A stretch of 64,000 bases of DNA from an uncultured delta proteobacterium (GCA_963785235.1 CAWAUM010000005.1:448001-512000), one strand, 5' to 3'. Shown: positions 1 through 64,000, counted from the stretch's first letter. The notes: a model not told the origin generated them from the sequence alone. Numbers and translations: made by a program.

Positions 1-428
1 GAAGGTTGTATCCTTGAAAGGCCCAGTTCAGGACTCACGTCCATTATAAAGGTGAGGTCCGGCTCGATCCACGTCCCGGTATAATCCATGATTGCTTTTA
101 CCCTTTCATAGCCAAGCCCACCTACAATGCCCTGGTAGACCAGGGTGGAATCCACGAACCGGTCGATAATGATGATTGTCCCCTCTGCTAGGCCCGGTTC
201 TATGATCCTGGAGATGTTCTGAACCCGGGAAGCAAGGATCAAGAGGAGCTCGGTCATGACATCCAGGTCCTGTTTCAGAAAAAGATCCCTTATCTCTTCA
301 GAAAAAGAAGAGCCGCCGGGCTCTCTGAACGAAAGCCACGGCAGCCCTTTGCTTGTCAGGTAAGCGCCGAGAGAGGCAACATTGGTCGTCTTGCCTGCGC
401 CCTCCCCTCCCTCAAAGCTTATGATCAC
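1..428 (-). CDS. tmk: dTMP (thymidylate) kinase, runs off the left window edge; not in the ORF track
   Basis: Manual translation from GTG at 428 (GTGA overlap with the ppdK stop) gives [15 protein letters not shown] (P-loop), FREPGG and [12 protein letters not shown], all thymidylate kinase motifs. Confidence 0.93.
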
Positions 429-3100
429 TTCTTTTTCTTCTCGTCATTCATTGCTGCATGGGCTGCAGCTAGCCTGGCGATAGGCACACGATAAGGCGAG
501 CAGCTTACATAATTCATGCCGGCCTTGTGGCAGAATTCAATGGATGAAGGTTCTCCACCATGCTCGCCGCATATTCCCACCTTAAGTTTTTTACGTGTCT
601 TTCTGCCCTTTTCGATGCCGATGCGAACCAACTCGCCCACACCATCCTGGTCAAGGGCCTGGAACGGATCAATGGGCAGGATCTTTTTTTCAACATAATC
701 AGGCAGGAACTTCCCTGCATCATCACGGGAAAGGCCAAAGGTGGTCTGGGTGAGATCGTTGGTGCCAAAAGAGAAAAACTCGGCATGCTCGGCGATCTTG
801 TCGGCAGTGAGAGCCGCCCTGGGCAGTTCGATCATGGTGCCCACCATATAGCTGAGTTTAACATTATACGATTTGATAATCTCATCCGCAACCTGGACGG
901 TCATGTTCTTCAGTATCTCCAGCTCTTTGACATGGCCTACAAGCGGGATCATGATCTCGGGCAGAACATCGATCTTTTCCTTTTTCACCTCACAGGCAGC
1001 CTCAATAATGGCCCTTACCTGCATCTCATATATCTCGGGGAAGGTTATACCGAGCCTGCAGCCCCTGTGCCCCAGCATTGGATTAGCTTCGTGGAGGGAA
1101 TCCCGCTTTGCCTTAACCTCATCAACCGGTTTTTTAAGTGCCTTGGCCACCTGGGCGATCTCGGCATCGGTATGCGGCAGGAACTCGTGCAGCGGCGGGT
1201 CAAGAAGCCGGATGGTGACCGGAAGGCCATCCATGACCCTGAAGATCTCTTTGAAGTCTCCCTTCTGCATGGGCTTGATCTTCTCGAGGGCCTTTCTGCG
1301 GCCTTTTTCGTCATTTGCCAGGATCATCTCGCGCACTGCCAGTATCCTGTCCTCCTCGAAGAACATATGCTCAGTGCGGCACAGACCGATACCCTCTGCG
1401 CCGAATTCTCTTGCCACCTTTGCGTCTTTGGGCGTGTCTGCATTGGTGCGGACCCCGAGCTTGCGGTATTCATCAGTCCACTTCATCAGCGTCCCGAAGG
1501 CACCCGAGAGCGAAGGCGGGATGGTCTTGCATTCACCTAAAATAACCTCTCCCTTGGTACCATCCAAAGAAATGACATCACCCTTCTTGACGCTCTGGCC
1601 ACCCAGGGTGAACTTCTGCTTGGCATAGTCCACGACCAGGTCCTGAACTCCGGATACACAGCATTTGCCCATACCGCGGGCAACAACAGCAGCATGTGAG
1701 GTCATGCCTCCGCGTGCCGTAAGGATGCCCTGGGCTACATTCATGCCGTGGATGTCTTCGGGTGAGGTCTCGACGCGGACCAGGATCACCTTCTTTCCCT
1801 TCTTCACCTCAACCTCGGCATCTTCCGCAGAGAAGACTACATTTCCTACGGCTGCGCCGGGTGAAGCAGGCAGACCCTTGCCTAGGATCTTCTTCTTGGC
1901 CTTGGGATCGATCTGCGGGTGCAGAAGCTGGTCGATCTGCTCAGGATTTACCCTCTGATGCACAGCCTCCTTTTTTGTAATGAGGCCCTCATTCACCATA
2001 TCAACAGCAATCTGTACGGCAGCGGCAGCAGTGCGTTTGCCGTTCCTGGTCTGGAGCATCCAGAGGTTCCCTTCCTGGACCGTGAACTCAATGTCCTGCA
2101 TGTCGCGATAATGCTTTTCCAGATTCTCATATATGTCCACGAGCTGATGGTACTGCTCGGACAGGGCCTCTTCCATGGATACGTCTGATTTGCTCCTCTT
2201 CCCCTTGATATTGATAGGCTGGGGAGTCCGTATACCGGCCACCACGTCCTCGCCCTGGGCGTTCTTCAGGTACTCTCCATAGAAAACATGTTCGCCTGTA
2301 GCCGGATCACGGGTGAATGCCACGCCTGTTGCAGAGCTTTCTCCCATATTGCCGAAAACCATGGCCTGGCAGTTCACGGCCGTGCCCCATTCATCAGGGA
2401 TGTTGTTAAGCTTACGGTATGTGATGGCGCGCGGTGTGTTCCATGACTTGAACACGGCTTCAATGCCGCCCCAGATCTGGTCCATGGGGTCTGAAGGAAG
2501 CTCCATGCCAGTGAGCTTTTTCACTTTTTCTTTCATGGTTTGAACAAGTTTTTTCAGGTCCTTGGCATCGAGTTCCGTATCGAGCCTTACCCCCTTTTTC
2601 TTTTTCATCTTTTCAAGCTCTTCTTCCAGCTCATCTGAGTCGGCACCCATGACCACGTCCGAGTACATCTGGATAAAGCGCCTGTAGCAATCCCATGCGA
2701 AACGTTCGTTGCCGCTCATCTTGATAAGGCCGTGAACGGTTTCGTCGTTGATGCCGAGGTTCAGCACGGTATCCATCATACCCGGCATGGATGCCCTGGC
2801 GCCTGAACGGACAGAAAACAACAGCGGGGCCTCTGTATCGCCAAAACCGAATCCCATTGACCTTTCAACCTTTTTAATGGCTTCCTTTACCTGGGTCTTT
2901 AAGTCTTTCGGAAGCCCATGCGTTTCGTAATACACAGTGCACATGTCGGTAGAAATCGTGAATCCTGGCGGAACAGGTATTCCAAGATTGGTCATTTCAG
3001 CGAGATTGGCCCCTTTTCCTCCAAGGACGGCCTTCATGTCAGCATTACCCTCAGCCTTGGTTCCCCTGCCCCCAAAGAGATAAACATACTTTTTTGCCAT
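425..3100 (-). CDS. ppdK: Pyruvate, phosphate dikinase
   Basis: 891 aa with [38 protein letters not shown] (phospho-His) and [10 protein letters not shown]. Confidence 0.98.
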
Positions 3101-3262
3101 GAGAAGTCTCCCTTTTCATCAGATACTGATATTCGGTTGAAGCTTGTAAACGATAGTATAAATAAAGAGTTCTGTTCAAGTGAAAAATGGTGTCCAAGGG
3201 CTTATTCTTTCAAGACCAGCGTAACTTTGAAGTCATATTCGTTTTACTACTTTTCTATGGAA

Positions 3263-4600
3263 TTAAGTACTCTTGAGTATCGACCTTGCTGCGATAATCC
3301 CGGAGCAGCTCGCCTGGATGAGGCCCCTGGTTATGCCTGCGCCATCGCCTATGATATAGAGGCCATGGATATGTGACATGAGGTTGCTGTCAAGCTTGGT
3401 TCTGTTGGAGTAGAACTTGACCTCGATACCATAGAGCAGGGTGTGTGCAGAGTTTACCCCCGGGGCCACACGATCCAGGCTCGAGAGCATCTCGGCTATG
3501 TCCGTCAGTATCCGATAGGGCAGGCAATAGCTCAGATCGCCGGGTGTGGCCTGCTTCAAGGTGGGTCTGGTTGAGCATTTTCCTAGCCTCTCCGGGGTAG
3601 TCCGCCTGCCGCCGAGAAGGTCTCCCAGCCTTTGCACGATTGCCCCCTTGCCGAGCATGTTGGCGAGCTTGGCCACTGATTCGCCATATCCGATGGGGTC
3701 GTCGAAAGGTTCTGTGAAATCGGCGCTCACAAGCAAGGCAAAGTTCGTGTTTTCCGTGCGCTTTGAAGCCCAGGAATGGCCGTTGACCGTAACGATATCA
3801 CCCAGGGTCTCGATAACTACCTCTCCATAGGGATTCATGCAAAAGGTCCGGACTTTATCATCGAAAGTACGGGAATAGTAGACGAATTTAGTCTCATAGG
3901 CCCTGCAGGTAAGATGTTCCATGATCACTGCAGGGAGCTCGACACGCACACCCAGGTCTACAGGGTTCGGGTGTGTTTCGAGTCCGAGACGCTTGGCCTG
4001 GTGAGACATCCAGGACGAACCCACCCGGCCTGGTGCTGCAATGACTTGGGGAGTTTTTATAATTGCTCCATCAGACAACCTCACTCCTATAACCTCAAGG
4101 TCATTCGTAAGGATTTCTTCAACATGTGTATTGAATATCATATCGACCTTGCCATCGAGGTAAAGCCTTAAGTTTTCAAGGGTGACCAACAGGTTTTCCG
4201 TGCCGATGTGCCTTATCTTTGTGGGGATATATACCAGGCCAGCAAGCCGGGCCTGTGCCGATATTTTCTCTGACTCATCATTCTCCAAGGCAAACAGGTC
4301 ACTTGAAGGCGCGTACCGGGTATACAGTTCGTCAACGTATTCGAGCATCTTGAAAAGTTCATCATCGGAGATGAAGTTTGAGAGCCGGCCCCCTACATCG
4401 GTTGATATGGTGAGCTTCCCATCGCTGTATGCCCCTGCCCCTCCCCATCCCACGAGCATCTCTTTGCCGGTTCTTGACCTTTTATGGATATCGTTGCCCT
4501 GCTCTATGATGACAATCTTCATCCCTGGATCCGTCTCTATAAGCTCGAGAGCTGCAAAAATACCGGCAGGCCCGGCACCGATAATGACAACATCAGCCAT
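3263..4600 (-). CDS. FAD/NAD(P)-dependent oxidoreductase of an uncharacterised dehydrogenase family
   Basis: N-terminal GAGPAG Rossmann motif, GWGGAGAYSDGKL, VRTFCMNPYG and C-terminal GDGAGITRG. Confidence 0.8.
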   Translation of the reverse strand: MADVVIIGAGPAGIFAALELIETDPGMKIVIIEQGNDIHKRSRTGKEMLVGWGGAGAYSDGKLTISTDVGGRLSNFISDDELFKMLEYVDELYTRYAPSSDLFALENDESEKISAQARLAGLVYIPTKIRHIGTENLLVTLENLRLYLDGKVDMIFNTHVEEILTNDLEVIGVRLSDGAIIKTPQVIAAPGRVGSSWMSHQAKRLGLETHPNPVDLGVRVELPAVIMEHLTCRAYETKFVYYSRTFDDKVRTFCMNPYGEVVIETLGDIVTVNGHSWASKRTENTNFALLVSADFTEPFDDPIGYGESVAKLANMLGKGAIVQRLGDLLGGRRTTPERLGKCSTRPTLKQATPGDLSYCLPYRILTDIAEMLSSLDRVAPGVNSAHTLLYGIEVKFYSNRTKLDSNLMSHIHGLYIIGDGAGITRGLIQASCSGIIAARSILKST

Positions 4601-5678
4601 AGGTCTTCCTTCTTTTCATCATGAAAAAAATCCCGGCGGCCAGCATGACTATGTCAGTTGACCAGGCGGCTAATGCAGGGTTCATAAATCCGGAAATGCC
4701 TACATTTGTCATAGCGGAATGAATGGCCCAGTAGAACAGGCCAAGGATGATTCCTATGGATATGCCGCGTGCAATGCCCCCGGCCCTGGGAAACCTTAAC
4801 CCAAAGGGCAGGACGAGTATGGTCATAATAAGAGGGGCCATGGTGAAACTGATACGGCTGTGGAATTGGGTTTCAAGGCTCACTGATTTGATCCCGTCTT
4901 CCTGGAGGTGCGCCCGGTATTCCATCAACTCCAGAAGAGAGAGGACCTCCGGCTTTGGTTGAGCCATTGCCAGATCGCTTGGTTCCTGCTTAAGAGGCAA
5001 CGAGGAAACGGATTGTGAGAAGGAAATCCCGGACGTGGACATCCCTATGGTATCCAACATATTCGTATTCCATTGCCTGCCGTCCCAGGCTGCATAGTCA
5101 GATCTTAAGATTGCATAGAGCTTGCCGGACTTAGTCCTGTAACAGGAGACATTGCGCATGATGCCTTTCGAAATATCCAGGTGTTCAACATAATATATAT
5201 CGTTACCTACAATGAATCTCCCGCCATTTACAGAAAAAGACCCCGTGATGTCATGCTTTTTTATATATATATCCTCTATCTTATCTGCATGTTGCTGAGA
5301 TACTGGATATACTGAGAAGGAAAGGAAAGACATGATAAACACTGCCCCTAATCCTACTAAGATATAGGGTAGTGATAGTCTAAGGAATGAGACAGAGCAT
5401 GACTGCATGGCAATGGTCTCTACATGTCGAGAGAATTGGGCCTGTGTTGCAACAATGCCGACGCATATGGAAAAAGGAAGTACATAATAGATCATTCGAG
5501 GAAGTGAGAAAAAAAGATATTGCATAATTATCGACCCGGAGGCGTTGTGTTGGGAAAAGGAGTTCAAATTTCCGAAGATTGTTGAGAGAAAAACAAGCAG
5601 AGTCAGACTCAAGCACGCTGCACCACACATGGATGATGCCTTTTTTAAAATATAATTACTAAGTGTACTAATAATCAG
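4593..5678 (-). CDS. lptG: LPS export ABC transporter permease LptG; track ORF starts at 5630, frame is open to 5678
   Basis: ETIAMQSCSVS motif, six-TM layout and LAAWSTD end; tandem with lptF. Start codon uncertain. Confidence 0.8.
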   Translation of the reverse strand: MIISTLSNYILKKASSMCGAACLSLTLLVFLSTIFGNLNSFSQHNASGSIIMQYLFFSLPRMIYYVLPFSICVGIVATQAQFSRHVETIAMQSCSVSFLRLSLPYILVGLGAVFIMSFLSFSVYPVSQQHADKIEDIYIKKHDITGSFSVNGGRFIVGNDIYYVEHLDISKGIMRNVSCYRTKSGKLYAILRSDYAAWDGRQWNTNMLDTIGMSTSGISFSQSVSSLPLKQEPSDLAMAQPKPEVLSLLELMEYRAHLQEDGIKSVSLETQFHSRISFTMAPLIMTILVLPFGLRFPRAGGIARGISIGIILGLFYWAIHSAMTNVGISGFMNPALAAWSTDIVMLAAGIFFMMKRRKTYG

Positions 5679-6730
5679 ATCCCTCCCTCGCTTAACCGCA
5701 GCTTTCTAGCAAGCAGGACAGTGCATAGCAGTAAACAAAAAACTATATCAGGAAGCCATGCCCCCAGGAGTGGAGCCATAACATGAGCCCTGACCAATCT
5801 ATCTGCTACGGTAAACAGAAAATAATAGCCTACGATGGTGCCGATGCCTATGATGAAACCGGTATGTCTGGGTGATCGGGGCCTGACAATGCCAAAACTG
5901 ATCCCGACAAAACCTAGGATCAAGTCCAATACAGGAAAAGAGATTCGATTATAGTATTCCTTTATCCTTTGGGGGTCCGGTTTTTCCTTTATGAGTTTTC
6001 TGAACTCGGCCTGGGTGGCTGAATCGTAGGATTTTATCCTGAGTTTCTTTGTAAAGTCGGCATCGAGAGAGAACCTGTATTCATCAAACGTCAGATAACG
6101 GTCTGCAATCTTTGTTTTCATAAAAATACTTCCCTTTTTCAGCTTCATGATGATGGAGTTCTTATTCACCTCAATGGTTCCTCTTTCTGAGGTTATCACA
6201 GATCTTTCGTTACCGGATGTCTCGATGAACACGTTCTTGAATTCCTTCTCCTTTGGGTTTACCGACTCCACATATACAATCAGACCCTTGAATGAGTCAT
6301 CAAACTCGCGTTCTTTCAAGAAGGAAAATATCTTTTGCGAAGCACTCTGCAAAAGCCTTGTTTGTACTGTTTTCATAGCCATAGGACCGAGGTTTGTGGA
6401 AATGAGCATATGGAGAAGCATGGCGGAAAAAGACAATAAAATAACAGGTAAGTATATGGTAAGTGACTTCACGCCGCATGCTTTCATTGCTATGATCTCG
6501 GATTCTACCGATAACTTTTCAAGGACAATCAAGATAGTGAAGAGAAGCCCCATGGGAATCACAAAAGACGACAAGGGAACCATTGCAAGCAGCAGCACAT
6601 CCATATCACTTATACTAAGGGCCTTGCCCAACGTAATCCATTGAATGATCAGCATCACGCCGAACAAGACAGCGATCGTGGCGCCAAAGACCTCAACCAG
6701 AGATAGAAAGATGTATCTTTTAATCCGCAT
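5675..6730 (-). CDS. lptF: LPS export ABC transporter permease LptF
   Basis: MRIKRYI start, LSVESEIIAMKACGV motif and LGAWLPD end. Confidence 0.85.
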   Translation of the reverse strand: MRIKRYIFLSLVEVFGATIAVLFGVMLIIQWITLGKALSISDMDVLLLAMVPLSSFVIPMGLLFTILIVLEKLSVESEIIAMKACGVKSLTIYLPVILLSFSAMLLHMLISTNLGPMAMKTVQTRLLQSASQKIFSFLKEREFDDSFKGLIVYVESVNPKEKEFKNVFIETSGNERSVITSERGTIEVNKNSIIMKLKKGSIFMKTKIADRYLTFDEYRFSLDADFTKKLRIKSYDSATQAEFRKLIKEKPDPQRIKEYYNRISFPVLDLILGFVGISFGIVRPRSPRHTGFIIGIGTIVGYYFLFTVADRLVRAHVMAPLLGAWLPDIVFCLLLCTVLLARKLRLSEGGI

Positions 6731-6742
6731 AACTCTTTTAAG

Positions 6743-6772
6743 ATTATACGCATGGATGACAACGGTTGTCTA
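6743..6772 (-). promoter_or_regulatory. Putative sigma70 promoter for lptF (TAGACA-N18-TATAAT)
   Basis: Reverse strand has TAGACA at 6772-6767 and TATAAT at 6748-6743, 12 nt before the ATG at 6730. Confidence 0.5.
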
Positions 6773-6813
6773 CAACAGCAGATCAAGACAGTACTTGCGT
6801 CATGCCCAAAAGA

Positions 6814-6842
6814 TTGACACCATGGGAAGAAAATTGTATGGT
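6814..6842 (+). promoter_or_regulatory. Putative sigma70 promoter for the OmpA/MotB-like gene (TTGACA-N17-TATGGT)
   Basis: TTGACA at 6814-6819 and TATGGT at 6837-6842; ATG at 6853. Confidence 0.5.
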
Positions 6843-6852
6843 CTTTTCACAA

Positions 6853-7650
6853 ATGAAGAGATTTTTTAGCCTTTTTATCGTTATTCCCTTGTTTCTTATT
6901 GCTGGAGGGTGTGCATACCGACATACAACCCAAGAGTACACAGACCTTCAATCTGAACTGGATGCCGGCAAGAAACTCTATGCGACATGTGAGTCTGACA
7001 AAAAACGTCTGGATAAGGAGCTTGATGAAGCCCGCAGAAATCTTGAAAAGGCATCAACAGACATCACTTCGGGTTATTCCAATAAGCAGGAACTCCTTGA
7101 TAAAAACATCACTTGTATGGAGGAAAATAAGGCCCTCCTCAAACAGATTTCACGGTTAAAGATCCTGCTTCAGGAAAAGAAGGATGCCCAGGGGAGGCTG
7201 GAGCGCGCAAATAATTATCTTACAAGTTTTTTTGCAGCAGAGCGCATGAATGACCATCTCTATATTGTTAAGGCAGAAGATGCAGTGAAGATTATCATTC
7301 CCCAGAAGGTCCTCTTTCCTACTCCTTTCAGTGCCTGGCTGATGCCCAAGGGGGTATCCATTATTAAGAAGATTGCTAAAGGGCTCGATGAATTCAAACC
7401 CATGTATGTCGAGGTTGCCGGTCACACGGATAAAACGGCCATACCGAAGCAGTCATTAAAGACGTATCCCACACAATGGGACCTTTCACATGCCCGGGCT
7501 GTTTCAGTTCTACTTGTGCTTGAGAGTCTGGGCATTAAAAAAGATAAGCTTTCAGTTATTTCCTATGGAGACACCCGGCCAATAGCTGATCCCGATACTG
7601 AGGAAGGCAAGGCCATGAACCGAAGGGTGGAGATCATTGTTACACCCTGA
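6853..7650 (+). CDS. OmpA/MotB-family peptidoglycan-binding lipoprotein with coiled coil
   Basis: Start at 6853 gives the signal peptide MKRFFSLFIVIPLFLIAGG-C (lipobox). C-terminal VAGHTD, WDLSHARA..V, YGDTRP and NRRVEI. Confidence 0.85.
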   Translation: MKRFFSLFIVIPLFLIAGGCAYRHTTQEYTDLQSELDAGKKLYATCESDKKRLDKELDEARRNLEKASTDITSGYSNKQELLDKNITCMEENKALLKQISRLKILLQEKKDAQGRLERANNYLTSFFAAERMNDHLYIVKAEDAVKIIIPQKVLFPTPFSAWLMPKGVSIIKKIAKGLDEFKPMYVEVAGHTDKTAIPKQSLKTYPTQWDLSHARAVSVLLVLESLGIKKDKLSVISYGDTRPIADPDTEEGKAMNRRVEIIVTP

Positions 7651-7653
7651 TTC

Positions 7654-9549
7654 TTAAGGCATCGGGGTATTCCTGATCCTCTTGAGCATCAGTCTTGTGT
7701 GCCCCTGAATATCTATCCCATTATCACCAAATCTCCAGGACAGATATATGGTAAGGTAATGCTCGAAGTGGGGAGTTAAGGAAGGCCAGTTCTCTGAGAT
7801 AACCCTGAGGTGTTCTTCATGTGTGCTGTTCTCCGGCATAACAAGGCCTTTTCCGGCCATAAGCCTGAGAATCTTTTCGTATGGAGGAACGTACCTGCGC
7901 CTGATGATCCGGTACAGGGCCCAGCCGCACAAACCAGAAACAAACAGCAATATGGCATATTTTGCCATGGATTCTAATTGTGAAGTTATTCGGGGTGCCG
8001 TGGTGAAGAGACTGGTGGCGAAGTTTATCTGATCATCAAGTGAGTACTGGATTACCCACCTGATCCAGCGGAACCGGAGCTCATCGATAATATGGAATCG
8101 TATACCTGGGGCTTGACGAGATGAAGGGGTTGCATCGATTACGATCCAGGTTTTGTCAAAATATTCTACCCAGGCATGGGCATCAGAGGCCCGGACAATG
8201 AAATAATCACCGCTTTCGTTGTATTCCGTCACGAGAAAACCTGTGACCACCCGGGCAGGTATACCGCATGAGCGTATCATGGCAGCAAGTGCCGATGCAA
8301 AATGCTCGCAGCTCCCTTTCCTGTGCGTCAGCACAAACCACTCTATTCCATGTCTTCCGGGTGGTATCTTCTGTTTTTCGAGTGTATATGTACATGTTTT
8401 CATCAGAAAACGCTCAATTCGATGAACCCGCAAAGCAGGTTCTCCCTGCCCTGCAACGTGAATCGCAAGATCTCGGACATGTGAGAGCTCATGGGGTATC
8501 TCACTACTGCCGGGATATCCCAGTCCGGCCACACGGCTTACCCAAACATCGTATACGGCAGGTGGTTCACTGCCCCAGTAAAGGTTCGTACCCCTGAACA
8601 TACACAATTTTGGCAGAACAGCGTGCACCCAGAACGGGAAAAATACATTTTCCGAGTTGAGGGCTGTAGAGTATATGGTCAGCCTATCAGTAAAGCTGCT
8701 GGAAACCGGCGCTACAGAACCTCGGGATTCCTGCCTGAAAAAACCATCAGGGGAGATGCCTTCAAGCCTTGCGCCTGAAAGATAGAACTTTTTCGGGGGC
8801 CTTCCTGATGACCACACCACCCTCAGTACAACCGTCCGGTTTTGACCGGATCGTCCGGAATCCTTCAAGTCAACATTTTCTGCAAAAGAAATCTTTCCCC
8901 GCTGTGAAAGGCCATGTTTGATTAATGATGATGCAGGCCTCGGAAGCAGATAGAACAAAAGGCATGAAGTAAGGATGATACCCATAGAGACCTTGAGCCA
9001 GTGCAGAGGCTTTTCAAACCAAAGTGCCCGGCGAAAGGAAAAGGACTCGGCATCCAGCGCGTACAGGGTCATAGGGATAAGGAATACCATGAGCACAAGG
9101 CCGACGAGGAACAGGGGGCTAACGGTGAAGATTGTTGCCAGCAGACACTGGGCAAAGGAGATTCCGACGATCTGATAGATCTCGCGCGGTGTCTTTTTCA
9201 TGAGGAGTCTTATGAGTGCAAGTACAAGGATCAAATCCCTGACTGCGGAAACGACAGCAGATCTTCCCATGTTGTTAATCTGGAATATTTCAAAGGCGAA
9301 GACACCGGTAATGATGGCTAATGCGCTCCAGGGACCGATCAGTTCACGGTCGAAATAGCTTAGCAGGATTATGACATGCACGAGTGCAAGGATAATAAAA
9401 AGAGGCCATGGCAGGAGTTCGGAAAGGCCCAGGCAGAACATCCCGGCCACGGAAATTCCAATAGTAAGGATTTTGATCTTCTCAGATGTATATGATCCGG
9501 GCATCGGAGGGTATGACCTCTGGTGATGGCTGATGTATATCCTGGGCAA
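7654..9549 (-). CDS. Membrane transglutaminase-like protein (DUF3488 + transglutaminase core, TgpA-like)
   Basis: Multi-TM N-terminus, GSCEHFASA (Cys), GIPARVVTGF, AHAWVEY and DATP. True start may be ~9504. Confidence 0.88.
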   Translation of the reverse strand: MPRIYISHHQRSYPPMPGSYTSEKIKILTIGISVAGMFCLGLSELLPWPLFIILALVHVIILLSYFDRELIGPWSALAIITGVFAFEIFQINNMGRSAVVSAVRDLILVLALIRLLMKKTPREIYQIVGISFAQCLLATIFTVSPLFLVGLVLMVFLIPMTLYALDAESFSFRRALWFEKPLHWLKVSMGIILTSCLLFYLLPRPASSLIKHGLSQRGKISFAENVDLKDSGRSGQNRTVVLRVVWSSGRPPKKFYLSGARLEGISPDGFFRQESRGSVAPVSSSFTDRLTIYSTALNSENVFFPFWVHAVLPKLCMFRGTNLYWGSEPPAVYDVWVSRVAGLGYPGSSEIPHELSHVRDLAIHVAGQGEPALRVHRIERFLMKTCTYTLEKQKIPPGRHGIEWFVLTHRKGSCEHFASALAAMIRSCGIPARVVTGFLVTEYNESGDYFIVRASDAHAWVEYFDKTWIVIDATPSSRQAPGIRFHIIDELRFRWIRWVIQYSLDDQINFATSLFTTAPRITSQLESMAKYAILLFVSGLCGWALYRIIRRRYVPPYEKILRLMAGKGLVMPENSTHEEHLRVISENWPSLTPHFEHYLTIYLSWRFGDNGIDIQGHTRLMLKRIRNTPMP

Positions 9550-10405
9550 GGGCGAGATGCTTGAAGATATCGATTTTATGGGCGCGTGAAGATCCTATTC
9601 CGCTGTACAATCCATTCAGGACAAGCCCAAAGGGATTACCCATGCGGTGCAGTTCGGATATTAAGTAGGTGGCCCAAGATAATTTCTGCTCCAGGTAAGG
9701 CCCAGGCATCAGAACTACCACGCCGCTCATACCCGCGCCTCCCTCAAAGACCCGCGAAATGAGCCCATGGTGCTGCTTCTTCCATACTACCATTGAGAGC
9801 GGATCACCAGGCACATAGGGACGTACATGCGAGATGGAATCCTTGGCCTTGCCGCCCCCGGAGTCGACTGTTCCGGATGTAAAAGAAGGGTTGCATACCA
9901 GGGGTTCAGGAAAGACCAGTATCTCCTTTTGAACCGGGAATGTAATGGATTTTTCAAAGAGACCATAGGGGTATGTGGTAAATATCGTTATAGTTCCCAG
10001 TTGAACCTTACCCCTCATGGGTAGTGTTAAGTCTGCATACAAGACCTGTGTCTCCTGGCGCCCGAGCTTTTCGACCCTGACCAGTGAAAAATCTTTCAAA
10101 ACAAGACGGCCTGATTCATTCCTTGGGTTTCTTATCAGGTATCCCATTTTAAAAGGAATAGCTGCAAAGATCTCAGAGGGCAGCACCCTGTTGACTTCAA
10201 GATAGCGGAGGTTCATCTCGGACTCGATGCCCGAGACGATCATAAACGCCATCATCGCTGCAAGCACGAGGTAAAGGAGGTTATTTCCGGTTATCATGGC
10301 AATGACGATAAGGCTAAAAAGGAAGCCGAAGAAGATCTTACCCGGCTTCGTGAGTCTGAAGCCCCGGGGAGGCTTCAGGTATTTAAATAGGGATCTTAAC
10401 CTCAT
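9482..10405 (-). CDS. DUF58-domain protein
   Basis: TGNNLLYL, TTYPYGLF and VRPYVPGDPLSMVVWK; lies between moxR and the transglutaminase. Start placed at ATG 10405 (track 10495). Confidence 0.85.
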   Translation of the reverse strand: MRLRSLFKYLKPPRGFRLTKPGKIFFGFLFSLIVIAMITGNNLLYLVLAAMMAFMIVSGIESEMNLRYLEVNRVLPSEIFAAIPFKMGYLIRNPRNESGRLVLKDFSLVRVEKLGRQETQVLYADLTLPMRGKVQLGTITIFTTYPYGLFEKSITFPVQKEILVFPEPLVCNPSFTSGTVDSGGGKAKDSISHVRPYVPGDPLSMVVWKKQHHGLISRVFEGGAGMSGVVVLMPGPYLEQKLSWATYLISELHRMGNPFGLVLNGLYSGIGSSRAHKIDIFKHLALAQDIHQPSPEVIPSDARIIYI

Positions 10406-11318
10406 CGAGTACGTTCTCAATAATGTTTCCTGCGGCACCGTTCTTTGAAATGATCCGGTGTTGAAGAACATGAGGGGCAATACTCCTGATATCACCTGGA
10501 GTTACATAGTCCCTGCCATCGATAAACGCCCAGGCCTGAGATGCCCGCTTCAGCGCAAGGCCACCCCGGGGGGAGACCCCGAGTTCCACATCAGGGTGTG
10601 TCCTGGTGGCGCGTACCAGCTTAGTGATGTAGGAAAGGATCTCTGCATGAACCTTTACCTGAGAAGCAGCTTCAATCATGGCCATAATTTCCGGCTTATC
10701 CATTATGGGGCTCAACTTCAATGCATCTGCGTGATCAATATCCTTCCTAAGGATCTCTGTCTCAGACTCCATGGGGGGGTATCCCACATTTGCCTTGATG
10801 AGAAACCTGTCCAGTTGGCTTTCAGGCAAAGGAAATGTGCCGACCACTTCAGCAGGATTCTGTGTTGCTATTACCATGAACGGATCAGGAAGCTTGTAGG
10901 TCATACCATCAATGGTCACCTGCGATTCCTGCATCGCCTCCAGGAGTGCCGACTGTGTCTTTGGGGAAGTCCTGTTGATTTCATCAGCAAGGACAATGCT
11001 GGCAAATATGGGGCCCTTTACCATATCGAGACCCTCTGAACTGCTTCTGAACATATGAAATCCAGTGACATCAGAGGGGAGCATGTCATTGGTAAATTGA
11101 ATGCGTTTAAAGCTCAGATGGAGAAGCTGTGATAGCGATATGGCAATGAGGGTCTTACCGACCCCCGGCACACCTTCCAGAAGTACATGCCCTTTTGAAA
11201 GAAGCGCGCATAGAACACAGGTCAGAACAGTGTCCTGGCCAAGAAAGACACCATGCATATGCTGAAAGATCTTTTGGATGAGCCCCCGGCTGTTCATGTG
11301 TTGTACTGATAATCCCAT
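10383..11318 (-). CDS. MoxR-family AAA+ ATPase
   Basis: GHVLLEGVPGVGKT, RIQFTNDMLPSD, LADEINRTSPKTQSALLEAM and FPLPESQLDRF. Confidence 0.95.
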   Translation of the reverse strand: MGLSVQHMNSRGLIQKIFQHMHGVFLGQDTVLTCVLCALLSKGHVLLEGVPGVGKTLIAISLSQLLHLSFKRIQFTNDMLPSDVTGFHMFRSSSEGLDMVKGPIFASIVLADEINRTSPKTQSALLEAMQESQVTIDGMTYKLPDPFMVIATQNPAEVVGTFPLPESQLDRFLIKANVGYPPMESETEILRKDIDHADALKLSPIMDKPEIMAMIEAASQVKVHAEILSYITKLVRATRTHPDVELGVSPRGGLALKRASQAWAFIDGRDYVTPGDIRSIAPHVLQHRIISKNGAAGNIIENVLDEVKIPI

Positions 11319-11521
11319 GGCTTTCTATCGGCATGTAACATATCCGGGAATAAATCGAAAATCAAATATTAGGGGCATAATGAAAGGAAAGGTGTAGACA
11401 TTATAGCTCCGAGCTATTGAGGTATACAATGACAAGAGGCACATAATTATTTATGAGAATATTCTCCGGTGCTTTCAGAAGATGAAAAACCGACAACAGT
11501 GTGAAATATTGCCGTTATCAT

Positions 11522-11716
11522 CTAGACTTCATCGGGAAGATGCTTTTTGATTTTCGCGAGAACCTCACTGATCTCTTTCTGGCGTGCCTTCAAGTAGTCT
11601 CTATATTCAAAAGAAGCCCTTGCGTGATGGATCTCAATACGAACAGTTACCTCTTCCCGATTCAGGAGCATCTTGAGCAATAATAGATCTTCCTTCGTGA
11701 CTTCCAGTGTTATCAT
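11522..11716 (-). CDS. Small hypothetical protein (64 aa, helical)
   Basis: Strong SD (AAAGGAGG) just upstream of the ATG; no competing ORF; charged amphipathic composition. Confidence 0.7.
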   Translation of the reverse strand: MITLEVTKEDLLLLKMLLNREEVTVRIEIHHARASFEYRDYLKARQKEISEVLAKIKKHLPDEV

Positions 11717-11842
11717 GTCAACCTCCTTTTCTATTTTTATAAGGTAAGGCCGGTTATGACTGAGTCAAGCCCTTGGCTATAAAAAACAATGAAACCAATG
11801 ATATAAAAAAGTGTGTAGTATATTGAAAAGGGATCTGATATG

Positions 11843-11870
11843 TAAAGTTTTATTCAGAAATCTCCGATAC
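11843..11870 (+). promoter_or_regulatory. Putative sigma28-type promoter (TAAAGTTT...TCCGATAC)
   Basis: TAAA-N16-TCCGATAC, close to the FliA consensus TAAA-N15-GCCGATAA, 19 nt before the kinase ATG. Confidence 0.5.
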
Positions 11871-11889
11871 TCACCACGAAGGTAACATC

Positions 11890-14145
11890 ATGGCTGACAT
11901 GCGTTATAGGCAGATCCTCGAGGACATGGAGGAAGGTTACTACGAGATTGACCTGACAGGAACCTTCAAATTTGTAAATAAAATCGTCTGCAGGATTGCC
12001 GAACTGCCAGAAGATCAAATCCTCGGTGTGAACTATATGGATTATACCACCAAGGCCACCTCAAGGCGTGTCTATAAGACCTTCAGCAAGGTTTATCAGA
12101 CAGGGATCCCTCAAAGGGTAGAATACGAGATCCTTTTAAAAGACAATACCAGGAAAGTCATTGAGAATACAATCAGCCTTCTTCGTGACAATGACCTGAA
12201 TATTATAGGGTTCTGCGGGTTGGTGAACGACATCACCAAACGGAAAAGACTTGAAGAGCAGCTCCGCCAAAACAGGGAGCGGTTCGAGGCCCTATTTGAG
12301 AACGCAAATGAGCTTATACTGACTACGGATGCCTTTGGATATATCAAGAGGCTTAATAAAAAGGTTGAAGAGATTTCAGGTTATCCAAGAAACGAACTCA
12401 TCGGCAAGAGCATCCTGGTAATTGCACACCCCGATGATCGGCTTACCTATATACAATTCTGGCAACATCTTCTGGAGGGTCAGACCCCAAGATTCGAACT
12501 CAAGGCACTTACAAAAGATGGTATGACCAGATATCTCCTTGCCAGTGGAAGTGTGTTGCGAAGAGGTGGAAAAATCGAAGAGGTGCAGTATAATGCGCAA
12601 GAGATTTCTTCTCTTAAAAATGCTCAACTAACTATAGAAGACCTCAAGAACCTCCTGAGCAGTATTTTTGAATCAAGCCCGAACATGATTATATGCCTTG
12701 ACTGTGCTGGAAAGATCCAGATGGCCAACCCCATTACGGAAAGGATCTTCCATAAACCGATCTCAGCTATGATCGGTAATAGCCTGTCTTCCCTGAGCCC
12801 TTCGATGACCTCTTTTCAGAAAGTTATTCACGAGGTTCAGAAGGAACGAACCCCGCAGTTTCTTCACGAGAAAATACTTTCTGAAAATTCAAACAATGTG
12901 TTTGATGTAAATATATATCCTCTGACTAATCCTTCCCTGGGTGGCGTTGTATTTACCGCTGTGGATATCAGCGATAAAAAACACATGGAACTTCAGCTCA
13001 TCCATGCACAGAAGATGGAGACTATCGGTGAACTGGCAGGTGGTGTAGCCCATGACTTCAACAATATTCTGACAGGGATTACCGGCAATATCTCCATGCT
13101 GAAATACACTACTGATGAAAAGAAGAGGATCCAATACATCAATACCCTGGAGAATATTGCCGAGCGCGCCCGGGATCTCACCCAGCAGATGCTTGTTTTC
13201 ACCAAAAGGAATGAAGGCAAACCCGAACATATCTCTCTGAACCAGGTGATCCGAGAAGTCATTGATATGTCAATAAAATCAATACCCAAGAACATCAAAA
13301 TCGATTACAATACAAATGGAAAGGATTATGCAGTATTTATCGACCATACACACCTCACTCAGGTGCTGCTGAACCTGATTGTGAATGCCAAGGATGCCAT
13401 CGGCGATGATCAGGAGGGCCTGATTGCCATATCTATGAGCCAGATCCTAGTAGATAAAGATTCCAAAAGACAATTTCTCCTGGGTTCCATCGGCAAGTAT
13501 GCACACTTAGAAGTTAAAGATAACGGGATTGGTATGAATAACCAAACCCTATCCAAAATCTTTGATCCTTTTTTCAGTACTAAACAGAAAGGTCCTGACA
13601 AAGGAACTGGGCTTGGCCTTTCCATCGCTTATAATATTATTAAAAATTCGGGCGGTGGCATCCAAGTGAGCTCTTCTGAGGGCAAGGGGTCAACTTTCAG
13701 CATTTTGTTGCCGGTATCCAAACTCAAAGAAAAGGCATTACCTTCCGAGGATAAAGTTTCCCAGTACATTTCCAAACACAAAGCGAGGATTCTGATTGTG
13801 GATGATGAGGAAATGCTCAGAGACATTGGAAAAGAAATGCTTAATCTGTTAGGTCATTCTGTTGAGACTGCATGCAATGGTCATGAATGCATGGAGGTCC
13901 TTAAAAATGACCCAATGGGATTTGACCTCATCATCCTTGATATGATTATGCCCGGGCTGGATGGTTATCACACCCTTGTGGAAATGGAGAAGCTCAAGAT
14001 AGATACAAGGGTTGTCATCTCATCAGGTTTCTCTTTTGAGCACGAGAAACAAGATTTTTTTTCAAATCCCCTGATAGTAGCTAAACTGAATAAACCCTTT
14101 AACTTAACCGAACTTTCCCAGATCCTCGAAGAAGCCCTTTCTTAG
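11890..14145 (+). CDS. Cytoplasmic hybrid sensor histidine kinase (3 PAS + HisKA + HATPase + receiver)
   Basis: H-box GGVAHDFNN, N-box NLIVNAKDA, DPFFSTK..KGTGLGL and receiver ILIVDDE...LDMIMP...KPF. Confidence 0.95.
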   Translation: MADMRYRQILEDMEEGYYEIDLTGTFKFVNKIVCRIAELPEDQILGVNYMDYTTKATSRRVYKTFSKVYQTGIPQRVEYEILLKDNTRKVIENTISLLRDNDLNIIGFCGLVNDITKRKRLEEQLRQNRERFEALFENANELILTTDAFGYIKRLNKKVEEISGYPRNELIGKSILVIAHPDDRLTYIQFWQHLLEGQTPRFELKALTKDGMTRYLLASGSVLRRGGKIEEVQYNAQEISSLKNAQLTIEDLKNLLSSIFESSPNMIICLDCAGKIQMANPITERIFHKPISAMIGNSLSSLSPSMTSFQKVIHEVQKERTPQFLHEKILSENSNNVFDVNIYPLTNPSLGGVVFTAVDISDKKHMELQLIHAQKMETIGELAGGVAHDFNNILTGITGNISMLKYTTDEKKRIQYINTLENIAERARDLTQQMLVFTKRNEGKPEHISLNQVIREVIDMSIKSIPKNIKIDYNTNGKDYAVFIDHTHLTQVLLNLIVNAKDAIGDDQEGLIAISMSQILVDKDSKRQFLLGSIGKYAHLEVKDNGIGMNNQTLSKIFDPFFSTKQKGPDKGTGLGLSIAYNIIKNSGGGIQVSSSEGKGSTFSILLPVSKLKEKALPSEDKVSQYISKHKARILIVDDEEMLRDIGKEMLNLLGHSVETACNGHECMEVLKNDPMGFDLIILDMIMPGLDGYHTLVEMEKLKIDTRVVISSGFSFEHEKQDFFSNPLIVAKLNKPFNLTELSQILEEALS

Positions 14146-14307
14146 CGTGATCCGTAATCAGTAAACAGTTATCCTTATTGATAATATCATCACTTATCAC
14201 TTTCATAATAACTTATCTTCCCTTTGACCCCTGCCGATACTATCATTACGTCTAGATATGAGTTAATCCGCCCAAGACTTCATTAAATAATTCGGGGGCA
14301 CATACAC

Positions 14308-15840
14308 ATGGCATACAACAGCGAATTTCACGACACATTCTTCGAGGACCTGTTTGAGAACTCAACAGCCGTATCGGCTGTTACTGATGAAAACGGCATA
14401 CTGAAGAAAGTGAATAAGAGATCACTGGAGATGTTCTTCGGCCAGGTCCAAGATAAGAATTCCGTGATTGGGAGAAACATCCTGGAATTTATACATAAGG
14501 ATGACAAACCAAAGGTAATAGAACTCTGGAAGCAGAGTATGTTGGAAAAAAAGGAAGTCAGGTATGAGCTTCGCATGACCTCAAATGAAGGTCATGTAAT
14601 GTATTTCCTTATCAGCGGCCGGCCCATCATAAGAGACGGCAAGATTGTCATGTTCCATTACCAGGCCCTTAACATGATCGATCAAAAGGTCCAGGAGCAA
14701 AATATGCTGCACTCTGCAAGCGCGGAGATCCTTACTCAGCTCGCAGGTGGATTTGCACATGACTTTAACAACCTGCTCACGGTAATAAATGGGTATTCCG
14801 AGATCCTGAAGATGTCCATTGATGAACACAACCCTTTGCACCACAAAATCAGCCAGATATGCTTAGCCGGCAAACAGGCATCTGTCCTTACCAACAGGAT
14901 GTTGGATTTCAGCAGGAGGAATAAAGCTGAAGCAAAACCCCTTGATGTCAATACTGAAATTACCAACCAGGAAAGCATTATCAAACATGTGATTGGTCAA
15001 AATATAACGGTAAATTTTGAAAAATCAGCAGATCTTGCCCCGATAACCATAGGACCTTCCACATTCAGCAACCTCCTCATCAACCTGGCCGTGAATGCGA
15101 AGGAAGCTATGTCAAAGGGCGGGGAAATAACTATCGGGACCGAAGGTATAACTGTCAATGCCGCCAATGAGAAGGTGTACCCCCAGGTGCCCCATGGTGA
15201 TTACATGCTGCTGAGAGTAAAGGACACAGGAGAAGGTATGACAGAAGAGGTCAAGCGTCAGATATTCGACCCCTTCTTCTCTACCCGTGAGAGTGGGAAG
15301 GGTATTGGTTTGTGGACAGTCCATAACATTGTCAGTGCAGCACGAGGATTTATTGTTGTAGACACGGAGCCTGGATCAGGAACAACCTTTTCAATACTGT
15401 TCCCCTTTTCTTCCCATGAGGCCGAAAGGGTCGTTCATAGTAAGACAAGACCGACAAAGCCTGAAGTACTCCCTTCCGAATTCAAGACGATACTTATTGT
15501 TGAAGATGATGATACGGTTCGCGACCTCGTATGCGAGATCCTCAAACAGCAAGGTCATGTAATCCTGACTGCCCGCAACGGTGGGGATGCACTACAACTT
15601 GCACGTCAGTATGAAGGCCATATCGACCTCCTCATCACAGACATGGTTATGCGCAGAATTGATGGAAAAATGCTCTCCAGGAAGATAAGGTCAATCTGGC
15701 CGCACATCAAGATAATGTTCATGTCAGGTTACGGAGGCGATGTGATCAGTGATAGCGACCTCAAAGGGAATGTGTTTCTCTCAAAGCCTTTCCTGCCGCA
15801 GGACCTCATTGATAAGGTCAGGGAAGTATTTCAGGGATGA
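14308..15840 (+). CDS. Hybrid sensor histidine kinase (PAS + HisKA + HATPase + receiver)
   Basis: FAHDFNNLL, NLAVNAKEAM, DPFFSTR..GKGIGL and receiver ILIVEDD...TDMVM...KPF. Confidence 0.95.
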   Translation: MAYNSEFHDTFFEDLFENSTAVSAVTDENGILKKVNKRSLEMFFGQVQDKNSVIGRNILEFIHKDDKPKVIELWKQSMLEKKEVRYELRMTSNEGHVMYFLISGRPIIRDGKIVMFHYQALNMIDQKVQEQNMLHSASAEILTQLAGGFAHDFNNLLTVINGYSEILKMSIDEHNPLHHKISQICLAGKQASVLTNRMLDFSRRNKAEAKPLDVNTEITNQESIIKHVIGQNITVNFEKSADLAPITIGPSTFSNLLINLAVNAKEAMSKGGEITIGTEGITVNAANEKVYPQVPHGDYMLLRVKDTGEGMTEEVKRQIFDPFFSTRESGKGIGLWTVHNIVSAARGFIVVDTEPGSGTTFSILFPFSSHEAERVVHSKTRPTKPEVLPSEFKTILIVEDDDTVRDLVCEILKQQGHVILTARNGGDALQLARQYEGHIDLLITDMVMRRIDGKMLSRKIRSIWPHIKIMFMSGYGGDVISDSDLKGNVFLSKPFLPQDLIDKVREVFQG

Positions 15841-15842
15841 GA

Positions 15843-16532
15843 TTAACGAACAGTACATCTTTTGACCTGGTGACTAAGCTCTATGATAAGATTCTCTATC
15901 TCTTTATCGGTAAAAGATGCCTCCTTTATGTATGCCTGGTCTACATGCTTCGAAGAGACAAATTTTTGGAGTATGTACAATTGCGCTCCTTGAATCATCT
16001 TTGCTAGGTTTATTATATCTACCGGGCGGAGAAGAGAATTAACAATGGTTGTGCGGAACTCATAAGCAAGACCTGAAGCCATCAGCAAAGCGATACTTTT
16101 CTTTATATGAGTTATGTTCACAAGAGACCCCGCTACAAGAGAATACTTGTCCAACGGTGCCTTGATATCCATTGCTACATAATCAAGAACGTTTCCTCGA
16201 AAAGCATCTTGGAGTACTTTCGGTCTTGAGCCGTTGGTGTCAAGTTTTACCAGGTAACCCATGGATTTCACCTTCTGCATGAATGCGATAAGACCTGGTT
16301 GTAAAGTCGGTTCTCCCCCTGATATGACTACAGCATCAAGCTTTTCCCTCCTTTTTTCAAGAAAGGTGTATACATCTCTCAAAAGGATAGTATCACCATA
16401 ACGTCTCTTGTCTACAAGCTCAGGATTGTGACAGTAGGGACACCGGAAATTACAGCCTTGAGTAAAGACCACTGCACTTATCTTACCCGGATAATCGATA
16501 AATGATGTCTTTTGTACATAGCCGATCTTCAT
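15843..16532 (-). CDS. nrdG: Anaerobic ribonucleotide reductase activating enzyme (radical SAM)
   Basis: SFIDYPGK...GCNFRCPYCHNP (CxxxCxxC), SGGEPT and KLDTNGS; near nrdD. Confidence 0.92.
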   Translation of the reverse strand: MKIGYVQKTSFIDYPGKISAVVFTQGCNFRCPYCHNPELVDKRRYGDTILLRDVYTFLEKRREKLDAVVISGGEPTLQPGLIAFMQKVKSMGYLVKLDTNGSRPKVLQDAFRGNVLDYVAMDIKAPLDKYSLVAGSLVNITHIKKSIALLMASGLAYEFRTTIVNSLLRPVDIINLAKMIQGAQLYILQKFVSSKHVDQAYIKEASFTDKEIENLIIELSHQVKRCTVR

Positions 16533-16679
16533 ACGATACTCACAATAAATAATTTATCGATAAAACCATTAATGATGATACAAATGATATGCATACAAAA
16601 CCAATGCCCTTGCATGTTTTGGCAAATAAATATAAATTGATCATTCAAGATATCCTTTCATAAGGACGATTTAATAATC

Positions 16680-17063
16680 ATGGCAAAGGCACGCATATTA
16701 ATAATGGATGATGAAGATCTTATTCTTGATGTTGTGAGCAGCATGCTTGAATACCTGGGATATGAGGTGGAACTCTCGAGGAACGGGCAGGAGGCCATTG
16801 AAAGATACAGTGCCGCACTGCAGGAAGGAAAGCCATTTGGTGCCGTAATTATGGACCTCACCATACCAGGAAGCCGTGGAGGCAAGGATGTCATCCAGGA
16901 TCTCATTCAACTTGACCCTTCGGTGAAGGCAATTGTGTCGAGCGGATACTCCAATGATCCGATCATGACAAACTGTAAAGAATATGGCTTCAAGGGTGTC
17001 ATCAAGAAGCCGTTCAAGATGGAAGACCTCAGCGAAGTCATTGCACAGACCCTAAGTAATTAA
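16680..17063 (+). CDS. Stand-alone response regulator receiver protein
   Basis: ILIMDDE, IMDLTIPG, VSSGYSNDP and KKPF. Confidence 0.92.
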   Translation: MAKARILIMDDEDLILDVVSSMLEYLGYEVELSRNGQEAIERYSAALQEGKPFGAVIMDLTIPGSRGGKDVIQDLIQLDPSVKAIVSSGYSNDPIMTNCKEYGFKGVIKKPFKMEDLSEVIAQTLSN

Positions 17064-17081
17064 GGATGACCTGAATTATAA

Positions 17082-17154
17082 GGCACCAGGCCTTATGCAT
17101 AAGGTTTTTCATAATACATTTGCATGCATAACCTCGTGCCTAAGGCCAGGTGCC
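17082..17154. repeat. Imperfect 25-bp inverted repeat between convergent genes (possible bidirectional terminator or REP-like element)
   Basis: GGCACCAGGCCTTATGCATAAGGTT (17082-17106) versus the reverse complement of 17130-17154 (GGCACCTGGCCTTAGGCACGAGGTT): 21 of 25 match. Confidence 0.75.
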
Positions 17155-17160
17155 AAACCT

Positions 17161-19374
17161 TTATACCTGTCTTAGAATATCCTTTTCGTTTTCCGGAAGA
17201 GGTCTCAATGCTTCGCGTGCAGTATTAGGCTGGGTGGCTTTTATCTTATATACCTGGCTTGTCGCCAACCCTTCAGTATGGATAGCCCTGTGGACCTTGA
17301 AGGACTTCCTTTGGAGGAACTCTTCTTTCTTGCCGTTGTTCCATTGGGCCACAGGCCTCAGGTACCCCACAACACGTGAATAAACCTCGGTAGTCTCACC
17401 GCAGTCAGGGCACTGAGCGTGGTTGCCTGTGAGGTATCCATGGCCAGGGCAAACGCTGAAGGTGGGGCTGAAGGTGAAGTAGGGAATCTTATAACCAAGA
17501 CAGATCTTCTTTACCAGGAGTTTGATCACCTCAGGGTCATCCACTCGCTCACCTGCAAAAAGATGCATGACTGTCCCACCGGTATACTTGGTCTGGATCT
17601 CATCCTGGAGGTCAAGTGCCTCGAATATGTCGTCGGTGTAATTCACCGGGAGCTGTGAAGAGTTCGTATAGTATGGCTCATGGCCCTGCCTATATGCGTC
17701 TTCATTAGCGCAGATGATGTCAGGAAAGGCCTTCTTGTCGATCCGAGCCATTCGATATGATGTGCCTTCAGCCGGCGTTGCCTCAAAGTTGTAATTGTTG
17801 CCTGTCATCTCCTGGAGGAGGACCAGCTTATGCCTTATAAAATCTGAGACCCTCAGTGCAAAGGCTTTCCCTTGATCGGTGCCGATATCTTTTCCGAAGA
17901 GATTCTCACAGGCCTCGTTCATGCCCAGAATGCCGATTGTCGAGAAGTGGTTTTTCCAGTACTCGCCGAATTTCTCTTTCATCCCTATAAGGTAATACTT
18001 CGTATACGGGTATAGATTACTCTGTGTAAAGCTCTCCAATACCTTTCGTTTGATTTCAAGGCTTGAGCTGGCGATATCGATAAGCGCCTCGAGTCTGCTC
18101 ATGAAATCCGTCTCGCTTGTACTCAGGTATCCTAGTCTCGGCAGGTTGATGGTTACAACTCCTATGGAGCCGGTGAGCGGATTTGATCCGAAAAGACCGC
18201 CTCCCCTCTTGACCAGTTCCCGATTGTCGATCCTGAGCCTGCAGCACATGCTCCTCGCATCGCCCGGGTCCATATCGGAATTGATGAAATTGGAGAAATA
18301 GGGAACCCCGTATTTTGCAGTCATCTCCCACAGACCGGCAATGTTCGGATTATCCCAGTTGAAGTCGGATGTAATATTATAGGTGGGAATAGGGAACGTG
18401 AACACCCTGCCCTTGGCATCACCGGCAGCCATTACCTCAACAAAGGCACGGTTGAACATGTCCATTTCCTGTTGGAATTCTCCGTATGTTGCTTCCTGTA
18501 TCTTTCCGCCGATTACCACACCCTGGTCCTTGTAGTGTGCCGGCACATCAAGGTCCAGTGTCACGTTGGTGAACGGGGTCTGGAAGCCTACCCTTGTGGG
18601 TACGTTGATGTTAAAGATGAATTCCTGAAGGGCCTGCTTGACCTGAACATAATCAAGTCCATCAAATCTGATAAAGGGCGCCAGCAGGGTGTCAAAGTTG
18701 GAGAATGCCTGGGCCCCGGCAGCCTCGCCTTGAAGGGTGTAGAAAAAGTTCACGATCTGTCCTAAAGCGGTGCGGAAATGTTTGGCCGGTTTGCTTTCAA
18801 CCTTGCCTGCTGCGCCCTTGAAACCCTGGACGAGGAGATCGTAAAGGTCCCATCCAACGCAATAGACGCTGATGATGTTGAGGTCGTGTATATGGAAATC
18901 CCCGCCGGAGTGGGCATTTCTTACTTCAGGAGGATAGATCTTGTTAAGCCAGTAAATCTTGCTGATCTCTGATGACAGGTAGTTGTTAAGACCCTGGAGA
19001 GAAAACGCCATGTTGCTGTTTTCGTTCACCTGCCAGTCCAGCTTATCGAGATACTGGTCGATCAGATCAACCCCCATACCGTCCTTGATCTCGCGAATTT
19101 TTGCGTGCTGGTCACGGTAGATTATATATGCCTTTGCTGTTTTTTTGAGCATCGACTGGAGGAGCACTTCCTCCACGATGTCCTGGATCTCCTCTACTGT
19201 GGGTATGTCTGTTACGGTCTGCTCAGCAATGGACAGGACCTTGACCATAAGTTTGTGTGCCGTGGCGTCATCAAACTCTCCGGTGGCACTGCCGGCCTTG
19301 GCTATGGCAGCTGTGATCTTGGAAGCATCAAAGGTTACTACCCGGCCATTTCTCTTCTTGATGGTGATGAACAT
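17161..19374 (-). CDS. nrdD: Class III (anaerobic) ribonucleoside-triphosphate reductase with N-terminal ATP cone
   Basis: ATP cone IKKRNGRVVTFD, SMCCRL, ATPAEG, Zn motif CPGHG...CPDCG and glycyl-radical loop SRVVGYL. Confidence 0.96.
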   Translation of the reverse strand: MFITIKKRNGRVVTFDASKITAAIAKAGSATGEFDDATAHKLMVKVLSIAEQTVTDIPTVEEIQDIVEEVLLQSMLKKTAKAYIIYRDQHAKIREIKDGMGVDLIDQYLDKLDWQVNENSNMAFSLQGLNNYLSSEISKIYWLNKIYPPEVRNAHSGGDFHIHDLNIISVYCVGWDLYDLLVQGFKGAAGKVESKPAKHFRTALGQIVNFFYTLQGEAAGAQAFSNFDTLLAPFIRFDGLDYVQVKQALQEFIFNINVPTRVGFQTPFTNVTLDLDVPAHYKDQGVVIGGKIQEATYGEFQQEMDMFNRAFVEVMAAGDAKGRVFTFPIPTYNITSDFNWDNPNIAGLWEMTAKYGVPYFSNFINSDMDPGDARSMCCRLRIDNRELVKRGGGLFGSNPLTGSIGVVTINLPRLGYLSTSETDFMSRLEALIDIASSSLEIKRKVLESFTQSNLYPYTKYYLIGMKEKFGEYWKNHFSTIGILGMNEACENLFGKDIGTDQGKAFALRVSDFIRHKLVLLQEMTGNNYNFEATPAEGTSYRMARIDKKAFPDIICANEDAYRQGHEPYYTNSSQLPVNYTDDIFEALDLQDEIQTKYTGGTVMHLFAGERVDDPEVIKLLVKKICLGYKIPYFTFSPTFSVCPGHGYLTGNHAQCPDCGETTEVYSRVVGYLRPVAQWNNGKKEEFLQRKSFKVHRAIHTEGLATSQVYKIKATQPNTAREALRPLPENEKDILRQV

Positions 19375-19519
19375 ATCATTCTCCCCCTTGGAGTGTAAAA
19401 CTCATAAAATTACTTTTACTAATGACAATTCCGCCTTAATTTCCCCTCTACCTTATAAATTTCTCTTGCTGATACTGTCATTGCTCTCATCAGATTGCAT
19501 CAAGTTGTTTCATCTCTTA

Positions 19520-19566
19520 ATACTATATATAGTGTATTTAACCTATCACCATACTATATATAGGGC
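19520..19566. promoter_or_regulatory. Tandem NrdR boxes upstream of nrdD
   Basis: ATACTATATATAGTGT (19520-19535) and ATACTATATATAGGGC (19551-19566), 31 bp apart, resembling the NrdR consensus acaCwAtATaTwGtgt. Confidence 0.88.
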
Positions 19567-19592
19567 ATTAGTATGAGAATGCAAGGGAAAAA

Positions 19593-21398
19593 TTAATCAC
19601 TATCCTTATACATTCTTTCGATCTCATGAGCAAAGTTCGCAGAGACTACATTTCGTTTGATCTTGAGTGTGGGAGTGAGTTCTCCGGTCTCAATGCTGAA
19701 TTCCTTCGGAAGAATTGTGAACCTGCGGATCTGTTCCACCCTTGCATAATCCTTCATGAGCATCTTAAGCTTATCATTATAAAAAGAAACGATCTCCGGC
19801 TTTTTAACGAGGTCTTCAGGTGAATCGAAAGAAATACCATGTTTATTAGCATAGTTATTCAGCTCAATGAAGTTAGGTACAATCAATGCGCTTAGGTACT
19901 TTTTGCCTTCACCAATTACAACTGACTGTTCGATAAAGAGATCCGAAACAAGGGTGTTCTCGATATTCTGGGGGGCGATGTTTTTTCCACCAGCCGTCAC
20001 TATGATGTCTTTCTTGCGGTCGGTAATATAAAGACATCCGCGTGCATCAATTTTTCCTATATCCCCGGTCATGAACCAGCCGTCTTGCGTAAAGACCGAC
20101 TTGGTATCGTCGGGTTTGTTGTAGTATCCCTTCATTACCTGGGGCCCTTTGATGAGGATCTCCCCGTCCTGAGCGATCATGACCCGGGTATCAGGCAATG
20201 CGGGACCGACCGAACCAAATTCAAAAACATCAAACCGGTTCACATTGGTGACAGGTGTCGTTTCTGTGAGTCCATAGCCATTGTGCACCGAAACACCTAT
20301 ACCGTTGAAGAATCTGTCGATCTCGGGGGCAAGGGCGCCTCCCCCGCTTATGAATAACTTTATACGGTCCAGACCAAGCGTTACGCGCATATTTGAAAAG
20401 ACTATTGCCTCGGCGAGGTCATACTGTATTTTAATGGTAGGAGGCAATGGCTTGTGTTGTACCATGTAATCCACAGCACGGTCTGAGACATTAATTGCCC
20501 ACTCAAAGAGCTTCTTTTTCACAGGGGTTGATTTGTCGGCTTTTGTTTTTATCCCAGAGTAGAGTTTTTCAAATAGCCTGGGAACGCTCACCATCAAGGT
20601 GGGTCTGGTTTCCTGCATGTTCTCGAGTACAGTGGCAAAGCTCTCGGCAAGATTGATGACCGCACCTATGTGAATCATGAGATAGAGAGATACGGTCCTG
20701 CCAAGGGAATGGCTCAAGGGAAGCAAAGCAAGCGACTCGTCCTGGTGGTTGATCATAGGGTGTGATGCATAGGCCTGAAGCACATTGGCGTGGAAGTTAC
20801 CATGGGTGAGCATAACTCCCTTGGGTTGCCCTGTTGTTCCGGATGTATAGATAAGGGTGGCGAGGCTATCCGTATTGATGGCGTTCATACGTTCCTCGAA
20901 GATCGATTTGTCTTTTACCGCATCACCTCTAATCATAAGCTCATCGAGGCTCATGATTTTTTCTCCAGGTATTTTGATTGGATCGAAGGTGATGATATAT
21001 TCAAGATGAGAAATCTTGTTTTTTATGGATAGGATTTTGTCCAGGTGCTCTTTGTCCGACACAAAGACCACCTTGGCCCCCGAGTCGTTTATAATGTAAG
21101 CAGCCTCTGAGCCGGAGTTTGTAGCATAGATGGGAACATCTGTGGCCCCAATGGACAACGATGCAAGGTCCGCCACAATCCACTGCCAACAGTTTTCAGA
21201 AAAAATGCCGATCTTATCTTGCGGATTTACACCCAGAGAAATGAGACCCAGACCGACTTTGGTTACCATATTCCGCATTTCGTTCCAGCTGATGGGTGTA
21301 TATCTTCCGTCTTTTTTGTACCTCACGCATGTTTCATACTGATAACGATCCGCCCTGTTATGGAAGATGCCGGCCATGTTTTTTTCAGAATAACCCAT
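19593..21398 (-). CDS. Long-chain fatty acid-CoA ligase (AMP-forming)
   Basis: IYTSGTTGQPKGV, GYGLTET, TGDIG, GGKNIAPQ and ELTPTLKIKR. Confidence 0.93.
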   Translation of the reverse strand: MGYSEKNMAGIFHNRADRYQYETCVRYKKDGRYTPISWNEMRNMVTKVGLGLISLGVNPQDKIGIFSENCWQWIVADLASLSIGATDVPIYATNSGSEAAYIINDSGAKVVFVSDKEHLDKILSIKNKISHLEYIITFDPIKIPGEKIMSLDELMIRGDAVKDKSIFEERMNAINTDSLATLIYTSGTTGQPKGVMLTHGNFHANVLQAYASHPMINHQDESLALLPLSHSLGRTVSLYLMIHIGAVINLAESFATVLENMQETRPTLMVSVPRLFEKLYSGIKTKADKSTPVKKKLFEWAINVSDRAVDYMVQHKPLPPTIKIQYDLAEAIVFSNMRVTLGLDRIKLFISGGGALAPEIDRFFNGIGVSVHNGYGLTETTPVTNVNRFDVFEFGSVGPALPDTRVMIAQDGEILIKGPQVMKGYYNKPDDTKSVFTQDGWFMTGDIGKIDARGCLYITDRKKDIIVTAGGKNIAPQNIENTLVSDLFIEQSVVIGEGKKYLSALIVPNFIELNNYANKHGISFDSPEDLVKKPEIVSFYNDKLKMLMKDYARVEQIRRFTILPKEFSIETGELTPTLKIKRNVVSANFAHEIERMYKDSD

Positions 21399-21522
21399 GA
21401 TATCCTCCTTCTAATTTCTTAAGGTGCCCTCAACTTCTCTTGATGTATGAGTTGATGTTCATATATTATTTTTCATAGATCAACCATTATTTAACGCAGT
21501 AAATTCCATTCCCGGAGAAAGG

Positions 21523-21551
21523 TTGCCAGAGGTTTTGAAATTGACTATAGT
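21523..21551 (+). promoter_or_regulatory. Putative sigma70 promoter giving a leaderless transcript (TTGCCA-N17-TATAGT)
   Basis: -10 ends at 21551 and ATG is at 21559, with no SD between them. Confidence 0.55.
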
Positions 21552-21558
21552 ACCACCG

Positions 21559-22395
21559 ATGACGAATGCCTTAAGCATAGATCTTGAAGAATATTTTCAG
21601 ATTCACGCCCTGGCAGGATTGATTCAACCTGACAGGTGGCCCGACTTCCCTTCTTCGATTGAAGATAATACGGTGAGAATCCTGGACCTGCTTGAAAATT
21701 TCCGCATCAGGGCTACCTTTTTCTGCCTGGGTTGGATCGCCGAGCATCACAAGGGACTCATCAGGCGTATTCACAGCCAGGGCCATGAGATAGCTTGTCA
21801 TGGGTTTGCCCACCAGGTCATCTACCAGCAGGATAAGGTTGTGTTCCGTAAAGACGTATCAAGGGCCAAAGATATCCTTGAGGATGTAACAGGGGAGCCT
21901 GTCATAGGGTATCGTGCCCCTACCTATTCCATCACAGAAAAGACCTTATGGGCTCTGACCATCCTTGAAGAGCTCGGATTCAGATATGATTCAAGCATAT
22001 TCCCCATCTATCATGATAACTATGGTATGCCCAATGCCCCCCGGTTTCCCTACCTATTGCCTGACAGCACCCTTGTGGAGTTCCCAATATCCACACACAA
22101 GGTTGGACCGATAAATATCCCCATATCAGGAGGTGGTTATTTCCGCCTGCTCCCCTACTTTTTTACAAAAATCGCTTTGAAGGCATTGATGCACACTAAT
22201 AATCCCTTCGTTTTTTACATTCATCCCTGGGAGTTGAACCCGGATACCCCAAGAGTAGCGGGTATGGATGTTCGCTCCCGTTTCAGAACCTATGTGGGAA
22301 TAGGTACTTCTTTTCAGAAATTCTCTTCACTGCTGCAGGATTTCTCATTTGCTCCCATTCGCGATGTTCTTACCGAAATGAAACTGCTTTCTTAA
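21559..22395 (+). CDS. Polysaccharide deacetylase, DUF3473/XrtA (PEP-CTERM)-associated type
   Basis: NALSIDLEEYFQ, ATFFCLGW, HEIACHG, GYRAPTYS, GGGYFR and FYIHPWE. Start placed at ATG 21559. Confidence 0.88.
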   Translation: MTNALSIDLEEYFQIHALAGLIQPDRWPDFPSSIEDNTVRILDLLENFRIRATFFCLGWIAEHHKGLIRRIHSQGHEIACHGFAHQVIYQQDKVVFRKDVSRAKDILEDVTGEPVIGYRAPTYSITEKTLWALTILEELGFRYDSSIFPIYHDNYGMPNAPRFPYLLPDSTLVEFPISTHKVGPINIPISGGGYFRLLPYFFTKIALKALMHTNNPFVFYIHPWELNPDTPRVAGMDVRSRFRTYVGIGTSFQKFSSLLQDFSFAPIRDVLTEMKLLS

Positions 22396-22402
22396 AATAT
22401 CA

Positions 22403-24392
22403 CTAATCATTCACAAGCGCCTTTCTGGCCTCGTCCCTGGTTTCATAGATATGAGGGGCTAATTTACGTTTTTTAAGGGCATCCCCAAGCTTCATCCGCA
22501 AGAATGTGTTGGTTGTGTAGCGTGTAACACCTGAATAGTATTTCTTTACCACCCTTTTCACCATGTCGGTGTACTCGTCTACAAGCTCAGGCATGATATC
22601 GAAATGGTCGTAATTGACAATTGTGTACACCTTTTTTCCTAAAGGTAAACAAATATTGGTGACCATTTCTTCTATATCCTTAATATCTTTGCTATTTCTT
22701 ATCTTATGCCCTTCAAAATTGACAAAGAAAAGGTTCTCATCAGCATCATAAGTCAGTCGTTCTTCAAGCTGTAGTTCTGTGAGGTCATTCAGCAGGCCCA
22801 TGGCCGATGGAGCGAAAATCCTCTCATCCATCAGGCGTGGTTTGTTTTTCATGATGGGTATGAAATTCATGTGGCAAAGGATATCTTTTTCAATATCGAT
22901 ACCCGGCGCAACCTCCAAGAGTTCCATGCCCTCTTTTGTCAGCGAGAACACGCACCGTTCGGTGATGTAATAAACAGGCTGCCTCTTCATCATGGCATAT
23001 TGTCCGCTGAAGGTTACCTGTTCCACCTTTTCCAGAAACTTCCTTTCTATTCCCTCCTGGTCGATGATAAGTTTTCCGTCTCTGACAGATGACCTTGAGT
23101 CCTTCTGCTGTGAAGGTACCTACAAAGATTACCTTCCTTGCGTTCTGGCTGATGTTGATGAATCCGCCGCAACCGGCAAGCCTGGTGCCGAACTTGCTTA
23201 CATTCGTATTCCCTTGACTGTCTGCCTGGGCAAGCCCCAAGAAACAGCAATCGAGCCCGCCGCCGTCATAGAAGTCGAACTGGTAGGGTTGGTCGATGAC
23301 ACAATCAGGGTTCGTGGAAGCACCGAAGCTCAGGCCGCCGGCCGGCATTCCACCGATAGTGCCGGGTTCGGTAGTCAGCGTGATATATTCAAGGATCTTT
23401 TCTTCGTTGGCCACCTGTGAGACACCCTCGGGCATACCGATGCCGAGGTTAATGATGCTGTTGCCCTTAAGCTCAAAGGCTGCCCTTCGGGCAATGATTT
23501 TCCTCGCCCCCATCTCCATGGGAGGCAAAGACTGCATGGGGATCTTCAGTTCGCAACTGTATGATGGGTTGTAACGTTCGATAAAGGTCATGAAATGGTT
23601 TTCAGGGCGAGCGACAACAACACAGTCCACCAGAATGCCCGGGATCTTCACCTGCCGGGCATTGAGCGTCCCGCTTTCCGCAATGCGCTCCACCTGGACA
23701 ATCACAAAGCCGCCGGAGTTCTTGGCAGCCATGGCTATGGCCAATGCCTCAATGGTCAGCGCCTCTTTCTCCATGCTGATATTCCCATCCGTGTCGGCAG
23801 TGGTGCCACGGAGAATTGCTACATTTATGGGAAAGGTCTTGTAGGCAAGGTAATCCTTGCCATCAAAACTGACGAGTTCAACCAGGTCTTCCTTGGTTCT
23901 CTCATTTATCTTACCTCCACCAAAACGCGGGTCGATATAGGTCCACATGCCGACAGTGGTAAGGGTGCGGGGCTTATGGGCAGCAATGTCTCGAAACATA
24001 TGAGAGATTACTCCCTGGGGGAGGTTGTAGGCATCGATCTTGTTTTCAATTGCCAGTTTCCCCAGCTTGGGGGCTAGCCCCCAATGACCGCCTATAACCC
24101 TTTTTACAAGACCTTCATGGGCAAGGTGGTTGAGCCCTTTGTCTTTTCCATCCCCCTGCCCTGCCGCATACACCAAGGTGAGGTCTCTGGGTCTGCCTGT
24201 GGCCAAAAAGTATTCCTCAATCTTCTGCAGGATCTCCTCAGGCACACCGATACTGACAAATCCCCCTGTTGCAATGGTGTCACCATCCTGAATGACCTGG
24301 ATGGCCTCCTGAGCGGAAACAATTTTACCTTTCCTCATCCTGGAAGGTGGTAAATCGGAGAGCATGGGATGGATACTGCCGCGTCTGGGCAT
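22403..24392 (-). CDS. Fused alpha/beta acyl-CoA:acetate CoA-transferase (YdiF/Pct type) with extra C-terminal domain; apparent frameshift near 23090
   Basis: [31 protein letters not shown] (catalytic Glu) and GCGGFINI. Removing one base joins ...GLKV to [13 protein letters not shown]...[16 protein letters not shown] before ATG 24392. Confidence 0.88.
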
Positions 24393-24414
24393 AAGGATCT
24401 CCTCTTTGCGAAAT

Positions 24415-25389
24415 CTACTGGTCAAAAGGAATCGACCCCGGCATGTGGCGCAAGTGAGCTGTGGCACGTGACTTCGTGGAAAAATCAGCGAATGCCCTTT
24501 TCACGGCATCTTCGTGGAGATCCAGGGCACTTGCCACCTCAGGTACAGCGATGTCATGCTCCCATCCATAGAGGAGGTGGTCGAGCTTATCAAAGGGGAT
24601 ACGGAAGAAAAATTCCTGATCGCTCACGGGCAGGCTGAAGGTATCGGGGCTTGGTGCGCGGTTGATGATCTCTGGGGTAACACCCAGGTAGTCGGCGAGC
24701 TGGTAGATCTGGTTCTTGTACAGGTGTGCGATAGGCTCTATATCCGTGCCTCCATCACCATATTTACAGAAATCTCCCAGCAGGTATTCAGTACGGTTCG
24801 TCGTACCTGCGACCACCAAGCCACCTCGTTCAGCCTCGTTATAGAGGTGGATCATGCGTGCCCTGATCTTTATGTTGGCAAAAGAGGTTATGGTCCTGAA
24901 TGCGTCAAATGTAAGCCTTTTCTTCTTCATTGTCCCATCGGGCAGGGCTACCTGTAGGACATAGAAGCTGAAGGCATCTCGTTCCAGGAGGTCTGTTGGG
25001 AGCGTGATATTATACCGGCACGAAGGTGAATATTCAGGGACCAGGGAGCGGATGAACTCGTCTCTTAAGGCATAGGGCATCACACTGTCTACAGTGGGGG
25101 TGATATCAATCTCTTTCCAGCCGATGCCAAGCTTCTCTGCATGGACCCTTGCATAACTGCTGCTTATGGGGTTTGATTCCTTTTCCGGCAAAATGAGACC
25201 CTTTACCGCCCCCTTTCCCACGGCACGAACAGCGAGTTCACTCATGACCGCAGAATCGATGCCCCCGCTTAAACCCACTACGATCCCTGATCGTCGGTAT
25301 ACCGAATTCACCTGTTCCTGAAGGAATTCAACCAGACGAACTGTCTGGGCAGCCGGGTCGATGCGTAAGATATCAGTACCGAATTTCAT
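24415..25389 (-). CDS. nadE: NH3-dependent NAD+ synthetase
   Basis: [36 protein letters not shown] and PIAHLYK. Confidence 0.92.
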
Positions 25390-25450
25390 GCGTTCTCCTC
25401 ATGTTTATTCATCCAAGTCAAGAATCACTGTTCCCGGTTAAGATCATTTT

Positions 25451-26485
25451 CTAGACAGGTCTTCTCTCAGCATTTATGAGTGTCAAGGCCTCAATACCTT
25501 TGGGATTGACCTCCTTGAGAAATCGCTTTACCAGGATATCTTCAGGGTCCTTCACCTTCTTGAGTGCCTGTGCCACATCGATCTTGCCGGCGGCAAAGGT
25601 CTCATGGCCTCCACCCTTGCCGATGCCAAGGGCAATCTTGTGCGCAAGAACCCCGGCCATGTAGTTCGTTCTCTTGGCCCGGATAGAGAAGAGGACGGAT
25701 CCGTTATGCCTTCCATAGCACATGCACCAGCGTATGCCTTCCAACTGGATCAGTTCGTCGGCAAATTCTCCTATCATCTCGGGCCAACTGATAACGTCGA
25801 GCCTGGCTATGATGGCATCCCCGAATATCCTTGCGTTGTTAAGGACTGAATTGAGTTCTTCAAAGTATTGCCGGGGTTTATCCGGATGTTCGATTCGGGA
25901 GAGCTTTTTCTGGAGTATGTGGGGAAAAAGATGGATAGATGCACGGATGTCAGCATCCGTGGATTGTCTGCCCAGATCGCGTGTATCGGATTTGATCCCG
26001 TAATAGAGTGCTGTGGCAACCTTTCTGTCCACCTCGACGCCACTTGAACGCAGGTACTGGGTGACGATGGTAGATGTGCTGCCCACATCCTTAGGGATAT
26101 CAAGGTATTCGGCTTTAAGTGAAGTCTTTCGTAAAGGATGGTGATCGATGATGATGCTGGGGAATACCCCTTTAGGCAGATCGAGGTTACCCGTATGGGG
26201 CTGGCAGTCCACAACGGCGATTACTGAAAAGTTCCTGGGGGAAACAGTATTCAGAGGAACCAGATCTATACCTAAGATCTTCACCATGGCACGGTTTTCA
26301 GCCCTGCCGATAATCCCGCTGTACGCTATGACGCTTGAGATGCCTGCGACCTTCCTGAAGAGGTGTTTAAGTCCGAAGGCAGCGGCAATGCTGTCCGGAT
26401 CGGGGTTCTCGTGGGTAATGATGAGCACCTTGCGTTTCCCCTTGAGGAGACTGAGCAGTTTTTCATCTAACGCATGCCTGGTCAT
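25451..26485 (-). CDS. DHH/DHHA1 phosphoesterase
   Basis: THENPDPD, VVD, IDHH, GIKSDT and GGGH. Confidence 0.9.
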   Translation of the reverse strand: MTRHALDEKLLSLLKGKRKVLIITHENPDPDSIAAAFGLKHLFRKVAGISSVIAYSGIIGRAENRAMVKILGIDLVPLNTVSPRNFSVIAVVDCQPHTGNLDLPKGVFPSIIIDHHPLRKTSLKAEYLDIPKDVGSTSTIVTQYLRSSGVEVDRKVATALYYGIKSDTRDLGRQSTDADIRASIHLFPHILQKKLSRIEHPDKPRQYFEELNSVLNNARIFGDAIIARLDVISWPEMIGEFADELIQLEGIRWCMCYGRHNGSVLFSIRAKRTNYMAGVLAHKIALGIGKGGGHETFAAGKIDVAQALKKVKDPEDILVKRFLKEVNPKGIEALTLINAERRPV

Positions 26486-26488
26486 GGT

Positions 26489-26975
26489 TTAATCCTTCTG
26501 GGCAAGATGGATCATATCATATATACGGGAAATATGGGTACCTTTCCAATAGATGCGGCCGCATAGGGGCATCCGGCAAAATTTCGTGTGTGGCATACAC
26601 ATAGTCCGCCACATGACCCTTTACCTCATCGCGGGATCTGTCCACCAGGAGTGTATTGCAGCGGCTGCATCTGATAAAGGGCTCATGCTTAAGATCAAGA
26701 AGAGATGTAAGTTCCTGAAGCTGATCTTGTACATGGTCATGCGAAATAAACACCATGCCTCTTTTTTCAGATAACGTGCCTTTTCTTGTCAGTACGATTC
26801 TGCCGCTTTGCATGGCCTGTTTCATGAAGTCTTCGTCCCATTTGGGCATAAATTCTGTATCAAAGCCAAGGATCCTCAGCCATTTGGCGAGTCTGCCCAG
26901 GTTCTGATCACACAGAAAACGGACCTGATGCCCTGAATGCATCCCTGACATGGAATACCTTCTTGTTCCGATCAA
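26489..26975 (-). CDS. Mut7-C RNase (PIN-like) domain protein; C-terminus frameshifted
   Basis: FLCDQNLGRLAKWLRILGFD and RCSRCN. The expected end (GCP..CGRIYWKGTH...KD*, stop at 26489) sits in shifted frames at 26489-26580. Confidence 0.82.
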
Positions 26976-27286
26976 TAGTGATTACATCATAACGCATCAG
27001 TGCTTCTATCATACCTTTTGTCTTCAGGTAAGCAAGGGAGGCCCTTATGATCCTTTGCTGCTTCCATACCGGGATCCACTCGAGGGGGTCTCCAAACAAC
27101 GTGTCCTTTGTTGTTGACTTCACTTCAATAAAAACAATCATTTCGTTTATCTTTTGCAATGATATCGATCTCACCGGAACATGCATGAAAGTTGGCAGCA
27201 AGGATTGTGAAACCCTCATGCCTTAAATATTCTCTGGCTATCTCTTCGCCGAGAGCACCTTTTTCTCGGGATGATCTAGGACACAC
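26908..27286 (-). CDS. yraN: YraN (UPF0102) family protein; apparent frameshift near 27148
   Basis: GTG 27286 gives KGALGEEIAREYL..GFTILAANF..GEIDIIA, continuing as IVFIEVK...RYDVI in the track ORF frame. Confidence 0.85.
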
Positions 27287-27866
27287 CTCTAAAGGATCTC
27301 CTGTGGATCTGACTTGGGCCTAGCCTGTAGATGGCCTCCATATGGGCTTTGGTAGGATACCCCTTATGCACTGAGAACCCGTAGCCCGGGTACAGTTCAT
27401 CCAATTTTCCCATGTATCTATCCCGGGTTACTTTTGCTACGATGCTTGCAGCTGATATTGATGGTTCCGTGGCATCACCCTTGACCACGGTGATGCATCT
27501 GCAATCAAGAAGCGGCGGCACATTTCCATCCACCAGGGCACATGCAGGACAGATGGCAAGTTTACCCACAGCCTGGGCCATGGCCATCAAGGTGGACTTC
27601 AGGATATTAATTTCATCAATGGTTGCAGCATCCACCATGGAGATGCCGATGTAAACCTCATTTGAGGACATGAGCATCCCAAAGATCTTTTCTCTTTGCG
27701 TTTCACTAAGACGTTTTGAATCTCTTACGAGAGATCGCAAAGGACTCTTGGGATCCATGATTACCGCAGCAGCAACGACAGGGCCCGCCAGAGGGCCCCT
27801 GCCGGCCTCATCCACACCACACAAGGGCCATATACCCTGTGCAATGAGATCTTCTTCCAGGGGCAT
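27276..27866 (-). CDS. rnhB: Ribonuclease HII
   Basis: GVDEAGRGPLAGPV, DSK, VDGN, SISAASIVAKVTRD and HRRSF. Confidence 0.97.
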   Translation of the reverse strand: MPLEEDLIAQGIWPLCGVDEAGRGPLAGPVVAAAVIMDPKSPLRSLVRDSKRLSETQREKIFGMLMSSNEVYIGISMVDAATIDEINILKSTLMAMAQAVGKLAICPACALVDGNVPPLLDCRCITVVKGDATEPSISAASIVAKVTRDRYMGKLDELYPGYGFSVHKGYPTKAHMEAIYRLGPSQIHRRSFRGVS

Positions 27867-27867
27867 G

Positions 27868-28212
27868 CTAGAAGCGGATCTCCTTGAGCCGTGCCGCCTT
27901 TCCTCTCAATTCTCTCATGTAGTAGAGTTTTGCACGCCTTACCTTTGAATGCCCTACTATCTCGATCTTTTCGACACTGGGTGCATGAAGAGGGAATACC
28001 CTTTCAACGCCGACGGAGTAGGACTGTTTGCGCACGGTAATGGAAGCCCGGTTATTCCCTCTGTGACGGGCGATAACAACACCTTCGAATAACTGTATGC
28101 GCTGACGTGTACCTTCAACGATCTTCATGGATACACGGACCTTGTCTCCTATGCGTATCTCGGGAAGTTCTTCCTTCATCTGTGCCTTTTCAAATTCATC
28201 AATGATGTTCAT
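27868..28212 (-). CDS. rplS: 50S ribosomal protein L19
   Basis: [17 protein letters not shown] and KVRRAKLYY. Confidence 0.98.
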
Positions 28213-28744
28213 TTATTACCTCCTGCGCGATCCTGTCTATTGCTATTGATACGGCAGAGCGTACGGAAAGATGATTGAAGTCGCCCCTTCCCGCAATAGG
28301 TTCTATCACGGCGTCGAATGTGCCAAAGAGACGCGGTGATATACCCCACCCTGTACCAAACAACAGGCACATATCCTGTGAGCAGGCACGACTTCGAGCC
28401 TCAGCCCATGATATGCATCCTTCTATCCCGGCGGCTGACGTACCTACCAAAAACGCTCCTGTCTGCCGCTTTATCTCATCTATATCACGAACGAGCCGAA
28501 TAATCTCTAATGCTCTTTTTCTTAAGGGATTATACTGCCCACCAAAACCTATAAGCCAGTGGTCGATGATCTTCTGAGCAAAATCCAATTGGCTCTGGTT
28601 TGGGTGAACGATATAGAGCGTATTGATGCCGTATGTCAAGCATACTCTTGCACAATCGTGCAAATCAAGATTGGTGATAGCTGTTGCAATCTCCTGACCA
28701 TTCTTGTCAAGGCATGGCCAGTGAAGTAATCCGATACTGAGCAT
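28199..28744 (-). CDS. SPOUT-class RNA methyltransferase (TrmD-associated family)
   Basis: [18 protein letters not shown] and [12 protein letters not shown]; lies between trmD and rplS. Confidence 0.85.
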
Positions 28745-29475
28745 AGTTGAATCCCCTTAAGGCTGTTCCTTGGTCTTGCCGGGGATGGAGCCCTGTGGAG
28801 ACAATGATTTTCTTCATGAGATCGGGCCTGACTTCACGGGTTTTTTCTCGTGCTGTCTTCTCACGCCATAACCTGATCTCTTCATGGTTTCCTGAAAGAA
28901 GAACATCCGGGACCTTAAGGCCTCTGAATTCCCTTGGTTTCGTATAGTGCGGGTGTTCCAGTATGCCTTCGTAGTGGGAGTCTCCGGTATGTAGGGTGTC
29001 CTGTGCCGAGAACACCTGGAATGAGCCTCACAATGGCATCTGTCATGACCATGGCGGGTATTTCTCCTCCGGTGAGGACATAATCGCCTATGGAGAGTTC
29101 TTCGTCTACAAAAAGCTCTGATACCCGTTCATCCACTCCTTCATAATGACCGCAGATAATCGTTATCGTATCCTGCCTGCTCAGCCGTAAGGCATCTTCC
29201 TGTGAGAACAACCGCCCCCTTGGCGTGGTAAGGATAACCTTGCCTTGTTCTTCAAGACTTTCAAGAGCCGCGGCAATGGGTTCAGGCTTCAGGATCATGC
29301 CCCCACCACCGCCATAGGGTGTATCATCAACGACCAGGTGAGGACCAAGACCATAATCCCGCAAGGGAACTATGTGGATTGTGACGAGTTCTTTTGCTAT
29401 GGCCCTGGAAATCATGCTTTCGTTGAAGGCGCCTGAAAACATGTCAGGGAAAAGGGTGATAATGTTGATGTTCAT
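28707..29475 (-). CDS. trmD: tRNA (guanine37-N1)-methyltransferase; apparent frameshift near 29005
   Basis: [29 protein letters not shown] and [11 protein letters not shown] in one frame; LEHPHYTKP and [10 protein letters not shown] in the next. Confidence 0.93.
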
Positions 29476-29487
29476 GAATGAAGGTCT

Positions 29488-29992
29488 TTAATCAAGGAGG
29501 CCTTCCAAGAGTGATGCATCAATAGTAATGCAGCCCTTCTCGAGTGATATCTCCTTGATAACGTCTTTGGTGGCGGGTATGTAATACTGTTTTGACTTGT
29601 CTACCACGTATACATCATTGCTTCCGGTAGAGAAGATGTCCACAATTTCTCCAAGAACACGCCCCTTGCGCTATCCATGACTTTTAGGCCCATGAGGTCA
29701 CGCCAGTAATATTCATCTTCAGCAGGCTCTTCCAGCTGCTCTCTTTTTATATAAAGCGTCTCACCCTTGAGAGGCTCCACCTGGGAGATGTTGGTAAAGC
29801 CTGCGAGTTCGATAATATAAAAGCTTCTCCGGTCTTGTGCGCTGAGGATTTCAAGTGGTGAACCGTTTTTCCCTATTATCAGGTGGGAATAATGAGAAAC
29901 CTCTGAAAAGAATCACCAAAAGGGATGATCTTAATTTTGCCTTTCAGTCCATGAGGACCGCTGATCCGTGCGATCTCTATAAGATCCGTCAT
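29488..29992 (-). CDS. rimM: 16S rRNA processing protein RimM; two apparent frameshifts (~29897, ~29667); missing from the ORF track
   Basis: Manual translation gives IARISGPHGLKG, EDEYYWRDLMGLKV and GEIVDIFSTGSNDVYVV...YIPA; canonical position between khpA and trmD. Confidence 0.9.
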
Positions 29993-29997
29993 TGCAC

Positions 29998-30228
29998 TTA
30001 TTCAATTATTTCCAGCATGGCCCTCTTTTTCAGCTTTGTAGATGCCGCAGTGAGCAGTGTTCGCATTGCGCGTGCCGTACGGCCTTCCTTGCCGATTACC
30101 TTTCCTAAATCCGATTTAGCAACCCTCAACTCGATCACAGAAGTTGCTTCACCTTCAACTTCAAAGACCTTCACCTCATCCGGATTATCCACCAATGCCT
30201 TGGCGATGTACTCAATAAGCTCTCTCAC
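29998..30228 (-). CDS. khpA: KH-domain RNA-binding protein KhpA
   Basis: LVDNPDEV and [17 protein letters not shown]; follows rpsP. Confidence 0.95.
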
Positions 30229-30262
30229 GGCATCCTCACTTCAACGTTATCAAGCAAACGGA

Positions 30263-30508
30263 TCAGAGCGAATATCCTTTTTGCTTAATGAGCTTTTTCA
30301 CAGCCGGAGAAACCTGTCCGCCGTTATTAACCCATTCTTTAATCCTGTCCATCTTAAGATTGATACTTTCGGGTCTGAACTTGGGGTCGAAATATCCTAC
30401 GATCTCAATAAACCTTCCATCACGCTTGTTGCGTGAGTCGGTAACGACTATACGGAAAAAAGGCTTCTTGGCGGCGCCTCCTCGGGTCAATCTGATGCTG
30501 ACTGCCAT
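30263..30508 (-). CDS. rpsP: 30S ribosomal protein S16
   Basis: MAVSIRLTRGG..KPFFRIVV.DSR..RDGRFIE. Confidence 0.98.
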   Translation of the reverse strand: MAVSIRLTRGGAAKKPFFRIVVTDSRNKRDGRFIEIVGYFDPKFRPESINLKMDRIKEWVNNGGQVSPAVKKLIKQKGYSL

Positions 30509-30647
30509 GTGTATATATTCCCCCTTTTGTTTTCTTTTCTAGGTTGCCACACTTATATTAGTTGCCGAAACAATGTCAAGTCATTTATCCCCGGGCATTA
30601 GCAGCCATTTAAGCAGTAATGAAGCCGTTGCACATCAATATTGAGTA

Positions 30648-31667
30648 TTATTCTACCGGCTTCGCAAGCTTGAGGATCTCCATGGGAAGCTGTACACCGA
30701 CGGCCTGCATCTGCTTTACATCCACCAGGATCATCAGATCCTGCTGCCGCAATATTGGCAATGATTCGGGTTTCGCCCCATCCTTTAGTATCTTCACAGC
30801 CTGTTGCCCGGCCAGAGATCCGATCAACGTGAAGTCAGAGCCCACATACAGCACCCCACCTGGATTCTTGGTTAACATGAAGCTGATGATGGGGATCTTT
30901 GTTGACCGTGAAATCGCTGCAAGCTCTAGGGTGGGTTCGGTCTTTCTGATCCCGTAATATGTATCAAGAGGAATGATAAAAGCCTGAACACCTTTTGCAA
31001 TGAGCTCCTGTGCTGCAGGTTTTATGGAATCGGCCTTGTTGATCTCCTTAGTGATAAATGTCAATCCCAGGGCCGGTCCTTCCTTTTTTGCCTCGGCGGC
31101 GTGCGCTATGGCACTGTCATCATCGCTGTGGATAATGCCTAAGGTCTTCACAGAAGGGTATGCCAGCTTCACGATCCTGAGTGCATCTTTCATGTCCATG
31201 TGGAGTGTGGAGCCGGTGAATCCCGGGCCTGCCTCGGTGAGAGACTTGCACCCTGCCGCCTGGGGTACGGCCACTGCGGTAAATACCAACGGGATACCCG
31301 CTGAAATGATCTTATCCTTTCCATACTTCGTAGGTGCCGTGCCAATGGTAAGGACGAGATCAGGTTTTCTGTCAGCGATCTTTTGGGCCTCACTCTTGAT
31401 CTCCATGAGGACGCCAACTTTTTTAAACATGCCGCCCTTTTCCACATCGAAATCAATCATCTTGCGGTTGATAACCAGATTCTTGCCCTTCACGATCCCA
31501 TTTTTCTCAAGCTCTTTGATAAACCCATTATATGAATTCTGGAAGGGCACGGCATCTTTCATAACCTGAAGAACTTCGATCTTATAGGTTCTGTCTTCAG
31601 CAAGACATGGGACTGCCAACGCCAAGAACACGAGAGAACATATTAAGACTTTAATCATTCTCATCAT
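30648..31667 (-). CDS. ABC transporter substrate-binding protein (ABC_sub_bind type), paralog 1
   Basis: Signal peptide, KPDLVLTIGT, IPLVFTAV and GQQAVKIL.G.KP..LPI. Confidence 0.85.
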   Translation of the reverse strand: MMRMIKVLICSLVFLALAVPCLAEDRTYKIEVLQVMKDAVPFQNSYNGFIKELEKNGIVKGKNLVINRKMIDFDVEKGGMFKKVGVLMEIKSEAQKIADRKPDLVLTIGTAPTKYGKDKIISAGIPLVFTAVAVPQAAGCKSLTEAGPGFTGSTLHMDMKDALRIVKLAYPSVKTLGIIHSDDDSAIAHAAEAKKEGPALGLTFITKEINKADSIKPAAQELIAKGVQAFIIPLDTYYGIRKTEPTLELAAISRSTKIPIISFMLTKNPGGVLYVGSDFTLIGSLAGQQAVKILKDGAKPESLPILRQQDLMILVDVKQMQAVGVQLPMEILKLAKPVE

Positions 31668-31703
31668 ACAATTCTCCTTTCTGATTATATATATTTTAAG
31701 AGG

Positions 31704-32726
31704 TCAATCCACTCCCTGTGCGATCTGGAGGATCTCCATGGGAAGCTGCCAGTTCAGGGCCTTCATCTGTTTCGTATCCACCAGGATCTTGAGGTCTTCC
31801 TGCTTGAGAATGGGCAGGTTTTCCGCCTTTGCTTCACCCTTGAGGATCTTGGAGGCCTGTTGGCCGGATAACGTCCCGATCTCACTGAAATCAGACCCGA
31901 CATACAGGATCGCTCCAGGGACCTTCATGAGTGCAAAACTGAAAACCGGTATCTTGGTCTCTTTAGAAAACTTGTCCAACTCGTGGCATGCCTCGTAGTT
32001 CCTCATGCCATAATAGGTATCCAGCGGCACAGCAAAGGCCTCAACCCCCTGCTTCTGGAGATCGACAAGCAAAGGGGTGATCTTGTCATTCTTATTGTTG
32101 ACCTGTTTGGAAATAACCGTCATTCCAGCCGACGCAGCAACCTTCTTTGCCTCTTCCATGTGTGCGATGCCGTTCTCGTCATCACTGTTGATGATGCCTA
32201 TTGTCTTGAGCTTGGGAAATGCGAGCTTTACGATCTTGAGGGCATCTTTCATGCTCATGTAGAGTGTGGACCCGGTAAAACCAGGGCCTGCCTGCGTCAT
32301 GGACTTGCACCCTGCAGCAGTAGGGATGGCTACAGCAGTAAATACCAGGGGGATGCCTTCACCGATGATCTTGTCCTTTGCATATTTGGTGGCAGGTGTT
32401 CCTATGGACAGCACAAGGTCAGGCTTTGTGTCAGCGATCCTCATGGCTTCGCTCTTAATCTGCATGAGCACACCCACCTTGCTCCACATGGTTGCCTTTT
32501 CCATGTCGAATCCAATAATCTTCCGCCTGATCTCAAGGTTCTTGCCCTGGACAAACCCATTTTTCGCAAGCTCTTTGACAAAAGCCAGGTATGACTTCTG
32601 GAACGGCTCGATATTCGTAACCTGTAAAACCTCGATCTTGATTTTCTTTTCCTCTGCAAGGCAGGTCATGCTCAGTCCGGCCAAGAGAAAAAAGACACAA
32701 CCGATCATAAAAATAGTTTTTTTCAT
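31704..32726 (-). CDS. ABC transporter substrate-binding protein (ABC_sub_bind type), paralog 2
   Basis: Signal peptide; near-identical blocks with the neighbour (AAGCKS.T.AGPGFTGSTL, PLDTYYG, LYVGSDF). Confidence 0.85.
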   Translation of the reverse strand: MKKTIFMIGCVFFLLAGLSMTCLAEEKKIKIEVLQVTNIEPFQKSYLAFVKELAKNGFVQGKNLEIRRKIIGFDMEKATMWSKVGVLMQIKSEAMRIADTKPDLVLSIGTPATKYAKDKIIGEGIPLVFTAVAIPTAAGCKSMTQAGPGFTGSTLYMSMKDALKIVKLAFPKLKTIGIINSDDENGIAHMEEAKKVAASAGMTVISKQVNNKNDKITPLLVDLQKQGVEAFAVPLDTYYGMRNYEACHELDKFSKETKIPVFSFALMKVPGAILYVGSDFSEIGTLSGQQASKILKGEAKAENLPILKQEDLKILVDTKQMKALNWQLPMEILQIAQGVD

Positions 32727-32837
32727 TGTTTTCCTCCCTCCCCAGAAACATATCCCTCCATGGAATTACAAATTGTTCATCCCTGCAATGAATCAAACTC
32801 TAAACACATATCCGATAGTGAGTCAACGCATAGAACC

Positions 32838-35618
32838 TTATCTTTTAAGACGCCCCTTGAGATACTGGCCGGTATATGACCCGGCGACCCGGGTAATCTC
32901 CTCTGGGCTGCCCTGGGCGACAAGGTTGCCGCCTTCATCTCCGCCCTCGGGGCCGAGATCGATGATATGGTCTGCGGACCTTATCATATCCATGTTATGC
33001 TCGATGATGATAACCGTGTTCCCCTCATCCACCAATCTATGAAGAACGATAAGGAGTTTGTTGATATCATCAAAGTGCAGGCCTGTAGTGGGTTCATCGA
33101 GTATGTATACTGTTCTGCCGGTTGAACGCTTGGAAAGTTCCCTGGCCAGCTTGGTCCGTTGGGCCTCGCCCCCTGAAAGGGTTGTGGCGCTCTGGCCGAG
33201 CCTGATGTAATCCATGCCCACGTCAATGAGGGTCTTGAGCTTGCGCTTGATCTTGGGCACTGCGTCAAAGAGCTCGAAGGCCTGGCTTACGGTCATTTCA
33301 AGTACATCTGCTATGGACCTGCCCTTATACTTTATTTCCAGGGTCTCGTCATTGAACCGTCTCCCCTGGCACTGGTCGCACATGACATACACATCGGGCA
33401 GGAAGTGCATCTCGATCTTGATGAGCCCATCACCCTGGCAGGCCTCGCACCTTCCACCTTTGACATTGAAGCTGAAGCGGCCCGGCTTGTATCCGCGGAC
33501 CTTTGCATCGGGAAGCATGGAGAAGAGCTCCCTGATAAGGGTAAAGACACCCGTGTATGTGGCAGGATTCGATCTGGGTGTCCTGCCAATGGGGCTCTGG
33601 TCCACATTGATGACACGGTCAAGGTGTTCCAGGCCGGCAACGCCCTTTACCTGGAGATTGTGAATCCGGTTACCGGTGAGTGCACTGCTTAAAAACGGGT
33701 AGAGGGTGTCTATGACAAGGCTCGATTTGCCCGATCCCGACACACCGGTTATACAGGTGAACAGGCCCAGCGGAATATCCACGTTGATGTTTTTCAGGTT
33801 GTTGGCCCGGGCCCCTTTGATACGAAGGTAATTACCTAGCGGCCGCCTCGGGTGTTCAGGGGCATGGATCTTGATTCTGCCTGATAAATAATTCCCTGTC
33901 AGCGAAGATGTATCCTTTACAAGGTCTGCAGGGATACCCTGGAACACGATGCTGCCACCCTGCTCCCCTGCGCCCGGCCCCATGTCGATGACATAATCGG
34001 AACCGAGGATGGTTTCTTCGTCGTGTTCAACGACAATGAGCGTGTTGCCCAGGTCACGCAGGTGCTTCAGCGTATTGATCAGCCGCTCATTGTCCCTCTG
34101 ATGCAGTCCTATGGTCGGTTCATCAAGGATATACATGACACCCATCAGTGCCGATCCTATCTGGGTAGCAAGCCGGATACGCTGGGATTCACCGGATGAA
34201 AGCGTGCCGGCAGACCTGCTCAGAGATAAGTACCCGATACCCACCGAAGTCAGAAACCCAAGACGCTCGGTAATCTCTTTGATGAGCCGTGCTGCAATCT
34301 CTTCATTTTTAAGGCTCAATTTCAATGACCTGAAGAATGAGATCAGATCATCCACATTCATGGCGGTAAGTTCGAAGATATTTTTATCACCTATGGTAAT
34401 GTGCAGGACCTCGTTTTTCAGACGGGCACCCTTGCATGAAGGACAGGTGATATTGTTGAGGAAGCGTGAAATATCATTGCTGATGTCGCCTGTCTCGGTC
34501 TCCTTGAGCCTGCGCGATAGATTGGGGATGACGCCTTCGAAGGGCTCGGCATACGAGTCTTTCATGGCACCGCCGTAGAGTATCACCTGCCTGGCCTCTT
34601 CAGGGATCCTCTCAAAAGGGGTATTTTCATCGAACCGCAGATTCTTTGCCAGGTAACGGATCATGCGGCTCGCAAATCTGCCCGGAGGAACTCCCCAGGA
34701 AATGATGGCCCCCTGACTCAGAGAGCGCTTTTTGTCCGGGATTACCAGGTCAGGGTCGATCTTGATGAGCACACCCAGGCCATGGCACATATCGCATGCG
34801 CCATGGGGGTTGTTGAAGGAGAACATCCTGGGCGAAATCTCAGAAAATGAGGTATTACATACCGGGCAACTGTAATGCTCGGAATAGATGTACGATCCCC
34901 CAAGGTCATCCTCCACCGTGATTGTCCCGCCGGAGAGTTTGCATGCGGTCTCGATTGAGTCCAGCAGCCTTGTCATCACCTGGTCCTTGAGCACTATCCT
35001 GTCCACCACCACTTCGATGGTATGCTTTTTGTTCTTGTCCAGGCGGGGGACTTCTTCAATATCGTAGAGTTCGCCATTTACGCGCACCCTTACGAATCCT
35101 TCACGCGCGAGACGCTCGAAAAGCTTTGTATATTCTCCCTTGCGGCCGCTGATCAGGGGCGAGAAAAGGATCACCTTGCGGCCGGGCCCGTACTCGAGCA
35201 CGGCCTGGGCCATCTGCTGGATTGACATGGATTCTATTGCCCGGCCGCATATCCAGCAACGCGGCGTCCCGATTCGGGCGAAGAGTACCCGTAAATAATC
35301 GTAGATCTCAGTGACGGTCCCTACTGTGGAGCGGGGATTGTTGGAGGTGGTCTTCTGCTCGATGGCAATGGCAGGAGAAAGGCCTTCAATGGATTCCACC
35401 TGGGGTTTCGGCATCTGTTCCAGGAACTGCCTGGCATAGGCGCTCAGCGATTCAACATACCTGCGCTGCCCCTCTGCAAACAGTGTGTCAAAGGCGAGAG
35501 TCGACTTGCCTGATCCTGAAACACCTGTGATCACGACAAACTGATTGCGGGGTATACGGACATTGATGTTCTTCAGGTTGTGCTCGCTTGCGCCTTTGAT
35601 ATCTATGTAGTCTTTCAT
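32838..35618 (-). CDS. uvrA: Excinuclease ABC subunit A
   Basis: Two ABC ATPase modules (TGVSGSGKS twice, LSSGESQR, LSGGEAQR) and zinc fingers. Likely start MKDYIDIKGA at 35618. Confidence 0.98.
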   Translation of the reverse strand: MKDYIDIKGASEHNLKNINVRIPRNQFVVITGVSGSGKSTLAFDTLFAEGQRRYVESLSAYARQFLEQMPKPQVESIEGLSPAIAIEQKTTSNNPRSTVGTVTEIYDYLRVLFARIGTPRCWICGRAIESMSIQQMAQAVLEYGPGRKVILFSPLISGRKGEYTKLFERLAREGFVRVRVNGELYDIEEVPRLDKNKKHTIEVVVDRIVLKDQVMTRLLDSIETACKLSGGTITVEDDLGGSYIYSEHYSCPVCNTSFSEISPRMFSFNNPHGACDMCHGLGVLIKIDPDLVIPDKKRSLSQGAIISWGVPPGRFASRMIRYLAKNLRFDENTPFERIPEEARQVILYGGAMKDSYAEPFEGVIPNLSRRLKETETGDISNDISRFLNNITCPSCKGARLKNEVLHITIGDKNIFELTAMNVDDLISFFRSLKLSLKNEEIAARLIKEITERLGFLTSVGIGYLSLSRSAGTLSSGESQRIRLATQIGSALMGVMYILDEPTIGLHQRDNERLINTLKHLRDLGNTLIVVEHDEETILGSDYVIDMGPGAGEQGGSIVFQGIPADLVKDTSSLTGNYLSGRIKIHAPEHPRRPLGNYLRIKGARANNLKNINVDIPLGLFTCITGVSGSGKSSLVIDTLYPFLSSALTGNRIHNLQVKGVAGLEHLDRVINVDQSPIGRTPRSNPATYTGVFTLIRELFSMLPDAKVRGYKPGRFSFNVKGGRCEACQGDGLIKIEMHFLPDVYVMCDQCQGRRFNDETLEIKYKGRSIADVLEMTVSQAFELFDAVPKIKRKLKTLIDVGMDYIRLGQSATTLSGGEAQRTKLARELSKRSTGRTVYILDEPTTGLHFDDINKLLIVLHRLVDEGNTVIIIEHNMDMIRSADHIIDLGPEGGDEGGNLVAQGSPEEITRVAGSYTGQYLKGRLKR

Positions 35619-35699
35619 GGATGTTCTTCTTGTAGGAGCGGCTTTAGCTGCGATTACTCGTTCCAATCACGGCTAAAGCCGCTCCTATATCGTTCGCTC

Positions 35700-36605
35700 T
35701 CACAGATATATCCCGATATAATGATCTCCCATAATCATCTTGAGCCAATGCTCGAATGCCTCATTGCGAAACTTGTCCTGGAGGGTCTCTACAATTTCGT
35801 CCCGGACCTCATCAATGGGCTTGCCACCTGAAACGCCACGCTCAATAATTTGGTATATGAGTATGTTTTCGCCCAAGGTAATAGGACCGACAATGTCGCC
35901 AGGCTTTCCGGCAGCAAGGGCGGATCTGGCCTCATTCGCAAGATCGTCAACGGCTATCCAGCCTATGTCCGGATTGCCACTGACCGTCAGATCTGAATAA
36001 GCCTTGGCTACCTCTTCCATAGGAACGGCTTTACGAAGATCATCAAGTGCCTTGTTTGCCTTCTGAACATCCTTTTTTATCAGAATTTGTTTTAAATGAA
36101 GTGATTCAGCGCCTGTATATGCCTTGTGAGAGTCATAATAATCCTTTATCATGCTTTCAGTCACCACAATGCGGGATTTGACCATCAGTTCCATGAGGGA
36201 ATTCCTCTTTATGATGGACTGAGCGCTTACAATATCGATTTTCATGCCTTTGGCAACCTCTTCGGCTTGCTTGACATCAATCCGGGGCATACCCATGCTG
36301 CGGTAAACCTTGTCTACAATGACATCTTCCACCATGATCTGAAGGACCTGGCGGGCAGCTAAGGGATCATATTCTTGTGCGCCGAGTGTTTGCATTTTTT
36401 TCACAAGGTCGGAATGCATGATAACCTTTTCATCTACTACGGCCACGATTCCGTCGATCATCTCGCCTTGTACAGGGCTGCACCATAAAGTTAAAAGTAC
36501 TGCAGCAGCACAAGGCAGAAACAGCGTAACACCCTTAAGTCCAACTGCTGTAATCAGACGCCTTGCTATACTCATGTTTTTAAAGTTCTCCACACAAAAT
36601 CTCAT
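35700..36605 (-). CDS. SurA-like periplasmic chaperone / parvulin PPIase
   Basis: IDGIVAVVDEKVI N-terminus and HLKQILI...VAKAYSD...DIGW rotamase domain; follows mfd. Confidence 0.8.
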   Translation of the reverse strand: MRFCVENFKNMSIARRLITAVGLKGVTLFLPCAAAVLLTLWCSPVQGEMIDGIVAVVDEKVIMHSDLVKKMQTLGAQEYDPLAARQVLQIMVEDVIVDKVYRSMGMPRIDVKQAEEVAKGMKIDIVSAQSIIKRNSLMELMVKSRIVVTESMIKDYYDSHKAYTGAESLHLKQILIKKDVQKANKALDDLRKAVPMEEVAKAYSDLTVSGNPDIGWIAVDDLANEARSALAAGKPGDIVGPITLGENILIYQIIERGVSGGKPIDEVRDEIVETLQDKFRNEAFEHWLKMIMGDHYIGIYL

Positions 36606-36611
36606 TCTCCA

Positions 36612-39600
36612 TCACGATACCGCATATAATATCTCACGGATTTCATTGGGTATATCCTTTCCTTTCAGCGGTATCTCTATTACCCCCTCCGGCCTGAGTC
36701 TGCCCATTACTCGGGTAACAAAGGTAATCACCTTGTCAAGGTCCACAATGCTATCACGGCTCAGGTACAACCTCAACACATCTTCGCTCATATCGATCTT
36801 CTTAAACCTCTTTTTCTTCATTATGTCACGGACCTCGGAAATGAGGAGCAGGGACTTGACCGGGCCCGGGAGTGACCCATAGAGGTCTTTCAACTCTTCG
36901 CTTATTTCCGTGAGTTCATCGGTTGAGGCGGTGAAGAGCCTCTTATAAAGACCTAGCCTCAAATGCTGATCAGGACAAAAATCTTCGGGGATATATGCAT
37001 CAAGGCTTATCCTGATCTCCGGATCGATGGCGGGCAGTGTCTGCTTTCCCTGAAGTGAATCTACCGCTTCGTGGAGCATCTCCTGGTACAACTCGTAACC
37101 TATGGCCGTGACATGGCCCCACTGGGCCTTGCCTAAGATATCACCAACCCCCCTGATCTCCATATCGCGCATGGCCATATGGAAACCTGCACCCAGAGAT
37201 TCATATTCCTTGATGGCTGCAAGCCTTTTCTGGGCATCCTTTGTGATCTGACCGACCTCAGGGAGAAGAAGCAGGGCATGGCCCTTGATCTTTGACCTGC
37301 CAACCCTTCCCCTGAGCTGGTAGAGATCTGCAAGGCCGAACTTGTCGGCCCTGTTGATGATGATGGTGTTGGCATTGGAGATATCCAGGCCGGAGCTGAT
37401 AATGGCAGAGCTTACCAGCACGGTGATGCTACGGTCCATGAAGCTGCCCATGACCCGGTCCAGTTTGGTCCTCGGCATCTGGCCGTGGGCGACACCGATC
37501 CGTGCCTGGGGGCACAACACTTGAATATGACGGGCCATGGACTCGATGTTGGCTACAATGTTGTGAACGAAGAAAACCTGGCCTCCCCGTTCAAGCTCTT
37601 TGGTGATGGCCGCTGCAATTGCCTCGTCATCAAACCTTGTTACTATTGTATCTATGGATTTACGTTCTGCAGGAGGAGTCTCGATTACCGAAAGCTCTCT
37701 TAACCCCGATATGGCCATATTCAAGGTGCGGGGAATGGGCGTTGCCGTAAGGGTCAGGACATCCACTTCTGACCTGAAAGATTTGATCTTTTCCTTGTGC
37801 TGCACACCGAACCTGTGCTCCTCGTCCACCACAAGAAGGCCCAGATCCTTGAACTTGATCTTCTCCGAGAGCAAGGCCTGTGTCCCGATGATGACATCCA
37901 CCTTGCCGGCTTCAAGGTCAGAGAGTATCTCCTTGCTGTCTGCAGAGGTGCTCATACCGGACAGGGCCTCTACCCGGATGGGCCATTTGGCCATACGATC
38001 CCGGAAGGTAATGAGGTGCTGTCTGGCAAGCAAGGTTGTTGGTACAAGCAGCGTTACCTGTTTGCCCGACATTACCGCTGCAAATGCCGCCCTCAGGGCT
38101 ACCTCGGTCTTGCCGTATCCCACGTCTCCACAGATAAGTCTGTCCATGGGCCTAGAAGATGCCATGTCTGCATAGGTCTCTTCCACGGCCTTGAGCTGGT
38201 CATCGGTCTCATCAAAGGGGAACGAGTCTTCGAAGTCCTGTATCATAGGGCTTGCAGTGTCATATGACACGCCCTGGGCAGCCTGACGCTCGGCATAGAG
38301 CTGCAGGAGTTCGCCGGCCAGTTTCGCAACAGAATGGCTTGCCTTGGCCTTGGCGCTGGCCCACCTGGTACCTCCCAGTTTATCTATTGTGTAATGATCC
38401 GTGTCACCAATATAACGCTGGAGAAGTGAAAGGCGGTAAACAGGCACATAGAGCCTGTCTCCTCCGAGATACTCGAGCAATACATAATCGCTCAGGTTGC
38501 CGTCAATTTCCAGTCTGACAACACCTTTGAAAACCCCTATTCCATTGTCGCGATGCACAACGGCATCACCCACATTGAGCTGGGTAAATGGATCATAGAT
38601 GGGCGGGCCGGAAGGGGCCTTTTTTCTCTTTCTGCGGGCGCCAAGCATCTCTTCTGCAGATATGAGCGCTATGCCGAGCTCAGGCAGGATATAGCTTGAA
38701 GACAGGCTTCCCTCGATCATGCGTACACGGGCACCGAATCCACCATAATTCATCAGGAACTCTGCGCTTGTGGCTTCGGTCTTGAAGCCCCTGCTGGTAA
38801 AGGCGTGTTCGATGCGTTCGGTCAGCATGTCAGCACTGGAAAAAATGAATATATCCAGGCCGTCATGCACCAGGGAGACGATCCGGTCAAAGACTGCATC
38901 CACCGATTTGCAGGACAGCATCTCGAATCTGAGATGCGGATGGCCTGAGGTGACCCCCGACTCTGCAAGCAGAGGTGGATATCTGCCGGTCAAAACCTGC
39001 CATTTGGAGCGCCAGATCGGCTTTCTTTATCATTGAATCTTCAGGGACCACATAGACCCTCTGCCTGGTCAGCGCCCGATTATATCCATGGACACATGCA
39101 TCGAAACTCTCATCCCACAGGAAGCCTGTTTCGACTGGGTCAGGTCCTAAAATGACAGCGTTGCCGGGGAGATAATCAAAGATGGTAGATGGCTTTTCAT
39201 AGAAGTGCACCAGGTATGACTCTATTCCGGGGGTATGGATGCCCTGTTCCATATCCTCTATGATGAACCTGGTGTTTGCATCCCCCATCCTTCGAATGGG
39301 AGTCCTGGCGTTCTTCATGTGGGAATAGTCCAGAAGGACCTCGCTTGCAGGGAGTATTTCCGCAGACAATAAAGTCCCGCGGGTCCTCTGGGTCTGTACA
39401 TCGAAATTTTTGAGAGCAACGAGCTCATCGCCGAATAAATCGAGGCGTACAGGGGCGTTCATGCCAGGTGAAAAGATGTCCATGACCGAGCCCCTGATGC
39501 TGAATTGTGAAACATCATCCACAAGGGCTTCCCTGGTGTAGCCCATGCGGATGAGTGTCAGAGACAGGTTCTGTCTGTCTATCTCCTCGAGCGCCTTGAT

Positions 39601-39978
39601 GGTCACAATGCTTGAAAGAAGATCAATCTTGCCCATGGTGAAGCCGACAATGGCCGTCAGCGGCGCAATCACTATTGCAGCTGACTTTGTCAGCAAGGCG
39701 TGCAGGGTACTGATCCTGCGGGCCATTATCTCCTTTGAAGGACTGTCGTCCTGATATGGCCTAACATCATAAGGCGGGAATATCTTGACGTGTTCTGGTT
39801 TTAAAAAGCTGAGAAGGTCTTCTTCAGCCCTGTACATTTCATCCGTATCTTTTACGATCCAGAGCACGGGCTTTTTGTCATGTCGCCAGGTGGATGCCGC
39901 CACAAGCGCTCGGAGCGATGCAGGATAAAACCCGACAGAGCGCACAGACGAAAGCCTCTGTATCAATCTATTTTCCAT
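36612..39978 (-). CDS. mfd: Transcription-repair coupling factor; apparent frameshift near 38975
   Basis: N-part has FSIRGSVMDIFSP and RLDLFGDE; C-part has CGDVGYGKTEVA, DEEHRFG, TATPIPRT and QLRGRVGR. Confidence 0.95.
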
Positions 39979-41263
39979 GGTATTCTTCCAGCACCATCTC
40001 ATGCCGGGCAGGTGTCTTTTCAAAAGCGGCCACTGCGATAATCTCTTTGTCCGCCTCAAGGACCGGCCAGAAAGGCCTCAATACGCATGGTATCTTCATT
40101 CGGGCAAGGGTGCTTGAGAGCTTTTTGCCCATCATCTTGTCACCTTTCATATATGATCTGAGCAGGCAGGTCTCAGCAATGCCTCGGGTTATCGCAATAT
40201 GCACGGTCTTGTTGATCTCGGGTATGAAAATGCTTTCCTGTTTAGTTATCTTCCTTGCATAATGAGGACCTTCTGAAGTGAGGTGCACGATGAAAAGGTC
40301 GCCATCCAGGAGCATCTTGACCCTTCTCTTGATGGTATGTGCACGCAAGGTCCCCTTGACGACCTCAATGGCGGCATCTATCTGGATCGCGTCGATCCCG
40401 CGGGGTTCTTTGATAAACCCGGAGATGACAAGAATGAGAAATCTCTTTATAACTGCTTCGGGCGCTGTCCTCAGGTCATCAATCCTGAAGGCCTTGATCA
40501 TGACCCAGTCAAAAACAGTTGATCCTTGTTCAAGATCAAGGGCCATTTTCTCTAAGGCTGAACCCTCTTCTCTGGCAATACTCGCTAATGAGGCAATAGA
40601 GCGAACAGCCTGGGGATTTATCTTTTCCAATAATGGGATTATGTCCGCTCGAATATAGTTTCGGGCCAGCCGTATGTCATGGTTTGTCCTGTCGTTCTTA
40701 TGGGAAATCTTTTGCAATCGGGCATATTCGGATATATGACTCCTTTTCATGCTGAGCATGGGTCTGATAATTCCATCAGGCCTCATGAACTCAATTCCAG
40801 CAAGACCCCTGATGCCGGTACCCCTGATGATGCGATACAGGATGGTCTCGGCCTGGTCGTCAAGTGTATGGCCAGTTGCGGCAGAGGTGTATCCATGGTT
40901 CTGCATGCATGCGTGGATAGCTTCATACCTCCTCGTTCTGGCCTTCTCTTCTAGATTTGCCATGCCGGGGGTCATATTAAGCTCAACCAGATGAAATGGT
41001 ACTGAAAGCTCCCGGCACTTTTCATGCACGAAATTGGCATCCTGCCTGGATTCGCCTTTGCGTAAGCCATGATCCACATGGATGACGCCAAGCTTGAGAC
41101 CCAGGGACCAGCAGACAGAATGCATGAGGTCAAGAAGTACCATGGAGTCCATGCCGCCTGAGACACATACAAGCACGGAGTCGTCCCTGTTAACGCCACA
41201 TGGACCGGTGAGAGTACTAATAAAGGTGTTCAGGAGGTTATCATGTCGGTCATGGCTGTTCAT
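39968..41263 (-). CDS. tilS: tRNA(Ile)-lysidine synthetase
   Basis: VSGGMDS PP-loop, HVDHGLR, GHTLDDQAET, IRPML and RNYIR. Confidence 0.95.
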   Translation of the reverse strand: MNSHDRHDNLLNTFISTLTGPCGVNRDDSVLVCVSGGMDSMVLLDLMHSVCWSLGLKLGVIHVDHGLRKGESRQDANFVHEKCRELSVPFHLVELNMTPGMANLEEKARTRRYEAIHACMQNHGYTSAATGHTLDDQAETILYRIIRGTGIRGLAGIEFMRPDGIIRPMLSMKRSHISEYARLQKISHKNDRTNHDIRLARNYIRADIIPLLEKINPQAVRSIASLASIAREEGSALEKMALDLEQGSTVFDWVMIKAFRIDDLRTAPEAVIKRFLILVISGFIKEPRGIDAIQIDAAIEVVKGTLRAHTIKRRVKMLLDGDLFIVHLTSEGPHYARKITKQESIFIPEINKTVHIAITRGIAETCLLRSYMKGDKMMGKKLSSTLARMKIPCVLRPFWPVLEADKEIIAVAAFEKTPARHEMVLEEYHGK

Positions 41264-41329
41264 TGCATTTTTCTTTAGTACCGAAGCAGATCCCGGTCAA
41301 GGCTTACATGGTTAAGGTTTAGAAAGAGG

Positions 41330-41478
41330 GTCAGAAACCAGAATAAGGTCTCCAGTTCAAGAAACTTGAGAACGACGATGTTTGTGAGCTATGTCGGTTT
41401 CTTTAAGAAATCAGCAACCTGTTGGAGGCCTATTAGCATGTCATTATGAATTCTGGCTTCTGACTTCTGTCACCTGAG
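41330..41478. repeat. Intergenic element with 15-bp inverted arms built from 7-nt units
   Basis: GTCAGAAACCAGAAT (41330-41344) versus ATTCTGGCTTCTGAC (41450-41464), 14 of 15 complementary; right arm reads TTCTGGC-TTCTGAC-TTCTGTC-ACCTGAG. Confidence 0.7.
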
Positions 41479-41486
41479 TATCAATT

Positions 41487-43433
41487 TCAAAATATTCTTT
41501 TATTGGCGGGAATCAAATTGATATTGTCAGGGACAATGAACTGTTCACCTTCGTGATTACCCCCTGGGTGGGTTCTAAGCCCCGGCCGGGGCACTACAAA
41601 AGGGTCAAGTTCATAATCCAGCTTCACTACGTTATATTCAACTGATGCATTCATATGCAGATTCAATTTTTCAAAGGCATGAAGCATCTTGGTGTTTTGC
41701 TCCCAGATATAGGCACGGAATATCTCAAATTCAAGATCAAGTGCGATCTTGGTCATTGAATTCAAAAGGTAGAAACCAAGGCCAAGATTCTGCCATGCCG
41801 GATGGACCATGACCGCAAACTCGCACGTCCTGCGTTTGTTATCCTCTTTATCCATAATTATATGGGTTATGCCGATAATGCTTGTTGTACCGGCATGAAC
41901 AGCCTCCACAACCAAGGCAAGCGAATTTTTATAATCACAGTTCACCATCTGCTGAGCCTGGCGATGGTGCAGCGATGTGAGGTGAATATGGAACCTGTGA
42001 AATTTTTCATCGCTGCTCAGAGAGTAGAACAGGTTCTGAATGCCACGCTCATCCGTGATCTTGACCGGCCTGATAAAGACCTCTTTCCCCCCAAATGTCT
42101 GCTGCTGTTCGTACTGGGAAGGGTAGAAAGAATCTTCAGGAGGAAGGACCTGGTCAGGATAGATATAGTTAATCCTCTTGGCCTCATCCAACAGCCACTT
42201 ACGGAATTTTGGATGGGCTATGGTTATGAGTTCGAGCACCCGCTCGCGGATGGATTTGCCGAAAAGGTTTACACTTCCGAATTCGGTTACTACATAGCTC
42301 ACATCGGTCTGAGTTGTGAAGACGCCCATTTTGGATTCGGTAAACCTGGGTACGATCCTCGATATGCTCCCGTCCCTTGAAGTTGACCTCAGGGCTATAA
42401 TGGCTTTGCCGCCTTTCGTAATCTGGGCTATCCTGTTGAAATGCGGTTGCCCCAGTGCGCCGAAGTGTGCACCCTGCTCACCCAGGGCCATGCACGACTG
42501 TCCTGTGATATCGATCTCCACGGCGCCATTGATGGCTACAAAGGGTGCCCTGCTAAGGATCGTCTGGGGATCGCTGACAAAGGTAAGCGGCCTCATCTGG
42601 ACTTGTTTGTTATTTCTGACAAAATCAAACAGCGCCTGGGTGCCGATGCAGAAAGAACCGGTTATAGTATTGCCTCTGGGAATTGCACCTGCACTGACAA
42701 GGTCGAAGACAGTATCCGTGATGATCTCGGAATGAATGGACAGGTCTTTTTTGTTTTTCATTGCCTTGAGTGCAGCGTCCGGTATCCTGCCAAAACCTAT
42801 CTGTATAGTGGAACCGTCTTTCACGAGATTTGCAACATGTTCACCTATCTGCATTGTTTCAAAGTCAAGTTCTTCTGCCTGAGAGCTGATTAAGGGCTCG
42901 TTGTGCTCCACGATGTAGTCGACTTCCGATATATGCACGAGGCTCTCTCCGCAGGTAAACGGCATGTGAGAATTGACCTGGGCTATTACAATCTCTGCAT
43001 GATCGATCATGGACTTCACCACATCAACTGTCACACCAAGGCTCATATAGCCCTGTTCATCAGGGGGGCTCAACTGGATGACAGTCGTGTTTATTCTTAT
43101 GGAGCCTTCCTGTATCAATCTGTCCAGCATGTCGGATGACAAAGGAATGTGGTCGGTCTTTCCGGTTGAGAACGAGCCGGACATTCCAGGCGACACAAAA
43201 AAGGAATGAATACGAAACCGGGAACCTGCCTCTCCGCCGAAGTTGGAATATGTTCGCAGCGGGATAGTGGTGTATACCTGGACATCGTTTAAGTCGATAT
43301 TGTCGAGGATAAGCTTCCGTACAAGGTACTGCGGCTCAGCGCACCCTGATTCCACAAACATGCTGGAACCCGGGTTGATTATACCCAGGACCTCTTCTGT
43401 GGTTATCCGCTTTTTCAGGTATTCTTCCATCAT
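41487..43433 (-). CDS. Acetyl-CoA hydrolase/transferase-family domain fused to a C-terminal GNAT acetyltransferase
   Basis: SPPDEQGYMSLGV, IQIGFGRIP, IHSE, YVVTEFG and IAHPKFR; GNAT part IRPV...CEFAVMVHPAWQNLGLG. Confidence 0.88.
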   Translation of the reverse strand: MMEEYLKKRITTEEVLGIINPGSSMFVESGCAEPQYLVRKLILDNIDLNDVQVYTTIPLRTYSNFGGEAGSRFRIHSFFVSPGMSGSFSTGKTDHIPLSSDMLDRLIQEGSIRINTTVIQLSPPDEQGYMSLGVTVDVVKSMIDHAEIVIAQVNSHMPFTCGESLVHISEVDYIVEHNEPLISSQAEELDFETMQIGEHVANLVKDGSTIQIGFGRIPDAALKAMKNKKDLSIHSEIITDTVFDLVSAGAIPRGNTITGSFCIGTQALFDFVRNNKQVQMRPLTFVSDPQTILSRAPFVAINGAVEIDITGQSCMALGEQGAHFGALGQPHFNRIAQITKGGKAIIALRSTSRDGSISRIVPRFTESKMGVFTTQTDVSYVVTEFGSVNLFGKSIRERVLELITIAHPKFRKWLLDEAKRINYIYPDQVLPPEDSFYPSQYEQQQTFGGKEVFIRPVKITDERGIQNLFYSLSSDEKFHRFHIHLTSLHHRQAQQMVNCDYKNSLALVVEAVHAGTTSIIGITHIIMDKEDNKRRTCEFAVMVHPAWQNLGLGFYLLNSMTKIALDLEFEIFRAYIWEQNTKMLHAFEKLNLHMNASVEYNVVKLDYELDPFVVPRPGLRTHPGGNHEGEQFIVPDNINLIPANKRIF

Positions 43434-43708
43434 AATGCCACCTCCAAATCAAAAATAATCAATAGATTCCATACAGTTTTCGTGCAGTATGGATTTAAAA
43501 ATCACTACTGCTGCGACAAACATCTTCTTTCTGTTACCTCCCCACGGGGAATTCATAATTAACTATTTGGATTATATCGGCATGTTGATAATTTATTATT
43601 ACAAGTCTACTTGCGGGATCTCTTCATTACCCATATAACATATCTTCAGAACTTATTGCAGATTTCCCAGCATTTCAATTCAAGAAATAAAGGAAGACGA
43701 CTAGTCAC

Positions 43709-44665
43709 ATGAAAGTGCTCTTTACCGCTGATCTTCACGGCCGGCGCAATCTTATTGAAGACATGATGGAGATCGCACTCAAAGAAAGAGTGGATTGTAT
43801 TATTCTCGGCGGCGATATCCTCCCCACGCTGATCCCCAACCCCTTAGCCCTCATCAACGGCCACGCCGATTTTCAGGATGATCTCAACGGCCAGCTTCGT
43901 TTTGTCGAAGACTACCTTGCCCCGGTTTTTTCTTCCTTCCAATCATCAAACCCCGGCATTAAAACCCTGTACATTCCGGGCAACCATGGCTGGATACCTG
44001 CTGTAGAGAGTTTAATCAAAGCCCTTCCGCATCTCGCGTGCATCCATGGAAAAACAGTGTACCTGGATGGTCTTGCCTTTTTCGGTTATGCCTGCGTGAC
44101 GGATTCGACATTCTGGGTAAAGGATTTTGCGCGAAGGGATTGTAAGAATGATACCCATGTGCCGAGCAAGTTTGCCATTGTGAGCGATACGGACAGGCTT
44201 GCGGTAAGCCCAGATGGTGACTACGCAATAAAAAACCCAAGTATCGCAGAAGACCTTTCAGGGATTTCCTTTGACAACCCCGCTAAGACCATCTGTGTGT
44301 TCCACTGCCCTCCATATGATACCGGTCTCGACACCCTGCACAACTACAAGCCAATCGGTTCCAGGGCCATCAGAGATTTTCTCGAAAGAACCCAGCCCAT
44401 GGTGAGCCTGCATGGACACATCCACGAATCCCCCTACATGTCAGGTGTTTATAAAGCCCAAATCGGCAGATGTCTGGCAATAAATCCGGGCCAAGCGCCT
44501 AACAGGCTTCATGCAGTAATATTCGACACCCACGACCCGGGTCAAACCATGATACACACCCTTTTCGGCCGTACCATGCTCCATAAAGGCCTGTATAAGA
44601 ATAGACCTGAGCGTTTCATGCGCAAGATCAAGGCCTTTTTCATGGATACTGTGCTCAGGGGGTGA
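43709..44665 (+). CDS. Calcineurin-like metallophosphoesterase
   Basis: ADLHG, GGDI, PGNH, HCPP and HGHIHE. Confidence 0.88.
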   Translation: MKVLFTADLHGRRNLIEDMMEIALKERVDCIILGGDILPTLIPNPLALINGHADFQDDLNGQLRFVEDYLAPVFSSFQSSNPGIKTLYIPGNHGWIPAVESLIKALPHLACIHGKTVYLDGLAFFGYACVTDSTFWVKDFARRDCKNDTHVPSKFAIVSDTDRLAVSPDGDYAIKNPSIAEDLSGISFDNPAKTICVFHCPPYDTGLDTLHNYKPIGSRAIRDFLERTQPMVSLHGHIHESPYMSGVYKAQIGRCLAINPGQAPNRLHAVIFDTHDPGQTMIHTLFGRTMLHKGLYKNRPERFMRKIKAFFMDTVLRG

Positions 44666-44720
44666 TAGAAGAGATCAAAAATTATCGCCGAAAATTATAA
44701 TTTGATGAGTTAAGCAGATT

Positions 44721-44807
44721 CGCTCAAAAGCTTTCCAGATGAGGTTTACATTCCTCGGCTGCATATAATGTATTCTTTCGGACTACTTGATTGAGCTGCT
44801 GGGTGAT
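44721..44807 (-). pseudogene. Decayed fragment of a methyl-accepting chemotaxis protein C-terminal helix
   Basis: Reads NITQQLNQVVRKNTLYAAEE versus [18 protein letters not shown] in the nearby MCP; the DNA aligns by eye with ~45790-45872. Confidence 0.72.
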
Positions 44808-44907
44808 GTTCAGGAAACCAAAGTATTGGGTAGCCCTGCCCACAGAGGGATCGCCTCCTCCATACGGTTTATATGAGCAGGTCCACCATGTCTGCCGTGC
44901 CGGAGTT

Positions 44908-45390
44908 CTATCCGGCCTGGTTGACAATGGACAATTCCTCAAGCGAAAACACCTTGTCGATGTCCAGAATCATGACGAATTCCTCATCCCGCTTGCCCAT
45001 ACCCTTGATAAAATCGGTATTGAGCTTTTTCCCGATCTTGGGAGCCGGATCGATACTCCCGGGCTCGAGTTCCATAACCTCATGCACCGAGTCAGCCAGA
45101 ACCCCGAGCACCACCTGATCTCCCTCGATATCCACCTCCCCAATGATGATGCGGGTATTCACCGTCTTTTGTGTATCCTTGATATTGAATTTCTTGTTGA
45201 GGTCCACTACCGGCACCACAGTGCCCCGTAGGTTGATCACCCCTTTCATGAAATCGGGCGTCTGGGGCACCTTGGTGATCTTTGTGAAGTCGAGTACTTC
45301 CCTCACCTTGGAGATGTCCAGGGCAAAATCCTCTTCGTCAAGCTTAAATGAGAGGTATTGCCTGGTTTCTATTATTCCTTTCACACTCAT
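44908..45390 (-). CDS. cheW: Chemotaxis coupling protein CheW
   Basis: QYLSFKL..EDFALDISKVREV, GVINLRGTVVPVVDL and LADSVHEV. Confidence 0.96.
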   Translation of the reverse strand: MSVKGIIETRQYLSFKLDEEDFALDISKVREVLDFTKITKVPQTPDFMKGVINLRGTVVPVVDLNKKFNIKDTQKTVNTRIIIGEVDIEGDQVVLGVLADSVHEVMELEPGSIDPAPKIGKKLNTDFIKGMGKRDEEFVMILDIDKVFSLEELSIVNQAG

Positions 45391-45528
45391 GGGTTTCTCC
45401 TTGTTCCGTTTATAGGTTCGTCTCCAACGTAGCAGGACAACAAAATGTGTTTGTATCGTATAGAAGTCCCGGCATGGTTTTGTGCATATGGCTGTCTTTC
45501 ATGCGCGGCCCCTCATGAACCGTATTGA

Positions 45529-47218
45529 TCAATATTTCTCGAAATCATCATCGCTGGCATCACCGGTGGTCTCATGGTCGCTCAGATCGATGAGCACCCC
45601 AGCATGTCGGCCGGCACCATCGCCTCTGCCGCCCCTGAGGAACTTTGGGTCATTATGGCTTACACTGAAAATGTGTGCCTTGGCCGGGGCGTGAGAGGCC
45701 TTGGTCTTTCTGGATGCGGTCGTGTTTTTTCTTGTGCCGCCCTTGTCGATCTTGAAGAAGGAGATGGCCTCCTGGAGCTGCATGGCCTGGCTTGAGAGCT
45801 CTTCCGATGTGGAGGACATCTCCTCGGCTGCCGATGAGTTCTGCTGGACCACCTGGTTGAGCTGCTGGATGGCGGAGTTGATCTGCTCCGCCCCGGTGTT
45901 CTGCTCATTGCTCGCTGCAGTGATCTCCTGGACAAGCTGGGCGGTCTTCTGGATATCGGGCACGATCTGTCCGAGAAGCTTGCCGGCCTTTTCGGCCACG
46001 TGCAACACTGTTCACCGAGAGCTTGCTGATCTCGCCTGCGGCTTCTGCGGAACGTTCTGCAAGGCGCCTCACTGCTGCAGCTACTACGGCAAAACCCTTG
46101 CCGTGTTCTCCGGCCCGGGCTGCTTCAATGGCGGCGTTCAGGGCCAGAAGATCGGTCTGTCGTGCGATCTCTTCCACAATGGCTATCTTGTTTGCTATGG
46201 TCTTCATGGCGGATACAGTCTCTTCCACAGCCTTGCCGCCCTCGCGGGCATCTTCTGCCGACTTGACGGCGATCTTCTCGGTCTGCTGGGCATTGTCAGC
46301 ATTCTGCCGGATATTGGATACCATCTCTTCCATGGAGGAGGATGCTTCTTCTGCGGCCGATGCCTGTTCGGAAGCGCCCTGGGACATCTCCTCGGCAGTA
46401 GAGCTCATCTGCTCGCTTCCTGATGCCACGTTGTCCGCTGCGTTGTGGACATCGGTAATAATCACACGCATTTTCTTGGTCATATTTCTCATGGCATCGG
46501 CGAGCTGACCAATCTCATCCTTCTGATTCAAATCAAGCTCATGAGTAAAATCCCCTTCAGAGATCTTTTTCGCGAACTCGATAGATTCGATAAGGGGTTT
46601 AGAAACATTGCGTCGAATGAAAAAGATGGTAGCTGCCAGAACAACTGCTACCATCAATAAAGTGACTACAATAATAAGGGTAATGAGTTTATCGAATGAT
46701 TTGTAAAACTCGCTCTTCAAGATACCGGTATAGAGAACTCCTATTATTTCTCCTTTATTATTAAGAATCGGATCATATGCGGTAAAGAATTTATTTCCCA
46801 AAATGTCAGCTTCACCCCGGTATGGTTTCTTATCACGGAATATCGAATCATAGGCATCACCAACGAGCTTTGTGCCTATTGCTCGACCTCCATCAGGTTT
46901 CATTACATTGGTGGATACCCTTTCATCTCGCATGAATATGGTGGCTGTTCCTCCACAGAGTTCCTTCAACTTGTCAGGCAATTCAAAATTATTGTTGATG
47001 GTATATTCTCCGACCATCATCTTATCTTCAAGAATTCTGAATTCATCGCCTTTCTGCGCAAGCAAATCTCTTAATACATTCATCCTCGTTTCCTGGTTGG
47101 CAAAAGCGATTCGCTTTAATTCCTTGTTTATATTTACAAGGCAGACAGATACGACTAAGAGAACAATAATAATTGTGGAACTTGTTGTGAGAGTGATGAG
47201 TTTCGTGTTAATTTTCAT
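45529..47218 (-). CDS. Methyl-accepting chemotaxis protein (Cache sensor, HAMP, signalling domain); apparent frameshift near 46005
   Basis: TM-Cache ([29 protein letters not shown])-TM, KDEIGQL and [27 protein letters not shown]; tail in ORF 45529-46008. Confidence 0.93.
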
Positions 47219-47364
47219 TTCTATCTCCTCTTCCGATCAAGGTTCGGTGGTATTCAATCAGGATACTGATGGGTTACCCCGGTACTGATCTTGTCGGTAC
47301 AACTATGACCAGTGGCTGATAACCAGTGGCTGCAGCATCAGCATCTGTTTGTTTTTTGATTATG

Positions 47365-47372
47365 TTATCGGC
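47365..47372 (-). promoter_or_regulatory. Sigma28-type -10 element (GCCGATAA) upstream of the MCP
   Basis: Exact FliA -10 consensus on the minus strand ~150 nt before the MCP start; the -35 is weak. Confidence 0.55.
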
Positions 47373-47503
47373 ATAAAAACCATAAAAATAAACATTAATA
47401 TAATCATCTACAGGCCCTTACTGCCTGTAATTGAAGGGGCTTCATTATGGTTTACGCGGATGCCCCGGATTTAAGACCTCAGGCATGAAAGATTCCTATG
47501 CGC

Positions 47504-48472
47504 TTACCAGTGAACCTTTAACTCCGAGATGATTGCGGTGATCAGTTCATGAGGCACTACATCAAAGGAAGGATTGAATACTCTCACCCGTGGGGCGCTC
47601 TGTGTTCCATGGAAAAAAAGTACCTCATCTGCGTCACGTTCCTCAATGGTTATATCATCCCCCGTGGGGGTTAACGGATCAAAGGTTGACCTGGGCGCTG
47701 CAATATAGAATGGTATTCCATGGGCACGTGCAAGAACTGCCAATGAATAGCTGCCTACCTTATTGGCAGTATCATGGTTGCAGGCGATCCTGTCAGCCCC
47801 CACGATCACGGCATCGACCTGTCCTTGCTTCATGAGCCAACCTGCCATACTGTCGGTGATGAGCGTGCAGGGTATGGTGTCGTTTTTCAGCTCATATGCC
47901 GTTATCCTTGCACCCTGAAGCAATGGCCTTGTCTCATCAACATATACCATCTTGAGCTTGTGCTGCTCATGGAGCCTTCGGATGACCCCGATGGCAGTCC
48001 CGATTCCTCCGGTAGCAAGGGAACCGGCATTGCAGTGAGTCAGCACGGAATATTCTTTGCCCTGTTCGAACAAACTTGCACCAAGCACCGCCATTGACTC
48101 GTTTGCTTCAATCTCTTCTTGCCAGATGGCCTGTGCTTCTTGCTGAAGCCTTTCCAGAAGATGTCTTTCAGCCGTGGATGCGATCGAAGAAAGACAACGT
48201 TTAACCGCCCAGGCAAGATTAACAGCCGTGGGCCTTGCATTGATAAGGCTTTCTGCAGCCTTTTCCACATGAATCCTACCCTTTGATGCTTCCAGCACAA
48301 GCCCGAATGAGGCGGCAATGCCAATGGCAGGTGCACCTCTTACGGCCAGCGTTTTAATGGCCTGGACAACTTCATTGGATGATGTGCAGGCAATCCATGT
48401 CTCTTCCAGCGGAAGCCGCCTCTGATCGAGTATGTAAAATATTTTATCCTTAAAGTAAAATGGCCTGATCAT
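47504..48472 (-). CDS. mtnA: Methylthioribose-1-phosphate isomerase
   Basis: LDQRRLP, VRGAPAIG, ARPTAVNL, THCNAG, ETRPLLQG and GADRIA. Confidence 0.95.
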   Translation of the reverse strand: MIRPFYFKDKIFYILDQRRLPLEETWIACTSSNEVVQAIKTLAVRGAPAIGIAASFGLVLEASKGRIHVEKAAESLINARPTAVNLAWAVKRCLSSIASTAERHLLERLQQEAQAIWQEEIEANESMAVLGASLFEQGKEYSVLTHCNAGSLATGGIGTAIGVIRRLHEQHKLKMVYVDETRPLLQGARITAYELKNDTIPCTLITDSMAGWLMKQGQVDAVIVGADRIACNHDTANKVGSYSLAVLARAHGIPFYIAAPRSTFDPLTPTGDDITIEERDADEVLFFHGTQSAPRVRVFNPSFDVVPHELITAIISELKVHW

Positions 48473-49903
48473 CTAGGATAAGAGTTCCTTAACTAACTCA
48501 CCGGCAACCTTGGGGTTGGCCTTGCCTTTGCTTTTTTTCATGACCTCGCCCACAAAAAAGCCCAGCAGCTGGTGCTTGCCGGCATGGTACTGGGTTACCT
48601 CCTTGGGGTTGGCTTCAATGATCTCACTGATGATTCTTTTCAATGAATCCTCGTCACTCACCTGCTCAAGACCCAGTTCTTTAATTATTTCCCGAGCGCT
48701 CCTTCCGGTGTCTGCCATTTTGGTGAGTATCTCCTTTGCCATAAGGCCCGAGACTATGCCATTTTTCATAAATTCCAGGAGCCCTGTGAGCATGGCAGGC
48801 GTCACTTTCAAATCATTAATTTCTATACCTTTTTCATTGAGGACGCGCAGGACCTCGGACATTATCCAGTTGCTGATTTCTTTTGGTGAATTCAGCAGAC
48901 TGACACACTGCTCGAAATAATCCGCCATAGATCTGGTCTGGGTAAGCTGCTCTGCATCATAGGCCCGAATGCCATACTCTTGCACGAACCGCCGGCGTTT
49001 TGCCTCCGGCAGCTCAGGCATTGAGCCGGCTATTCTTTTGATCCATGCATCATCAATGAAAACAGGGATGAGGTCGGGATCGGGGAAATAACGGTAATCA
49101 TGACTTTCTTCCTTGGACCTCATGGGCTGTGTCTTATTCTGTGATGTATTCCACAGAAGGGTTTCCTGAATAACATCCATGCCTGCTTCGCCACGTTGTG
49201 TCTGCCTGGCAATCTCGTATTCCAAGGCCCTCTGCACATTCCTGAACGAGTTCATGTTTTTGAGCTCTGTGCGTGTCCCGAGCCGGTCTGAGCCCTTTCT
49301 CATAACCGATATATTTGCGTCACACCTCAAAGATCCCTCTTCCATGCTTCCGTCGCATATTTCCAGGTACATGAGGATCTGCCGCAATTCCTTCAGATAG
49401 GCCACTGCCTCCTGGGTAGTCGATATATCCGGCTCGGTCACAATTTCAAGCAACGGCACACCGGCACGGTTAAAGTCGATATAAGATACGGGTTTTGTCT
49501 CGTCATGTATGCTTTTGCCCGCATCTTCCTCCATGTGGATGCGCCTGATGCGTATGCTTTTCTTCACACCGTCCGCCTCGATGACCAGGTGGCCGTTACT
49601 GCATAACGGGTTCTCGTATTGAGTAATCTGGTAGCCCTTTGGCAGGTCAGGGTAGAAGTAATTCTTTCTGGCGAACACATTGTGTGTTTCTATCGTGCAC
49701 CCCAGGGCAAGACCAAGCTTGATCCCCAAGTCCACAACCTTTCTGTTCAACACGGGCAGTACACCCGGCATGCCCATGCAGACAGGGCATGTATTTGTAT
49801 TTGGGCTGTACACGGAGGCAGCTGAACATGGACAGAATATCTTGGATTCTGTCAGGAGCTGTGCATGAACCTCCAGACCGATGACCTCAACAAAGTCATT
49901 CAC
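48473..49903 (-). CDS. gatB: Asp/Glu-tRNA amidotransferase subunit B
   Basis: [24 protein letters not shown] and DYRYFPDPD. Confidence 0.98.
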
Positions 49904-51321
49904 GGTCTCACCTCGTGGAATTTCGTGTGCTCCTGGAAGGTCATTGCAGCGCCCAGGAGAACATGGTCCATAAAGGCCGGCGCCATAAGCTGGAGCCCGA
50001 TGGGCATCCCATTATCGCCGAACCCGCACGGTATGCTCAACGCAGGAATACCTGAAAGATTTGCAGGGATGGTGTAGATGTCCAGGAGATAGATACTCAA
50101 CGGATCATCAATCATTTCGTCAAGACCGAAGGCGGTCACCGGAACGGTTGGGCCTGCAATGATGTCGCAGACCTCGAAGGCTTTCCGGAAATCATCGACA
50201 ATGAGCGTCCGTACCTGTGAAGCCTTTCGGAAGTATGCATCGTAATAGCCTGCAGACAAAACATAGGTTCCGAGCATGATCCGGCGTTTCACCTCCGCGT
50301 TGAATCCTCTTGCCCTTGTCTCGCAGTACATATCGAAGAGGTCCTTCTCATCACCATGCCGGATGCCATATCGTACGCCGTCGTATCGCGCAAGGTTGGA
50401 ACTGGCCTCTGCAGGGGCTATGATATAGTACACGGCCACTCCATACTTGATATGGGGAAGATCAATGGGAACAATCTTGGCGCCGAGCTCCTGAAAAACA
50501 CCAATGGAATACCTCACAGAGCGCTCCACATCACGGGCTAGGCCATCGGAAAAGAAGATATCTGGGACACCTATCCGGATTCCATGCATATCGATTCCAT
50601 CAAAAGAAGTTGCTGCATATTCACGTGGTACGCTTGTGGAATCCCGCTGGTCATAGCCTTTTATGGCATCGAACAGAACGGCAACATCGCGGGCGCTGCG
50701 GCCCATAGGACCGATCTGATCCAGGGACGAGGCAAAGGCCACAAGCCCGTAGCGAGACACGGCCCCATTGGTCGGTTTCAGCCCGGTAATACCGCAGAAA
50801 CTCGCTGGCTGGCGGACAGACCCGCCAGTGTCTGATCCAAGCGCTCCTGCACACAACCCTGCAGCTACGGCAGCAGCGGATCCCCCACTTGAGCCTCCAG
50901 GTGTTCTTTTTTCATCCCAGGGATTCTTTGTGGGGCCGATGTTGCTCGTTGTCGTGGTGGAGCCCATGGCAAACTCGTCCAGATTGGTCTTTCCGACGAT
51001 GATGGCCCCGCGTTGCTTCAGCTGTTCAATGACATGAGCATCATAGGTTGGAACATAGTTTTTCAGGATATCCGATGAACAGGTAGTTCGTATTTCCTTG
51101 GTACTTATATTGTCTTTGACGGCTATGGGGATGCCCAGCAGCAAATCTTCATCTCCATGCAGAATTGCCTTACCCGAAAGCACTGCCTGTTGAAGCGCAC
51201 CATCTTCATTCACCGTGACAAAGGCATTAAGAGGGTCACTCTTGATGCGCACCAAGAGTTTCTCAATGTGCTTTCTGGGTGTTACACCATCATTACGGTA
51301 GATGCGTGCAGTATCCAGCAT
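49900..51321 (-). CDS. gatA: Asp/Glu-tRNA amidotransferase subunit A
   Basis: [32 protein letters not shown] and SNLARYDG. Confidence 0.98.
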
Positions 51322-51329
51322 GACAGGCT

Positions 51330-51617
51330 TTATTCTATTACCTTAGGTACGACAAAGGTATTCTCGCTCATACACGGGGCATTGCGCTGTGTATCGCCAG
51401 AAGATTGTGATTGCTTGACAACATCATCCCTGAGGGCATTAATTATGGATTGGGCATGGAATGTCGGTTCTACACCGGTTGTGTCGACTCCTCCTAAAAT
51501 TTCCATATAGGAAAGGATTTCGCTCAGTTCTTTTTGGTATGATGCCGACTCCTGGGGTTCAAGTTTAAGACGTGCAAGACGGGCCACATGCAAAACATCA
51601 GCCTTGGTTATCTTCAC
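51330..51617 (-). CDS. gatC: Asp/Glu-tRNA amidotransferase subunit C
   Basis: HVARLARL, LRDD and FVVPKVIE; GTG start with SD. Confidence 0.95.
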   Translation of the reverse strand: MKITKADVLHVARLARLKLEPQESASYQKELSEILSYMEILGGVDTTGVEPTFHAQSIINALRDDVVKQSQSSGDTQRNAPCMSENTFVVPKVIE

Positions 51618-51793
51618 CTGCCCTCCCTTAAAAATCCAATTATAAGATATATATAATAAATGATGAATATCCTCAAGGATAGGGTTAACATTGAAAATAA
51701 TCTAGAAAACGATTGATAATTTTCTATAAGCCTTTTATAGTTGTGCGATTATTAGAGTCTAAGCATATTCATTATTCAATCGAGGGGGATTCC

Positions 51794-53615
51794 ATGACGA
51801 AGTTTGAAGAAAAATCCATTCCAGCTGTCTTTCAGAATCGTACGCAGCAATTTGGTCAAAGGGCAATTGTTGCCTATAAAAACAAGAGTGGAGTATATGA
51901 AGATATCTCCTGGAATACGATGCATGAGATGGTGCGTAACCTCGGATATTTTCTCCTTGCAAGAGGGGTAAAGCCCGGCGACAAGATCGCACTTTTCTCG
52001 CCTAACCGCTACGAGTGGTGGGTTGCTGATCTGGCCATCCTTTCCGTCGGGGCAGTGAACGTTCCCATCTATGCCACGAACTCTGCAGAAGAGTCACGGT
52101 ATGTCATTGAAAATTCCGATTCAAAGATGTGTTTCGTTGCCACCAAGGAGCACATGAAGAAAATCCTGGAGGTGAAATCCAAACTCCCGAACCTGGACGA
52201 AATCATCAGTTTTGACCCCCTGGATAATCCCATCGAAGGGGTAATCGAACTGACGGAAGCCCTGAAGGAAGGTGCAGCCAAGGCTAATGCAAAGGTATTT
52301 GACGAAAGGATCAATGCCATCAAGGGCCAGGACCTGGCAACACTCATCTACACTTCCGGAACCACCGGACCCCCGAAGGGCGTCATGCTCTCACACAACA
52401 ACTTTTTTGCCAATGTGAACCAGATCTACAATGTGGACCCCGAGTTGTTCAAGAGGGCTGACGAACTCACCTTCCTGTCTTTCCTGCCCCTTGCACATTC
52501 ATTTGAGCGCACCTGCGGTTACTACACCCCCATGTCACATGGAATGAAGGTATATCTTTGCAGAAGACTTCGCCAAGATCCTTGACAACTTCCAGGAGGT
52601 GAGGCCGGTATGTATCGTGAGCGTGCCAAGGCTTTACGAGAAGATACACTCAGGTATTGTGGCAAAGGTTTCTACCGCACCACCTGTAAAAAAGGCTATC
52701 TTCAACTGGGCTATGGGCATTGCAGCCCAGAACCTCCCCTATATTTGCAATGAGAGGCCCAGGACAGGCTGGTACGCCTTCAAATACAATCTGGCAAACA
52801 AGATCATTTTTTCCAAACTAAAATATGCCCTTGGGATGAATAAGCTCGAGTTCGCCTTTTCCGGCGGAGGTCCTTTGTCCGTATCCGATGCGGAATTTTT
52901 CCTGGGTATGGATATAACGGTTCTTGAAGGCTTCGGTCTTACTGAGACAACACCTGTAACCAATGCCAATAATCGTCACAAGATCAAACCCGGCACCGTC
53001 GGACCGACAGTGAAAGACACGCTGGTGAAGATCGGAGATGGCGGAGAACTCCTCATTAAGGGCCCACAGGTTATGATGGGGTATTATAAGAATCCGGAGG
53101 CAACAAAAGAGGCATTCACTGATGACGGCTTTTTCAGAACCGGCGATATCGCTGAGATTGATAAAGATGGTTATGTGAAGATCACAGGCCGTCTCAAGGA
53201 TATCATCGTCACATCCGGGGGCAAGAACATATCACCCCAGAATATCGAGAACAGCATGAAGACCTCTAAATATATTGAACAGGTTGCCATTATCGGAGAT
53301 AACCGGAAATATCTCTCCGCCCTCATCGTACCGGCATTTACCGAGCTTGAGGCCTGGGCAAAAAATAACGGCATCCAGTTTTCCTCCCGAATAGAGCTTA
53401 TAGAGAACCCCAAGGTCAAAGATCTCTTCACAAGGGAGATCGAAGAGAACATGAAGGACTATGCCAGGGTTGAACAGATTAGAAAATTTGCATTAATTGA
53501 AAAGGAATGGTCACAGGAAACCGATGAACTGACCCCTACACTCAAGCTCAAGCGCAGGGTCATTAATCAGAAATTCAACAACATTATAGAGAGCCTGTAT
53601 CCTCCGGAAGATTAG
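51794..53615 (+). CDS. Long-chain fatty acid-CoA ligase; apparent frameshift near 52556
   Basis: IYTSGTTGPPKGV in the first ORF; GFGLTET, TGDI and GGKNISPQ in the second; colinear with the intact paralog downstream. SD GAGGGGG before ATG 51794. Confidence 0.9.
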
Positions 53616-53619
53616 TGTA

Positions 53620-53648
53620 TTGAAAAAAATTATTACATCTATTATATT
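53620..53648 (+). promoter_or_regulatory. Putative sigma70 promoter (TTGAAA-N17-TATATT) for the second ligase
   Basis: Hexamers at 53620-53625 and 53643-53648; SD GAGGAGG before ATG 53706. Confidence 0.45.
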
Positions 53649-53705
53649 AAGTAAATATTCAAAATTAGTACTTGCGACAATAATCTATTTGAGGAGGGTT
53701 ATCCT

Positions 53706-55517
53706 ATGGCAGAATTAAAAGAAACATCTATGGGCGCAGTTTTTCAGAATCGTGTCCAGAAATTCGGTGACAAGGCCCTGGTGAAGTATAAGAACAAGCA
53801 GGAAATATGGGAAGAGATCTCTTGGAACAAGATGAACGAAATGGTTCGTGATCTTGCTTTTTTCCTTATTAACAGGGGGATACAGCCCGGCGACAAGGTT
53901 GCCCTCTTCTCGCCGAACAGGTATGAGTGGTGGATTGCAGACCTTGCCATCATTTCCGTAGGCGCAGTAAATGTACCCATCTATTCTACAAATTCATCGG
54001 AAGAGTGCCGGTACGTTATCGATAACTCTGACTCCAAGATGTGTTTTGTAGGCACGAAAGAGCACATGGATAAAATCCTCCAGGCAAAGGGAAAGCTCCC
54101 GAACCTGGGTGATGTAATCCTCTTCGATGACCTCGACAAACCTGCAGGCGATGTTATTAACCTGAAGGATGCATTCAAGGAAGGCAAGGCATACAAGAAC
54201 AAAGACGAGTTCGAAAAGAGGCTCAAATCAATTAATTTTGAAGATGTAGCGACCATTATTTATACCTCTGGGACTACCGGAAATCCCAAAGGTGTCATGC
54301 TTACCCATAAGAATTTTGTCTCAAATGTTAACCAGGCTTATGACATTGCTCCTGATTTTTTAAAAGGGGACCATACCTTCCTGTCATTCCTTCCTCTGGC
54401 ACATTCACTTGAAAGGACAGTCGGCTACTATATACCCATTTTCCTTGGTCATAAGGTGGCTTTCGCCGAGAGCACGGAAAAGCTCCTTGCAAACTTCGGT
54501 GAAATCCGGCCCACCTTTCTTGTCAGCGTTCCTCGCATCTATGAAAAGGTGCATTCCGGTATCACTGCCAAGGTCGCAAATGCCTCGCCTGTCAAGAAGG
54601 CCCTGTTCGGCTGGGCCATGGGAATTGCAAAGGATAACCTGCCCTACATATGCAACGACAAACCTAGGACCGGCTGGTTTGCATTCAAATACAACCTTGC
54701 CAACAAGCTTATTTTCAGCAAGCTCAAGATAGCTCTAGGAATGGATAAACTACATGGAGCCCTTTCCGGAGGAGGCCCCCTGTCCGTGTCAGATGCAGAA
54801 TTTTTCCTTGGCATGGGCATCAAGGTCCTTGAGGGCTTCGGGCTTACTGAGACAACCCCTATCACCAACGGGAATAAGCCCAACAAAATCAAGCCTGGTA
54901 CTGTTGGCATAGCGGTGAAGGATACCATAATCAAGATCGGCGAAGGCGGCGAGGTTCTGATTAAAGGCCCACAGGTTATGAAGGGTTACTACAAGAACGA
55001 GGCTGCTACCAAAGAGGCCTTTACCTCGGACGGTTTTTTCCGTACCGGAGACATCGGTGAAATCGACAATGATGGCTACCTCAAGATCACCGGACGGATC
55101 AAGGATCTGATCGTCACCTCCGGCGGTAAAAATATTTCTCCTCAGAATATTGAGAATGCCCTCATGACATCACGATTCATCGAGCAGGTGGCGGTAATCG
55201 GCGATAACAGGAAATACCTCTCAGCCCTTATCGTGCCATCGTTTGCAGCCCTGGAGCCTTGGGCAAATGAGAATAACATCACCTTCACGGGCAGGAAGGA
55301 CCTGATTGCGAAGCCCGAGATCCAGAAGCTTTATGAGACTGAACTTGTCGAGAATATGAAGGACTATGCACGTGTTGAACAGATCAGGAAGTTCACCCTG
55401 CTGGAGACTGAATGGTCACAGGATACCGGTGAGATGACACCTACCATGAAGGTCAAGAGAAAGGTGATCAACCAGAAGTACGGTCCGGTAATCGAGGCAA
55501 TGTATCCCCCGGAATAA
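53706..55517 (+). CDS. Long-chain fatty acid-CoA ligase
   Basis: IYTSGTTGNPKGV, GFGLTET, TGDIG, GGKNISPQ and EMTPTMKVKR. Confidence 0.94.
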   Translation: MAELKETSMGAVFQNRVQKFGDKALVKYKNKQEIWEEISWNKMNEMVRDLAFFLINRGIQPGDKVALFSPNRYEWWIADLAIISVGAVNVPIYSTNSSEECRYVIDNSDSKMCFVGTKEHMDKILQAKGKLPNLGDVILFDDLDKPAGDVINLKDAFKEGKAYKNKDEFEKRLKSINFEDVATIIYTSGTTGNPKGVMLTHKNFVSNVNQAYDIAPDFLKGDHTFLSFLPLAHSLERTVGYYIPIFLGHKVAFAESTEKLLANFGEIRPTFLVSVPRIYEKVHSGITAKVANASPVKKALFGWAMGIAKDNLPYICNDKPRTGWFAFKYNLANKLIFSKLKIALGMDKLHGALSGGGPLSVSDAEFFLGMGIKVLEGFGLTETTPITNGNKPNKIKPGTVGIAVKDTIIKIGEGGEVLIKGPQVMKGYYKNEAATKEAFTSDGFFRTGDIGEIDNDGYLKITGRIKDLIVTSGGKNISPQNIENALMTSRFIEQVAVIGDNRKYLSALIVPSFAALEPWANENNITFTGRKDLIAKPEIQKLYETELVENMKDYARVEQIRKFTLLETEWSQDTGEMTPTMKVKRKVINQKYGPVIEAMYPPE

Positions 55518-55537
55518 GGGATCAGACGAATAAGTAT

Positions 55538-55572
55538 AAAAGGCGGAGGCTTAATGCCTCCGCCTTTTTTTT
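55538..55572 (+). terminator. Rho-independent terminator, possibly bidirectional
   Basis: AAAAGGCGGAGGC-TTAAT-GCCTCCGCCTTTT followed by a T run, between convergent genes. Confidence 0.9.
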
Positions 55573-55738
55573 GTTTTAAACCAGATTTTGCTTCTAAGTT
55601 AAGTTAAAAAACCTGATCCGTTCAAAACCTATTTTAAAAACGATACAGCAGTCGCTATGAGTTTCATGCTTAAGGCATCCCAATGAGCATGCAGCTATTG
55701 TGGGTACATTAAATTGCAGATCTGGGTATAAAACGACA

Positions 55739-56506
55739 TTAAATCTTTGCGGCCAGTACTGCTGCCCCAATGGCACCGTTAACCTGCGCAAGGTCGTTCA
55801 CCTCAATATGCAAACCGAATTTTTTCTCAAGGGCCTTTACCACGCCGATGTTCTTGGCTACTCCACCGGTCATCATGATGGGTGGTTCTGCCTTTACCCG
55901 CTGCGTCATGGCAAAAACACGTGAAGCCACTGATTCGTGTATGCCTGCAATGATGTTGTCTCTCGTTTCTCCTTTTGAAATCAGAGAGATAACCTCCGAT
56001 TCGGCAAATACCGTGCATATGCTGCTGATGCGTGCAGGATTAATAGCCTTTAAAGATAAGGCACCGAAATCATCCAGGTTTACCTCCAGTGCCCTTGCCA
56101 TTACTTCCAGAAAACGGCCGGTGCCTGCCGCACACTTGTCGTTCATGACAAAATCTTTCACCATGCCTGATGTATCCACGACAAGGGCTTTGCTGTCCTG
56201 GCCACCAACATCTATTACGGTCCTGATATTGTCCTGAAGAAAATGAGCCCCTGCTCCGTGGCAGATGATCTCAGTCATGGCCTTGTCTGCAAAGGGCACA
56301 CTGTTTCTCCCATAGCCTGTGGAGATAATCTTTTGGATGGAAGATTCCTCTATGTGAAAATCAGAAAGCAACTCTTCAAACACTCTTCTGGCAGCAACTT
56401 CAACATTGTAACCGGTAAAAATCACCCTAGTTCCAATGATGCGTCCGTCATCAATGAGTGCTGCCTTGGTGGTGATGGATCCGATATCTATCCCTGCTGT
56501 TATCAT
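55739..56506 (-). CDS. ATP-dependent [4Fe-4S] activator of 2-hydroxyacyl-CoA dehydratase (HgdC/HadI family)
   Basis: GIDIGSITTK, STGYGR, IDVGGQDSK, MNDKCAAGTGRFLE, SSICTVFAESE and TGGVA. Confidence 0.93.
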   Translation of the reverse strand: MITAGIDIGSITTKAALIDDGRIIGTRVIFTGYNVEVAARRVFEELLSDFHIEESSIQKIISTGYGRNSVPFADKAMTEIICHGAGAHFLQDNIRTVIDVGGQDSKALVVDTSGMVKDFVMNDKCAAGTGRFLEVMARALEVNLDDFGALSLKAINPARISSICTVFAESEVISLISKGETRDNIIAGIHESVASRVFAMTQRVKAEPPIMMTGGVAKNIGVVKALEKKFGLHIEVNDLAQVNGAIGAAVLAAKI

Positions 56507-56523
56507 TAAGCTAAATGTCCTTT

Positions 56524-57288
56524 TTAAATTGCAGTAGCTCCACCATCCACGAGCAAGGTCTGGCCGGTGATAAAATCAGCGGCATCGGAGGCGAGAAACA
56601 GCACAGGGTGCACTACATCCATTGGCTCTGCTATGCGTCCCAAAGGTATGCCTTTTACGATCTGTTCATATATCATGTCATTGGACCAGAAGGGCTTGCT
56701 GAATTCGGTCCTGACCATGGAAGGCGCCACTGCATTCACCTGGATACCGAACTGGGCAAGTTCTGCAGCCAGGACCTTGGTGAGCATCTCGACGCCGGCC
56801 TTGGCGATCCCGTAAATTCCCATGGCAGGCGAAGCCCTTCTGCCTGCGATTGATGATATATTCACGATCTTGCCCTTCTTCTGTTCCTGCATGATTATTG
56901 CTGCCTTCCTGGAACACAGGAACGTCCCGTTCAGGTTTGTATCCATGATTTTTTGCCACATGGCAAGCTCCGTGTCTGCAACTGAAGGGGTGAGAAGGTT
57001 CATGCCCACATTGTTAATAAGGGCATCGATTCGCGAGAATTTGGTGAGCACGGTGTTGAACATCTTCTCCACGTCATCTTCCTTGGCAATATGGGCGCTT
57101 GCTGTAATAACCCTGTCCTTGCCATTGATATTTGCAAGGGCAGAATCAAGGGTCTCTTGTTTCCTGCCGCAGATTGCAACCTTGGCCCCCTGGTTGACCA
57201 GCTCTTTGGCAATCTCCAGGCCGATGCCCCTGCTCCCGCCCGTAACCACAAAAACCCTGTCTTCAAGTCCATATCTGATTGCACCCAT
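56524..57288 (-). CDS. Short-chain dehydrogenase/reductase
   Basis: TGGSRGIG, NNVG, catalytic S and YGIAK, PLGRIA and FITGQ. Confidence 0.93.
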   Translation of the reverse strand: MGAIRYGLEDRVFVVTGGSRGIGLEIAKELVNQGAKVAICGRKQETLDSALANINGKDRVITASAHIAKEDDVEKMFNTVLTKFSRIDALINNVGMNLLTPSVADTELAMWQKIMDTNLNGTFLCSRKAAIIMQEQKKGKIVNISSIAGRRASPAMGIYGIAKAGVEMLTKVLAAELAQFGIQVNAVAPSMVRTEFSKPFWSNDMIYEQIVKGIPLGRIAEPMDVVHPVLFLASDAADFITGQTLLVDGGATAI

Positions 57289-57299
57289 CGTATCATCTC

Positions 57300-58535
57300 C
57301 TACCCTTTTTTCTGTTTGATGATTTCCATGAAGGCATCTATCCTTGTGGCAGTCTGACTCTCAGAAAAGCTCCGTTCATCCACCATGTGCGACTCGATCA
57401 TCATGCATGGTATTCCCTTTTGTTCCTGGATCATAGCGGCGATGTCGTACTGACCAAATGAATACGGTTTGCAGCTCCGGTTTGAATGCAACACCACGCC
57501 GTCTACCTGATACTTGTCTATCATCTCAAAGATGGTCTTTACCATCTCATCGATACCGATGTTGAGGTATATTCGCGTATAGGCCTCAGCCATGGAATCA
57601 AGAAAATTGTTCTCATCTATGTATTTCATGGATCCGCACCAGGCGGTTGTGTAGGTGTCTGCCACCAGGCATGCATCGTGAGAGGCGAAGGTATCCGAGA
57701 GCCACTTGAGGCGATACCAGACAGGCAGATTGTCCCACAGGAGGCGGTATCGCTCGTTGGGCAAGGCCCAGATCTCCTGCTGGATGCGCTCTTTCATCTC
57801 AGCAAGGAGCTCTTTGTAAAAGTCGATAACAATCTGTGTCCCGCGCAGGGTGACGATAAGGGCCAGGAAGAAAAAAGCATCAAAGGCCGTCATGGGAGCA
57901 GGCTGATGTGCCGCCGTATCGAGTACTTCTTGCCATAATCGCTGGCCTTCAATGGAAAGCCGACCGACTTCCTTGCTTTTTTCCATATCAAAGGGCTTGC
58001 CACATGCCTGTTCAAGAAATGCAATGTATTCGTCAATCTGCTTGCGCACGTAAGTCCTTGCTATATCGGGAAACTCGGTGTGGCAAAAAGGTGTATCGAA
58101 GATGAAGAGAGGTACATTGAAATAGCGGGCATGTACCTCATACCATTTTAGCACCGTACCACAGATATTGTTGCAGCAGATGAGCATGTCGGGTTTCGGC
58201 AAGCCTCCTATGGGCCCGCCGTTTTCGCGGGCGCAGGCTATATCGGCCCTTGCATAAGAGCACAGGTCAGTGCTGTAGCCCAGGGCCTCCGCCTTTTCAC
58301 AAAGGTCGGAGCCCATATGTGAGGCCCCTATCATTGCATCATAGTTCTCCGGGTAGACAGGGATCACATCCATGGCTATCAAAGGCTCAACAGGTCCTCC
58401 GCTGGTAATCCAGGCAACCTTTTTGCCTGTTTGCGAGGCTGATTTTGCATCAATGTAATACTCGGTCATAATCTCCCGCATTCTTGTGGCTGACCTGAAC
58501 TTCCTTTTCTTCTTATCTGTATCAGGGGTGCTCAT
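57300..58535 (-). CDS. 2-hydroxyacyl-CoA dehydratase alpha-type subunit (HadB/FldB/HgdA-like)
   Basis: VYPEN, AEALGYSTDLCSYAR, CNNIC.TVLKWYE and HSNRSCK; SD AAGGAG before ATG 58535. Confidence 0.85.
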   Translation of the reverse strand: MSTPDTDKKKRKFRSATRMREIMTEYYIDAKSASQTGKKVAWITSGGPVEPLIAMDVIPVYPENYDAMIGASHMGSDLCEKAEALGYSTDLCSYARADIACARENGGPIGGLPKPDMLICCNNICGTVLKWYEVHARYFNVPLFIFDTPFCHTEFPDIARTYVRKQIDEYIAFLEQACGKPFDMEKSKEVGRLSIEGQRLWQEVLDTAAHQPAPMTAFDAFFFLALIVTLRGTQIVIDFYKELLAEMKERIQQEIWALPNERYRLLWDNLPVWYRLKWLSDTFASHDACLVADTYTTAWCGSMKYIDENNFLDSMAEAYTRIYLNIGIDEMVKTIFEMIDKYQVDGVVLHSNRSCKPYSFGQYDIAAMIQEQKGIPCMMIESHMVDERSFSESQTATRIDAFMEIIKQKKG

Positions 58536-58585
58536 GGCATCTCCTTTCAATTTTGCTTTTGAGGCTTAAAACCGTTCCTGCATCA

Positions 58586-59701
58586 CTAGAGCATCTGGAC
58601 AAAGGTATCAAACCGTGTGAGCAGCTGACCCTCGGGTGGAAGCTGGCCTTCGATTTCAAGAAGCATGTTCGGCACGCCCTCCTTGTCCAGATATTCCTTC
58701 AGGTATGGATAGTCAAAGCTATGCGGATCGCAGAATTTGAGGAGAAGGAAGATAACACCATGGATATCGTGCTCATGGGCATACCTGACGAGGGTTTCCC
58801 CCCGTATGGTTATGGACGAATGCTTTGCAGGGCAGATAATCCTCTCAAAATATCTCTGGGCAAGTGCAGTTATAGGATCGCCGCTGGCGTTGATGGTCCC
58901 TTCAAAATAACGTGATCCAGTGCAGAGATCATCCCACACCACATCGGCCCCTGATCGATGGAGCAGTGAATATATGTCAGGCTGGTCACAGACACTGCCT
59001 ACGAGCATAATTCGCTTTCTCTCATGCGGTTTTGCCGGATTGATTGTCTTGAGCTTATGGATGAGTTCGCTGAGCATCCGTGCTGCCTGCTCACGATCTA
59101 GTATAACAGAGGCCCTCATGATCTTGTTCAGATCTTCACTGGAAAGGAGTGCAGGGTTTTCCGAATGCATCTCATACAGGGTTTTCATGGATGAGCGGAT
59201 AAGGTTGTATGTGCGTATCGAATCCCTTATTGCATCATCAGTAATGGTGATTGAAAATCCCTTTTCCAGGTCAGTCTTGAACTTTCTCAGGACATCGGCT
59301 AGGTACTGCCTGGAGCTGTCGGTAGTGAGCTTGACCGGGAGTACGACATCAGCAAAGAACCGAAAGGATGTATTCAATCTCCAGATGTCCGAGAGTCGCT
59401 GGATGGAGTCACAGGTATGAGGGAACACGGCCCCGTCAAGGTAAGACAATGTCCCTGTGAGACCGTCTGCCAGTGCCCCTCTTACTAAAGAACAGCAGTA
59501 GGCCTGGAGGTGTCTGTCAGCAATGCCGCTGTCCCCCATGCTCCCGAAGAGCCTCAAAGGATGAATGCCTGCAGCATGGATGATCTCTTCGGGAGTATAG
59601 GAACAGAAATACCCGAGGATCTTTTTTCCTGCAGCCTTCAGATCCCTTGCATAACCGTGGGGATCGGAAGATACACGGATATATTCCTGAGATAACTTCA
59701 T
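58586..59701 (-). CDS. 2-hydroxyacyl-CoA dehydratase beta-type subunit (HadC/HgdB/BcrC-like)
   Basis: GYFCSYTPEEIIHAAG, YCCSLVR, HTCDS, DDLCTGSR and KFCDP; SD AAGGAG before ATG 59701. Confidence 0.85.
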   Translation of the reverse strand: MKLSQEYIRVSSDPHGYARDLKAAGKKILGYFCSYTPEEIIHAAGIHPLRLFGSMGDSGIADRHLQAYCCSLVRGALADGLTGTLSYLDGAVFPHTCDSIQRLSDIWRLNTSFRFFADVVLPVKLTTDSSRQYLADVLRKFKTDLEKGFSITITDDAIRDSIRTYNLIRSSMKTLYEMHSENPALLSSEDLNKIMRASVILDREQAARMLSELIHKLKTINPAKPHERKRIMLVGSVCDQPDIYSLLHRSGADVVWDDLCTGSRYFEGTINASGDPITALAQRYFERIICPAKHSSITIRGETLVRYAHEHDIHGVIFLLLKFCDPHSFDYPYLKEYLDKEGVPNMLLEIEGQLPPEGQLLTRFDTFVQML

Positions 59702-59740
59702 GTGAACTCCTTCATCTTGATTAAGATGCAAACATGACTG

Positions 59741-59994
59741 AATGCTCTCACAATACTTCTTCGACTTGTATATCTATAAACATTTACACCATAAACATTT
59801 ACACCCGAGGACTTGATCATACGCTTATGACACAACTAGAAAAAGAAGAATTCCTCTGCTACCATAGTATCGATCTCACTAGTGTACATTCAGGTCCGAC
59901 CGTCCCCATGCCTCTTCAAAACCCGAACAGTCTCTTTCGGCTGACCCAAGTATCCAAGCATAACGGCCGGACCTGACAAACAACTCTCGCTCAT
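59741..59994 (-). pseudogene. Decayed internal fragment of an AMP-forming acyl-CoA ligase
   Basis: Manual translation: MSESCLSGPAVMLGYLGQPKETVRVLKRHGDGRT*MYTSEIDTMVAEEFFFF*LCHKRMIKSSGVNVYGVNVY, then (shifted) QVEEVL. These are degenerate GP.VM.GY, W..TGD and R.K.MIK.SG.NVYP motifs. Confidence 0.85.
59776..59805. repeat. Exact 15-bp tandem duplication ATAAACATTTACACC x2
   Basis: 59776-59790 equals 59791-59805; it duplicates the GVNVY codons of the pseudogene. Confidence 0.95.
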
Positions 59995-59999
59995 ACCTG

Positions 60000-60028
60000 T
60001 TGACACGCTTTGTCTGAAAAGCTATGTT
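60000..60028 (+). promoter_or_regulatory. Putative sigma70 promoter for iclR (TTGACA-N17-TATGTT)
   Basis: TTGACA at 60000-60005 and TATGTT at 60023-60028, overlapping the palindrome. Confidence 0.65.
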
Positions 60029-60044
60029 CGATAATGTCGAACAT
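60024..60044. promoter_or_regulatory. Palindromic operator, candidate IclR site (ATGTTCGA-TAATG-TCGAACAT)
   Basis: Perfect 8-bp inverted repeat with a GTTCG...CGAAC core, like GTNCG-Nx-CGNAC boxes of PcaR/PobR-type IclR proteins. Confidence 0.75.
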
Positions 60045-60051
60045 TGTACCG

Positions 60052-60080
60052 ATTATAGAGATTGCCGTCATGGGTGTCAA
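60052..60080 (-). promoter_or_regulatory. Consensus sigma70 promoter for the dehydratase operon (TTGACA-N17-TATAAT)
   Basis: Reverse strand has TTGACA at 60080-60075 and TATAAT at 60057-60052, an exact consensus with 17-nt spacing. Confidence 0.85.
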
Positions 60081-60175
60081 ATTAAAATAACATAATCGGA
60101 AAAATAAAAAGACACAGCGTAATCCATAACATGAATGCCAATACATTGAAATAAATCAGAATAGGAGTAAATGGC

Positions 60176-60940
60176 ATGAAGGAAAAACGTCTGATCCAAT
60201 CCATCAAGCGTGCCTCTGACATCCTGGCCCTGTTCATTGATGAAAAAAAGACTCTCGGCATAACCGAATTTTCAAGACTTCTCGGTCTGCCCAAGTCAAC
60301 CATAGCCACCATAGTTTCCACCCTGGAGGCAATCGGATATTTGGAGAAAGACCCGCTGACCAACAAATATCGCCTTGGCCCGCACATATTTCAGCTTGGA
60401 ATGAAATGCGCCACCAACATGGACCTTGTTAAAATCGGAAGATCATGGATGGAACGACTCTGCTTCCAATTCATGGAGCCGGTCAATGTGGGTATGCTCG
60501 TGGGAGATAAGGTCATGATCGTCATGCGTACCGAGCCGGAAAACCGCTACATGGTCTTTCCGCAGGCAGGCTCTGTCATTCCCGCACACTCCACATGCAT
60601 TGGCAAGGCGCTCTTTGCCTTCATGGACGCTGAAAAGCGTGATCTTCTCCTGGCCAACTACAGCTTCGAACCATGGACATCAAATACCATCACCTCCAAG
60701 CAGGACTTTTTGAAAGAGATTGAAAATGTCAAGGCTACAGGGGTCAGTTTTGACAACCAGGAAAACTTCAATGGCCTCGCCGGCATCGGCGGGCCGGTCT
60801 TCAACCACATGGGCATGGTCATCTCAGCGTTTGCCATAACGGGCAATCCTGAGAATATTTCAAAACGCCGGGATGAAATTATTGAAGCCGTAAGATATAC
60901 TTCTCAACAAGTCTCACTACAACTCGGATATACCCCGTGA
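60176..60940 (+). CDS. IclR-family transcriptional regulator
   Basis: IQSIKRASDIL, HTH LGLPKST, YRLGP, PAHSTCIGKA and DNQENF.GL..I..PV. Confidence 0.95.
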   Translation: MKEKRLIQSIKRASDILALFIDEKKTLGITEFSRLLGLPKSTIATIVSTLEAIGYLEKDPLTNKYRLGPHIFQLGMKCATNMDLVKIGRSWMERLCFQFMEPVNVGMLVGDKVMIVMRTEPENRYMVFPQAGSVIPAHSTCIGKALFAFMDAEKRDLLLANYSFEPWTSNTITSKQDFLKEIENVKATGVSFDNQENFNGLAGIGGPVFNHMGMVISAFAITGNPENISKRRDEIIEAVRYTSQQVSLQLGYTP

Positions 60941-61076
60941 ACTATCATTTATATATCCATCATTTATTTATCCACACCTAAAAGTTATGTCAAAAACCAC
61001 ATTTCTTTATTCATGCTTTTCTCATAAACTGATAATATGAGCTAATCAATCAAGATGCTTAACAAGGGGGTTAAAC

Positions 61077-62312
61077 ATGAAGGCGATATCCGTTCCTTCG
61101 AGGCTCTGGTACGATAACACGGAGAGAGAGCTTACCTTCCCTGACAGGTGGGATGTGACCAACCTCACCTCTCCCGGTCTTAATAAACCCGGACTCACCC
61201 CTGAGCAGATTAAATTTAAGATAGAGAATCCTATTGAAGGAGCAACACTTGTCGAGCTTGCAAGGAACAAAAAGCAGGCAGTCATTGTCTTCGATGATAT
61301 GACCAGGCCTACCCCGGTCAAGGATGTTGCGCAGTTCGTTTTAGATATCCTTCACAGGGCAGGTATGAATCGAGACCAGATAAGATTTCTGTGGTCACTC
61401 GGAAGTCATGGGGCATATGATATGATAAATGCCCGCAAGAAGCTCGGTGAACATATTGTCGAGAATTATGCAGTCTATAATCATGACCCTTTTCAGAATA
61501 CGGTTCGTGTGGGCAGGACCCCAACGGGTGTAGAGGTCTGGTTCAACAGGGAATTCATGTCCTGTGACCTGAAGATCGGGATCGGCTGTATTACCCCTCA
61601 TGTCCATGTAGGATTCGGTGGCGGCGCCAAGATCATCATGCCTGGTGTTGCAGGCATTGAGACCATTAACCAGTTCCATAACCAGCTCTTCCGCGATCAA
61701 TCTCTTACAGGCCTTGGTAATTTTGAAAAGAATATCATGCGCGGTGAATGTGATGCTGCGGGCGATCTGGCAGGGCTCAATTTCAAGATCGACTGCCTCA
61801 TCAACCGCAAGGGCCAAATTACCAACCTTTATTCAGGACCTTTCAGAGCTACCCACGCAGCAGGGGCTGAAGAGGGTAAAGAGCATTATGGTATCCCCTT
61901 CTCCAATGGGTATGACATAGTAGTATGCAACTCTTATGCAAAGGCCAGCGAATCAGCCATTGCACTGCTTCTTTCTCTACAGACCATGAAACCCGGCCAG
62001 GGCACAGCAGTGCTCATCTCCGATGCCCCTGAGGGTCAAGTGCCTCACTATGTAATGAGGGCATGGGGATTAGACTACGGCGGACGGCACTACAACCACC
62101 GAGCTCCGGGTTTTGTGCAACTCCTTATGAAAAAACTCATTGTCCTTAATCCGTTTCCCGACAGGATGGGCCTTGATCTGGTCTGTCACCCGGATGATGC
62201 CAGAACAGTTAAAACATGGCAGGAAGTGCTAGCTATCCTTGAGCAGGATTACCCGAATGAGGCTAAGGTAGCTGTTATACAGGACGGCACCATGCAGTAC
62301 ATGAGACTGTAA
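61077..62312 (+). CDS. LarA-family (nickel-pincer) racemase/epimerase
   Basis: DDMTRPTP, LGSHG, NHD, PHVHVGFGGGAKIIMPGVAG and a downstream His (NQFHN); these match LarA catalytic and cofactor-binding residues. Confidence 0.85.
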   Translation: MKAISVPSRLWYDNTERELTFPDRWDVTNLTSPGLNKPGLTPEQIKFKIENPIEGATLVELARNKKQAVIVFDDMTRPTPVKDVAQFVLDILHRAGMNRDQIRFLWSLGSHGAYDMINARKKLGEHIVENYAVYNHDPFQNTVRVGRTPTGVEVWFNREFMSCDLKIGIGCITPHVHVGFGGGAKIIMPGVAGIETINQFHNQLFRDQSLTGLGNFEKNIMRGECDAAGDLAGLNFKIDCLINRKGQITNLYSGPFRATHAAGAEEGKEHYGIPFSNGYDIVVCNSYAKASESAIALLLSLQTMKPGQGTAVLISDAPEGQVPHYVMRAWGLDYGGRHYNHRAPGFVQLLMKKLIVLNPFPDRMGLDLVCHPDDARTVKTWQEVLAILEQDYPNEAKVAVIQDGTMQYMRL

Positions 62313-62515
62313 ATCTGTTTCTATTCTTAAATAGGCAATCATGATCTCAGATTGCTGAGTTGATCAGCTGATATTATTCAAGCATTTTTTAAAAAAAATA
62401 TTTAGCATAAGAGATTTTCTCTCAAAAATTGCAAGCGTTCATAAATCTATCAATATATTGATTAGTTACATGTAGCTCAAGTCTATGCAACTACTGCTGA
62501 ACTATAAAAAAAGCC

Positions 62516-62544
62516 TTGACAGTGAAAAAGACCTATTGTACCTT
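62516..62544 (+). promoter_or_regulatory. Putative sigma70 promoter for hppA (TTGACA-N17-TACCTT)
   Basis: Hexamers at 62516-62521 and 62539-62544. Confidence 0.5.
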
Positions 62545-62753
62545 TTCGTGGGCTGAATGATGATTCACTCATGAAGGAATTGGGTTGGTTCGTAGGAGAG
62601 GGTAGTATCTATCAAAGCACAAACCAGTGCTGATGCAACATATTTCAGACAGGGATAATTTATAAGTTTAAAATTAAATTTGGAGCTAAGCTAGAAATGT
62701 GCCTGTTATAGGCACATATTCGATGTAGTGACCAATAAACAAGGAGATGAGAC

Positions 62754-64000
62754 ATGAGTAAAGTAAAGCTAAGTTTATGGTCTTTAATGACGGCCATAGG
62801 TACCTCGCTATTTACCATGGTACCTGCAGCCTTCGCAGGGGAAGCGGATATCAAGCTTCCGGATCTGTCCAATGTGATGTTCAACATCGGTGGAGCTGCT
62901 GTAAGTGGTGTGACGATCCTCAATTTTGGGTTGGTGGTATCTGTCATCGGTTTACTCTTCGGCCTTATGCAGTACAGCCAGACCAAGAATCTGCCTGCAC
63001 ACAGCGCCATGCTTTCCGTTTCCAACACCATCTGGGAAACGTGTAAGACCTATCTGGGCCAGCAGGGCAAGTTCCTGTTCGGACTCTGGGTACTCATTGC
63101 GATCTGTATCGTCTATTATTTCTCCGGGCTCCAGGGCGCTCCCCTGTCCAGCATCATCATCATCCTCTTCTGCTCCATCATGGGTATCCTGGGCTCTTAT
63201 GGTGTGGCATGGTTCGGTATCAGGATCAACACCGTTGCCAATTCCAGGGCTGCCTTTGCATCTCTCAAGTCAAGCCCTCTGGATATCGTCAACATCTGCC
63301 TCCGTTCAGGCATGAGCGTCGGCCTTCTGCTGGTGAGCGTTGAACTTTTCTTCATGATCCTGATCCTTGCTTACATACCCGAAAGAACTTGCAGGCCCAA
63401 GTTTTATCGGGTTCGCCATCGGCGAGTCACTGGGTGCCAGTGCACTTCGTATCTGCGGCGGTATCTTCACCAAGATCGCTGACATCGGAAGCGACTTAAT
63501 GAAGATCGTGTTCCAGCTTCCAGAAGACGATCCCAAGAACCCCGGCGTTATTGCCGACTGCACCGGCGACAATGCCGGCGACAGTGTAGGTCCCACAGCC
63601 GACGGCTTCGAGACCTACGGTGTAACCGGTGTCGCCCTGATCGCATTCCTTGCACTGGCCCTGTACGGCAACCAGGAAATGTGCGGCACACTGATTGTCT
63701 GGATATTTGCAATGCGTATCCTCATGATCCTCACCTCACTGGTTTCCTATTTTGTCAATAATGCTCTGAGCAGTGCCCTCTTCAAAGGGAAACTGGAATT
63801 CGACTTTGAACATCCCATGACGAACCTGGTCTGGATAACCTCTATAATTTCCATTTTGGTCACCTTTGCTGCAAGCTATGTCCTGCTTGGCAACCTTGAC
63901 CCTGTTAAATACGGCGACCTGTGGTGGGCACTTTCAATAATCATCAGTTGCGGCACCATTGCCGGCGCCCTGATCCCCGAGTTTACCAAGGTATTCACCA
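62754..64000 (+). CDS. hppA: Membrane-bound ion-translocating pyrophosphatase; apparent frameshift near 63380; runs off the right edge
   Basis: After the shift the frame reads GFAIGESLGASALRICGGIFTKIADIGSDLMKIV...EDDPKNPGVIADCTGDNAGDSVG.TADGFETY. Confidence 0.93.

Follow-up and report, generated by a model that had tools for sequence, protein, structure and literature searches.

Organization of the locus

The window, the whole stretch of 64,000 nucleotides that was analysed, comes from an uncultured member of the Desulfobacterota. The features considered here are given by coordinates and strand.

51794..53615, plus strand: ligase 1, a FadD-type acyl-CoA ligase in two frames (Pfam AMP-binding in each half; best NCBIfam match of the C-terminal half FadD11, below cut-off)
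53706..55517, plus strand: ligase 2, a FadD11-like acyl-CoA ligase of 603 aa, convergent on the operon (Pfam AMP-binding, 259 bits, and AMP-binding_C_3)
55538..55568, both strands: terminator-like bidirectional hairpin between ligase 2 and the activator (13-bp stem, T runs on both strands; consensus scan only)
55739..56506, minus strand: single ATP-dependent activator (archerase, BcrAD_BadFG family; Pfam 229.9 bits)
56524..57288, minus strand: SDR, classical FabG-like (Pfam adh_short_C2, 220 bits; best PDB matches 3-oxoacyl-ACP reductases)
57300..58550, minus strand: alpha, HadB-like catalytic subunit (PF06050, 269.7 bits)
58586..59701, minus strand: beta, with a six-cysteine double-cubane ligand set (PF06050, 277.5 bits; start at an ATG behind a GAAGGAG ribosome-binding site)
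59779..59988, minus strand: ligase remnant of about 70 codons with two in-frame stops, now in the operon leader (tblastn E 1e-19 to 1e-25)
60024..60044, no strand assigned: palindrome, candidate operator (8-nt arms, 5-nt spacer), just 3′ of the -10 hexamer
60052..60080, minus strand: sigma-70-like promoter toward the operon (12/12 against TTGACA-17-TATAAT; consensus match only)
60176..60940, plus strand: IclR-family regulator, divergent from the operon (Pfam HTH_IclR, 45.7 bits, and IclR_C, 130.4 bits)
61077..62312, plus strand: LarA-family (nickel-pincer) 2-hydroxy-acid racemase homologue (Lar_N, 171.6 bits)

A first-pass annotation of this DNA had described an operon divergent from iclR and larA with two ligases converging on it; this layout is present in full, and every gene it named was found where it had been placed. 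On the minus strand the operon runs in the order beta, alpha, SDR and activator, with intergenic gaps of 11-35 nt. The palindrome next to the promoter is the sole exact match within the window. When up to two mismatches were allowed, two matches were found in the window, a result equalled in none of 100 shuffles. Among 183 loci the exact palindrome is retained only in L001 and L002.

The alpha subunit resembles HadB

Alpha and beta are adjacent subunits of the HGD-D family (PF06050). In a comparison with solved structures in which HadB was the only dehydratase representative, alpha matched HadB best (3O3M_A, 254.6 bits), compared with 146.3 bits for BzdO and 143.4 bits for MbdO. Its NCBIfam score against BcrB was 166.4 bits. 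By score alpha groups with HadB and not with the aryl-CoA reductase subunits, in agreement with its earlier designation as dehydratase-type.

C97, C130, C360 and E68 are conserved without exception in the 70 orthologues compared. The three cysteines align with Cys95, Cys128 and Cys380 of BzdO and with the cluster cysteines of HadB, and from these ligand residues alpha is predicted to hold a three-cysteine [4Fe-4S] site with an open iron. E68 is the glutamate of the YPEN motif, which had been put forward as typical of dehydratases. It is indeed present, as it is in HadB, but it also aligns with Glu65 of BzdO and therefore is not by itself a dehydratase marker. Alpha differs from BzdO in having V133 at the position of the proton-relay residue His131 and G52 at that of Trp46, again in 70/70 orthologues; in the same alignment HadB likewise has Val at the His131 position. 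Where HadB has Val-Phe, alpha has Gly-Gly, which suggests a larger rather than a smaller pocket.

The beta subunit has the cysteines of a double-cubane cluster

HadC, to our knowledge the sole dehydratase beta subunit with a solved structure, was the one dehydratase beta used in the comparison. The scores of beta against HadC and BzdN were nearly equal (HadC, 181.3 bits; BzdN, 180.8 bits). Since both subunits fall under the NCBIfam equivalog cut-offs (alpha, 308.7 bits against 750 for HadB; beta, 217.5 bits against 700 for HadC), they are not HadBC orthologues.

It was unexpected that the small subunit of a dehydratase-like enzyme keeps the rare double-cubane cysteines of benzoyl-CoA reductase. 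The beta residues C33, C70, C97, C260, C290 and C324 align, at a constant offset of 3, with Cys36, Cys73, Cys100, Cys263, Cys293 and Cys327 of BzdN, and all six are invariant in 58/58 orthologues. These BzdN positions are the ligands of the [8Fe-9S] double-cubane cluster known from BzdN and DCCP, and beta is predicted to carry such a cluster. It also has the equivalents of BzdN Arg53, Arg267 and His330, of which those of Arg53 and His330 are invariant or nearly so in the same orthologues. In contrast, HadC has Pro and Ala at the equivalents of Cys36 and Cys263, and Gly and Glu where beta has Arg and His; in place of the single three-cysteine cluster site, which holds [4Fe-5S] in HadC, beta has six cysteines. 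The question whether the subunits group with aryl-CoA reductases thus has a divided answer: alpha goes with HadB, and beta goes halfway to the reductases because it has all of the BzdN cysteines and scores BzdN as high as HadC.

Beta thus shares its predicted ligands and the neighbouring Arg and His residues with BzdNO(PQ), the Bzd-type class I benzoyl-CoA reductase of Aromatoleum sp. CIB (PDB 8S02; PMC11971306). A similar six-cysteine spacing is found in DCCP of Carboxydothermus hydrogenoformans, which together with DCCP-R (PDB 6ENO, 7YYL) also uses a single-gene ATPase (PMC7317905). However, DCCP is a homodimer with a double-cubane active site, whereas the partner of beta is a HadB-like catalytic subunit with three cysteines, and the match between the two is weak (96 bits in PDB; 184.4 bits against the NCBIfam double_cubane model NF040772, cut-off 350). 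A literature search found no published description of a six-cysteine beta paired with a HadB-like alpha. Other six-cysteine beta-like proteins of this genome partner with unrelated long alpha-like subunits, and two of these clusters contain two ATPase genes.

The activator and the conserved core

As the first-pass annotation had stated, the operon contains one BcrAD_BadFG gene. Its product scored 300.2 bits against TIGR00241 (acyl-CoA dehydratase activase), above the cut-off of 125.4, and its PDB scores were 246 bits for MbdQ (the best), 232 for HgdC and 222 for HadI. Two HGD-D subunits with one activator gene are also found in HadBC plus HadI of Clostridioides difficile (PDB 3O3M/3O3N), whereas class I benzoyl-CoA reductases (Bcr/Bzd/Mbd) have two different ATPase subunits.

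Among 80 alpha-centred loci, beta was adjacent in 69 and the activator in 56; the SDR was found beside alpha in 33, and an operon-type FadD-type ligase was nearby in 23. Beta, alpha and activator make up the conserved core. The linkage of ligase and SDR that had been proposed is seen in some loci but is weaker than claimed, the SDR being missing from more than half. Some loci also contain genes for TetR, enoyl-CoA hydratase, MaoC or thioesterase. No ferredoxin-like gene recurred in more than three of the 80 loci among the annotated clusters, and, unlike the Bzd system, the operon has no ferredoxin or benzoyl-CoA pathway genes near it. The lack of recurring electron-supply genes fits a redox-neutral reaction with only catalytic electrons.

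Predicted reaction

Judged by its sequence, the operon specifies a member of the benzoyl-CoA reductase/2-hydroxyacyl-CoA dehydratase family, an iron-sulfur radical enzyme activated by ATP. It is best read as a ligase-fed variant of 2-hydroxyacyl-CoA dehydratase, a prediction to which we assign a probability of about 0.5. In such an enzyme the one activator, presumably homodimeric and holding a bridging [4Fe-4S] cluster, would spend ATP to inject a low-potential electron, which beta would take up and keep on its predicted [8Fe-9S] cluster. The acyl-CoA would be bound at the three-cysteine [4Fe-4S] cluster of alpha and become a ketyl radical, and alpha would eliminate water to convert 2-hydroxyacyl-CoA to 2-enoyl-CoA. 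The HadB-like alpha with its active-site residues, the presence of one activator and the tight packing of the genes behind a consensus promoter argue for a dehydratase. The BzdN-type beta, the sub-cut-off scores, the FabG-like SDR and the usual partnership of LarA with lutABC (see below) weaken it.

An ATP-driven two-electron reductase, the main alternative, which we consider unlikely, would employ the same subunits differently: electrons would accumulate on the beta double-cubane cluster over repeated activator cycles, and alpha would reduce the CoA ester. It could possibly remove the 2-hydroxy group reductively to give a saturated acyl-CoA, or reduce an unsaturated, alicyclic or aromatic acyl-CoA. 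The double-cubane cluster of BzdN has been proposed to hold two electrons in reserve for net reduction (PMC11971306), and the conservation in beta of its six cysteines and Arg53/His330 equivalents, together with a BzdN score as high as that for HadC, suggests a similar use. However, alpha is far nearer HadB than BzdO or MbdO and lacks the His131 and Trp46 equivalents. Also in favour of a reductase, the top structural match of the activator, MbdQ, is a reductase subunit, DCCP, a double-cubane reductase, likewise pairs with a single-gene ATPase (PMC7317905), and two of the other six-cysteine clusters of this genome have two ATPase genes, like reductases. Against it, the operon has only one ATPase gene. 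Neither ferredoxin nor electron-regenerating genes recur near the module, and its neighbours resemble beta-oxidation helpers.

Ligases, SDR and the probable substrate

In the dehydratase reading, a FadD-type AMP-forming ligase would activate the substrate acid. Ligase 2 scored 388 bits against NCBIfam FadD11, under the cut-off of 950, and is 64-71% identical to ligase 1 when compared across the frame change of the latter. It is syntenic in 13 of the 80 alpha loci, all of close relatives. Generic fatty-acid-CoA ligase models, not those of acetate or propionate types, are the only ones matched by the ligases, with scores below cut-offs. No CoA-transferase domain was found among the ORFs of 51.7-62.3 kb, which bears out the earlier view that this locus uses a ligase in place of the CoA-transferase of the clostridial HadBC system. 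It further differs from that system in having an SDR within the operon and in its host, HadBC being from an amino-acid-fermenting Firmicute.

The decayed ligase reported at the head of the operon is real. The remnant matches approximately residues 400-480 of intact 575-aa ligases that lie upstream of beta in relatives, and it matched 18 of the 20 upstream ligases tried, including those of L006, L032 and L044; it gave no match to ligase 2. Inside it is a 15-nt tandem duplication (repeat at 59776-59805) that a contig of run X1 lacks. The remnant shows that a ligase-first operon is ancestral here. The first gene of the operon was originally this ligase, and the convergent pair is plausibly its replacement.

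The SDR is FabG-like and not of a known 2-oxoacid reductase type. Most likely it would catalyse a hydroxy/oxo step next to dehydration, either on the 3-hydroxyacyl-CoA formed after hydration or in 2-oxo/2-hydroxy interconversion. A 2-hydroxy acid of medium or long chain, or a bulky one, is the probable substrate, as a CoA ester resembling that of a 2-hydroxy fatty acid. The long-chain or aromatic 2-hydroxy acid proposed in the first-pass annotation is plausible.

LarA, IclR and their linkage to the core

In the LarA alignment we take His108 and His174 to be the catalytic residues and Lys184 and His200 to bind the cofactor. The motifs around these residues in the homologue can be aligned with those of the solved racemases/epimerases 9EID, 6D6Z and 5HUQ and, with the Lar_N domain, uphold its identification. 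The alignment covers approximately the first 285-320 residues; the C-terminal part, in contrast to the known LarA/LarAH proteins, is divergent, and the homologue is below every NCBIfam LarA/LarAH cut-off (best LarAH6, 190.9 bits, cut-off 500; LarA, 187.2 bits, cut-off 460). A search for larB, larC and larE, suggested earlier as a check, found all three in the genome: LarB (220.9 bits, cut-off 175) and LarC (369 bits) are adjacent on contig C2, and LarE (300.2 bits, cut-off 150) is on contig C13.

In 13 of the 80 alpha loci LarA is found no more than 9 kb from alpha, which in all of these is at least 80% identical. Throughout this close lineage it is divergently adjacent to beta, except in L001, where it is missing from that site although alpha is 97% identical. 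The IclR regulator, which among NCBIfam models comes closest to the PcaR/PcaU/PobR subfamily (143 bits, below cut-off), is linked in only 6/80 alpha loci; in more distant relatives a TetR regulator is used instead. Because both linkages are narrow, what had been called a single IclR-controlled system is better described as a lineage-specific neighbourhood around a three-gene core, and IclR and LarA are, by this comparison of loci, additions in this lineage. The HadB-like alpha, the single activator, larBCE and the ligases of the earlier interpretation stand; beta is not HadC-like at its cluster site, and the linkage of LarA and IclR is weaker than had been proposed.

In LarA-centred loci the gene lies directly behind the lactate-utilisation genes lutABC in 17-19 of 80. 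This position makes a lactate-type racemase probable, one that might or might not supply the enzyme with substrate. If it did, the enzyme might be a dehydratase of lactyl-CoA or another short-chain 2-hydroxyacyl-CoA in an acrylate-type route, which we find quite doubtful. Such a role would suit the lutABC linkage, which points to lactate as the LarA substrate, the LarA gene beside beta in 13 alpha loci and the presence of larB, larC and larE. However, that adjacency is restricted to the closest alphas and lost in L001, the ligases are of the fatty-acid-CoA kind, the module contains no acryloyl-CoA reductase candidate, and Gly-Gly in place of the HadB Val-Phe suggests a larger pocket and not a smaller one.

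Integrity of the locus

Relative to L002 and L003, ligase 1 contains one extra base near 52555-52558. Because a near-identical DNA contig of run X1 does not have this base, the frameshift may reflect either a fault of the assembly or a change at strain level. The H+-pyrophosphatase gene next door is likewise broken into two frames, and two frameshifts within 12 kb of a 13-contig assembly indicate sequencing error. It is very improbable that the locus is decaying and its function lost in this organism, as the ligase remnant and the two interrupted genes might suggest, since all four operon genes, from beta to activator, are intact, have 91-99% identical copies in close relatives and retain every ligand residue, and the near-identical contig lacks the ligase 1 frameshift. 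A hint that the operon region is expressed comes from two RNA libraries, which have contigs overlapping ligase 2, the junction of SDR and activator, and beta at its 5′ end, although DNA carry-over is possible.

Organization of the radical-enzyme operon

We mapped the locus from an ORF listing together with Pfam and NCBIfam scans, and the gene map of the first-pass annotation proved correct. The four operon genes, in the order beta, alpha, SDR and activator, are separated by gaps of 11-35 nt.

Table. Features of the locus (window positions)
48473-51321, minus strand, gatB and gatA
51794-53615, plus strand, ligase 1 (FadD-type)
53706-55517, plus strand, ligase 2 (FadD-type)
55538-55568, both strands, terminator-like hairpin
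55739-56506, minus strand, activator (BcrAD_BadFG-family ATPase)
56524-57288, minus strand, SDR
57300-58550, minus strand, HGD-D alpha subunit
58586-59701, minus strand, HGD-D beta subunit
about 340 nt, minus strand, operon leader
60052-60080, minus strand, promoter-like site (12/12 consensus match)
60176-60940, plus strand, iclR
61077-62312, plus strand, LarA homologue
62754-63999, plus strand, H+-pyrophosphatase in two frames

A palindrome with 8-nt arms and a 5-nt spacer (60024-60044) follows directly on the -10 hexamer of the promoter-like site and is a candidate operator. Comparative support for reading it as an IclR operator is absent because the exact palindrome is conserved only in the two closest relatives (loci L001 and L002). 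No Rfam match was found in 51000-64000. Upstream of the gat genes, 45905-47218 encodes a methyl-accepting chemotaxis protein whose sensor domain is of the sCache_3 type, and an IF-2B/MtnA-like gene lies at 47504-48472.

A HadB-like alpha subunit paired with a six-cysteine beta subunit

The subunits were compared with PDB chains of HadBC (2-hydroxyisocaproyl-CoA dehydratase), BzdNO and MbdNO (benzoyl-CoA-reductase-type subunits) and DCCP, and with NCBIfam models. Among the solved structures alpha scored 254.6 bits against HadB, 146.3 against BzdO and 143.4 against MbdO, and among the NCBIfam models 308.7 for HadB (cut-off 750), 166.4 for BcrB and 148.7 for BzdO. Aligned with BzdO, alpha keeps the equivalents of Cys95, Cys128 and Cys380 as C97, C130 and C360. 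The same HMMER alignment places a valine, in alpha as in HadB, at the position of BzdO His131. A Gly-Gly pair in alpha stands against Ala-Trp46 in BzdO and Val-Phe in HadB. Of 70 orthologues, 68-70 share the residues of alpha at these sites and the glutamate E68. The glutamate of the YPEN motif (E68), which the first-pass annotation took as typical of dehydratases, is not specific to them, because it aligns with BzdO Glu65, the proposed proton donor of that enzyme according to the available part of PMC11971306. The activator exceeds the TIGR00241 cut-off and scores similarly across MbdQ (246), HgdC (232) and HadI (222).

Beta scored almost identically against HadC (181.3 bits) and BzdN (180.8). 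The available text of PMC11971306 gives the [8Fe-9S] ligands of BzdN as Cys36, Cys73, Cys100, Cys263, Cys293 and Cys327. In the HMMER alignment C33, C70, C97, C260, C290 and C324 of beta occupy these positions at a constant offset of 3. DCCP (6ENO) likewise has cysteine in all six columns. In contrast, HadC has proline at the first and alanine at the fourth, and MbdN is without three of the six cysteines that beta has. The equivalents of BzdN Arg53, Arg267 and His330 are also kept in beta, whereas HadC has glycine at the Arg53 and glutamate at the His330 position. No exception to the six cysteines occurs among 58 beta orthologues, 57-58 of which also have the Arg/Arg/His residues. On these residues, beta is predicted to hold an [8Fe-9S] double-cubane cluster.

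Distribution of the pairing

The source genome contains 25 HGD-D matches, on contigs C1, C5, C7, C9, C10, C12 and C13, and the six cysteines occur in 8 of its approximately 12 beta-like proteins. The partners of these other six-cysteine proteins are long alpha-like proteins (~470-520 aa) of no named family that are ~21% identical to alpha. Two of the clusters carry two ATPase genes, as in four-subunit reductases (C13:226869-231303 and a fragmented copy, C7:282845-287408), and none of the other six-cysteine clusters of the genome reached a benzoyl-CoA reductase cut-off. Only one further alpha with a beta of its own is clearly HadB-like; it lies on C12, and its beta follows the HadC pattern. The source genome therefore has a single operon, this one, in which a HadB-like alpha is combined with a beta of six cysteines.

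The clade is no rarity. Of 301 genomes sampled evenly across the phylum, 71 encode an alpha relative matching at E 1e-100 or better, and in eleven of those 71, the source genome included, it is at least 66% identical. We fetched and scored 20 of the 71 loci, picked so as to represent the whole range of identities. Thirteen of the fetched loci combine an alpha of at least 48% identity with an adjacent beta; the beta has six cysteines in 12 of them, the exception being L176 (genome G045). One of the 12, L173 (G169:C44), has this beta broken into two ORFs. All five fetched loci at 40-45% alpha identity have a HadC-like beta pattern. Locus L165 is truncated by a contig end, and in L183 the flanking DNA shows no beta next to alpha. 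A quick tree search was made on 31 hand-picked rows (16 of the 20 fetched loci, 8 of the 80 alpha-centred loci, six source-genome paralogues and the query). It placed the alphas with a six-cysteine partner, plus the lone alpha of L183, in two clades with SH-aLRT values of 96 and 99, with no settled branching among these two clades and the non-double-cubane group. Carriers in culture, Desulfosarcina widdelii among them, make experiments feasible.

In the literature searched there was no account of the module or of any HadB-like alpha whose partner is a six-cysteine beta, and the available portions of PMC13416013, PMC1924859, PMC5109826 and PMC11887813 held nothing bearing on this locus. As far as its accessible text goes, the 2025 BzdNO paper (PMC11971306) describes a defined catabolic role of the double-cubane cluster in BzdNO only and reports that neither double-cubane cluster persists in dehydratases; the accessible part of a 2020 review (PMC7317905) places dehydratase beta subunits among three-cysteine sequences. 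The pairing thus looks new, judged from sequence against HadC as the characterized dehydratase beta subunit. A clade of this make-up would stand naturally between reductases and dehydratases, and it offers a direct test of whether the double-cubane cluster is a sign of two-electron chemistry or a mere ancestral electron relay.

Gene neighbourhoods and the lost ligase

Neighbours were counted in 80 alpha-centred loci of relatives.

Table. Genes near alpha in 80 alpha-centred loci
Beta adjacent to alpha, 69
Beta missing, alpha at the end of a contig, 3
Beta missing, flanking DNA present, 8
Activator, 56
SDR, 33
Operon-type ligase, 23
Ligase 2 type, 13
LarA, 13
IclR, 6

In the eight beta-less loci with flanking DNA (L023, L049, L051-L054, L060 and L071) alpha is 71-72% identical, and in six loci lacking beta a DJ-1/PfpI-like gene lies just upstream instead. 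Co-occurrence with LarA, IclR, ligase 2, pyrophosphatase and gatAB is limited to loci with alpha at least 80% identical and is ordinary synteny of close relatives. More distant loci have a divergent TetR gene, enoyl-CoA hydratase, MaoC and thioesterases as recurrent neighbours. Among the annotated gene clusters, no ferredoxin-like gene recurred in more than three of the 80 loci. An acetyl-CoA hydrolase/transferase-GNAT fusion occurs in 11 loci, 7 kb off and past the pyrophosphatase.

Relatives carry 20 FadD-like ligases, of a type differing from ligase 2, on the alpha strand of the alpha-centred loci, most of them just upstream of beta. Eighteen of the 20 match 59779-59988 (minus strand) of the window over ligase residues ~400-480 (E 1e-19 to 1e-25), and the remnant is interrupted by two in-frame stops. 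The decayed ligase proposed in the first-pass annotation is therefore real. We also considered the leader as a remnant of ligase 2, and no match was found between the two; the leader matches only the operon-type ligase of relatives. In locus L006 (alpha 90% identical) an undamaged copy of this ligase remains, placed between iclR and beta. Together with the upstream ligases of the other relatives, this copy indicates that the ancestral operon was ligase-first and that about 70 codons are left here.

Possible function of the enzyme

We favour a ligase-fed 2-hydroxyacyl-CoA dehydratase, at a probability of about one half, because alpha resembles HadB and is missing the BzdO histidine, there is a single activator gene, the neighbours are beta-oxidation-like, and electron-supply genes are lacking near the module. 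The substrate may be a larger acyl group, as hinted by the FadD-type ligases and by the Gly-Gly pair replacing bulky residues. A dehydratase of this kind may mark a ligase-based anaerobic route taking 2-hydroxy acids into beta-oxidation, of which no description in these organisms was found in the literature searched.

The main rival is an ATP-driven reductase. Its chief argument is the six-cysteine beta, and we consider it unlikely, given the features of alpha and of the neighbourhood on which the dehydratase is preferred. Doubtful too is a third functional class of the benzoyl-CoA reductase/2-hydroxyacyl-CoA dehydratase family. Here a HadB-type ketyl-radical site and a BzdN-type [8Fe-9S] store would together convert a fatty-acid-like CoA ester in an ATP-driven reaction with a net transfer of two electrons, for example the reductive alpha-dehydroxylation of 2-hydroxyacyl-CoA directly to acyl-CoA. 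If true, the enzyme would occur widely among Desulfobacterota that reduce sulfate or live syntrophically.

The LarA homologue

The LarA homologue has a Lar_N domain (Pfam) and reached none of the LarA/LarAH equivalog cut-offs of NCBIfam. Its alignment with solved LarA homologues covers the first 285-320 residues only, and in that part the motifs around what we take to be the catalytic and cofactor-binding residues are conserved. All three larBCE genes are present in the source genome (larB and larC adjacent on contig C2, larE on C13), in keeping with the LarA enzyme proposed earlier. In a set of 80 LarA-centred loci (L081-L160; LarA 68-95% identical), dehydratase genes lie nearby in about 16-17. 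Directly upstream of LarA and on the same strand are LutA-, LutB- and LutC-like genes (17, 19 and 18 of the 80, respectively). A split SAF + GD_AH (UxaA-like) dehydratase lies downstream in 15 of the 80, and 2-oxoacid:ferredoxin oxidoreductase genes follow in 9-10. The protein is most simply read as a lactate-type racemase with a lineage-specific adjacency to the radical enzyme; that the operon serves a lactyl-CoA route is improbable.

Expression and frameshifts

Two metatranscriptome libraries, both from a single study, yielded contigs of 90-99% likeness that fall on ligase 2, on the junction of SDR and activator, and on beta at its 5' end, where 63 nt of leader are included. Alpha, larA and iclR lie outside this RNA cover, a gap that carries no weight either way. 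The sequencing-run data are contigs, which carry no transcript ends, strand or expression level. The overlaps hint at expression of the operon region, though DNA carry-over or relatives may account for them.

Ligases 1 and 2 are 64-71% identical, with a frame change in ligase 1, and L001 (alpha 97% identical) has a single ligase at the site of the pair. Near 52555-52558 the window carries one base more than L002 and L003, and this base is absent from a 1100-nt contig of sequencing run X1. The frameshift may be a sequencing error or a recent mutation, given that the assembly is in 13 contigs and the neighbouring pyrophosphatase is also split. That the locus is simply decaying is highly improbable. 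Within the ligase remnant is a perfect 15-nt tandem duplication (59776-59805), and a near-identical X1 DNA contig is without one copy. The split of the H+-translocating pyrophosphatase into two overlapping frames (62754-63482 and 63367-63999) points to a frameshift or an indel in the assembly. Relatives have intact copies in the corresponding position.
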